A stretch of 64,000 nucleotides of DNA from Chrysomallon squamiferum (GCA_012295275.1 CM022672.1:33232001-33296000), one strand, 5' to 3'. Counted from the first letter of the stretch, positions 1 to 64,000 are shown. Numbers and translations are program-made. The notes: a model not told the origin generated them from the sequence alone.

Positions 1-4
1 ACAG

Positions 5-247
5 ATAATAAAAATGCTGACAGAGAAGTGCAGAAACCAGGAAGCGATGATAGCAGAGTTTGAATTGAGAGAAGGAGAATACCAGGACTTAGAGACAGAA
101 TCTGATCTTCTGAGACACACAAACAAACACAAACGGATATATTCATTGTTCGAATCTATAAAATTTAAAAACAATTGTAACGTAAATACTAGAACAAGCT
201 TTTTTCTTTTCACTTGGGGAAATGCGAATGAAACAATTTTCCTTTGA
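5..247 (+). CDS. Possible terminal exon fragment of a coiled-coil protein entering from the left edge
   Basis: acag| at position 4, followed by an E/K/L-rich heptad-like frame (MLTEKCRNQEAMIAEFELREGEYQDLETESDLLR). No family recognised. Confidence 0.25.
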   Translation: MIKMLTEKCRNQEAMIAEFELREGEYQDLETESDLLRHTNKHKRIYSLFESIKFKNNCNVNTRTSFFLFTWGNANETIFL

Positions 248-978
248 GCTCGCATTAAATAATAATAAAAAAATTATTATTTTTTATAAATTATATTTTA
301 ACATGTATAAATTTATGGATATCTATTTAATGCTGAGCTGTCGGTAAATTCTGTTCTTGGTAGATAGGTTAAAAGCTAACTTCATTTAAAGTTGTTTGTT
401 TTGTCGTTGTGAAATCCTTTCGTAATATCATAGTCGATAACCACAAAACACACATAGAAACATAAATACAATCCACAAAAAAAAAAAAAAAAAAAAAAAA
501 ATCCTGTTTATTTATGAACGAACTTCAAGTCCGGTTTCGTTTCTTTCTAAACGTAGCAAACTGTGAAATCCGATACATCACAGAAGGTACACAGAAGTAA
601 CATTTTCTAAGAAACAGAACAGGTAATTTTTTTTTTTCTCCCCCTTTCATTACCTCGAAAGTTGCGAAACCCTTCAGATTTATCTACGTAATAACCAGGT
701 CGACAAAAGTATGCTACATTCGACTTAACAAGAGTCGATATACAACGGGTGCAAGTACAATCGTTGTTTAATCTAACAAGACGTGAAATTTGTTGTGCGT
801 AGTTTCGCCTTGCCCTGTCGCGAACAATCTACCCCGTGTGCGTTCATGCGTGACAAGGCCGAATTAACCTGCGCGCGGAGAGCACTAGAGCCTGAAGCTA
901 GCTAATAATACAGCAAATCAGAGTTTCATCCAATAACCCGCCACTAGGAAGTATGTAACGTTCACTCCAACCCAGACT

Positions 979-1009
<31 letters not shown>

Positions 1010-2199
1010 TTTGTTTCTCATATAGCCTAAATGATGTCGGGATACCTGGACCAAGTGTTTTGATAGTAGTAAAGTGGTATTGAGGGCTATGGTCCGTTTT
1101 TTTTAATTTTTTTATTTATTTATATTAAGTGAATATAGCTCAGTAGATAGCAGTACTCTGGTAGTGATGCTGATGAGTGTGTTACATTATAAGTGAACAG
1201 AACTCCGCAAAATAACGAGATGACATGGAATGGTGTTTCCTACGTTTGTCCAAGGACGTTTTTTTATTTTTTTTTTTTTTTTTTTTTCTCTCACTACATC
1301 CAGGGTATCATCTGATACTCACGAGAATCATGCAAACTAGCCGATGTCCAGAGATATTGACACAGACTATAACACGAATACAACAGACGGACCAAAGTTA
1401 ATTCCCGTACCAACCCAACTCCTGCCTAGTCAAACCCCAGTGCTGTTGTAGTAGACAGATTTTGACTAGGTGGGAGGTCACCGTCTGTACTTTAAGCAGT
1501 TTTGCAATTTCTGACGTCACAACGTTGAATTATGTTGCAATACAGTCCGGTTATTTATATGTGCGTGTGTGTGTGTGTGTGTGTTTATATATATACGTAC
1601 CTATTTGTGTTTATATATCTATATCTATATAATTATATATATACGTGCGCGCGCACACACACACACATAGATACACTACTGTCTTATTGCGCTTGCCCCA
1701 TAGTTGAATAAATGGGGGGGGAGGGGCAATTTGAAAGTGATATACGATCCAAACTTCCGGTTAAACTTCATCTACACCATCTACGAGCAGTTATTTTTTA
1801 AAACTTTGTTTAATTAAAGGATTTCTTCTTTATATTACAGTTATTACACTTTTACAAAACTCAGTTTATTTTTGTTTAATTAAAGGATTTCTTCTTTATA
1901 TTACAGTTATTACACTTTTCCTACACTCAATTTGTTTTTATATCAAAGGAGGATATACATTTTTTTTAGATGTTGGGGTAGGGCATGGAGCAAAAAAAAA
2001 AAAAGGGTTGGGAAAAAAACAACACTGCGTTATTGGCTCATATTCGATTAGTACGGAGTTTCAACGTTAATTCGCTGTTAAAGTTATCGTGTATGAGAAC
2101 TTACTACTACAAAGTGACTTGTAGTAACAGCTCACAGTGACGTAATCAATGATTAGTTGAAGTACAGACTCCATAGTTCAGTCACAATGGAGTGCATTT

Positions 2200-2231
<32 letters not shown>

Positions 2232-2790
2232 CATGTGTGTGTGTGTACATACTAACACTAAACACAGTCATACACTCACACATTTTTATATATATATATA
2301 TATACACACACATATATACATTATGTATGTATATATGTGTATAAATATATATATATATATATGTATACACACACATACATACATACATACACACATAATA
2401 TGTATCTGTGTATGTATATATATATATATATATGTGTGTGTATTTATATATACAAATTTCAACACTTATTTCACAATATATGATAAGCAGGAAATAAAAA
2501 AATCTGTATAATATTTCCTTATCTCTTCCAAAACTAATAAACTTTAGTATAATATTAATAATGATGATGATGATGATAATAATAATAATCACAAGTCCAT
2601 GAAACAACACAAACATAAATACGACACACACAGGTACACATACACACTCACACACACATAAACACACACATATACTCATAATTAATGTAAAAATATACTT
2701 GAAAAAAAAATGTGCTTGAAACGTCAATATTCATGTGTGCTTATGAAAGCGAGACGAAAGTTATGTATGGTTCTGTGAGTATATATATTA

Positions 2791-2827
<37 letters not shown>

Positions 2828-3009
2828 TGTGTATGTTATTGTGTATGTTTCTTTGTATGTATAATTTTATTAATGAAACACTAATAAATTTATACATTAT
2901 AAGTGTTGTGTGTGTGTGTGTGTGTGTTTTATACATATGGGTTTATATATGTGTGTTTGTGTGTGTGTGTGTGTGTGTTTATATTTATACATCAAATTAA
3001 AACACTGAT

Positions 3010-3089
3010 AAAAACAGGAGTGTGTATTATCAAAGTACTTGTTTGTGTGAGTCAATGTAAATACACAATCCAACAGTAAACGCCTAGAA

Positions 3090-3121
<32 letters not shown>

Positions 3122-3175
3122 ACTCATACACGCACTTCTCTTAAATAAATAATAACATTAAAACGTACAAGTAAA
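3010..3175 (+). repeat. Dispersed ~165-bp repeat; second copy at ~12830-12995
   Basis: Both copies share aaacagg.gtgt.ta..atcaaag..cttgttt...cgc.tagaaa(ca)n..cgcacttctcttaa. Confidence 0.65.
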
Positions 3176-3553
3176 TATTATAGTTAAAAAAAAATAAACG
3201 TACAAATCAGACGCTATTATAAAACAAACTCGACTTACCTGTATATACATTTATATATATACACACGTATATTATATACACATGTATTGTATTGTACCTT
3301 GGCCAGGTAAGATATACAGTTTATATTCCGTATCGGGGATCACGTGTGTTATTCTTGCCAACTAACACACAAAGAAACAAACTAACAACGCACGAATTTC
3401 AGCGAGAACCCTCTCTAAGTCACTCTCCGTTTTTCCCTGATAATGGAAACAGATTATCGATTTGTTGTCGAACTCTTAACACGAAAAACCCACAACAAAG
3501 AATACGACAGAAAAGAGATAGTAGAGCAAATACGTGAAAAATGTTTCACTCAC

Positions 3554-3620
3554 CTAAATCGCTAATGTAGTTCAGTTCTAAAAATAGCCTGATGACGAAA
3601 TGAGTGCACAGCTGATCCAT
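3554..3620 (-). CDS. Possible first coding exon of an unidentified minus-strand gene (MDQLCTHFVIRLFLELNYISDL-)
   Basis: gcgccaATGG start context in a locally GC-richer patch, ending at a strong G|GTGAGT donor. No downstream exon was identified. Confidence 0.25.
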
Positions 3621-4031
3621 TGGCGCGCCTCCTTTCTTAGAGAACGATTACGAAAAGTCGGGGGGGGGGTTGATTTATTCACGTCTGCTTTGATACTCGT
3701 CTAGAAAAACTTGTTTTTATTGTTGTCGTCGTCATTATTAATTAATTTGTTTGTTCGTTTGTTTGTTTATTATTATTATATTTATTTTTATTATTATTAT
3801 ATTATTATATTTATTTTTATTATTATTATTATTATATTTATTTTATTATTATTATTATATTTATATTTATTATTATTATAATTAGTATTATTGTTGTTGT
3901 AGTTGCTGTTGGTGTTGTTATGATTATTATTATGTTTTAACTTGTTTACATTTATATATGTATTTATTTTATAAATTACATTGATGGGGTATTTATAACT
4001 ATTAGAAATACGTTTAAATGATGACTTTGTG

Positions 4032-4064
<33 letters not shown>

Positions 4065-4332
4065 TAAAAATCATAATAATACGATGAAAATGATGATGAT
4101 GATGATAATGTCATGATAATAATAATTGTTATTGATATTTTAATTATAATATTATAGTAATAATAATAACGATGATGATGATGATGATGATAATGATGAT
4201 TATAGGTATAAATAATAAAAGAGTTATGACATGTTTTATTATTTCTGAGCAAATCATATGTGTGTACGTACGTGTGTTGATACACACATTCATACGTACA
4301 CACATAATACATGTATCTGGAGAAAGTGTGTC

Positions 4333-4337
<5 letters not shown>

Positions 4338-4398
<61 letters not shown>
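4338..4398. repeat. (AG)n microsatellite
   Basis: Perfect dinucleotide run. Representative of many (AG), (AC), (AT), (AAT) and (ATTT) runs across the window. Confidence 0.97.
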
Positions 4399-4401
<3 letters not shown>

Positions 4402-5246
4402 AATAAAATACACCGACAATAAAAAGGAAATTTTTCTACGTAAAATGAATTATATTATATCGATACTCACAAAGAGAAACACATTATTAATACATTCTAT
4501 CTGCAGGTTTGTCGACACACAATTCGATTAGAGTTACCTCCCTTCGTTAAGTCATTTAAGTAACGGTTCGAGCACTGCTCAGAATTTTCATATTTTCAAT
4601 GATAATCATGTTGATGATGATGATTAAGGTAATGACGATGATAATAATAAAATGATGATGATGATATAGTTTGCAGCATTGTAGCTTTTATTTCGATCTT
4701 CCTAAACAGGATTTGATACATCTGTTGTTGACACTGGCTATTGCTAAAAATAGACAAATGTAATCACTATAAAAAGAATCGATGCACAGACCTAAAACAT
4801 CGACAGCAAAGGCTGACACTTACACTTACCTTCCTGCTATAATTAAGCATACAGTTAGAATAATAAGTTTATTTACTGAAAAAAGGAACAAGAATAAAAA
4901 GGGACAATTCTAAATGAAACTGATAATAACCGTTAACAACATGTAGCGGTCTAATCCGAAACTACACAAGAAATTGTGATTTAATATTTCTTACCAGATT
5001 TATAACGACGTAGTGAAAGACGTTCGTAAGATCTGTCAGTGTCACAGTAGACTAACCATTGTCACTCAGTTAAAATCATCATCATCATCATCATCATTTT
5101 TATTTTGGTTTTTATTGTTATTGTTATTGTTTTGTTATTATTTTGTTATTAATTTTACTGTATTATTATAATTTATAATACAGTAATAATTATTTTTATC
5201 ATGACCATCATCCGCCTGCTAATCATCATCATCATCATCATCATCA

Positions 5247-5281
<35 letters not shown>

Positions 5282-5460
5282 GTTAGTATTATTATAAACT
5301 AGGTTCAGATTTTGTAGATCGCAGGTTTATAAACCTCTGAAACGACGGTTAAGGTTATATGTTTAAGGTTGAGGTTATACGCTTAAGGTTATAAGGTTTT
5401 GGAGTCCTCCATTGAAATATTTTATTTATTTTGTAGATTTTTGAATGAAATCCGAGCTCT

Positions 5461-5462
<2 letters not shown>

Positions 5463-5542
<80 letters not shown>
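5463..5542. repeat. (AG)n microsatellite
   Basis: Perfect dinucleotide run. Confidence 0.97.
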
Positions 5543-5548
<6 letters not shown>

Positions 5549-5667
5549 CTGAAATAAAAAACTTTTAAGGAAATCAGCTAATTAATACTGATAAAACTGA
5601 CTATTTTAAATAACTCTTTATTGCACAGTAATATTACAATATACAAAATATACAAAATATGCAAATC

Positions 5668-5723
<56 letters not shown>

Positions 5724-6246
5724 GTATTGATCACTCAGCAGGAAAATCACAGCATTCGTTGTGGAAAATGAAAGCAAAAGTAAATTCTCACTTTGTGAAC
5801 TTTTCTTAAACCCTCAGAAAAATATTGCAAGAATGTATTTACACACACACACACATACATACACACACACACACGTACACACACACACTCACACACACAG
5901 TCTATCTAATACACACATACAGATATAGACGCACAAACGTATGTTTCAGTAATCACATATATACACATTACTACTGATTTCGGTGCAAGAAAATTAACTT
6001 CAAATGTGCGAAATAATTTAAATGAAATATATTATATGGACAAAGAAAGATACTTTTTTTTTCTTCCAGACATACACATACATATATATATACATATATA
6101 CCTGTGTGTGTGTGTATGTGTATATGTGTGTACACACACACACAGAGGAGGGAAGATAAAGAGAAGTGTTAATTCATAAGGAGATATGGTCATAACAAAA
6201 TTATGTACAGTTTATTTCTCTAGTAAAACCCGGTCTGTGTAATCTA

Positions 6247-10113
<3,867 letters not shown>

Positions 10114-10300
10114 TGTCTGTCCATTATTTGTCTGTAAAATACAGGTAAAGTTTACTTCGTTTCTATATAAACACACACACAGACACACACACGCACGCAC
10201 ACACACAGAGTAATATAAATATCACGGTAAACACACACACACACAGAGTCATATAAATAACACATAAACACACACCCAAACACAGAGAGATATTATATTA

Positions 10301-10359
<59 letters not shown>

Positions 10360-10758
10360 GTGGGTAAAATATACATGTCCATCAGTCTGACTATATGTAT
10401 GTTTAATGTTTGTATGTATATAATATATATATATATATATTATGTAACTGACTTTCTGTCTCTCTATATCTGTGTCTTGCTTGTTTTGTTTCTGCCTGTG
10501 TGACTGTGTCTCTCTCTATATATCAATATCTATCTATCAGTATGTTTGTCTCTCTGTGTATGTGTATGTGTCCGTTTGTCTGTCCATCTCTCTGTCAGCT
10601 TCTCCGACTCTCTAACTGTTTGTATGGCTATTTCTGTTTACAGCTGTGCGTATTTTCTGTTTAGTTATATAAACATACCTTCTTTCAGCATATGTGTGAA
10701 TATATAACACGCATCCACACAGACACACATACAAACCTGCACACACACGTATATGTAC

Positions 10759-10796
<38 letters not shown>

Positions 10797-10969
10797 GCAC
10801 ACACACACATACACACAAACACAAACACGCACACCACACTGGTATAATGGTATACACACATACATGCATACAATAAAAGTAATTAGTTTATATAAAATAT
10901 GTTGTTTATTATTAGAATAATAGAAACACTGCAGGTGTTTAACACGTGGGCGTGCACACACACAAACAC

Positions 10970-11490
10970 CCACACAAACACACAAAGTTTATATGTAAAT
11001 AGTTTTCATTATTATTAAACACACACAAACACACAAAGTTTATATGTAAAGTGTTCATTATTATTAAACACACAAAGTTTATATGTAAATAGTTTTCATT
11101 ATTATTAAACACACACAAACACACATACACAAAGTTTGTATTAAATAAAGTTAATTATCATTAAACACAAACACACACACGCACACAGTTCATATGTAAA
11201 TAGTATTCATTATTATTAAACACACAAACAAAGTTTATATGTAAATAATTTTCATTATTATTAAACACACACAAACACAAAATTTATATATAAATAGTGT
11301 TAATTATTATTAAACACACAAACACACACACAAAGTTTGTATGTAAATAATGTTCATTATTAATAAACGCACACAAACACACACACAAAGTTTGTATTAA
11401 ATAGTGTTCATTATTATTAAACACACACAAACACACATACACACACAAAGTTTATATGTAAATAGTGTTCATTATTATTAAACATAAAAA
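10970..11490. repeat. Minisatellite with a ~45-60 bp unit
   Basis: About ten copies of cacacaaagtttatatgtaaatagtgttcattattattaaa(ca)n. Confidence 0.9.
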
Positions 11491-13024
11491 AACTCACACG
11501 CACATACAAATACATGCGAGCCCCTACTCACATATAAATGTTTACGTTTGTATGTATGTATTTTTCTACCTAGTATAATTTTTAAAAATACCGTTCTAGA
11601 TAAATACGTAATTTCTTTTTCTTAAAACAGAGAAATGTACAGTTGATTTTATCAGTCAATACATGATGTGATGTAATATGATATGATGTGATGTTATGTA
11701 TATGTGTCTGTGTGTGTGTATTTAAGAAAGAGAAATTGCGTAAGATCTAAAAATATATTGCTTAAAAGGATACAGATTATATATAGATATAAACATACAT
11801 ACACACAAACAGATAAAAAGATACTTAAAAAAAAAGAAAAAAAAGAAAAGAAAATGAAGAAAACGAACACAGGTACACAACGTATATACACACATACACC
11901 CCAAACACAAACACAAAAGAAAGATTTATTTTTAAGGTTAAAAACTGAAACATCTACTCGCAGTTAACCTCAGACAGATTTACTCTCTGTCGTAGCAACA
12001 ACACGAACAACACGACAGAACAAAACCTGATTACGTCACAGAAACCTGTAAGGTAAAATATATTAGCTGCGAGAACAAAGTAAAAAAAAAAAACGTTAAC
12101 ACTCACCTCATTCAACGACTCTTCATAGGCTGGGTCATGGGGTCACTTGCTTGTCTACATATCCACGAAACACTTCCATAGCAACTTACTTTTTAAAGTG
12201 GAGTTTTAAAACAACGTCAGTTTTTATATCCCCTTCCCAGAAAAGAAAAAAAAAAGAAGAAGAAATATTGACTCCACAAGTACCAGAGACTGGAGGTTGT
12301 GTTTTTTTGTTGTTGTTTTTTTTCTTCCTGGTCTGACAACAGGGTTTAGTAGCCTGTAGGCAAGTGTTGTCCCACTTAGCAAACGATCCATGCACAATGA
12401 AGGCTATTGTGCCGAGTAACTTGGTCGTAGTCGCTCGTTTGACAGAAAAAAGTAGACATACCTGTACTGAGGTATACTTACTTACCTGTTTGTTTACCTA
12501 ACCACGTGTCAGGGCTATGGCGAAGTTGGTTAATGTTCTGTCTGGAGGCTTAGTTTGTGTGTCCTAGGATCAATGCTTTTTCAGTGTGTGTGCGTGTGTG
12601 TGTGTGTGGTGTGTGTGTGTGTGAATGTACTCTTGTGTTTGTATTTATGTGGGTGTGTGGGTGTATATATATACATATATAAATTTTTGTATATACATAC
12701 ACACACTCACAAATACGTGTGTATATGAATTTATGTATTGTTTCACATCTGTATGTAGTGTGTATCTAGTTACTGTTTATATGTGTATATATTGTACATG
12801 TCTTGTGAATATATATATTTATACATAAAATTAAACAGGGGTGTATATAATCAAAGCGCTTGTTTATCTCAGTCAGTGTAATGTAGATATATACACAGTA
12901 TAACAGTACACGCTTAGAAACACACACACACACACACACACACACGCACTTCTCTTAACAAATAAATAAACACGTAAAATTATATACAGGTAAAAATACA
13001 CCTAAAAAATATCTATATATCTAG

Positions 13025-13062
<38 letters not shown>

Positions 13063-13138
13063 ATATATGGTCACAATTAGTAGTTGGAAGTTCGTTTTCT
13101 CTCATTCGGAATGGATGCATGCGTTCATCTAAACATTG

Positions 13139-13184
<46 letters not shown>

Positions 13185-13220
13185 AATAAAAAAACTATAT
13201 AAAATAAAAAACAACAAAAG

Positions 13221-13253
<33 letters not shown>

Positions 13254-13772
13254 AAATAAAATAAAAAATAATAAAAAAAAAAATAAAATAAAAAAAAAAA
13301 AATAAAAAATAAAAAATAAAATTAAAAATAAGAGTAATGTTTTATATATATATATCTAGACAGTTCTAACATGAAGCATTATTTCTTTATTTTTAATTTT
13401 CTTTATTAAAACTTTATTTCTTTATTTATTATTATTATTGCTCTGACAACGACAAAACAAGGCCATAAAAAGTTAAAAACTGTAAAATTAAATAAAATTT
13501 AGTTCTGTACATTATTCCAACTGTGAATTTAAAGTAAATTTATATATGTTGTAAAATTATATTATTCTAAAATGCTTAATCATTGTATTTCTGCTATTAC
13601 TAAAACCGCTTCGGAAAATTCGAATCAGTGATTTTCCGGACAACCTTTCCCTTCGTGTTATTTCGTTAAATGGATGGTCTGCATAAAGGGAAATAATTCT
13701 GTTCTCGTCAACAGATTACACACAACAGTTTCCTGCGTTATTTTAATTCGTTTATATTATCGTGCCGTTTGT

Positions 13773-13916
13773 GTTCACGGAATGTTGTGCATTTCGCAAT
13801 AAGTGCATTTCGCATTAAGATCGTGTGGTGTGTACGCCTATATATAAATATATACATACACCACAGGACCCTATTGCAAAATGCATTTATTGCGAAATGC
13901 TCAGCATCCCGTGAAC
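13773..13916. mobile_element. Palindromic (foldback) MITE-like element, ~144 bp
   Basis: The left arm GTTCACGGAATGTTGTGCATTTCGCAATAAGTGCATTTCGCATTAAGATCGTGTGGTGT pairs with the right arm ACACCACAGGACCCTATTGCAAAATGCATTTATTGCGAAATGCTCAGCATCCCGTGAAC around an AT-rich loop. Confidence 0.7.
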
Positions 13917-14021
13917 TAGATCAAGGTCAGTGACGTCATTAAAGGAATGGAGATAAATATATATAATAAAAACAACGACGTACATACACACATGCACATA
14001 GTTGACACCGTTAGTTTGTCA

Positions 14022-14060
<39 letters not shown>

Positions 14061-14198
14061 CAAAGCAACAATGACAACAACAATAATTGAAAATAAAAAA
14101 GAAAAAGAAAAAAGAAAAATGTCATATTTTGTGATGTACAATAATAATAAAGCTGTAAATTAAAATTAATTGTTTCTTGGGAAACATTCTGTTCTTGA

Positions 14199-14238
<40 letters not shown>

Positions 14239-14356
14239 TCTTTATTAATTTGGCTCTGCTGTGAGATATAAATAAATCAATAAATCAATAAATCAATTTT
14301 CATACTCCTAGTGAATGGAATGTTTTAAAACCTATACAACTTCCGATTCAGTTTTC

Positions 14357-14414
<58 letters not shown>

Positions 14415-14417
14415 TTA

Positions 14418-15062
14418 AGGGTTCATACAGCTTGGGCTGTCATTTCCATAATTTTTTTAAAGACTTTCCATAGCCCACAAATCCAATTTCCAAAACCATT
14501 TCCAAGCAAACACTACTACAACAAAGTGTTTTTTTTCTTCTTTTTTTTTTTTTTGCAGTTTTTAAACGTTTGTCAGAGATAAAACTTGCCTTTACGAAGC
14601 TAAGTGGTATACATGTAGGATTTAATTCATTTTGGCGTTCTAAAATGAAGTTTTATTCTTGGAGTGGAGTTGACTATGATGATATGTAAGGCAGATTGCC
14701 ACAAACATGAATACAGAAGTACTGCAATGGTCATTCAGATTATAGATACATGTATCGCAAGCGCAGATAGGCAAGTTAATCTTTCAGGATGAGGCTAAAA
14801 CCGAACCACTAAGAAAACGGAACTATTTTCGTGTGCTAGGCTATAATGGCGCCTGTTTATGTTGGTTAAAACGGAGTGTTGGGTCGGTGCTAAATATTTG
14901 TCAAACAAAGAAGTTTTTGTTACAGTTCATTTTCGGCAAGGACATAATTTTCTAAATATTTTCCATAGTCAAGGTAACAAGATGTGACTTTCCAAAAAAT
15001 TTAAGGTCCTGGAAAACACTGTGACGGATTTCGAAAACTTCCCAAGACTATCCATAACGCGT

Positions 15063-15063
<1 letters not shown>
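14418..15063. mobile_element. Non-autonomous hAT-like DNA element inside a (TAA)n tract
   Basis: Begins AGGGTTCATAC, has subterminal TTTCCA(T/A) repeats at both ends and ends CCATAACGCGTAT with an eroded right TIR. Both flanks are (TAA)n. The superfamily call rests on terminus pattern only. Confidence 0.5.
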
Positions 15064-15093
<30 letters not shown>

Positions 15094-16139
15094 GAGGCAA
15101 AATCACTAAGTGGGCATTTGTTGGAAATTTAGTGACAATACATTTTCACTTTTAAATAATTTGTAATCATTGCCGGAGATCAAGGGAACAGAATTGCAGG
15201 TAGGTGGATTAGTGAATGTTATAATAAATAAAAATAAACAAAAAACAACAACGATCAATAATTACAATTTAATAATAAAAATAATAATAAGTTAATAATA
15301 ATAATAATAATAAAATTTAAATATGGCCGAGAAACACACACACACTTAATAATAGTTTGTTCAGGCACAGATTTTGTAAAAGAGTTTGATGACGTCAGAA
15401 CATTGAGGCACTTGTTATCAGGGAACAATTTTGATGAATGAGGTTAATTTTAACACTATTAAAAAATCTTGAGTTCGTGAAACTGAAAAATTTTAACTTA
15501 AATTTGATCAGTTTTTGTTTTGAAAGAAAAAAAAAAAAAAAAAAAAAAAGAAATTAAAAAGGAGGAAATTTTATTTAAATAAATAAAAAAAAAAAAAAAA
15601 AAAGGAAGAAAAACCGAAACAAAACAGGACAATAAAAGAAAGGACAATTAAAAACAAATTTTTTGTTTTCAAACAAAATCATTTCTACAAATATTTTTCT
15701 TGGAGAAAGACCACTTTATTCATTATTATTCATTTTTATTTTACTTGAATTTCAAAGCTGTTTGTATTTTGACTTAAAGGACTTTTAACTAATATTTTGG
15801 GGTTTTGGTTTAAAAGCTTTTTTAAAGTGTTTTAGTTCAACTCAGCATATATGATTAAACCACTTCACAGGAATCAAATGATGACATATATTATTCAATA
15901 TATTATCCAAATTTAATTATTATTTTTTTTATTTCAAATAACATTATTTCTTCACTGATATCCAAGTGATACCAATGTTAAGAACATCATTTATTTTATA
16001 TATTTTTGCAGACAAGAAAAGAAATGTTTTAGAAGTGAAAATTAAAATTGTTTTATCAGTGAGGAATATGAGTAAGTTGTGTTATAAAATATTTTTTGTC
16101 TTCAGTTTAGAGAATTATAAATTTGAGACACACTTCTTC

Positions 16140-16326
16140 ATGTTGTTATTGCTTTGTTTTATTATTATTATTATTATTATTATTTAATATTATTATTGAC
16201 AATTAGGTGTATGTGTGTATGTATGTATGTATGTCATAGATAAAAGGTAGTTTTTATTATATATATTTTTCTCCATTGGTTTAATTGACCTTGGTCTAGT
16301 TCATGGGACACTGAGCATTTTGAAAT
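16140..16326 (-). repeat. Inverted, diverged copy of 13890-14085
   Basis: ttgaccttggtctagttcatgggacactgagcatttt is the near reverse complement of aaatgctcagcatcccgtgaactagatcaaggtca; similarity extends to ttgctttgtttt(att)n. Confidence 0.7.
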
Positions 16327-17050
16327 ATATATATAAATATAAAGAAAGAATATGAATAGCTTTGAATAAGCCCAAACTTGTTATTAATCTCATATCCATT
16401 TCTTGTCTAGCTGGGTGTTGACAAAATGTATTACTAAAATTCAGAAAAAAATCATTTATATACTTGATTACTTATCTTTTATTTCATATTATACTTTTAC
16501 GATTTCATTGGATCTATGTCTGGAAGTTAAACAAATATTTATCTCTTGGCTTGGTGAATGTGGAAGAGATAATTAAATGCACACACATACAAACATACAA
16601 GTTTTATAATCAGATTAATTTTTATTTGGTTTAGACAATTTTTAAAGATGAATTTTAGAGTAGTTATTTCCCTTTGTTAGCAAATATACATCAAATAAGA
16701 GTTATCAAAATTGATTATATTTTACATCCAGATTATAACTTGATGTTACATCTTAATTATTTTCAGGCTAAATCTGTTTTGTTTAAGATCCTTTGTCTGT
16801 AATCCTGAAATCTGAAATCAATAATTATTTTCAACCAAAAAACAACCGTGTATATTATTGAAACCTCTTTTCTGGCTAATGTGTATTGAAATCATTTTTG
16901 TCTTTGAGAATTGAAAGTCATTGTCAGTTGCCCAAATAAACCTGTAATTTACGTTCAGAAATGCTCATAATTTTTTTTTTTTTTTTTATTTAAATTTAAA
17001 ATGAACATTTCTTAATTTTAATGGCACATTTAAAATTTAGCAGTGTTTCA

Positions 17051-19750
17051 GATCTGCATGCAAGCAAGCTGAATCGTGGCACAGATATCAGTGGAATATC
17101 TGACAGTCCAGCTGATGGTAAGTGTTGATTCACACACATTGGAAAAAAACATCTAAAGATTAACTTTGTGAGATCTGTAAATGCAGATGTGGAAAGTTTT
17201 AAGTCAACAATCATCATAATAAAATAATAATGAAATACTACTACTAATAAAATGGTTATAATTAAAACAAGGTTTGAAGAGTATGGAAAGGATATAATCT
17301 GTTTATCATTTTTTCAAAAACCTTGGATTTAAAGTAAAACTATTTTCAGTGGAACTCAGTTTATGTGGAACAGATGAAGTGTTGGTTGAACCATTGATGA
17401 AAGTACATGGAAAGAATATCAGTGCTGCTTAAACCAGGTAGAAAACATTTATTTTAGTTACATCTGGTGTTCTAATAATGTAGTCAGTAATCTGTTCTTA
17501 AAACAGAAATTTGTGGTAATTATAATGAATTAACTGATAAAAATCCTTTTCTTTTCTTGTGTGGTTGTTTAGTACAGGAGTCTGGCTTAAAGATAATAAA
17601 GCAATGTTATGTATCAAATTTTGAAATGTTATTTTTAATGGCACATAATGATTCAAATTAGAAATTTAAATCTGGTGATTTCAAGTAATCTAAAATTGAT
17701 TATTTATCTTTGACAAATCTGCTGATTCTTCTTCAGACTGTCTTGGTTTTAGTTTTGGTCAGCAATGACTGTAGATTTTTGTTTGTAATAACTGACTGTC
17801 ACATGGTTTGTCCTCTGGGAAAACTCTTTATGTTATTTTCCATTCCAGACAGTTTTTCACAGCAGATGTATTGAAGTCTAAGCTGAGCATTTTTTGACAA
17901 ACAGGAAGATGAGACTGATATTTAGTTTGGGTTATTAGTAGTTCATGGTGCTTGCATAACACTAAACTATGACTTGTTTACTAACAAGTCTTGTTTGGTA
18001 ATTGCTACCAATCTTTTTATTACTTAAATTGTTTTGTGAACTTGTGACAGTCCAAACTTAACAACTAGTTCATCCATTTTCAAACACCTGTTTATGGGAA
18101 GGTGCATATAAAGGGTCGCTTGTTGCTAATTAGAATAACCCATTCATTATTTTTAGCTATATGTGTAGCTGCAATATAATGATTGAATTGAAGTGTTAAC
18201 TTCTCTCTATTTCCAGTAACTGAAGATTCTAAAGTAACAGAAAACCCATCAACTCCTACTGTACCTGATCCTATGAGCATCAGTCTGGGATAATTTGTCA
18301 GTTTCTTGTTTGTCTCTTTGAGGCTGTGATTTCTTTACATGTTCTGATCAGGCAGCACCAGATAAACCCAAATACATTTTTATACAACAATCAACCTTGT
18401 ATACATAACTTGGGATCCAGCTAAATAAAACTGAAAAACTGTAGTTTATTTCATTAATGTATTACAGTGGCACTTATGATTTTCAGTTTTGTTAATTGTA
18501 ATGTAATCTATGCTTTTGTGATAATTGTAATGTAATCTATGCGTTTATGATAATTGTAATGTAATCTATGCTTTTATGATAATTGTGCATATCAGACGAA
18601 GGTATATCTTATTGTAAAAAGAATTTTCAAAATTGATGAGTAGATGTATGCATGTGTGCACAAACACACACACTTATTTATTCAATTATTATGGTAAGAA
18701 CTTCTATACAAATTGGGGAATGTGCAGTTTAAATGTTTTGTTAATTGTTGCAGTAGTCGATGTTCCACATGTCCTGACAGTAAAGGAATTTCAACAGTTC
18801 AGCTACTGCCAGTTTCTCAGTCAGGGAATATCTGAAGTTATTTGATTTCCAGTCAGTCAGTCTTCAACTCAGACCCCCACATCAGAACAAAGCAACAGAT
18901 CATGCAACAAAGGAAAATGTTCAGAAGCAAGTTTGTTTCTGGAGAGATTTTGTAAGATGCAGTCTCAGTGACATGGTCTGAGGAAGATGAAATTAATTAA
19001 TACCTCTTCAAGATTTGTATCACTAAATAAAACTTTTCATTTGTGTTAGTAATAGAGATGTTCTTGCTGAACTTATGTTTGGTGTTGTTTTGTTAGCCAT
19101 TTTTGTGAAGTTTCCATAGTAAAGAAACAGAATAGTAAAACAGAATTCCATCTTGGACATAAATCATTTTCTGTTGTTTAGAGTTTTTCTTTAGTCAATG
19201 GATAAATCATTTTTTATATATTTTTTTTTTGTTGTTGTTTTCTTTTAGTTCTTTGTTTTGTAAATATCTATAACAATGAATTATTGAATTGCAGTGTTTT
19301 ACCAGTTTCTGTTTCAGAGAAAGAATTAAAAGATATGAACAGTTGAGAACAGCTGAGAGAGTTACTGCCCATACATTCGTGGTCAAAAAACCACATCCAT
19401 TTTAGAAATGACTTTTGATTATTTGAAGATAATGAACTCTGCCTTTACTCAGGATTTTCAGATGCAAGTATGTTATTACAACTTTTTAAAATTACCTGCC
19501 TGAAATATTTATATTCACTGAAAATGAAAAATAATGATTTTTAACAGCTTAAATTTCAGCAGAGAAAGAATCAAAAATAGCTGTGAATAGGATTTTCACA
19601 CTCAAGTAAATAATTACAACTGTTTAAAACTGTTAATGAAAAAAATTATCATATTGAAAATTTGTCTTCAGTGGAAATGAAAAATAATTATTTTAACAGC
19701 TTCATTTTGAGTTTGTAAAGGTTAGAATTACTTCTTATTAAAAACATTTA

Positions 19751-19787
<37 letters not shown>

Positions 19788-20522
19788 TTAATTTCCAAGT
19801 TATTAATGGAACAAGAGATGTTGCAAGTCCAACCAGACTGAAAACCATTGGTTCAGGAAGAGCCACAAGGACAGCAACACCAATTACAGCTACTGCTACA
19901 ACAACTACTGCTACTTCACCAGTCACTGGTGTCAAAAGAGGTGTTTTGTAGAATATTATTAACAAAAACGGTATTATATGGCAAAAACAAATACTTGAAA
20001 CTTTTGGCCATAGGCAATCTCTTATCTTGAAAACAGTTTTTTTCAAAACATAAATTTCAGTTGTATTTTCATAATGTTGTATTTGTAGCAAATGCTTTAC
20101 ACTATTAAAACAATCTATCAGTGGTATAAATTGTTTTTTAAAATTTTGTTGATGGTTAACATTCTCATGTGTGCATGGATTTTCTTTCAGTTTGGATAAG
20201 GTTCTTTTTCACTGAATATTTATCATCAGTAAAGTTAATGCTCATATTCTACTGATGCAGACATTATTAGCAAATTTCTTCAATGTGTACAAACAGCCCA
20301 AGATCATTTTGTATATTTTAAAATTAAATATTATGTGTTGTAAAGCAATAATTGTTATAACTGAAAAAAGGAAAGAAAAAAGATCAGTCAGTATGATCAC
20401 TTCATATTTTTTATTGCATAGATGTAACTGAAACTTACCAACTGAAACCAGCAAAACATAATTCATCTTTCAAATGAAGTGACAACACAGCTGATGTTGA
20501 AAGAACCGAAAATCCAGGTAGA

Positions 20523-20570
<48 letters not shown>

Positions 20571-21021
20571 GATAATTATTCATACAGTATTGTTGTTGAA
20601 AATATAAAAAAAAAACAAGAATATGTTAAACATTAATAGAATTTACCTGAATCGTAATAGCCAGCTGTTAAATTATGGCTTAGATAATTCCTCTGTGTGT
20701 ATATATGTATATGTGTGTGTGTATGTGTGTGTGTGTGTGTGTGTGTGCGTGCAATCATTTTTTTATTTTTGCCACTGTATATCATATGTTTTGTCTTCTT
20801 TTCTTTTTCATGATTACACATTCTTTTTTTCTTTCATTCTTTTTCTTGTTCCAGATCCCACACTGTATATAATATTACATTGTATATTGTATTGTATTTT
20901 TAAACCTTTGTTAAAAATAAAATTTATATCTGTAACTTACCTGTTTGTTTTTGTATCTTCTGTGTGTGTGTGTGTGTGTGTACTCAGTGACATAGCTGGA
21001 AGGGAAACAAGGTCACCATGA
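17051..21021 (+). pseudogene. Disrupted SOHLH-like (spermatogenesis/oogenesis-specific) bHLH gene
   Basis: The exon near 18852-18927 encodes ..ATDHATKE-(frameshift)-RR. The exon 19318-19467 (tttcag| ... |gtatgt) encodes RERIK-(indel/stop)-EQLRELLP-(+1)-YIRGQKTTSILEMTFDYLKIM, matching the SOHLH2 bHLH pattern HSSKEKLRRERIK..CEQLRTLLPYVKGRK...SVLEATVDYVK as recalled. Other exon-like AG..GT segments lie at 17051-17117, 17350-17437, 18217-, 19799-19941 and 20422-20517, several with stops. Outer boundaries are approximate. Confidence 0.65.
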
Positions 21022-23095
21022 ACATATTCTTAAAAAACAAAAATGGTGTATTCAAAAATATTTAAACTCATTAATACAAATAAAAGTCATATGTATATTA
21101 GTTCTTATTTATTTCTTATTTATTTATTTTATTTTATTTATTATTATTATGATGATTATTATTATTATTGTATATTTATTTATTTATTTATTCAGTCATT
21201 CATTAATTTATTTATTTATTTTATTATTATTTTTTTTATTTATACATTTATTTATTTATTTATCTACTTTTATCACAATGCTAAGTAAGAATTTTCTGGA
21301 CTTGTTACTTTTTTTGACCAAACTCTCGTTGTTTTGAACTGAGTGCGTCTGCTCAATGGTTGACAAGTATAGACTGGGTTATTGCTGCACTCCACTGAAA
21401 GAAAACCAATCAAAAACATAATTATAATAAAGTAACAGATATTGCTACAGAATGAAGCCTAGACCAAAAAGAGACTTGTAGTTGAATCATATAATTTACA
21501 CATGTTTAGTTTTTGTTATACGTTTAAAATTAAATTATATAACATACATGTTTTTAAATATGTTTTTATTATCCTTCATTTTTAAATTGTATCTTGGTTT
21601 TAAATAAGAATATATAATGACACATTTTTCTTAAAAGTGTTCTCTCTCACCTTATCATTAAGGTTAGTATGGCAATGGTGAAGTTATTTCCTTTCAAATA
21701 TTTACATAATTTTGCTTCTAAATAAATACATAGAATTTTAACACAGTCTTTATATAACACAGAAAAATAATAATAATAAAAAAAAAAAATTAAAACTAGA
21801 ATTTTAATACAGGCTTTATTTATCAATACATTTTATTTTGTGGTTTTACCAAGACAAAGTATTTTAGACTTACACATATTAAACTTTTTTATCAGTAGTC
21901 AGAGTTTGCAGTTACAAATTGACTCAACAGACTGAGCAACACGAACCGTTACAGTAATACCAACTGCATGCTGAAATAAAGAATTAAATTTGTTTTTCTA
22001 AATCCATTATTCTTATTAAAAAATGAGGGTTCTAGCATCAACAGCATAAAGCATCGTGAAAATCTGACATCGTTTTTTTTTTTTTTTTTTTTTGTAATAT
22101 AAAGAAAGGTTTTAATGTCTGTTAATCTTGACACAACTTTTTATATCATTATTGTGTACTGTAAGCCAATGATTTTTTTTCGTTTACATAACTTTTAATA
22201 TAAGACTATCTGACATCCTAAGAAAGATTTTTCTTATCAGTTTTATCAATAAACCTTTCTTCATTATTTAACTCAGCAATATCTATACTGACATAATGTT
22301 GTCAGCAATGTATCTTCCACACAAAAAGGTTAGACCAAATTATCTACACCAAAACTTGTTTAAGATGATCAGCTAGAACTCTGGAAATAACTGTATAATG
22401 CAAAATAAGGATTTACTAAAGCTAAAAGACTAAAAGGTCTGAAATAGTTAAAATATGTTTATCTTTTCTTTTTCTTTTTTCTTTTTCTTTTTTATTTGCA
22501 GAAAATAAATAAATAAAATTAATAACTTCATTTTTCATTTATCTGACAACCTTTCCTCATTTTGAATTGACATAATTATTTAAGAAACAAAATCATAAAA
22601 TTATCCCAGAATTAAATAGTTAGACAATCCATACCAGAAAATGTATTTCCATTCATTTCTTTTAATGATATATATATATATATATTAATTCTTTAATCAT
22701 TATATTTTTTAATCATACATTGTTTTCTATTTTCTGAATGCTTCATTTTATTTGATATTAAATTTGTTATTTATTCCTTTTAAATAATATATTTTTTTTA
22801 ATTTTTTTTTTTGTGATTGTAATTAAGAATTATAAAATCATGAAATTATTTTAATATATCAGTTTTTTCATTTAATCTGTTTGCCACAGTTGGTTCTTTT
22901 GCTGATTTTGATTCCTGTTCAGGGAGTAGTAAATAAAAAGAAAAAGAAAAAACAAGAATTTTTGTTTAAATTCTGTTGCATGTTAAAATTTAATATTGTA
23001 TTAAACATTTATCCTCAATCATTAATGTGCTCAAAGCACGAAAAAACCCTCAAAAACCCAATAAAAAAACACAAAAACAACAACAACAACAAAAA

Positions 23096-23134
<39 letters not shown>

Positions 23135-23881
23135 AATAAAATAAAATAAAATAAAATAAAATAAAATAAAGTAATGTAAAATAAAAAAATAAAACAAATA
23201 TATCAAAATTCCTCTGTATTTTCAACCAAGCCTGATACAGTTATCGTTCCTGATTAGCTTCATTTAACAAGAGTACAAACCTCTCTAAAATATATATATT
23301 TTTTTTTTTATTGCTCCGTCTTATTTCAAAATATGCACTACACATATATATCTCCTTCAACACACACACACACACACACACATACACACACACACACACA
23401 CAGACACACACACACACACACACACTATTGTTACAATGTCTTGGTTATGACGTATTGTCTGAGTTCGCGTTTACAAAACGTCACATCTCCCTAACATGTC
23501 TAAGTGTGTAGCTTAGTGTGAACTTGTATTAACATAGTCGCTAAGTAATAGAATTAAAAAAAAAAAGCAACAAAACACAACATTATAAGAAATTAATCTT
23601 TCTTTAGTGGTTGACATAAAACCAGAATCCGATTTTATTTAATTATTTTTCTTTTGTTTTGTTTGTTTGTTTGTTTGTTTGTTTCTTCTTCTTCTTAATT
23701 AATTAATTAATTTATTTATTCATTTGTTTTTTGTATATAACTTTTTTTTTTTTTTTTTTTTATTACAATAATATATAGAGCTCAGGTTAATTTTTTTAAT
23801 TTCCTTTAAAAAAATTTCATTTTATTTATAATCTTTTTATTGTCAAAATTTTTATTTTTAAATTTCTTACAGTAATCTTAC

Positions 23882-23936
23882 CTTTAACCGCTGTTTCTAA
23901 ACAAAGGAAACAAAACACAAAGAAGACGACAATCAT
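23882..23936 (-). pseudogene. Orphan signal-peptide exon of the Cys-peptide-Hint family (unit D)
   Basis: MIVVFFVFCFLCLETAVK-G|GTAAG. It is 55 nt with the same length, phase and FVFCFL core as exon 1 of the intact genes. No Cys-rich or Hint exons were found downstream. Confidence 0.7.
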
Positions 23937-24302
23937 GACAGTAAAAACATAGAATTTAGCTTCACCAGATTTCTCTCCCCTAATATTAAAAATAAACGTG
24001 CGATTATTTAAGTATTTTCCTTTTTCTTTTCTTCTTTTTAGATAAATTCGCCTGGATTCAGATATGAAGAAAAATTCGGAAAAAAACCCCCACAAAAACA
24101 AACAAAAAAACCAACAAAAAACACCAAACAAAAAACCCCAAAACAAAACAATAATAATAAAAATAAAAATAAAGAAAAAAGTAAATTGAAACAATCATCT
24201 GTAAATAGGCAACAATTTTTGTATATTCCGATTGATACTATAATTCCGCTTCTTTAATTTAATTTAATTTAATTTAATTTTTATTTATTTATTCTTCTTC
24301 TT

Positions 24303-24375
<73 letters not shown>

Positions 24376-25608
24376 TGGAGTAAAAAAAGAAATGATCTTG
24401 TTACAGTTGTTATTATTGTCCCCATTATTATTGTTGCTGTCGCTGTTGTTGTTATTACTATTATTTACTATTACAGTCATACCTTGACTTACGACTATCC
24501 CTACATACGAGTTTTCCGAATTAAGAAGAGCTGCTGGGTCGAATTTTTGCTTTGAGTTGCGAGCCGAAATCCGAATTACGAGCTAGATTCAGATTCACCT
24601 CCGCTAGTTGGCTAAACGAACAACACAGCATACTGCGTCTCACTCGTTTACGTCACGTGATTACCTCGCCGTGGATGCATGTCTGTTGTGTTGTGCACGC
24701 GTTTTGTGCTGTATTTGGCCAAATTTCTTTCTCCTGACCATGAATCCTAAGAAAGTGAGTGAAAAGGACAGTGCTGAGAAGAAGAAGCGGATGATGTCCA
24801 TTGAATTAAGGCATGAAATCATAGAAAAATATGAGACGAGCATAGTTCGTCTGCGATATGTAGTCGATAAAGGCATTAATTCCAGCCAAAGGCGTAAAAT
24901 TAATTTGTCTGATTTCTAAAATAAATACAGTTTACGAAATTGCCGCAACGACTAGCATCCCGTGCAGTACGAGCATGGTGGAAACAGCTCTGTTCTACGA
25001 TATGTTACCATACTGAGTGCAAGGGACAAATGATGTCGATAAAGGCCATGTTCAATTCCAGCCAAAGGCGTAAAATTAATTTGGTCTGATTACCCAAAGG
25101 CCTCAAAATAAATACAGTTTACGAAACCAGTTTATTTTGTACAGACTTATTCGGAAGTATAATAACCATATATGGAACACTGCGCAGTTTCATTCATCGA
25201 ATGTTCTTCTATCCTTATATAGTAAAACCACGTGACTTGGGAAAGTATAAATATACGTTCATTTCAGGCGTCTTTCATCACATCATCAGAATTGCCGAAG
25301 GGATGCTGCAGCCCATTTCAGTGAGTATTAAAATTCATTACTAGTTTTGTCGGATTCTGTTAATCGTAGACGTCTTCCCGCAGAGTTGTAAATATCAGTG
25401 TAGATATCATTTATTCATTGTAAAAAAACATTTTATTTATTATATTCGTTGGCTGTGATAAAAACACGTTGCAAAAGACTGTGTATAAAACATCTAAAAA
25501 CCACCAACAGAAAGGAGATTAAAAAGCTGCTGTATTTTTCTGTCCTCTTCTCGAACAGAGATCGTTCATCTCTTGTCTTTTTGTGTTTTTCGATCCAGGA
25601 TCCATTGA

Positions 25609-26259
25609 GTGATTACGTCCCGCCCTAACGACAATAGAGTAATGATTGTAATACTCCGTAAAGTCTTTTTTATATTCCAGGAAGACGAAGAGTGGCAGTT
25701 TAAGAAGATTTATCTCGTTCCTATCGAAATAGAAAATTACGACAAAAGTGGCGAATCTGTACAACTGTCTGAAACATGCCTTACGAAAGCTACAAACATC
25801 GAGTTCAACAACACCACGTTGTACTCGACTGCTAAACCTGCTCTTCACAGTTTTATTGTGGACGCCGTTGAACGGTTTGGTGTACATCTACTTCCTTATC
25901 AAGTTTATTCTATTGAGACAGAAGAAACGTGCGATCCAGGTCAGCCAGAGACTGTTTTACTCTACGACCCAGAGTGGGAAGAACTCGACGAGTGGCTAGA
26001 CCGATATCTGCCTGATCTGCAGCACATCATTCAGGAAAAAGAAAACAAATACCAACATGTCGTTATCAAAGATGGAGTCATTAGTCACAGAGAGTTTCTA
26101 CCATGTAGTGATAAAATGCAACCAGGAAAAAGTCCAGGACTGCGAGATGCACGAGAAACTTCTTCACCCGAAATACTACGAACCTCAAACGGAAATGACG
26201 GAAGAAGATGGCAGAGTGAAGATTTACCAGAAAAGAGTTTTTACTCAAACTATGGATGA
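25609..26259 (+). CDS. Cargo ORF-b of unknown function (acidic), overlapping the Rep-like ORF in another frame
   Basis: 216-aa open frame, also open in copy 2 (33574-34380). A ttccag| acceptor at 25680 suggests a spliced start. Confidence 0.55.
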   Translation: MITSRPNDNRVMIVILRKVFFIFQEDEEWQFKKIYLVPIEIENYDKSGESVQLSETCLTKATNIEFNNTTLYSTAKPALHSFIVDAVERFGVHLLPYQVYSIETEETCDPGQPETVLLYDPEWEELDEWLDRYLPDLQHIIQEKENKYQHVVIKDGVISHREFLPCSDKMQPGKSPGLRDARETSSPEILRTSNGNDGRRWQSEDLPEKSFYSNYG

Positions 26260-26425
26260 GCAACATCTTGATAATCGTGTTCCTTCTGATAATGACGAGG
26301 AAGACTATGATGATGAATGGGCTGCTTGGAAAAACCAGATGAGCCGAGGAAAGATACAACATGAAAAACGATCTGTACAAGACGTCATAATGCAAATGTT
26401 GAAACTTGGACAAATTAGACGTTGA
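26057..26425 (+). pseudogene. Parvovirus Rep/NS1-like ORF with an internal deletion
   Basis: MESLVTESFYHVVIKC... is collinear with 32940-33776 but lacks 156 codons, including the HIHLV and IYLQR motifs. Confidence 0.6.
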
Positions 26426-27385
26426 TACTGAAGATGAACTGTGTCAAAACGAGTGTGAAATGCTCGCTGATGAACCAGTAAGAAATTCTCGAGAGTCTAA
26501 CATTGAGACTCTCATTCGCCTTGACGAGAAAAGAAATGTTTGAGGAAACTGTTATCAATGAGCCTCAACCTCTACTAGAAACTGAAGAATATGTTTGAAG
26601 TATTAACAGTAGATGATTGTTTTAAAAGCAAAAAGCTTTTCAACAAATACTTTTTAGCCTTTTATTAGAGTATAGTTAGATATTTGGATTTTCATTGATT
26701 GGAAATGTTTGCTTCAATTTAACCATTTTGTTGAATATTTTAATAATAAATATTAGTAGCCAGTTTTATGTTATTTTGGTTTAAGTAAAATTAACAAATG
26801 CAGATATGCTACTTTTATTACTATTTTTTTCACCAGTTTTGTTTTTAAGTTTTGACAGAAACATTTGTATTTCGAAAAATGTTTATTTCGGATTTTAATA
26901 CTAAGAATAAAAGAAAATAACAAAGACTTACGTTTTATGTAATTTTTTTTTATTGCATGAAGACAGCAGAAACAGTATCCAGGTACGGTTTTGTTAATTA
27001 TTAATCATCTTGATCATTAACATGTTGATCATCATCATCATCATCACTATCAAATATTAAATCCCATCTACCTTTTCAACCTGTATAATGTTTCCAAAAG
27101 TCACAAGTGTTTGACAAAAATTTAATCTGAAGAAAACGTCTTGGATTAAAGAAAAACGATCCATTTCTTATGTTAAAGTTTTTTAAGTCAGTTAAAATAA
27201 TCAATTTATCAACAGCTTTTAAATTTTCTATCCTCTTTAATAAAATCGTCTCGTTGGATATCCTAACATATCACACAATGAATCATCATTCTTCCCTAGG
27301 TTTTAAGATTTTGATGCATATGAATATCTTGTAATAATTTTCTTCTTATATTTAACATGATTCTTCTGTAATGGTGTGGAATGTC

Positions 27386-27770
27386 TCATTGTGGGCCAAA
27401 AGCAATTCCATGTTGATTATTTAATATGTACTGGCCAGTAGCATTACAAACACCAGGTGTATTCTTAGGTGTATCGATAACAGTTGAATCCAACCAACGT
27501 CTTTTCCTTTGTCTTGGAGGTGGTAACGAAGGAGTAGGAGTAACAGGAGGTACTCTACTTTGATATACTGTATCATGTGTATCCGGTGGTTGACGAGTAG
27601 TATCTGCGTATCTTGATATTGCCGAGTCTTGTAACTGAGCTTTTGAGTCTCGTACATCTTTATCACAAGAAGGTGGCTGTAAAACGGAAGCCTTGTGATA
27701 TTTGGTCACGTGATCCATAAATGTCTTACACATAAATCGTTGATATCGATCTTGTCCGTCGTTATCCTTG
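27386..27770 (-). CDS. Cargo counter-strand ORF with a Pro-rich segment and NLS-like RQRKRRW (copy 1)
   Basis: Homologous to 31480-31932. Its ATG is altered to ATC and it stops earlier. Confidence 0.45.
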
Positions 27771-28261
27771 ATGTATAAATTTTATGAAAACAATAAAATA
27801 AATTACTAAAATGAAAGGCAAACGTTCTTTTTCACAATTTAAAATAAACTAAAATAAATTAATAAAATCTGATTTATATTCTTTTAGAATGGAAAATATA
27901 TAACTATTTCAGGAAGTTGTGCAATGGAGCAAATTACAGAATAACAAATAAGTATACATACTCAATTATTTCCCTTTAATTAGTTAAATTCTGATTATTC
28001 AGGTTGGAGAGGTAACTCCTCCAGCGAGTTCTCTCCCTTCAGTTACACATTACACGGAATTATGACAAGAAATTAATAAATAAAAGACATAACATAAAAA
28101 GACGGACATCAACAAAAAGACGACGTCACTTCGTTGAAAAAGACGTTGATAGGACTTTGAAGATCCCGGTCTCCGACCTCTTCCTTGAAGTCTGGTAAGT
28201 GTATGTCTGGATCACTAGTGTGATGTATGCATGGCTAAAAGATAGTGATGTATCATAAGAC

Positions 28262-28420
28262 TTTCACCTGAAGGATTTACCTTGTGTTTAGACTAACCTG
28301 AAAACAACCTGAAGATGTTACCTTGTCCTGAAAACACCCGAAGACACACCTGAAGATGTTACCTTTTCTTAAGATCACCTGAAGTCTTACATGAAGATGA
28401 TGCCCTCGATGCCCCCGGTA
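28262..28420 (+). repeat. CCTGAAGA-based direct repeats at the cargo end (mirror at 30794-30960)
   Basis: About nine copies of (CA)CCTGAA(G/A)A, ending in GATGCCC.CGATGCCCCC, directly abutting the Tigger right arm. Confidence 0.85.
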
Positions 28421-30011
28421 TTTATAAATACCTTTTTTTTTTTTATTTATTTACAAAGACGTTAGAAAATATTTGGGTGGAACGGATTAATGGTATTTCC
28501 GTCAATTTCAGTTGCCAGTCATGATTTGATATACGAGCAAATTGAGTTACGAGCTCAGTCATGGGACGAATTAAACTGGTAAGTCAACGTACAAATGTAT
28601 GTATATATGGAATTGTGTTTTAGTAGTATACAGTAGATTATTGATAAATGTTCACTGTCTTCATTTAATAGCAAATGTTTCAAAATGACAGACATGAAAC
28701 CTTAAATGTCATTAGTATGAAACTGTTAAGATTTATAGGACAGTGATGTGCATTAAACAGTTAAAGATTCATATGAACTCTTAGATGTTATTAATTATTA
28801 AAATATATGTTTATCAGGAAAACTTACTAACTGTAAGATCGAGTCTTTCTTTTCTTTACTTAAAAATAACAAATAACAGCTGATTTGTGAACTGAACGTC
28901 ATTATTCAGCTCTGACAGAAAATTCTTATGGAAATATTTATTGGTAATAAATGTTATAATACAGGATTCACGCTAGCTGGCAACATGGACGAAATACTTT
29001 CCCTTTTGTACCACCACTATACAGCTACTACTGACACACTGCAACGATTACAATAAACAGCAGCTACTAGCACACACTACGACTACCTCTAACACAGCTA
29101 CTACTAGGACGCTACTACTAAGTGTAAGATGCAATGACAGTATTTTCTGGTAGTAAGTGTTTTAATACAGGGTTCTCGCTGGTCGGTGAGTTGGTGAAAT
29201 ACTCGCTGTTTTGTACTAAACTTCGCCTTTGTTTTAACCCACGGCGCAGTTTTAAGTTGCCTTCTTTTCTTTTCTTTTCTTTCTTTCATTCTGTCTTTTT
29301 TTTATTTATCTGTTTATTTATTTGTTTATTACTGTTTTAAATAGATCAGTCGGAAGCTGAAAGTATCGACACATTTTGTCTCCGTTTTGTTCACAATCAC
29401 TTGAACCCATTTTGCCAGATGACTTCCGTTATTTCCGGCAGATCATAATTATTAAAAGATCATGTGACCAAATGTATGAATGGCTGCAAAAATTCGTTGT
29501 TTTACTGTTTTCATTCGTGTTTGACAGCAAACACAGGTTTTTAAAACTTTTATATAAAACAAAATTAATGGCTGTACAGAATTCAATGTACAGTAAAGAA
29601 TACAATTAACACGCCAACGAGCTTCTGTGAAACAATTTTACTACTTATGGCATTGGTCTCTACAAAATATTTTGATAAATATTTTATTAGAAACAGAAGA
29701 TCGATGTAGACATGTTTGTTACAATATCTTGGTTATGACGTATTGTCTGAGTTCGTCTTTACAAAACGTCACATCACCCTCATACATGTCTAAGTGTGTA
29801 ACTTAGCGTGAACCTTGTATTAACACAGTCGCTGAGAAATAGTAACAAAATAATAATTAGAAAAAATTAATCTTGCTTTAGTGATTTACATAAATCCAGA
29901 ATACGATTTTATATATTTATTTATTTTAATTTTATTTAATTTTCTATTATTATTATTATTTATTTATTTATTTATTATTATTATTATTTCTTTTTTTAGC
30001 AGTGATCTTAC

Positions 30012-30061
30012 CTTTAACCTCTGCTTCTAAACAAAGGAAACACAAAGCAGACGACTCTCAT
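30012..30061 (-). pseudogene. Frameshifted signal-peptide exon of the Cys-peptide-Hint family (unit C)
   Basis: Near-identical to 23882-23936 but 5 nt shorter (MRVVCFVF-frameshift), with the G|GTAAG donor retained. The flanking 29718-30600 aligns with 23429-24255. Confidence 0.75.
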
Positions 30062-31479
30062 GACAGTGAAAACACAGAATTTAGCTTCACCAGATTTCTC
30101 TTCCGTAATACTAAAAACTAACGTGCGATAAATTCGCCTGTATTCAGATATGCAGACAAATACAGAAAAAAAGAAAGAAAAAAAAAGAAATAACAAATGT
30201 TTTTAAAATTCAGAAATAAAATCGCTTTTATTTCATAGATCTGGTAATAAATGTCTGAAGTCTTTCTAACAGATGTCATTTCAAACTGCGCTTCTGTTGA
30301 TCATCACATTTTTAACGTAGTAAAATTTTAAATTCTGCAAAATAAAAACAAAATAATCCAGAAATGAAAACGCTTTCATTGGACACATCTGGTAATAAAT
30401 GTCTGGTGTTTTTGACACATGTCATTGCAAATGACACTTCTGTTCATCATGGTATTAAAATCATAGCAAATTTTAAATTCTAAAAAATAATAATTTATAA
30501 AAATTCAGGAAATGTATTCGTCTAAAATTGAAAGAATCATCTGTAAATATGCAACAATTTTTATATATTCCCATTATTACTTTACTTCCGCTTCTTTTCT
30601 TTTCTTTTTATTTATATTTATTATACATACGAGTTTAATTCGTTCCATGACCAAGCTCGTAACTCAGTTTGCTCGTATATCAAATCATGTTTCACAACTG
30701 AAATTAACAGAAATACTATTAGTCCGCTCCAGCCCGCAAATATCACTCCAATTATTTGTAATCTGTAAATAAGAAAACATTTATTTATAAATACTGGGGG
30801 CATCGCGGGCATCATCTTCAGGTAAATCTTCAGGTGTTCTTCAGAAAAAGGTAACATCTTCAGGTGTGTCTTCAGGTGTTTTCAGTACAAGGTAACGTCT
30901 TCAGGTTTTCTTCAGCTGTGTCTTCAGGTAAGTCCTAAGACAAGGTAAATTGTTCCGGTGGACATCCTAAGATACATCACTATCTTTTAGTCATACATAC
31001 ATCACACTAGTGATCCGAATATACACTTACCAGACTTCAAGGAAGAGGTCGGAGACCGGGATCTTCAAAGTCCTATCAACGTCTTTTTGAACGAAGTGAC
31101 GTCGTCTTTTTATTGATATCCTTCTTTTTATGTGATATCCTTTCTTTACTCATTTCTTGCCATAATTCCGTGTAATGCCTAACTAAAGGGAGAGAACTCG
31201 TTTTTGCGAATGAGGTCGGAAGAGTTGTCGTCCAACCTGAATAATATTAACTAAATAAAAGGAGATAATTCAATATGTATACTTATTTATTATTTTGTAA
31301 TTTGCTCTATTGCACCACTTCCTGAAATACCTATTTATTACGCAGTTATTTCATGCAATTTTCCATTCTAATGGCATAGAAATCAGATTTTATTTTATTT
31401 TATTTTAAATTGTCAAAAAGAACGTTTGCCGTTCATTTTATTAATTTTGTTTTGTTTTGTTTTATAAAATTTATACATT

Positions 31480-31932
31480 ATGGATAGCGAAGGACAAGAT
31501 CGATATCAGCGATTTCTGTATAAGACATTTATGGATCACGTGACTAACAATAATAAGGCTTCCGTTTTACAGCCACCTTCTGATGATAAAGATGCACGAG
31601 ACTCAAAAGATCAGATACAAGACTCGGCAATATCAAGATATGCAGATACTACTCGTCAACCACTGGATACACATGATACAGTATATCAAAGTAGAGTACC
31701 TCCTGTTACTCCTACTCCTTCGTTACAACCTCCAAGACAAAAGAAAAGACGTTGGATGGATTCAACTGTTATCGATACACCTAAGAATCCGACTGGTGTT
31801 GGTAAAGCTACTGACCAGTACATATTAAATAATCAACATGGAACTGCTTTTGGTCCACAACAAGATATTCAACATTACAAAAGAATCAGGTTAGATACAA
31901 GAAGAAATATCTTAAAACCTAGGGAAGTATGA
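31480..31932 (+). CDS. Cargo counter-strand ORF, 150 aa, Pro-rich with NLS-like RQKKRRW
   Basis: ATG-initiated open frame convergent with the Rep-like ORF, followed by a further degenerate ORF (~31930-32270) and AATAAA at ~32317. Confidence 0.5.
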   Translation: MDSEGQDRYQRFLYKTFMDHVTNNNKASVLQPPSDDKDARDSKDQIQDSAISRYADTTRQPLDTHDTVYQSRVPPVTPTPSLQPPRQKKRRWMDSTVIDTPKNPTGVGKATDQYILNNQHGTAFGPQQDIQHYKRIRLDTRRNILKPREV

Positions 31933-32939
31933 TGATTCATCTTGTGATGTGTTCGGATATCCAGTGAGACGATTTTATTATAGCAGATGGAACAATTTCA
32001 GTGGCTGCTAATAAAAAAATCGACAACTGGAGAAGAAGACGGAAAATACATCAATATTTAAAAACTTTTGATTATGTGGATTATTTCAAATGACTTAAAT
32101 AACTTTAATATAAGAATTGGATGGTTTTTCTTTCATCGTAGACGTTTATTCAGATTAAATATTTTTCGAGCTATAAGACATACTAATGATTTTTGGAAAC
32201 ATTATATAGATTCAAATGGTAGGTGGAATTAATATTTAATATTGATGGTGATAACGATCAAGATGATTAATAATTAACAAAACCTTGCCAGCATACTGTT
32301 GATGCTGTCTACATGCAATAAAAAAGCACATAAAACGTAAGTCTTTGTTATTTTCTTTTATTAGTAGTATTAACGTCTGCAATAAAGAATTTTTGTAAGA
32401 GGTTTCACTTTAACAACAGGTAAAAGATCGTGTTAAGTCGTAATAGTTTTATAGTCTTTTATTCTGTCAGTTAAATGTCCATATTTGTAAACATCTTTCA
32501 TGGCTTTTTCCATTCTTAATTTTTTTTTTGATAGTCCATAAGTTTATTGAGTAATTTCATCACCTTCCTTCCGGCTACAGGACCTTGAACTTTGTAAAAA
32601 GTGTTAGTACTAATGTCTGTGTCAAAACTTAATTCACAAAACAAAAACTAGGTTAAATTGGTGAAAATTAGTAACAAAAGTAGCATATATGCATTTGTTA
32701 ATTTTATTTAAATCAAAATGATTTAAAACTGGCAAATAATGGTTAGTATTAAAATATTCAGCAAAATGGTTAAACTGAAGGAAACATTTCGAAGCAACGA
32801 AAATCTAAACATCTAATTCTAATCTAATGAAAGGCTAAATGTATTTTTTGTCAATTTCTCAATATTAGGCTCTCAAGAATTTCTTAAAGCTTCATCAGCG
32901 ACCATTTCAAACTCGTCTTGACACAGTTCATCTTCAGTA

Positions 32940-33776
32940 TCAACGTCTAATTTGCCAAGTTTTGAACATTTGCATTATGACGTCTTGTGTAGACTGTTTT
33001 GCATGTTGTATCTTTACTAGCCTAGTCTGCTTTTTCAAAGCAGCCCATTCATCATCGTCGTCTTTCTCGTCATCATCAGAAGAAACACGATTATCAAGAG
33101 CTTGCTCTGAGGTGACTTTAACATTGGAACGATAAGCAAGATTGTACTCAAGAAGCAAGCCAAAGTGATTACTTCCCATGAAATGGTAAGTGGTATTTCT
33201 TTGTAAGTATATAAGCAATCCCCTCAGTATAATTACTTTACTGCACTGAACAGACAAACTTACCTGTATTGGTTGATTCTTGAGTCCTCTGAATTGCTTA
33301 TCGTTCCCTGCTGATTTTGCTATTCCTACTTTGATACAGACAAGATGAATATGTCTGTTATCACAATTACAAGAAATGTGAAAATCAGACACATGGATGA
33401 CCATCAAAGTCCTACGTCGACTATTACCGTGAATCGGAGGATTTGTCGGAGGATCAGAAGGTAAAAAGAGCTTTTCTTTATTGATAAAATCTATTACAGA
33501 TTGAACTGGAATCTTATCAACATCAACTTTCTTACTTTGCCATTTAATACATGGTGAGTCAAGACGCTGATGGTCATCCATAGTTTGAGTAAAAACTCTT
33601 TTCTGGTAAATCTTCACACTGCCATCTTCTTCCGTCATTTCCGTTTGAGGTTCGTAGTATTCCGGATGAAGAAGTCTCTCGTGCATCTCGCAGTCCTCCA
33701 CCTTTTCCGGGTTGCATTTTATCACTACATGGTAGAAACTCTCTGTAACTAATGGCGCAATCTTTGATAACGACAT
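32940..33776 (-). CDS. Parvovirus Rep/NS1-like HUH endonuclease domain (endogenous viral element); no helicase domain visible
   Basis: The N-terminal FYHVVIK resembles AAV Rep FYEIVIK. The HUH motif RHIHLV is followed ~48 aa later by LLIYLQR, a candidate catalytic Tyr helix. No SF3 Walker A motif is seen downstream. Confidence 0.62.
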   Translation of the reverse strand: MSLSKIAPLVTESFYHVVIKCNPEKVEDCEMHERLLHPEYYEPQTEMTEEDGSVKIYQKRVFTQTMDDHQRLDSPCIKWQSKKVDVDKIPVQSVIDFINKEKLFLPSDPPTNPPIHGNSRRRTLMVIHVSDFHISCNCDNRHIHLVCIKVGIAKSAGNDKQFRGLKNQPIQVSLSVQCSKVIILRGLLIYLQRNTTYHFMGSNHFGLLLEYNLAYRSNVKVTSEQALDNRVSSDDDEKDDDDEWAALKKQTRLVKIQHAKQSTQDVIMQMFKTWQIRR

Positions 33777-34380
33777 GTTGATATTTGTTTTCTTTTTCCT
33801 GAATGATGTGCTGCAGATCAGGCAGATATCGGTCTAGCCACTCGTCGACTTCTTCCCACTCTGGGTCGTAGAGTAACACAGTCTCTGGCTGACCTGGATC
33901 GCACGTTTCTTCTGTCTCAATAGAATAAACTTGATAAGGAAGTAGATGTACGCCAAACCGTTCAACGGCGTCCACAATAAAACTGTGAAGAGCAGGTTTA
34001 GCAGTCGAGTACAACGTGGTGTTGTTGAAATCGATGTTTGTAGCTTTCGTAGGACATATTTCAGATAGTTGTACAGATTCGCCACTTTTGTCGTAATTTT
34101 CTATTTCGATAGGAACGAGATAAATCTTCTTAAAGTGCCACTCTTCTTCTTCCTGGAAAATAAAAAAGACTTTACGGAGTATTACAATCATTACTCTATT
34201 GTCATCAGGGCGGACTGTGATCACCCACGACGTAATCACTAAATGGATCCTGGATTGAAAAACACAAAAAGACAAGAGATGAACCATCTCTGTTCGAGAA
34301 GAGGACAGAAAAATACAGCAGCTTTTTTCTTCTTCGTTCTGTTGGTGGTTTGCAGATATTTTATACACAGTCTTTTGCAA
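33574..34380 (-). CDS. Cargo ORF-b, copy 2
   Basis: 268-aa open frame highly similar to 25609-26259, overlapping the Rep-like ORF by ~200 nt. Confidence 0.55.
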   Translation of the reverse strand: MQKTVYKISANHQQNEEEKSCCIFLSSSRTEMVHLLSFCVFQSRIHLVITSWVITVRPDDNRVMIVILRKVFFIFQEEEEWHFKKIYLVPIEIENYDKSGESVQLSEICPTKATNIDFNNTTLYSTAKPALHSFIVDAVERFGVHLLPYQVYSIETEETCDPGQPETVLLYDPEWEEVDEWLDRYLPDLQHIIQEKENKYQHVVIKDCAISYREFLPCSDKMQPGKGGGLRDARETSSSGILRTSNGNDGRRWQCEDLPEKSFYSNYG

Positions 34381-34509
34381 CGTGTTTTTATCACAACCAT
34401 CGAAAATAATAAATAAAATGTTTTTTTTTTTACAATGAATAAATGATATCTACACTGATATTTACAACTCTGCGGGAAGACGTCTACGATTAACAGAATC
34501 CAGACAAAA

Positions 34510-34710
34510 CTAGTAATGAATTTTAATACTCACTGAAATGGGCTGCAGCATTCCCTTCGGCAATTCTGATGTGTGATGAAAGACGCCTGAAATGAACGTA
34601 TATTTATACTTTCCCAAGTCACGTGGTTTTACTATATAAGGATAGAAGAACATTCGATGAATGAAACTGCGTAGTGTTCCATATATGGTTATTATACTTC
34701 CGAATAAACC
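34510..34710 (-). pseudogene. 5'-truncated cargo ORF-a abutting the transposase relic (copy 1 at ~25145-25344, +)
   Basis: LFGSIITIYGTLRSFIHRMFFYPYIVKPRDLGKYKYTFISGVFHH... is present in both loaded copies and absent from the empty copy. Confidence 0.45.
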
Positions 34711-35232
34711 TATACGATATAAATTTGTTTTGTGAAGTGTATTTATCTTGGAAATCAGACAAATTATTATGACGCCTTTGGTTGGAGTTATAGCCTTTAT
34801 TGTTTCCAATTTGCTTCAGTATGGTACATGTCGTATACGTTCTGTGCTGGTAAGGCCTAGCCAAGTTGATTACAAGCACATCTCGCTCATGTTTTTCTAT
34901 GATTTCATCCTTTACTTCAATGGACGTCATCCGCTTCTTCTTCTCAGCAAGTGTCCTTTATGCCCATTTTCTTAGTATTCATGATCAGAAGAAAGAAATT
35001 TTGCAAATTTACGCACAAAACGCGTGCACAACGCAACAGAGATGCTTCCACGGGGAGGTAACCACGTGACGTAAACGAGTGAGACGCGGAATAGCGCCAA
35101 CTAGCGAATCTGTAAGTCGCTCGTAACTCGGATTTAACTCGCAACTCAAAGCACCAAATCGCCCCGGAAACTGCTTGTAATTCAGGAAACTCGTAAGTTG
35201 GGGTACTCGTAAGTCAAAGTAGCACTGTATTT

Positions 35233-35264
<32 letters not shown>

Positions 35265-35893
35265 TATATTTGTTTTTTATGGAGTAGAAAAAGAAATGAT
35301 CACAGAAAGATCCATTCTTTGTTACTGTTGTTGTTATTATCATTGTTGCTGTCGCTGTTGTTGTTATTACTATTATTTACTACTATGTAGCTGTCAGTAT
35401 TTTTTCTTTTTACAATTTATGTTATTATTATTATTATTGTTGTTGTTGTTACTATTATTTATTGGTTTTAGAAAGGACCAAATGTACAATCTCTTCAAAT
35501 TTTATCTTCAGTTTTCAGGCTGTCGGTGCAAAATGAAAATAATTATCGGAAACTCCAGTAGTTAGTGTATATACATCTTTGTCTATGGGTGTGCTGGCGT
35601 TTGTGTGTCTGTGTGTCTGTGTGTGTGTGTGTGTGTGTGTTGGAAATATGGCTCATATATTTTTATATAGTTATATGTATGAATGCATTTCTATGAATGT
35701 CGATATCTGTATATGCATTTGTATCTGTGTTATAAATAAACAGGATATTAATCTCAAGTTATATTTTTAAAAAAAGCAAAAAAAAAAAAAAAAGCAAGGG
35801 CTGTATAATACAACATAGTACAATACAACATAGTATAACACAACATGTGTAGTTCCATTTAAAAGATAGAAATACATTTGTGGAAATGCTACA

Positions 35894-36254
35894 CTATATC
35901 AGCCACGATGTATAATGGACAAGACTTTTGTATGCGGTTTCCATGTTTGACAAAATTGGACTGAAACCGTCTTCTTGCCACGGCTGTAACAACCAAGGAA
36001 ACCATCGAAATGGAGCTAATGCAATATTTTGTCCGAAATCTTGATTTAGAACATTACAAAAGCAGGAAGCCAGAATTCCATTAACGACAACAGTTCCCGT
36101 GTCCGTCAGAGGAGCGTACAAACCTGGAAAAAAATTAATAATGTGAATGTGTATGCGTGCGAGCATGTGTCTATTCATATGTAGGTGTAATTGTGCGGAT
36201 ATGTGTGGATGTAACTTTCACTTCATCTGTACGTTGACCTATAGTGTGTATGTG

Positions 36255-36293
<39 letters not shown>

Positions 36294-38270
36294 ACATGTT
36301 AACATGTATGAGTGGGTCAACTACTACTACGACTACCACAATTATAATCCGACACGAATATGAGGTATTACGCTATTAATATTACTACTACTACTGCAAT
36401 TACTATTACCTTCACTTTTTTTTATTATTACTATGCTATCTTTATTATTACTATAACTACCGCTAACATTTCTACACGTTCTTCTACCACAATTACTATT
36501 ACCATTATGCTTACCATAACTTAATTAATACTAGATTACCTTGTTTCTTTGAAAGAAATATTTGTACAACTTGTTCAGGACAGATGTCATCCGAGCAACT
36601 TTTTGTGTCAAAGACGTAATCCCCTGGTTTCACTGATTTAGCAAATCTGAAGAAAGAAACGAACAAATAGAGAATAAGAAAGAATAAATACAATTATGAT
36701 ATATGTGTGTGTGTGTGTGTATATATATGTCCTTGACTTACGAGTGCTCCAGCTTACGAGTTTTCCGAATTACTAGCAGTTGCCCGGTCAATTTTTGCTT
36801 TGAGTTGCGAGCCGTAATCCGAGTTACGAGCGAGTTTCAGATTCGCCGCCGCTAGTTGGCGTAACGAACAACACAACATCCGGCCAGCATCACGCGTCTC
36901 ACTCGTTTACGTCACGTGGTTACCTCGCCATGGAGGCATCTCTGTTGTGTTGTGCACGCGTTTTGTGCTGTATTTGGACAAATTTCTTTCTTCTGACCAT
37001 GGATCGTAAGAAAGCGAGTGCAAAGGACAGTGCTGAGAAGAAGAAGCTGATGATGTCCATTGAATTAAAACATGAAATCGTAGAAAAACACGAGCTAGGT
37101 GTGTGTGTAGTCGACTTGGCTAGGCAGTATGAGCGTAGTAATTCCACGTTATGAACTCCAGCCAAAAGATAGATACACTTTACGAAACCAATTTGTTTCT
37201 TTACAATCTCTTTTATTTTGTTTTTATACAATATTTATTATTTATAAATACATTTTTTCTTTATAAAAACACGTTACGAAAAGTTGGGCTGGTTTCTGCG
37301 GGCTGGAACGGATTAATGGTATTTCTGATAATTTCAGACGAGAAACATGATTTGATACACGAGCAAATTGAGTTACGAGCTCGGTTAGGGAACGAATTAA
37401 ACCCGTAAGTCAAGGTACCACTGTATATATAAAGAGAATTCTGTTTTAATAGTTTACAAAAGATCCTTGATCAATGTTCACGTTTTCATCAAATAGCAAA
37501 TGTTTCAAAATGACAGATATGAAATCTTAAATATCATTGGTATTAAAATGTTAAGATTGACATAAAAGTTATCTACCTTAAACAGTTAAAAATTCAAATG
37601 AATTATTAATTATTAATTATTAAAATATATGTTTAAGATTCACAAATCGGTGATGTACTTACATTCATTTATTGCTAAGAAACCAATTTGAACCTGTTTT
37701 TGGAAATTTATTAAGCAACGACTTTAAGAAAAGTGTAATAAGCACAGGAATAAAAACAAAGAAAACAAACATGGGTTCCAAGTTGGCTGAGGTATTTGTA
37801 GAAGTAAACACAACATGTAATTCGGTGAGAGAAAGTCGATGGCCTTGTTCTGTAATCAGAGTCACAAATGTCGTATTTGGTGCTGGTTGACGATGAAGAA
37901 ATGTTCTGACTTCAGAAAACACTCGCCTTCCGTTTTGTACTGAAAATAAAGAGAACAAATTTTAATTAATAAAATTCATGTCTACAATTTGCTTTGAAAT
38001 CTGGATAAATTAATGTATTCAACACAATTCAAATATTTCAGTCGCAAGAAAACGATTGTCTAAAGACCACTATGCCAGTTTCTACAAATATCGTGATGAA
38101 AACCTGTTTTGTTGTAATTACTCGCGAAGTTTCAGATTCACAAATCTATGGTTCTTCTTCTTCTTCTTCTTCTTCTTTTGTATGTATCTTTATCCTATTA
38201 TTATTATTATATTTATTATTATTATTACTGTTATTATTATTATTATTATTATATTTATTATTATTATTAC

Positions 38271-38303
<33 letters not shown>

Positions 38304-39137
38304 TACTATGAGATATTGAGAAGTTCAATTACAGCTCATTAGGCGATAAGCAATAAGCCGATAAGCAGCAAGTTCTAAGAAAAGTGAACACAAATTCTAT
38401 AAAATTGGTTCAGCTGAGTGACGTAGGTATGTAGAGTGTTAAAGAAAACGTCAGTTTGTGACGTGAAACAGTCAGGTGACGTACCAGCGAGAATCTTCTG
38501 TCCTGCAACAAGATTTTTCATTTTTACAGTCTCTCCATTGTCCAGAAGAACAGCGACGTCACCAGGGAAACAGTCTCTGGAATAAAGCTTTGGTTGCGGA
38601 CACGGCAAGCAACATTCCATCAAGTCTTCTGTAGCAGTGCTGTTCCCTCTGCACGCGCAAGGACAAACTACCAGTCTTTTTCCACACGGACACGGAGTAC
38701 CATTACCATCCGGCTGTATCCGACAATTATTGTATTCATTATTTTAGTGTGCTTTTCTTTTTCATTTCATTTCTTTTATTTATTTATTTATTTATTAATT
38801 TATTTATTACTTTTTCTTTATTACTTTATTACTTTATTTATTTATTTATTATTTGTCAAATTGTTATTCAACACACTAAGAATTCACTTTTGAACAAATT
38901 ACTATCGGCTAAACCGCAAAAAAAAAAAAAGAAAAAAAAAAAAGATCGATGAAAAATGTCTTGAAAGAATGAGTCTCTTAATACAGGCTATGCTTCTTTT
39001 TTGTACATATTGAATTTTTTTTCTCTTCATTTCAGTACTGATATTTTACTGCTGTAATTTAAATACTTAAATCCTATTACTACAGAATCTCAGCTAATGT
39101 TCAGTGATAGTGAAGACATTCCTCTCATTGTTACTGA

Positions 39138-39169
<32 letters not shown>

Positions 39170-39676
39170 ACCTTTATAACCTAATCAATTTGAGACTAAC
39201 TATTAACGTATAAAATAAAGAGGAACACTTACTCCAATTCCAGGAAGTCCGCTAACTGCAAATAATATGTATAATATTAGAAACCTCATTTGTTAATGTC
39301 CTTCATTATTCAGCTAATAATTATCTCTATAATGACAAAAGCACTATTTTAATAAATTGTAATGGGGAACAACTATATGGTGTTCGATCTAAAAATCAGT
39401 CCAGACCTGGAAAGTATAAGTTGCCATGGCAATATTTATTAAGTAATAAATATTATAAATATTAGTAAGTATTATAACAATTGAATCACTGTGGAATAGA
39501 AACTGAAAAGTACTTGGAAGCGATCAATCTCTCTTGAGTGATTCTGAATAACAGAATATGGGTGAAACTAAATTGTGTCCAGTTACGTCCACGTTTATTT
39601 TTAGCTGAATAATGACAAGATATTGAGGTATGGGATCAGATACGAAAAGCGGCTTGAGAAATAATAATAATAATAA

Positions 39677-39726
<50 letters not shown>

Positions 39727-40713
39727 AAAGTAGTAGTAGTAGTAGTAATTGTGGTAGTAAATTTAGAAAAAAAAAACCCGATAAATTAATAATAATAAAA
39801 TAATAATAATAATAATAATAGTAGTAGTAGTAGTAGTAGAAAAAAAAAAAAAAAAAAAAAATGATGATGATGAAATCATCAAAGACTTAATAATAAATAA
39901 ACATAATTACTGAGCGACGTCGTGTACGCATTGGCCGGGGTTAAGCCGTCCTATTGCTTCACGACGTTGATTTTCCGTTAAGCCTGAACAGCGACCCATT
40001 ATAACAGGATAAAAACCTTCCTTTTGTTTTTTTGACAATGTTGGTTCAGTGCATCCGTATTGCACGCGCCTCTGCGAGAGGCACGTGCGCAATGCGTTTG
40101 CACGTGCAGTACACTTGGCCACGTGCGGATATGACACTCGGTGTTCTTTTCATTACCCAAAACAACATGGCGCATACAACTGATGTATTACTAAGTTTTA
40201 TCACTTCATTTCAGTTTACTTGGAAGCTATAAAAAACTTGCTAAACTTTATTTTGGGTTAAGTGTAGTATTCTAAAAGGCTCCGGTTAAGTTCTGGTTTA
40301 ATAATCATCTTATATAGGAGCTGTATAAATGGCGATTGTGGACACATTTTGATGTTTCAACCAACACATCAATATCTTGCAACCAAATACACAGAAACTG
40401 GTCACTATTGGACGTAAATTGGTGATCCTCTAGAATATGAATTTCTCATTTCTTCACTTTTTTTAATGTTAATGTGCGAAAAATTAAAATTCCCTTTTCA
40501 GTTGAGTCGTATTTTCTGGATTATCTATATCCTGCTATATTTGTAGCCTGGTTGGGTCTTGTGAAATTGTTTTGAACTCTTTCTGTCATTGCAAAGAGAT
40601 ACTGAATTTCTTGTTTGACGCTATGTAAAAGCTATGGTTATATTTATCGTATTCTTACCTGTTAAAGATGATTTCACACAAAGAAAACAAAACACGAACG
40701 TTAAAAGATCCAT
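35894..40713 (-). CDS. Hedgehog-related protein A: signal peptide + 8-Cys mini-domain + Hint/Hog domain, 270 aa
   Basis: Exons 40713-40659 (MDLLTFVFCFLCVKSSLT), 39255-39233 (VSGLPGIG), 38713-38485 (PDGNGTPCPCGKRLVVCPCACRGNSTATEDLMECCLPCPQPKLYSRD|CFPGD..), 37939-37771 (FSEVRTFLHR..LSLTELH), 36646-36540 (FAKSVKPGD) and 36123-35894 (GLYAPLTDTGTVVVNGILASCF..APFR..). All GT-AG and phase-consistent, 813 nt with no internal stop. Confidence 0.9.
36731..37423 (+). mobile_element. Empty Tigger/pogo MITE (copy 3, ~0.7 kb) in an intron of Hint gene A
   Basis: CCTTGACTTACGAG ... CGTAAGTCAAGGTACCACTG|TA, with transposase relic MDRKKASAKDSAEKKKLMMSIELKHEIVEKHELGVCVVDLARQYERS. It has the same arms as copies 1 and 2 but no cargo. 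Confidence 0.9.
39907..40266 (-). mobile_element. 5' fragment of a Tc1/mariner element in intron 1 of Hint gene A
   Basis: TA-CACTTAACCCAAAATAAAGTT terminus on the minus strand, then a Tc1-type paired-like HTH start MGRCSGLTENQRREAIGRLNPGQCVHDVAQ, truncated at a microsatellite. Confidence 0.65.
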
Positions 40714-40839
40714 GATAGTAAATTTAACTTCTACAGATTTTTCAATACTGTAATATATATTAGTAGCGTGACTGCTATTTAAATATTCTGTAAAAAAAAA
40801 ATGTTTTTGTTTTCCACCGATATATTCGTCAATGTTCAT

Positions 40840-41184
40840 TAAAATTCAGAACCAAAATAAAGATTCAATTGATCTAGTGATCATGCCTGGCAATGGATTA
40901 TGACAGGTGTCATTTCAAACAGTATTTTTATTTTAACCATCATATTTAAATTGTGCAAAATAAAAACAATTCATGAAGCAAATCGTTTTCATTTAGTAAT
41001 AAATGCCTGCAATATGTTTGATAGTTGTCGTTTCAAATTTCATTTATGTTAATCATTGTTTAAAAAACACATGAATTTTAATTAATTTTTTTTGTTGTTT
41101 TTAAAAATACTGCAAAGTACACAATAATAAAAAACAGTCGCTTTCATGTCACAGATCTAGTATACAATGCCAGTATTTTTTAAA

Positions 41185-41217
<33 letters not shown>

Positions 41218-41453
41218 TATTGCATTGATTTAAAAAAATAATTTTTTTTCCTATTTTTTCAAACAGCACTTCTGTTACTCATTGCCTTTATAACGTAGGC
41301 AATGTCTAAATTCTGCAAAAACAAAAACAAAATTAACAACAACAACAACAACAGTAGTAGTAGTAGTAGCAGCAGCAGTAGTATTAGTAAATCTGAAAAA
41401 AGAAAAGATGATAAAAGCATAAAAAGATAAAAAATTAATAAAATGATCCAAAA

Positions 41454-41492
<39 letters not shown>

Positions 41493-41556
41493 AATGAAAT
41501 AAATAAATAAATTAATAAATAAAATAAATAAAATAAATAAAATGAAATAAAACAAA

Positions 41557-41599
<43 letters not shown>

Positions 41600-41924
41600 C
41601 TTCCTTGGTTTGTTTTACTTTTGTATTAAAAATTTTCATCATCACATTAAAAACTCACTAAGTAACACACGCCTACACTATTTTTGGCAAATGTCCTTTC
41701 GAACTAAGCTTCTGATCATTAGTTGTGTAAATAACGTGAACATTTTAAAATTCTGCTAAATAAAATATAATGCAGAAAGGAAATCGTTTTCATTGCATAG
41801 ATCTTCCAATAAATGCCAGCAGAATTTCCTTTCTTTTTTTTCTTTTTTTTTGATTTATGTCGTTTCAGACAACACTTTTGTTAATCATCGTCTTAAAATC
41901 GTAGGAAATGTTTATAATTTGCCC

Positions 41925-41963
<39 letters not shown>

Positions 41964-42055
41964 ACAAATTAAATTGCATGTAATAAATGCCTACCATGAT
42001 TCTGACATGTCATTTCAAACAGCAGTTTTGTTCATCAGCAAATTTTGTAAATGTA

Positions 42056-42090
<35 letters not shown>

Positions 42091-42200
42091 AAATTTCAAC
42101 AAAGTTATCACGATTCAGAGATCTGGCGAAACAAATATCTGCAGAGTTGTTTAGTTTTCTTGACAGAAGTCATTTCAAACTGAGCCTCTGTTAATTAAAG
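40840..42200. repeat. Degenerate ~130-170 bp tandem repeat upstream of Hint gene A; also at 30200-30500 and 48930-49300
   Basis: Recurring core AATCGCTTTCAT..ATAGATCT(A/G)GTAATAAATG(T/C)CTG...GTCATTTCAAAC...TGTT.ATCA. Confidence 0.75.
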
Positions 42201-42786
42201 ACATTTATTTGAGGCAACCCTGAAACAGATCCCGGCCAAAAGGGAAAATATCGAAACCATTTCAAACTGCTTCTAAATAATATTCTTACCGTCGTCACCT
42301 GGTCTTTGGCGTTGTTTGTTTTTTGGTAATTTTATTTATTATTGTTATTATCATTCCATGTTCTTGTGTCGATAACTTGTGAGAGATTAATATTCAGTTT
42401 ATTTATAACATAGATACACAGACATGCATTCACACATATAACCATATATAAAAATATATATGAGCCGTATTGGCAGCACACATATACGTAGCAGACTTGA
42501 TTTTTTTCGTGTTCTTAGAGTGAGCCCATTCTTTGTTATTGTTGTCATTATTGTTACAACTGTTGTTCTTGTTTTTCTTGTTATTATTACTACCATTTCT
42601 TGTACTATTACTGTTTGTAGTTGTCTTCATCTATTATTATTACAATTTATGTTATTATTGTTTTTATTATTGTAATTATTATTATTATCATCATCATCAT
42701 CATCATTATTATTATTGTAATTATTATTATTTTTTTTTATTATTATTATTGTAATTATTATTATTATTATTATTATTATTATTGTA

Positions 42787-42829
<43 letters not shown>

Positions 42830-43142
42830 CAAAGATCAATCAATAAACAAGAACAAATAAAAAGGAATTCTGGGTACACGATTAGGTTGCAGTAATACGT
42901 CTGTTGACTCTGGTGGGGCCGTTAAATTTATTGCTGATGTTGTTTGTCATCATCACACACATGTTTACTGAATTCAAAACAGAAAGAAAATAAATTATTT
43001 ATTTATTTATCAGTCCATTCTTTATTATTATTATCATTATTATTACTACTATTGGTGTTTGCTATTATTAGTTATTATTGTAATTATTATAATAATAATA
43101 ATAATAATAATAATTATTATTATTATATTAGTAGTAGTAGCC

Positions 43143-43176
<34 letters not shown>

Positions 43177-43516
43177 AAGTAGTAGTAGTAGCATTAGTAT
43201 TAGCCCCAGAAATTTGGTATTAGTGTGTCTTTCTTTGTTATATATGTATATTTTTCTCTCTGTATATTTTAATTTACATGGGTACAAGTCTGCATGTATG
43301 AATGTAAAACTATTCGTGTGTATATATGTTTCATTCTGTCTCTATGTACGAGTATACATGTTTGGTGAATTGGATTTTAATGTATTACTGCTATGTAAAA
43401 ACAATAAATAAAGACAGTATATTCCATCAGAGCAGGCAGAGAAAGGTTTGTTTTGTCTTCAGACTGAATTGTTTTCGTTTAAAAGACTGCAATACCATTG
43501 TGTAAATGTTGTTATA

Positions 43517-44197
43517 TTATGTCCGCCATGAAGTGTGACTGACAAGATTGTTATAAAGCTTCTCCAAGTTTGACAAAATAGGACTGAAACCGTCTTCTTG
43601 CCACGGCTCTAACAACCAAGGAAACCATCGAAATGGAGACATTGTGAATCTTTGAACGAAATCTTGATTGAGGGCATTTCCAAAGCAGGAAGCCAGAATT
43701 CCATTAACAACAACAGTTCCCGTGTCCGTCAGAGGAGCGTACAAACCTGGAGAAGATTATAAATAATAACAGATTAACAATTTGTCTCTTTGTATAAGCA
43801 TGTCGTTATATTAATACGGGTGCGTTTGGTGTGTCATCTGTTTGCGTATTGAACGAAGCTGTGTCCAGATAAATTAGATAAATAAATACATCTAATACTT
43901 ATACAGACGTACAGATCTGTTGTTATGATCAGTTTCATTATGAAGCATCTGTACGAAAAAGGTTTTGTCTGTCGAGTCTTTCTTAAATAAAGAAAGTAAT
44001 ATTCAAAGACAGTTTTTTTAAATTTATACCATCTTCTCTTTATTTTGTTTTTACGACGCTTGTTAACCTTAAGTAGATTTATAATCAAGAAACGCAAACT
44101 AAAATCTCTTTGAGTTTGAAAACAGTTCATTTTTTAAAATATATTTCAGTGGTGTGCGCAACTTTTTGTTGTTGAATAGTACTGCGATACAGAAAGA

Positions 44198-44245
<48 letters not shown>

Positions 44246-45246
44246 TTAGGAGAAACTATGGTTAAATAGTGTTAAGTCCTTTGTGATCTTCTATTTTGGT
44301 TGCCATGTTAACCAGAACCTGAGCACACGTCCTTGATTACTATTTATTACTGTTATACCAAATTATTATTACTACTGCTTCTGCTGCTACTTCTACTACT
44401 ACTGCCAATTACTACTACTAACTATTACTACTACTACTACTAACTATTACTACTACTACTGCCAATTACTACTACTAACTATTACTATTCCAACAGACTT
44501 TCGCAACTCCTATGAATACTACCATTAACTTTATTATTATTTACTACTACTACTACTACTACTACAACAATAACAACAACAACAACTACTACTACTACCT
44601 CTACCACTAGATTACCTTGTTCCTTAGAAAGAAATATTTGTACAACTTGCTCTGGACAGAGATCATTCCAGCAGCTTTCAGCACTGAATAAATAATCACC
44701 TGGTTTCACTGATTTAGCAAACCTGAAGATAGACAGACAAATTCCTCATAAACAGCGACTGCTTTCATTAAACAGTAAACATAATACAATGGAGCCTTAT
44801 ATATTATTAATATTAAAGTAAAATATATTTTTGAGATTGGCAAATTAATGACGTACTTACATGCCTTTTTTTTCTTTTTTTTTTTTTGCAAAGAAACCTG
44901 TTACGACATTTTTACGAAACTTACTAAGTAACGACTTAAAGATAATCGTAAAGAAAACAAAGAAAACAAACGTAGGTTTCATGCTGGCTGACGTATTACA
45001 GCGTGACGTAAACACAACGTGTAATTCTGACACAGTAAGTTGACGGCCTTGCACTGTGACCAGTGTGAGATACGACATGTTTGATGCTGGTTTACGATGG
45101 AGAAATGTTCTGACTTCAGAAAATACGCGTTTTCCATTTTGTACTGAAATTAAAAGTAAAAAAAAACATTTTCATTTATAAATCTTTACTAGACCCTGTT
45201 TTGAGAAATAAATTATCTTTGGTAGCAAAAAAGGTTGAAAACATCT

Positions 45247-45339
<93 letters not shown>

Positions 45340-47664
45340 AAGAATAGAACGTTGTTAAAGCTTATTCAGTTCTAATCTATCATCTAGTTTCCACCTGTAC
45401 GTTCTTCTTCTTCTTTTTTTTTTTTTTTTTTTTTTTGTGATGTTATTATTATTATTATTTTTTTAATTTTGTTCTATTATTATTGGAAAGATTCACCTAA
45501 GAGTTCATCTGCTGCATAGTAACAAGGAAACAAACTGATTCAAAAAACCTAAAACTGCTTCAGCTCAGGAACGAACTAACGTAGACTGCAAAACGAAAAT
45601 TTCGAAGACGTCAGCGTAACACGAATCAGCAATAAAACGGACAGGAAGACTCACCGGACAGAACTCTTTGTCCTCCGACAAGATCTTTCATTCTTACAGC
45701 CTGACCAGTGTCCAGCCGCACAGTGACGTCACCAGGGAAACAGTTCGAGGACTCTATGGGACACGCAACACAGCATTTCAGTCGATCTTGCGGTCCCTGG
45801 TACGTGCCTTCGCGGCATCCACAGCCACAAGGTAAAACCACATATCCACAAGGACAGAGGTATCCTGCGGGATCTGGGAACGTGATTTTATTTATTTATT
45901 TATTTATTTTTTATACATTTAGCATTAATGAAAAAGAAGCAGATGATTTCAGTTTACTTTTTAATAACTCATTTGTGTTGTTTCAGCGGCCTGCTGATGA
46001 TGAAAAATCAGAATTTCCAAATCGTTAAAATAACGTTAGCCCTGAATTTTGCAGATTATGTTACTGTGATGTAAATTCTGAGATTTTCCTACGTAATGTA
46101 AATACTGACACCTTTTTTTACTGTAATGTAAATGCAGACATCTTTTCTCTCTAATGTAAATACTGATATCTTGTTATAATGATGTAAATACTGATATCTT
46201 GTTATAATGATGTAAATACTGACATCTTGATAATGTACTGTAAATACTGACATCTTGATAATGTACTGTAAATATTGACAGCTTTTTACTGTAATGTAAA
46301 GGCAGACATATTATAACTCTAATGTAAATTCTGAAATCTTGTTAATACAATGTAAACGCAGACACTATGATACGTAAATATGCCTTGTTAAATTTATACA
46401 AAACTGACGTCTTTTTAAATTTATATTAAATACTGACATCGTGTTACTAATATGTGAGTACTTACATTTTCTTGCTGTAATGTAAATAAAGACATCTTGT
46501 TACTTTAATATAAATAGAGATTTTTGTTACTATAATGAAAATACAAAAATCTTGTTAATATAATATAAATACTGGCATTTTGTCACTATAATGTGATTAC
46601 TGATATTTTGTTTACTATTATGTAAATATCGATATTTTGTTATTGTAACGTAACTACATATATCTTGTTCTTATAATGTAAATATTGATATTTGTTATTG
46701 TAATGTAAATTCATACATCGTATTATTATAACGTAAATACTATTCATTTTCTATAGTAATATACATTTTGTTATTGTAAAGTAAATAGTTACATCTTGTT
46801 ATTATAGTGTAAATATTGATATTTTGTTACTATAATAAAAATACAAACATCTCATTCTATTATGGAAATATCGTATCTTATTCTATAATTTAAATACAGA
46901 TATTTTATTCTATAAAGTATAAAAGCTATTTTTATACTGTAATGTAAATACATTCCATTTGTTACTATAAAGACCTCTGATTACTATAAAACATATCTAA
47001 TGTAAATATTTACTATAATGTAAATTCTGAGTTTTCTTCCTGTGATATGAATACTGACAGCTTGTTACTGTAATGTAAATATTGGCATTGTTTGTACCAA
47101 AACCATCAATACAGAATATTTTCTTAAAACCGTGCCGAATTAAAGAGTACAATCTGTATTCGTATTTGTGTTGTTCTTTTGTTTTTTTCTCTCGACTTGG
47201 TTCCATGAATTGTTTTTGTTTAATAACTTTTATGGCATTTCGATCTAAATATCCATGCCAACATCGAAAATATAGTGTTAATAATATTTGTAATAATAAA
47301 ATATTCCGTTAGAAATCCAGGCTATATATATATGTATATTATATATTTATATATAATATAATGTGTGTATGTGTGTGTGTGCGTATACACAAAAAATTAT
47401 TGTTCTTGTAACCTAATATAAAATGTCTGTCTTGGATATTTTATATTTAAATTGGATATTTATTAAATATGTTTGAATTTTCTCTAGCGTCAGTGAAAGG
47501 AGATTTCGATTTTTTTCTGGTTTCTTAATCCAACTCAATATAATTATATAACAAAGCTATAATATGAACAAAATGTTAAGCTCTGGCTTAAAATTTACAA
47601 TTATCTTACCTTTAGCAGCTGCTATAAAAGAAAGGAAACAAAAAACAAACACAGAAACACTCAT
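43517..47664 (-). CDS. Hedgehog-related protein B: signal peptide + 8-Cys mini-domain + Hint/Hog domain, 260 aa
   Basis: Exons 47664-47610 (MSVSVFVFCFLSFIAAAK), 45873-45655 (DPAGYLCPCGYVVLPCGCGCREGTYQGPQDRLKCCVACPIESSN|CFPGD..), 45143-44972 (..LTVSELH..), 44722-44616 and 43746-43517 (GLYAPLTDTGTVVVNGILASCF..). All GT-AG and phase-consistent, 783 nt with no internal stop. Confidence 0.9.
46055..47095. repeat. ~30-bp minisatellite filling much of intron 1 of Hint gene B
   Basis: About 30 diverged copies of TTGTTACT(A/G)TAATGTAAATACTGA(C/T)AT(C/T). Confidence 0.9.
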
Positions 47665-49685
47665 GATAGTAAACAGAGAGAGAGAGTTTAGCTTCAGTCG
47701 ATGTTTTCTATACTGTAAAACCAACAAGTAACGTAACGCTTATTTCCATATTTTGCAAATAAACAGTTTTTAATATTTTTTTTTTCATAAAATATATATA
47801 AATTTCCCCATGTGTTCAAATGAACACTAATGTTCAGAGAAGATATCAAGTTTCATTTGATAGATCACGTTAAAAAAAATAATAAAAAAAAAAAAAAAAA
47901 AAAACATAAAATAAAAAATAACATTAAACTGTTTAAAATGAATGTAATTTCAAATTCTTCAAGACACAGCAAAATTTGAGACAACCTAATTACAGGCCCA
48001 GGGGAAAATACAGACTCCAGTTCAAATTGCTTAGTAATAATATTCTTATTGCTATTACTGCTGTTATTATTAGTACCAATTTTATATAGTCATGTTATTT
48101 GGTGTTTTTTTTACTTTCAACGTGACGGCATCATTATAATTATTGTTATTGCTATTAATGTTGTTGTTACTTAAATTTTTATTTTATTTTTTCGTTATTT
48201 TTCTTATTAGAAATCTTATGTCGTCGATGTTGTTATTATTAATGTCGTTCTTTTTCGCTTTTTCGATTTCTTCTTCTTACTAATACCATTATTAGTATAA
48301 TTAGTTTCATCATCGACGGCTTTATTATTATTATTAATTAATGCTATATGATGATGTCCCACAATATACTGTTATAACGTTTGTGTGTCTATGCATGTAT
48401 ATATATATATATATATTCTTTTTAATAATAATAATTATTACTACTATTCTCATTTTGACGTTTTTATTATTAGTGTTGTTGTCTGATTGTTTCTTCATTT
48501 CTTTAATAATAATTATTATTACAGATGTTGCCGTCGCCGTTGACGTTATTTTGTGCTCTCATTTCTCCAGTTATTACTGTAGATGCAGAAACAATGAAAA
48601 TGATTTACACTTATTTCTATTTATAAGTTGTTGTTGTTGTTGTTGTTGTTTTTCTTAAAAAGAACAAAAATATTTTTTTTTTTTTTTTTTTTTTTTTACG
48701 ATTCAGAAAGTTTATCTGTCTGTGCAACTAGATGACCATGCAAAACAAAGCAAGAAAAAGATGCAGTTTAGTTTTTAAATTTTTATCTGTGTGTTAATTG
48801 TTGTTTCGATGTCTGTTGAGTATTTGGAGAGCGGTTTCTCACATAACAAACATTTTATTTTTCCTTTTATTTTCTTGCTTCTGCATGAATTCGCCTATAC
48901 TTAAATAGATATAAAATAGTGAAATTATATAATTATAAAATTTAAAAAAGTCCAGAAATGAAATGCTTTTATTTGATAGATCTAGTAATAAATACCTGCA
49001 GGGTTTCTGATAGAACGTCATTTCAAACTGCGCTTTGGTTCATCTTCATATTTTACACGTAGCCTCGTTTTAAACTACAAAAAAAAAAAAAAAAAAAAAA
49101 AAAAATAGATTTCCATAAATGAAATCGCCATTATTGGATAGATCTAGTAATAAATGTCTGCTGTTTTATATATACATGTCGTTGCAAATGACACTTCTAT
49201 TCATCGTGGTGTTAAACACATAGAACATTTTGAGTTCTTCAAAAGAAGAAAAACAATTTAGGAAAAGTTTCGCTTTTCATAGATCTAGTAAGAAAACCAA
49301 CATCCCCACAGTTATTTTGTAAAGAAAATTTTAAAATGGAAAACGCTGAAAGGTTTATTAAATACAACACAGTATGTTTAATATTTTTGAATAACAGTTA
49401 TCAAATGACGTTTCGGATCTTTTTAGTTCCTATGGTAAATCATTATCACTTCTCTAAAATGCAAGAAACCAGGTGATGATTTTTTTTCTTTCAAAGGAGA
49501 AATCTGAAAGCGCGTTATTAGTCGCCATCTTTGAATATTCGCTTTCTATGGCGAACAGCCCTGTTTCTTTTACGCTGGAAATTCTAAACAGCGTTAATGA
49601 AAATTATTTCAGTGCACTTCAAGGAATGATGCAATTAATGATACCGCGTTAATCAAGTAATCGCGTAAGGCGAACCAAGAATACT

Positions 49686-49716
<31 letters not shown>

Positions 49717-50169
49717 TGTGTGCATGTGTGTGTGCGTGTATGTGTATGTCTATATCTATGTATGTGTATGTGTGTTTGTGTTTATGTGTGACTGTTTTAG
49801 TTTTTGTATTATTGTATTGCAAACTTATCTATTTAATAAAAAGATTATACATTATTCTATTTTTCTTCTACTTTTAAAAAATAAATTAATATATTACTTG
49901 TTTCTTTTCTAAATATCTTGTGCCCAAAACCCTGTTATATTTGATTATTGTTAGATATTTTTCTATTTATAAATGCTAGGAAAAATGTTTTCACTTTTCC
50001 AATTTTTCATCTCCAATGCCAAACTGAGAAGTTCTAAAATATTTCGTAAATAAATAATCCAACAAAATCCATATTTGTTTAAGATAATTTTAGTGAGTTA
50101 CATTTTCATAGACTTGAACATAGAAGCTTGTCGTAGTTAATTTATTAAAGCATTATTAAAACATTACTA

Positions 50170-50370
50170 AAACAGTGACGTCATTAAGAACGAATTTTCA
50201 GACATCTAACCTTTCTAATGTCTCGACATGTGACCTTTCTAATGTGAACACCCGGCCTTGACCATGACTTTGTCTTCCCATTGGCTGAATAATTTTCAGC
50301 TCGAGACTGAATTTGAAGTGCGTCGATGCCAAACGTGCGATTCCTATTTTACAGACAGAACCGAGTAAGT
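50170..50370 (+). promoter_or_regulatory. Candidate promoter and non-coding first exon upstream of C9orf78
   Basis: TGACGTCA (CRE) at ~50176, ATTGG (CCAAT box) at ~50280, a CpG-richer patch and a GA|GTAAGT donor at ~50364. Motif evidence only. Confidence 0.35.
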
Positions 50371-50660
50371 TTTATAACTTATTTTATGTTACTGAAATAA
50401 TAATCTGTCTCAGTGTAAAGTTTATTTTATTATTATATTGTTTATTAATTTCATTGTTTTAGAAAAAAATAAATAAAATAAAATAAATAAATAAAAAATT
50501 ACTGATATTTTATCACTGATATTTTATGATAATTTAAAGCGTTATTTTTATATAGCGTCTGGTAGAAACTAAATTATTTCGTTTTATTAATTATTTTTTT
50601 CGACTTGTGGCTTACAAGTCCTGGTCCGGCATTGGATTTAATGAATAATAACAATAAAGG

Positions 50661-50708
<48 letters not shown>

Positions 50709-52779
50709 AAAAAAAAAACCGTTAAGATTTATTTTAGAACGTGTGCAAAAGATAACATTAAGTAAAAACTACTATGAAGGCATGCCGCGAAAGCAAGATT
50801 ATTATTATTAATATTATTTCAAATGAATTTTGTATAATATTTTGAATTAATAAACATAAATATTTAAATAAATGTTTCTCGTCTTCATAATTTATTTATT
50901 CAATTATAAGCCTGTAAATATCTTTTTTTTTTTTTTTTGAGTTGAATGAATTTCTCAATCCTTTAATGATTAATTTTTTTCTGTAAAGTTACTTTTCAGA
51001 AGTTTTTTTTTTTTTCTTTTACAATGTCTGGTTCCGAAAACTAGATCGTCTAGCCAGTGAACTTGATTTTAACGTCACTGGGTTAAAGTACAATAACTAG
51101 ACTTGACACATGTCATCAACAAATACAGATTCCTTGTAATTAAATTACCCATTAAGAAGTAATTCACTACCTTTTATTTTATTTATTTTTTTTCTCTACC
51201 CATTATTACTAATGACCAGTTTGACATAGAAGCAAAACAAATACAGTTGTTGGGAAACTGGTTAAAAAAAAAAAAAAAAAAAAAAAGCGCTTATTTAATT
51301 TAGGGAGAAAAAAAGAAATGCGAGAAAGACATATAACATCTAATTACATATATAAAAATACTACCCAGGTCAATAATTGTTTAAAATAGCAGAGATCAGT
51401 ACAAGCGAAGTAAAACAAAACTGAGGCGAAAAAAAAAAAAAAAAAGAAATAACAATAAAAGAAAAAATCACACAATCGTCTGCTCAGTTGCTACTCCGAA
51501 CAGTAGTTTCAGTGGAAAAGAAAACACGACTCACTCCAATAAGCAGACGATATAAACCAACCAGTTCTGCTTCCGGGGACATTCATAATTCAGGACACTA
51601 GTACTACAGAAAATAGGATTTTCTTATCCCAGGCCAACACCCTTTATTCTTGCCTCGAATAAATACAGATTCCCTGTATCTAATTTACAGATCAAGCAGT
51701 GAATCAGTCCCTTTCTTTCTTTCTTTCTTTCTTTTTTTTTTCGGCAATGCCCGTCAAATTTTTTGCAAAAAAAAACAACCCAAGATAGTCATATTCATTA
51801 AATATTTTCATAAAAATAAGGCAAAATTGTATTTTAAAATCGATTTATTTTTTGGGGAAACAGTGATTCCTTAATCTGCTATTTAATTTTCTATTAAAAA
51901 AAAAAAAATGAAAAAATAAAAAAATAAAAATAATAAATCAATAAAATAAAAAAAAATAAAATAAAAAATAAAAAATTAAAAAAAATAAAAACAAAAATAA
52001 ACAATATAGAAACAAACACCAGCATTAATATCACTAATACTAACAACGAGAATAACCTTAGTAATATTAATAATAATAATAATAATAAACAAAAACAACA
52101 ACAACAGCTGGAGCAGTAATAATATTTAATAACGAGGTCAATAGCCACAATAACAATATAATGATAATGTACTTGAAACAAGTGACGTTGAAAACCAGGT
52201 CACTGAATAGAACACAGACGATGTAGTTATCGGTGCACGATATTGTAAATAAATAAATAAATAAATAAATAATCAACATTAAAAAAATTAATAATAATAA
52301 AAATAAAGTAAAACAAAATAAAATAAAAATAAATAAAATAATAATAATAAAAAATAAAATAAAAATACAGTCTTATAGCTGCTTAAATAAATTATGACGT
52401 CAGTTAAATTAAATAATTATCGTATATTTAAATAATTATCATTTTTAAAAATTAAAAAATAAATATAAAAGTTTTCAGCATGTCTTTATGGTAAATATTT
52501 ACTTGATGCTATTTTTAGTTCCACCTTTTAAAATAAATGGTACTGCTTTTATATTTTCTTATTTTTTTTATTGTTATTAATATTATCTCTAACAAATACT
52601 AATATTCAAACATTTGTTGTGATAACGTTATGAAATTTTTATTTTTTTATTTTTTATTTTTTGTACAGAAATTATCAAAAAACGAAAGTATGTTGAGAGA
52701 CCCAAAACGCTAACTCTATTTTGATTGTACGCAGGCGGCCTTCACCTGCGATGGATATAAATTGTTCTAGATTATCCTA

Positions 52780-55700
52780 ATGGCGGAGACTATAAAGAAG
52801 AGAGGTAAACAGTTCAGGAAAAGAAAACATTCTAGCGACGATGATGATAGTTCGGATGGAAATGAACAAACCAGGTTTTTAATAATATATTTTAAAACTT
52901 ATAGCGACAAATCTTACTTGACTAGTAACATAATTGACGATAATAAAATAACGTTGTAACTTCGTGTTTCGCTTGCGATCGACAACTCTGTAACTGTCTT
53001 TTTGTGACAAGATTGCTAAATTATCCAGTATTATTTTAACTCTAAATGTAACGATAAATAACAATTACGTACATAATAAATATTAGAATTATCACAGAAT
53101 ATTTGATTAATTTGGAAAATAAAAGTGTGGACATGCCACTATTTGACATGAAGACTTCGGAAACTGTTGGAGTATTGACTGTCACTGACTGAACTTGAAG
53201 GCTTTTAAAAATCTAACGCATTTTGATTCAGTTAAAATACTATTATAGCAGCAGTGTCTTTGTGTGAAGTGTATTATTTTAGTCAGAATTTCATAGGAAT
53301 AAATATTCAATAATTGGTTGATCTGAAAATATGTAAGACTAAGACTAGAATTTTGTAGTAAGAGAATACTGAATAGTTCATCTCAGATAAAGAATATTTA
53401 TGCATTGTTTATTTATATTTACCATTTCATTTACAGATATTTTCCATGTTCTACTCAGCTGAGATAAATGATTAATACTGGTTTTCATTTTGCCTAAAAT
53501 ATCCATATTTTGAAAAAAAAAACAACAACAATAATTTGAATAAAATGAACACAACTAACAATAATTGTAAATTTATCCATTGAAAATTCAGAAGAACAAA
53601 ATAAATAGTTATTTTTCTTTTAGCAGTGACATAGCTGTTATTAATGAAGTTAAGGAACTTCAGAAACTTCGTAGCAGACAAAAAGGTGTGAGTGCGGCAA
53701 GTCTGGCTCTGGGGAAGAAGATAGAAAAATTAGAACAGATTGAAAACGTAGGAATTATCAATTATTATTGGATCTTAAATTGTATTTAGTATTTACCTTT
53801 TATTTTATTTTCTAAATATTGAATATGTATCAATTAACAGTTGTTACTGGACTTGTAATTGTATTTAATATTTACTTTTTATTTTATTTTTTAAATAATG
53901 AAAGTGTATGACTTAACAATTGTTACTGTATCTGTAATTGTGTTAAGTATTTACTATTCTATTTTATTTTTTAAATATTGAAATAAGATCGTAATAATCT
54001 GTATTTAGACTAAGCCGTGTTAGGCAAACTTATGTTGTTTATATTAATTAAGACTAAAGAGTTTTTAGAATACCCGTGTGTTATTGAAATAATTTGTTAA
54101 CATCAAGGTTCCTTCCAGCTGTATTTATGGCACTTATATATCACAATTATATGAGAGTTGGGTTAAAGAAATAAATACATGTGTATCATAATATACCTAC
54201 AACTGTTTGCCACTGTATATTTACATTTTTGCTCAAAGAATCAGAATTATTGAAAAGTAGGAAGGAACAGTTGTCATTCTGTATTATTCATGATATACCT
54301 ATATTTTATAATAATAATGACTAATTATGGATGTTTTATAGTCTGACCCTTTTAAGATGAAAACTGGAGGCTTTATTGATATGAAAGAGATGAAGATGGG
54401 TTAAAGAAAAAATACATAATCAATATTTTACAACTGTTTTTCTCAATTTCATTTTTATTCAAAGTGGAATGTGTTAAAAAAATCCTTCAGTTCATAAAGT
54501 CCTATATTTTAAATAAAAGCACAATGTTTTTTTTTTTAAGATGAAAACAATGCTTCAAATTTCTACTGAAATTTATAACTGAATTTATAACATTTAAAAA
54601 CTGGAATGTGTTAGAAAAAGATACCTATTTATTTAAATAAAACTAAATAAACAAAATTAGTATTATTTTATGGCTAAATTTATTTACTATGACTGTATTG
54701 TGATTTATGATTTAATATTTCTTTGTTATCGACTTTATTTAAATATGTATTATGATTTTCTTTGTTATTGAATTTATTTAAATATGTTAGTATTATATTT
54801 CCTTTGTTATTGAATTTATTTAAATATGTTAGTATTATATTTCCTTTATTACTGAATTTATTTAAATATGGCTGTTATCATTGTGAATTACTTTATTACT
54901 GAATTTATTTAAATATGTTTGTATTATATTTACTTAATTACAGAATTTATTTAAATATGTCTGTATTACATTTCCTTTATTAATGAATTTATTTATGTTA
55001 TGATTTATTTATTACCAACTTTACTTAGATATGTTGTATTGTGATTTACTTTATTATTGAATTTATTTAAATATGTCTGTATTGTTATTTATTCTATTAC
55101 TAAGTTTATTTAGATATGATTTATGTTAGTACCGAGTTTATTAAGTATGTCTAATTAACTAAGTTAATAAGTATTTTGATAGTATTATAACTTATTTACT
55201 TAGAGTCAGAATGTAATTTTATACTGAATTCTTTGCTTTATTTTAGACCACTGAGTGGGGAAGAGGCTACTGCAATAGGAACAGCATTTGCTGCTGAAAC
55301 TAACAGAAGAGATGAAGATGCTGAAATGTAAGAGATTTCACTTTATTAAAATTAATACTAGTAATTAATTAAACTGAAAGTATAAATTATTGTAAAATCT
55401 GTTTTATAATTTTCAGTCAGCATTTGAAATTTTTGTTATGTTCATAGAACTACTTGGAGATGAAGTGCTGTTTGAATTTATATTTCAAAATAAGTAATTG
55501 CATGTCAGCAAAGTGTAAATTATTCTTATCCTTTAACTAAGGATTTTTTATTTTTAATATTTATTATTTTTTTGACTATTGTATAATGATGTCTTTGTTT
55601 CATTACTTGTTTGTATTTTTAATTAGTTCACTTTAATTAGTGTAGACTAAGCATTTGATGAAGAAGAAGATTTTAAGTTTTTAATCATTTTTTTTTTATC

Positions 55701-58700
55701 CAAGTTTATTCATATATATATAACAATCAGGGTACAATGAGGGTTAATGATACTTAATGATACTTTTAGCTGGTATGTAAATAACCTATTAAAAAAAAAG
55801 AAAATACTTTTGCAATTTGTTTCACTAATTCAGGTTTCGCTATGTTGAAGAAGAACTTGCAAGAAGGAAGGGTCTTTTGAAGAAGGAAGAAGAAAATTAC
55901 ATTAGGTGAAGATTAGTCCTAATCCTTTCAGATTTACATTTTGGGGTTTAAAAATGCCTCTGTAGTGTAATCTTGTCGGTTAATGTGTTGTTGCCATTTT
56001 TATGATGTTGCATTTGCAGAGATGATTGGTTGAAATATTCCATACTCAAGTTGCTGTGGTAAATGATGGTTGCATGTGGATTTATGTACTTACATATTGT
56101 AGTCAGGGGGTTAATTAATTAGTAGTTGTATTTTGTATATTATTTATTGTGGTAATACAGGGAAAGGTAAGGAATTTAAAATAGCAAAGATCCTGAAACA
56201 AAAATAATATTTATTTTATTTTATATATTTTTTGTTAATTACTGATTAATTACCATGAGATTACACAAATAATTTTAAATCCACTATTTCTGTAATTGTT
56301 TTATAATTAATGAAACAATTAGTCTAATTAGTTTCAATTTTATGAAATGAGTAAAAAAAAAAAAAATCTATTTCTTTTTGTTATTATTTTTAAATATTTA
56401 TTACAACTGAAAAAGTGAAAATAAAAAAAATAAAATAAAATAAATTAAATTCATAATTATTATTTTTAATTTTTTAATAATTTAGCTATGAAAATGCAGA
56501 AGACACTTTGTACAAGTTACCGGAACATTTGCAGGTGAATTCTACAACAAAGCGGTCAGAGGACATGTTGTCCAACCAGATGCTGTCTGGGATTCCTGAA
56601 GTTGACTTGGGCATCGAGTAAGTCATGTATTTCTTTATTTCTTAATTTATTTATTTATTTATTATTATTATTTTTATTATTTTAAGCTTTTGATCAATAA
56701 ATGGAAAAGATTGAATCTTTTTTCATAAATATTTCCTTATAACAACAATAAAAACATTAATATTAATATTTCACATCTATGAATAGAAAAATGTGGCTGC
56801 ATTAAAATTTATCTTTTCATTCATCTCTCTTTTCCTAGTAGTTACATTAATCTTTATAAAATCTTTATTATTAAAAATACCAGGCATTTACATAAAACAT
56901 TAAGTTAATAATATAATGTCAAAATTGCTTTAAAAATATTTTTTTAAACATAGCATTTGTCTCTCTTAATCACTTCTAAGATCTGTATAACCTGTTAATT
57001 TGAAAAATATCCAGTTTAATAAAACATTAAGTTTATAAGATTTTAAAACACCTGAATGCCTACTGATATAGATGTATTTATTTCTTAAAATGTATTTTTC
57101 TCTCACTCTCTCTCCTATTCATTGCTAAGATTAATCACTATAATTTGTTAATATTAAAAATATCCAATATTTACATAAAGCAGTAAGTCTATGCGTAACA
57201 ATGATTTTAAGATTATAGGTGTCTCAAAGTATACCTTTTCATTCATTCCATCTGTCTCATGTGCATTGAAATTAATCTGCTATTATTAATAATATCCAGT
57301 ATTTACATAAAACATATTAAACTGATGTTATCATTTCTATAATTATAGATTTTAAGTGAAAGTTTCTTAAAATATATGTATTCTTTAATCTATCCCTTCT
57401 TAATGGCAATACCAGCAGTTTTAATAATAATAATAATTAAAAAATATCCTTCATAATGGATTGATTGTTACATTGAGAAATTTGTTTCAGAGCCAAAATA
57501 AAAAATATTGAAGCAACAGAAGAGGCAAAAGATAAATTAATACGGGACAAGCTGAAAAAGAAAGAAAATGAAGTCTCTGATTTTGTACCAACAAACATGG
57601 CCGTCAACTTCGTACAACACAACAGATGTAAGATGAAACTATTTGTTAATTATTGATAAAATTTACTCATATTTTTCTTCCTTGCTTAATAATCATTAAC
57701 AAATATTGTAAAAAATACATTTGCATACAATTTCATTTTATTAAAATAAGTTGTGTTACTGTTTATGCAAAATTACCTTCAAAATCTATTTCATCTTTTC
57801 CAGTCAATATTTAAACATTTTATGACATTTAAAAAAAAAAAAAAAAAAATTCTATATTACTGCTTGGAAATCAGTCTATCTTCAATTTATTTTTATATTT
57901 CTCTTCCAAAATACATGATTGTATATCACTAAAGTGTCAAAAGCTTAATAATTATATAAACAGTTTAAAGCTGATTTACAATATATTAGCATATGATACA
58001 GAATATTTTAATGTTAAGATTATCATAAATGCCATAAATATAAAATAGCTCAAAAATAACTACAGCATTTTTGTTCATTTATTTTTTAAAATATTTTATT
58101 AATTATTGAACTCTACAATTACTTCAGTTATTCAGTTTATCTTTGTTTTAATTAATGATCATTGATATGTTTATACTAAATGTAAAATATCTTATAAATA
58201 CATCATTTTTCTTCAATTATGTAAAAAAAATTATTGAATTCTACAATTATTTCTTTTACTGTTTGACGTTTGTTTTAATTAATATCCAGGTGCTAACGAG
58301 AAAACCTGTTTTTACTTTTAGTTAATATTGATGATAGCGGGGTTCCAGTGAAGAAAAAGGTGAACATCCCTGCCCCCACACCTCTGAGGGTGGGAGACTG
58401 GGACACAGACAACAATCGTGGTATTTTTATTTCTTTATTTCAGTTTTATAATTTAAATTTTGTATTGCAAAACTTTCTCATCCTAGCTTATAAATAAAAT
58501 GAAGCAGGGTAGACTGGATCAGACAGTTTTAGGTAAATAAGCAATTGCGCAGAATAATGGATAACATAAACATGTAAACATTTCATTGAGTTTATTAGTA
58601 TTGTTTCAACATGTACCTTAAACATTAACGTGTAAAATATATTATCTCTTCTCACTAAAGTTATTCCCCCCTTCCATTATACTGTTAATGGAAAACAACA

Positions 58701-59978
58701 TATAATTTAATTTATGCTGGGTTATAGCTACCACACAGAGTTATCTGCCTTTATTTCTCTTATCCATGTGTAATGAAAGACAGTTCAAAATAATTTGTAA
58801 CTTTTCACATTCCTCTGATGTTTTATTGTGCTGTGTTGCAAAATAGGGAGCACATTTGTGAAGATGAGTTTTTTTAAATTTTATATAATTTTGCAGAAAT
58901 ATAAAAAGAATAATTTTAAGAATTCATTGAAAATCTTAAATGTTATTTGTTAGATTTGCTTATATTTGTTAAATCTGCTTTATTTTTATATTTTAAATTA
59001 ACATTTATACATTTACTTACATTGAATGAAAGTCTTTCCAGCTTTGATACATTATATTAAATCAACAGGATTTTCAAACAGTCTTCCAAATTTGTAGATG
59101 CTATTTTCAGTTGTTAAGTGATAAATTTACACATTCTCTTTTAATTTTTCAATGACAGTACTGCCTTTTTATTAAAATATAGTATTGCCAGATAGCCATC
59201 TCAGACAAAACATATTGTAACTTGATAAAGACTTTCTTTCCATAAGATTCATTGTATTGTTTATTATAGATATAAGGCTGAAGCTGTTCCTATATATCTT
59301 TACAACTACAGAAAGAAATAGCATATTTGATATTAAACAAATCTTCTTTTCATATTGATATAAAGCTGCAGTTGTCTAGAAAGTACATCAGAAAACAACT
59401 TAGAAATAAATAATATATTTCGCATTAGACAAATGTTTATTTATTACTGATATGGAAAAGAAATTTTGTAAAACTATTTTAGATGTAGGACAACATTACC
59501 TGAAAAAAAAAAAAAAATAATATTTTAGAATTTTTGTATTTTGATATTTTGATATTTTGTTATTGATATAAACATTTTATATAAATGAAAACAACTAAAG
59601 AAATAAAATAAATATTTGGTAGTAAACAAATCTTGGTTTATTACTGATAACAGTATTCTGTACAAACTATCAGTGGTAGAAATAAAATAAATGATATATT
59701 TGGTAGTAAACAAACCTTGATTTCTTTTTCATTAATATAAAACTGCAGTTCTATACGGTCTGTAACAGATATACAGCAAAACATTTGCAGAAATAAAGAA
59801 TATAATATAATTGATAGAGAAATCTTATTGTTATTCTGCAGGATGTTAAACAAATTTTTATATTTTGTTTTATTTATTTTTAAATTTTGTTTCAGGAAAA
59901 GCATCCAAGTCAAGATGCAATGAAAAAGCAACAGATGATTTCCATTACGAAAAATTCAAGAAACAGATGAGGAGATGA
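52780..59978 (+). CDS. C9orf78: Splicing factor C9orf78 / TLS1 homolog (Hep_59 family)
   Basis: Exons 52780-52874, 53624(or 53627)-53747, 54342-54399, 55247-55327, 55834-55905, 56486-56617, 57491-57627, 58322-58420 and 59896-59978. Signature motifs: DPFKMKTGG, FAAETNRRDEDAEM, SEDMLSNQMLSGIPEVDLGIEAKIKNIEATEEAK, FVPTNMAVNFVQHNRF, EKATDDFHYEKFKK. The exon 3/4 junction is out of phase by 1 nt. Confidence 0.95.
54700..55150. repeat. ~40-bp minisatellite in C9orf78 intron 3
   Basis: Repeated ttattgaatttatttaaatatgttagtattatatttccttt. Confidence 0.85.
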
Positions 59979-60889
59979 GAAAATTAGTTTTTATAAACTC
60001 AATGGAGCGATATAAAAATAGGAACTCAGGGTTGTCCCTGAACAGTTCTGATTGGTTAAGAAGGCGAGTTGATAAATGTTTGTTTTCTGTTTGCTGATTC
60101 TGAAGATTATTTAACTTGAAAGACTAAAGCAGAAAACACAGATTTGTTCTGAGCTCCAGGATATTGTGACATCCCTCTAAACAAAACTGTGCAAAATAAA
60201 GTAAAAATAACACCTAAGAAAAACTCATTTCAAAAACTTAAAAAGTATTTCAGAATGAATGAAATTCAATAATTTTGTTATATTGTAAATCTGCAAATAT
60301 TGTGACTGAAAAAAAAAGAATTACAGTAAGTCCATTACATGATACAGTATTTAGGTAAACTTCTACATCATTGAATATTGTATACATACACAATTGACCA
60401 GATTAGCATGTGTGTGTGTGTGTGTGTGTGTTGAAGGGTTGGAGCCAGAAATATTGTAATTGCATTTTGCCAAATTGAAATTATTGGTTTGTTGTATTCA
60501 TTTCACACATAACATTCAAAAAAAGAAAAGAAAAAAAAACGAGTCATTGTTTGAAATATAGATAAATAGTGATAACCTCTTTATTCTTAATAACAACTTC
60601 ACTAGAATCTTCTGTGTTCTGTTGGACACTGTCTGCTTTTACCAAACACTTGGGTTTCCATCCTCAGTCTCAAACAACTGGTAAGTTTAGCTTCGTTTTT
60701 TGTAAATCTGCTGTCGGGTGAAGTTATTCCTCAAAGATTTCTCGTCACTGGTCCTAGCAAATACCAACATTTTCTTCATCCGCGAATTCTTCAAGCCTTT
60801 TATGATTAAACAGATTTATCTTTCTCACTCTTACCACAAACGCAAAGTCTCTTCATCTCTCTCTACCTCAACATACGGTTTCCAAGACA

Positions 60890-61040
60890 ACGACGTTCAC
60901 AACGTTCACTGTAAGTTTACAACATCCATGACGTTTGCTGTAAGTTCATTAAGTTCATTGTAAGTTCATGAAGTTTACTATAAGTTCATGATGTTCACTG
61001 AAGTTCACAAAGTCTGTTATAAGCTTCATGAATTTCACTG
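60890..61040. repeat. ~20-bp degenerate tandem repeat
   Basis: Repeated gttcactgtaagttcatga-like units. Confidence 0.7.
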
Positions 61041-64000
61041 CAGTATCAAGGAGTCCTTTGCAAGATTCTGGCCTGGCATATTTAAATTTTAAGATTCTTG
61101 TCGTACAATCATCTGTACCCCCAGTAGCAAATCACATGAGCAGAATCTTCATTGTCTTTTTGTTTTTTGTTTTTTCTTTTGGATATATATTTTAACACAT
61201 TATTAGTATAGGTTCAGTATTAGCATACGAGTGATCTTGAGTGTATAGTTGTAAAGAATGATACTGAGGATAACAGAAAGAACCTTCAGTAATAACTGTC
61301 TAGTGAAAAAAAAGTTGCTATAAAATCCCATGAGATTTTTTTGTTTTTTTTTTGTACTTTTTTTTTCATTTACTTTTACATATACTTCTTTTCTTTTTGT
61401 TTCTTATTCTGCAATTTGTTGGCAGACCTGGTCCATATCTCATTCTGCAACAAAAATATGTGAACACCTGTCACTGTTTTTCTAATCACAGTCGCTTCTT
61501 CAGGGTAGTATAGCCAGTATATCTGGATGGTGTTGTTCTTCTTGGTTGTTCTTAATAGCTGATGAGAAAAAGTGAATTTACTTTGATTATATTTTTTTTC
61601 CTTTAGGTTCATCAGCTGCAGTTCAGTCTCAAAAAAGTACATGAAATGCGTTCTTTTTTAGTTGGTTTTTTTTCCACATCTGAAAATGTCTGTTTGTCAA
61701 TGAAATTCACAGTTTGGCTAAGTGTTCAACAGAACTGATCATATTCTGAGATTAGTGTTTACTTTCCGTCCAGCAAGTTGATCCAGTGTAGCTATTAAAC
61801 ATTCATTTTCTGTTGGGAGGTTCTTATTTTCATTACCCTCCCATGTAATTATATTGTTGCCAATGTCAACATTGTTTGGAAGATTAACTTTTTCACGTTC
61901 AGTCGTCATTTCAGATGAACTTCTAATGGGAATGTTGTGGTAGAAGGAAGGGATTCTCTCAGATGGAATGTTGTCCAGATGTGTGTTTTCAGAGAAATTC
62001 TAGATCGTTGCTCTTGATTGTTGTGATCTCTTGCTTCACTGTCAAGCTTGTCTTGATAGTCTGTTTGCATTTCTTTTAATTCAGAGTATCTTGCTTTGTA
62101 TAATGTGCTTCTACTACAGGAGAAAACTTTACATTACACACAGATATAACAATTCAAAGTTTCTCTTTGTGCTTTGTTGCATGGACTAGGTTGTCTGTGA
62201 GTGTATGTGTAATATTCCTTGCCACCTCGTTTTAGTGTTTTCTTGATTTATTTATTATTTTTAATCATATTTTGGGAAGCTGAGCTTTTGTTATAATTTT
62301 AGTTTTTAGTCTTTGGTAATGAGTTTGTTGTGACAGTATTAACCGTTCATCTGGATAATAATAATAATAATAATAGCAGAAGGATATCAAACACATCTTT
62401 GTCAGCAGGAAAGTCATTAAAGTCCGGCAAGAAGTCATCTCTCATTTCTTCAGAATTATTTTACATCTTACTTTTTTTTATTTTTCTGTATCATTTCTTC
62501 ATCTCTTTATCAGGGCTACACAAATCATAATGCTCAAATCCAAGGAATGGTCTGTGAGCTAAAAACACAGCTACTTTTTTAGAGTCTATTTGTTCATTTT
62601 CATTTACAGTATCTCGTTTTGTCTTCTTTATGACACATACTCATCGCATGTGGTTACTTCATTTATTTCTTAATAAATCTTGACCAGTGCCCATTCAGTT
62701 GAAGGTTTGCACCCATCCTGCTGATAGTGGCTATCTAGATGACTTGGTGGTCAGATCTTAGTACTAAAAATACTCAATATTCTGTAACAAATTGCACACT
62801 TGAGTTATTTACTAGTTGTAAATGTCTTGTTCCATCGCTTTGAAGAATCAGTCTGTTCATCAAAATTACTCACCACTGATGCCTAAACTGACTTTTGTAA
62901 AGTATTTTCTTAACAGAAATTGAATACGATATTTTTTTCTAAACAGTTTTCACTTTTGCTAAAGCCATATGTTATCATTTATTTTTATTGCTTTAATTTC
63001 TTAATAATTTTTTTTTTTTTTCTCTTCACATTGTGTGCATATTTTTATTTTATTTTTCTTGCTTCAGATTAATTCTGAATCTGAATAATCCAAGTAGTTT
63101 CTTTATTTTGAATTGATGTATGTCATAGCTTTTTAGCTTTGATTTGAAATGTGTGATTCTACGTTATCTGATTATTTAAAAAAGTAACCAATGGGATTTT
63201 CATTTTAATTGATATCTGTAATAACCTTGCTGGTGGTTTCATTGTTGCTGTCTCTAGCAAATTTCATTCCACATATACTGAGTAAACTGTTTCTTGATCT
63301 GCATTCAGCAGTTTACAGAGATTTGTTGAATAAAAGTATCAAAATTTGATTTAAAGCAATATTTTCATTGTGGTCCATATATGATGTTAAAAAAACATTA
63401 AAAATATTTAAATATGTTATATCATGCAATAAAGATTCTAATAATATTATTTGTAGCTGATGTTTATTTATTTTAATGCTATTTATTATGAATACTGAAT
63501 AATGTCTTTGTGATTGCGTATGTGATATACTAATTAATACTTCTTCTGTTGTCGTCTCATTTGAAGTGGGTGAGAAGATGTTAGAGAAAAGTTTGCTCCA
63601 GTAATTCTTAGATTACTCTCCTTAATATTCTACGATTGTCAATGCTATTATGCACTCTATCCAAAGTCTAGAAACAATCTGTCGAAGCCATATTGAATAC
63701 AGTCCATACCTTCAGTATATTTATAGATCCAGCAAAAAGGTTAATTTAGCCTGATGGGGATCAGTGAAGAAATAAAAGTATGTCTATAGTGTCTTGGTGC
63801 TCAGTTTCTTGTCTGTAACTGGAAAGACTTTTTTGTGTGTGGCTTTTCTGGTTTGCTATGATTAGCACATTCATTTGTTTTCAGTTCAGTTCAGTTGTCA
63901 TTGTAGGGCTGCAGTTCCTGGCCATGATGCTCAACAGAATTCCACTTGCCACACTCTTAATTGTAGTTGAGAACAGAATGTGTTCTGGTTTTCTTCAGCT

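Follow-up and report, generated by a model that had tools for sequence, protein, structure and literature searches.

Two tandem Hog genes predicted to encode secreted, self-cleaving precursors of an eight-cysteine peptide

Two genes, A and B, that lie in tandem in a 64-kb stretch of DNA (the window) are Hog genes that probably encode secreted precursors that cut themselves at X/CFPGD (the slash marks the cut), releasing a peptide of 44 or 55 residues that is likely to carry a lipid-esterified C-terminus. The gene models and alignments support the view that A and B are intact Hedgehog-related (Hog) genes with the residues that self-cleavage would need. They are judged to be a real variant of Hog protein, and probably a new one, with Lophohog known here by description alone.

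Gene models

Genes A and B are arranged head to tail, both on the minus strand, and their exon chains were rebuilt from sequence. The features, with positions counted in the window, are as follows.

47664-43517, minus strand: gene B; 5 exons, 783 nt, 260 codons plus TAA
47610-47664, minus strand: gene B exon 1; ATG, 18 hydrophobic leader codons and 1 nt (phase 1); donor GTAAGA
45655-45873, minus strand: gene B exon 2; 44-residue eight-Cys peptide (45873-45743), then the putative catalytic Cys codon 45742-45740 (CFPGD) and the first 29 Hint residues
44972-45143, minus strand: gene B exon 3; middle of Hint; His codon at the general-base position, 45099-45097; S-x-x-H motif with Ser 45030-45028 and His 45021-45019; donor GTTTGT
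44616-44722, minus strand: gene B exon 4; Hint, 35 codons, profile positions ~97-139, assigned from frame and splice sites
43517-43746, minus strand: gene B exon 5; Hint C-terminal block; second conserved Cys (SCF, codon 43687-43685); SRR/ARR-like tail; TAA
40713-35894, minus strand: gene A; 6 exons including a 23-nt mini-exon, 813 nt, 270 codons plus TAG
40659-40713, minus strand: gene A exon 1; ATG, 18-codon leader and 1 nt (phase 1); homologous to gene B exon 1
39233-39255, minus strand: gene A mini-exon, 23 nt, predicted from sequence; flanked by tttgcag and gtaagt; shifts phase 1 to phase 0
38485-38713, minus strand: gene A exon 2; bulk of the 55-residue eight-Cys peptide, putative catalytic Cys codon 38572-38570, first Hint residues
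37771-37939, minus strand: gene A exon 3; middle of Hint; general-base His codon 37895-37893
36540-36646, minus strand: gene A exon 4; Hint
35894-36123, minus strand: gene A exon 5; Hint C-terminal block; SRR/ARR-like tail; TAG
23882-23936, minus strand: orphan (third) copy of exon 1; ATG, 18 hydrophobic codons, 1 nt, donor GTAAGA

The original prediction of two intact spliced genes, each with an 18-residue leader, 55 (A) or 44 (B) residues, CFPGD and a full Hint domain, is borne out by these exon chains, which are GT-AG at every intron and have frames open across six (A) or five (B) exons. The donor of exon 3, GTTTGT, is weak and is identical in both genes. Exon 2 of gene B has an additional in-frame acceptor at 45864. 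Exon 4 of gene B has no Pfam match when taken alone, and its nucleotide identity to exon 4 of gene A is 82.8%. The 18-residue leaders have a mean hydropathy of 1.58-2.26 (Kyte-Doolittle mean of 1.98 for gene B) and a core without charged residues; judged by hydropathy, the products of A and B are predicted to enter the secretory pathway.

The third copy of exon 1 stands by itself, and neither tblastn nor regex scans revealed a peptide or Hog exon downstream of it within the 64-kb window. Tandem birth and death had been proposed for these genes. The tandem arrangement is confirmed, but the basis for birth and death is one orphan exon 1 (23936-23882). The source genome has long AT-rich introns and dense microsatellites and is, by impression, unlike that of Trichinella.

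The Hog domain

Matches to the Pfam Hint profile (PF01079; cut-off 29.7 bits) are collinear and cover positions 7-41, 45-96 and 140-187/189 of 213. Positions 7-41 fall in exon 2 of gene B, and single exons score 39.0 bits (B exon 3, positions 45-96), 42.7 bits (B exon 5, 140-187) and 46.5 bits (A exon 5, 140-189). In the alignment with human Sonic hedgehog (chain 7e2i_G), the Cys of CFPGD matches that of the cleavage site, GG/CFPG. The residue that precedes the scissile bond is Gly in Hedgehog and N, D, S, T, I or H across the family described below.

Both A and B have a natural His where Hedgehog has its general-base Asp (Asp303 of Drosophila Hh, Hh-C position 46), with TFLHR aligned to LFMDR of Drosophila Hh-C. 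In the PDB, the best match of gene B exon 3 is 6TYY, an engineered and active D46H variant (E 0.011, versus E 0.23 for wild-type 1AT0; residues 33-75). According to a review, the D303H exchange keeps activity and widens sterol tolerance (PMC9163320). The T-x-x-H motif (T69 and H72 of Hh-C) reads TELH in A and SELH in B, the latter aligning with TPAH of 1AT0/6TYY; the motif His is kept in both genes and Thr69 is replaced by Ser in B. The second Cys (C143) is found in ILASCF, which aligns with VAASCY within residues 125-144 of 1AT0/6TYY. Of the residues that self-cleavage would need, the nucleophile Cys, the S/T-x-x-H motif and SCF are present, with His in place of the general-base Asp.

Exon 5 of gene B aligns with residues 382-426 of Drosophila Hh and 345-384 of human SHH. 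The 22 identical residues that had been noted in the Hint C-terminal block, GLYAPLTDTGTVVVNGILASCF, were found in both copies. SCF is followed by a tail of ~50 residues, of which only the first part matches the start of the Hh SRR (Drosophila Hh 402-426; SHH to 384). Within the tail, SPFRW aligns with APMRL/APFRL of the Hh SRR and the remainder is without a match. Between A and B the tail is well conserved, with RWFPWLL and PWQEDGFSPILSN among the conserved stretches.

The eight-cysteine peptide and its relatives

The peptide before CFPGD has 44 residues in B and 55 in A, with eight Cys in each, and it is encoded together with the first Hint residues by one common exon. Translations of both genes agree with the framework given in the original prediction, C-P-C-x6-C-x-C-x-C-x12/13-CC-x2-C-P followed by X/CFPGD, and the last peptide Cys lies 5-8 residues before the cut. 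The eight Cys presumably form four disulfides. A regex scan in six frames found the framework in just these two places in the 64 kb.

Relatives of the two genes are present in another ENA assembly, in which five further exon-2 homologues were found, four of them on one contig (recorded as 409,003 nt). A HMMER search over 1.84 billion representatives gave four matches, three of them real, and a profile search gave five ORFs, each of which runs through the same phase-1 donor to its end. The framework fragment CxCxC...CC..C followed by CF[PD]G is found in four of the five ORFs, and the fifth (P0004) has only CC..C. The framework is restricted to A and B in the 64 kb and a fragment of it recurs in four ORFs of the other assembly, therefore it is not the product of chance. 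Hint is present in all seven family members and Cys-Phe is invariant in all seven sequences.

The N-domain was not recognised in the original prediction, and no Pfam family matches the peptide in any of the seven members at E up to 10; the Pfam profiles of toxin, defensin or knottin families gave no match to it. In a PDB sequence search the sole match was midkine, with E 0.093 and for B alone. Modelling of the peptide with AlphaFold did not yield a confident fold (pLDDT <50 at residues 1-46 with seven sequences; mean 58.9 with a single sequence). In the literature searched, no description was found of a Hog-linked eight-Cys cargo of this type. The net charge of the peptides is 0 in A and -1 in B; for the relatives it lies between -4 and +2 in the parts that are visible. 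In being neutral to acidic, the peptides are unlike cationic defensins.

Divergence of the peptide and the Hog part

The claim that almost all non-Cys residues of the peptide differ between A and B was slightly overstated, as most of them differ but 9/36 aligned non-Cys positions are identical, versus 141/197 positions in the Hog part. Over the 21 pairs among seven members, non-Cys identity is 66/430 (15%) in the peptide and 402/609 (66%) in the first 29 Hint residues. For P0003 versus P0005, the peptide is identical at 6/24 positions and the start of Hint at 27/29. The loop lengths of the peptide vary among the members.

It was also proposed that the peptides evolve like toxins or defensins. 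The fixed Cys scaffold and loops that are near-random over seven members fit this proposal, but third-codon positions in the peptide are at chance (identity 10/34 for non-Cys codons and 15/42 for all, with chance at ~0.26). Within the same exon, third-codon identity in the neighbouring Hint codons is 21/29, and over the whole Hog part it is 141/197, both 72%. The pS between A and B is 0.81 for the peptide and 0.38 for the Hog part, and dN/dS of the Hog part is 0.29. Silent sites are saturated in the peptide part too, therefore toxin-like positive selection is not shown, and it is inseparable here from the effects of gene conversion in the Hog part and of an older divergence of the peptide.

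The contrast between the two parts may thus come mainly from concerted evolution, with conversion between tandem copies homogenising the Hog part, the peptide keeping an old and saturated divergence, and toxin-like positive selection playing no part. This has a substantial probability, somewhat short of even, and gene conversion of the Hog part stands as an equal rival to positive selection. The third-codon positions and the pS values are both as expected from it. In addition, nucleotide similarity between A and B begins at 38574, which is 2 nt ahead of the Cys codon, and exon 1 with its 5' flank (65% nucleotide identity in the alignment) is more diverged than exons 4 and 5 (82-83%). However, two independent comparisons (A versus B and P0003 versus P0005) both place the break precisely at the functional boundary, which selection on the cargo predicts and random tracts do not. 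Conversion would stop there only with selection against tracts entering the peptide, and that is again diversifying selection. Loop lengths, moreover, vary as well.

Proposed processing

In the proposed mechanism the leader would be removed by signal-peptide cleavage, and an N-to-S acyl shift at X/CFPGD would be followed by release of the peptide. The peptide may be transferred to a sterol or another lipid, with the His acting as the Hedgehog Asp does, and four disulfides would form in the released product. A diversifying peptide of this kind could have an extracellular role such as recognition, signalling or defence.

There is a smaller but real chance that the Hog part only cuts, by hydrolysis or by transfer to a small nucleophile, and acts as a removable pro-domain, in which case the peptide would be released without lipid. 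In PMC2362128, the adduct of non-Hedgehog Hog proteins is given as unknown, which is why the name ARR is used, and sterol transfer itself is unproven for the nematode Hog proteins. The match of the tail to just the first part of the Hh SRR and the variable residue before the cut point in the same direction. However, the part of PMC9163320 that deals with D303A and D303H indicates that the general base is needed for the transfer step and not for thioester formation, and a general-base residue (His) is retained in both A and B. The good conservation of the tail between A and B, RWFPWLL included, also argues against a domain that only cuts. Release of a peptide that carries a lipid is the preferred reading.

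Lophohog was reportedly defined in Burglin 2008, Genome Biol 9:241. It is unlikely, though worth weighing, that A and B belong to Lophohog or to another reported lophotrochozoan family of Hedgehog-related genes, such as the 11 Hh-related transcripts of Lottia cf. kogamogai, and the N-domain would then not be new. For Lottia, Acanthochitona and Capitella, Lophohog is described as Hog joined to a unique N-terminal domain, and an enrichment in Hh-related genes is reported for limpets (PMC5103448, PMC9695228). The window is AT-rich animal DNA. On the other hand, YAPLTDTG, TFLHR and RWFPW are absent from sequence table S9 of Burglin 2008 (PMC2362128), a table that predates Lophohog.

It is improbable that A, B or both are unexpressed relics. 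The main suspect would be gene A, as its frame depends on the 23-nt mini-exon and joining exon 1 directly to exon 2 gives stops in frame, and the orphan copy of exon 1 indicates that decay occurs in the locus. However, both frames are open for ~800 nt with canonical splice sites throughout, the Hog dN/dS is low enough (0.29) to speak against decay, and neither gene has lost any of the catalytic residues. A good acceptor and a GTAAGT donor flank the mini-exon, and the sequence 39289-39233, which includes it, could be an alternative first exon with its own in-frame ATG and a 19-residue hydrophobic leader.

Least probable is a metal-binding, metallothionein-like module in place of a disulfide-knotted peptide. 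The CxC, CxCxC, CC and CxxC motifs presumably resemble those of metallothioneins, but with a leader and Hog the peptide would pass through the oxidising secretory pathway, and none of the seven members matches a Pfam metallothionein at E up to 10. Only 8 of the 44-55 residues are Cys, and the peptide contains aromatic residues.

Comparison with known systems

A and B share with Hedgehog (Drosophila Hh-C 1AT0 and 6TYY, full-length 6TD6; human SHH 7E2I) the cleavage-site Cys-Phe, a Hint domain collinear with PF01079, the x-x-H motif, the second Cys at 143, the start of the SRR and a secreted precursor, the last of these being predicted here. They differ in having His and not Asp as the general base, Ser in place of Thr69 (in B), a residue other than Gly before the cut, a short SRR-like tail and a Hog part spread over four exons. 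They are not Hedgehog proper, as the Hedge domain (~170 residues) is absent and the cargo before the cut is only 44-55 residues with eight Cys, with no Pfam match besides Hint at E up to 10. Warthog, Groundhog and Quahog were also rejected, with no Wart, Ground or Qua match in Pfam for any of the seven members at E up to 10, although Wart and Qua may lack Pfam models. Pfam includes a Ground-like model.

The enoplean Short-hog and Enop-hog proteins (Xiphinema Shog1/2 and Trichinella Xhog1/2/3) have, like A and B, a signal peptide, a short lineage-specific N-peptide and Hog. According to Burglin 2008 (PMC2362128), their processed N-peptides have 15, 25 and 34 residues, and Ts Xhog1 and Xhog2, which lie side by side on a chromosome, have six conserved Cys. 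Compared by eye with supplement S9 of the same source, Ts Xhog1/2 share a CxCxC run with A and B, and rows of the supplement have His at the position of the Hh general-base Asp (WLHR, WIHA), as A and B do. By the same comparison, Enop has six Cys with ~28 residues from the last Cys to the cut, versus eight Cys and 5-8 residues here. The central Cys pair of the nematode Hogs is not evident in A and B. Lophohog, as described by De Oliveira et al. 2016 (PMC5103448), likewise joins Hog to a lineage-specific secreted N-domain other than Hedge in non-nematode invertebrates.

An evolutionary analogy may be drawn with the conotoxin-type superfamilies, in a fixed Cys framework with near-random loops beside a conserved processing region, in the tandem arrangement, and in strongly diverged silent sites in the mature part. 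These superfamilies have a conserved signal/pro region, a fixed Cys framework, hypervariable loops and tandem expansion. A and B differ in their neutral to acidic peptides and in their processing part, which is a C-terminal Hog domain predicted to cleave itself and not an N-terminal propeptide cut by proteases.

Gene structures and predicted proteins

As read from the gene models, genes A and B are real, intact-looking tandem Hog genes that carry a small, extremely variable cargo with eight cysteines. They occupy 35894-47664 on the minus strand in a head-to-tail arrangement. The window is AT-rich (GC mostly 0.24-0.35), contains introns and dense microsatellites, and is eukaryotic, with an animal origin almost certain. 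All introns of both genes are GT-AG; with the open coding chains of the two minus-strand genes, this confirms the original prediction of tandem, intact spliced genes.

Exons of the two Hog genes (window positions)
47664-47610, 45873-45655, 45143-44972, 44722-44616 and 43746-43517, minus strand: gene B, five exons, 783 nt, open
40713-40659, 39255-39233, 38713-38485, 37939-37771, 36646-36540 and 36123-35894, minus strand: gene A, six exons, 813 nt, open

Gene A requires a 23-nt mini-exon (39255-39233; acceptor tttgcag, donor GTAAGT) because the phase is 1 at the end of exon 1 but 0 at the start of exon 2, and stops arise if exon 1 is spliced straight to exon 2. The mini-exon stretch also offers an alternative in-frame ATG at 39289 followed by a 19-aa hydrophobic leader, so that the gene A product is predicted to be secreted under both readings. 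The exon-3 donor, GTTTGT, is weak, lies at an identical position in genes A and B and is the sole option that preserves both the reading frame and the alignment to Hint.

The predicted products of both genes begin with a hydrophobic leader of 18 aa, with a mean hydropathy of 1.58 in A and 1.98 in B, followed by the 8-Cys peptide and a Hog domain whose Hint module is complete. The peptide is 55 aa long in A and 44 aa in B and has the framework C-P-C-x6-C-x-C-x-C-x12/13-CC-x2-C-P. The Hog domain opens at the predicted cut, which reads D|CFPGD or N|CFPGD. Exons 2, 3 and 5 cover positions 7-41, 45-96 and 140-187/189 of the Pfam Hint profile (PF01079), exons 3 and 5 individually exceed its gathering score, and exon 4 (35 codons) occupies the profile gap between them.

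Active site of the Hint domain

In comparison with solved structures, the cysteine of CFPGD aligns with the cleavage-site cysteine of human Sonic hedgehog. In Drosophila Hh-C, the counterpart of SELH is the TPAH motif, and that of ILASCF is the block that contains Cys143. The SPFRW... stretch after ILASCF aligns with the first part of the sterol-recognition region (SRR) of fly and human Hedgehog, and this SRR-like tail is conserved between the paralogs. In A and B, His takes the place of the Asp that serves Hedgehog as general base (D46 by Hint numbering, D303 of Drosophila Hh), and the top PDB match of exon 3 is 6TYY, an engineered D46H variant. The review PMC9163320 describes the D303H/D46H swap as retaining structure and activity and as broadening the range of sterols accepted. 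By eye, Hog sequences from nematodes, Hydra and protists in supplement S9 of Burglin 2008 (PMC2362128) likewise have His at the general-base position.

Divergence of the peptide and the Hog domain

The two parts of the protein have diverged very differently. Between A and B, 17/44 aligned peptide residues are identical (9/36 excluding Cys), against 141/197 in the Hog part, where dN/dS is 0.29. Similarity in blastn begins at 38574 in A and 45744 in B, inside exon 2 and two bases ahead of the Cys codon, and no peptide-coding segment aligns. Across the 21 pairs formed by seven exon-2 sequences (A, B and the five open reading frames described below), identity at non-Cys positions between the CxCxC run and the cut amounts to 66/430 (15%), whereas the first 29 Hint residues are identical at 402/609 positions (66%). 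The closest pair, the homologous frames P0003 and P0005, share 27/29 Hint residues and 6/24 peptide residues. Loop lengths vary among the exon-2 sequences. The picture of a fixed Cys scaffold with variable loops that was originally proposed therefore holds, and it is stronger than two genes alone could show.

The proposal that the peptides evolve like toxins or defensins fares less well. The constant scaffold and the near-random loops fit it, but positive selection does not follow, as third-codon positions in the peptide are also at chance level: 10/34 non-Cys positions are identical between A and B (chance 0.26), against 72% both in the adjoining Hint codons of exon 2 and over the Hog part as a whole. 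pS is 0.81 for the peptide and 0.38 for Hog. The chance-level third positions and the difference in pS fit three explanations: Hog parts that are kept similar through gene conversion, faster mutation of the peptide part, or peptide loops that are no longer positionally homologous.

Relatives in other assemblies

A full HMMER search of 1.84 billion representatives, with exon 2 of gene B as query, returned four matches. Three are short ORF calls that are plain homologues of exon 2. The fourth, P0001, is a 2456-aa bacterial repeat protein whose resemblance is limited to a repeated GDVTVHLDNGQ-like motif, and it is spurious. A profile search added two further homologues, giving five ORFs, all from ENA assemblies. 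Four of the five, each the sole member of its cluster, are recorded on one 409,003-nt contig, which suggests a tandem array elsewhere. In support of the exon-2 boundary, every one of the five ORFs continues past the same phase-1 donor (..TG|K or ..TG|N).

Word-index protein searches with exons 2 and 5 found no longer relatives in a collection that seems poor in spliced animal proteins. DNA scans of JGI metagenome contigs gave 241 and 101 pattern matches, and scans of viral contigs (IMG/VR) with profiles of the family gave 13 and 112, with 0 confirmed in either collection.

Identity of the peptide

The N-terminal domain was not recognised in the original prediction, and the Pfam search bears this out: Hint is matched in 7/7 exon-2 sequences and no other Pfam family is matched by the peptide part of any of the seven. 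A resemblance to the midkine/pleiotrophin N-domain appears for gene B only (E 0.88 in Pfam, 0.093 in PDB), the cysteines are out of register and the match is attributed to chance. AlphaFold gave low-confidence models both for exon 2, built with seven sequences, and for the peptide of gene A by itself, and the top score among ESM Atlas features (0.82) is under the useful range. The peptides are neutral to acidic, which is evidence against a classic cationic antimicrobial role.

Surrounding DNA

A minisatellite with a unit of ~28 bp, also scored at 56-bp and 84-bp periods, fills ~900 nt of gene B intron 1 (46059-46970). A (TAT)n microsatellite lies at 38196-38302, in the intron directly after gene A exon 2. 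In P0003, from another assembly, the ORF call continues past the donor into repeated Tyr codons (residues ~64-90), which hints that this relative carries the same type of repeat at the same place. Another repeat is present in two copies of opposite orientation, at 34944-35213 (minus) and 36804-37154 (plus), with similar ORF translations (..SHSFTSRGYL..EASLL.CARVLC..). One copy is just downstream of gene A and the other is in intron 3, and thus they bracket exons 4-5. No Pfam match was found for either ORF, and the pair is probably a transposon fragment. A candidate remnant of a Hog gene at ~49.33-49.5 kb (plus strand) was rejected, as its local alignment score of 32 was reached in 6/190 control windows.

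Elsewhere there is a palindromic segmental duplication of ~3-4 kb per arm, 25104-28306 (plus) and 30919-34750 (inverted), made of six inverted blocks that are 86-95% complementary. The arms hold long ORFs, e.g. 25609-26259 (plus) and 33574-34449 (minus), that have no Pfam match. GC content is higher in one part of the window only (0.46), and this part contains two features that probably form a single RING E3 ligase gene. Scans of the 64 kb for Rfam families and tRNA genes gave no matches.

Features of the GC-richer part (window positions)
7095-7316, minus strand: RING-H2 finger exon (zf-RING_2, E 2.7e-08), downstream of the 818-aa frame
7765-10221, minus strand: 818-aa open frame, Ser/Arg/Asp-rich, no Pfam match

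Proposed mechanism and significance

The precursor would enter the ER, where a thioester would form between the first Hint cysteine and the residue preceding it. The thioester could then be resolved by water or by the hydroxyl of a lipid, which the tail would hold and the His would activate. The peptide, 44 or 55 aa long and with four disulfides, would thereby be released, and it would be tethered to the membrane if lipidated. The sequence itself shows the exon chains, the hydrophobic leader, the cysteine framework, an intact Hint active site with His at the general-base position and the conserved SRR-like tail. The diversification suggests that the peptides may act in extracellular recognition, signalling or defence. 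Taken as a whole, the earlier interpretation of self-releasing, possibly lipid-tagged peptides that evolve like toxins is partly supported: tandem Hog genes and a variable 8-Cys cargo stand, and toxin-like positive selection is at most a possibility.

Hog domains are known to have acquired new N-terminal cargoes. To our knowledge, almost nothing has been learned outside Hedgehog about the product that a Hog domain releases or the adduct attached to it. Here the cargoes are very small, Cys-framed and almost totally turned over between copies while the cutter is constant. A tiny variable cargo, a constant cutter and a natural His at the general-base position therefore make the family a compact natural system for asking whether Hog proteins other than Hedgehog lipidate their cargo, with which lipid, and to what use a lipid-anchored mini-protein is put. 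The family would also serve as a ready-made scaffold for self-lipidating peptides. A broader and rather doubtful possibility is that an animal lineage uses the self-cleaving, lipid-attaching domain of Hedgehog as a general delivery device for tandemly expanding, hypervariable 8-Cys mini-proteins. Such a device would amount to a naturally occurring library of disulfide-rich peptides with a sterol tag, diversified in the cargo only, with a cargo class and an evolutionary mode undescribed for Hog proteins.

Comparison with known Hog proteins

Hog proteins with lineage-specific N-termini are well established, and in nematodes they include warthog, groundhog and quahog (Burglin 2008, PMC2362128). 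The same paper describes 'Short-hog' genes of enoplean nematodes, whose processed N-peptides have 15-34 residues, and two adjoining Trichinella genes with six Cys in common upstream of Hog. Two close Hydra Hog paralogs were also considered as the source and set aside, as the part before the cut is long and unrelated in their sequences, given in supplement S9 of Burglin 2008. A further Hog family, Lophohog, is reported from Lottia, Acanthochitona and Capitella in PMC5103448 and PMC9695228. Searches of the open-access literature on Hog/Hint proteins found no description of an 8-Cys cargo. The cargo matches no Pfam family and nothing in the literature searched. The family may belong to Lophohog. 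By every sequence test run, the A/B family is a Hog family. It is not Hedgehog proper because the Hedge domain is absent from A and B.
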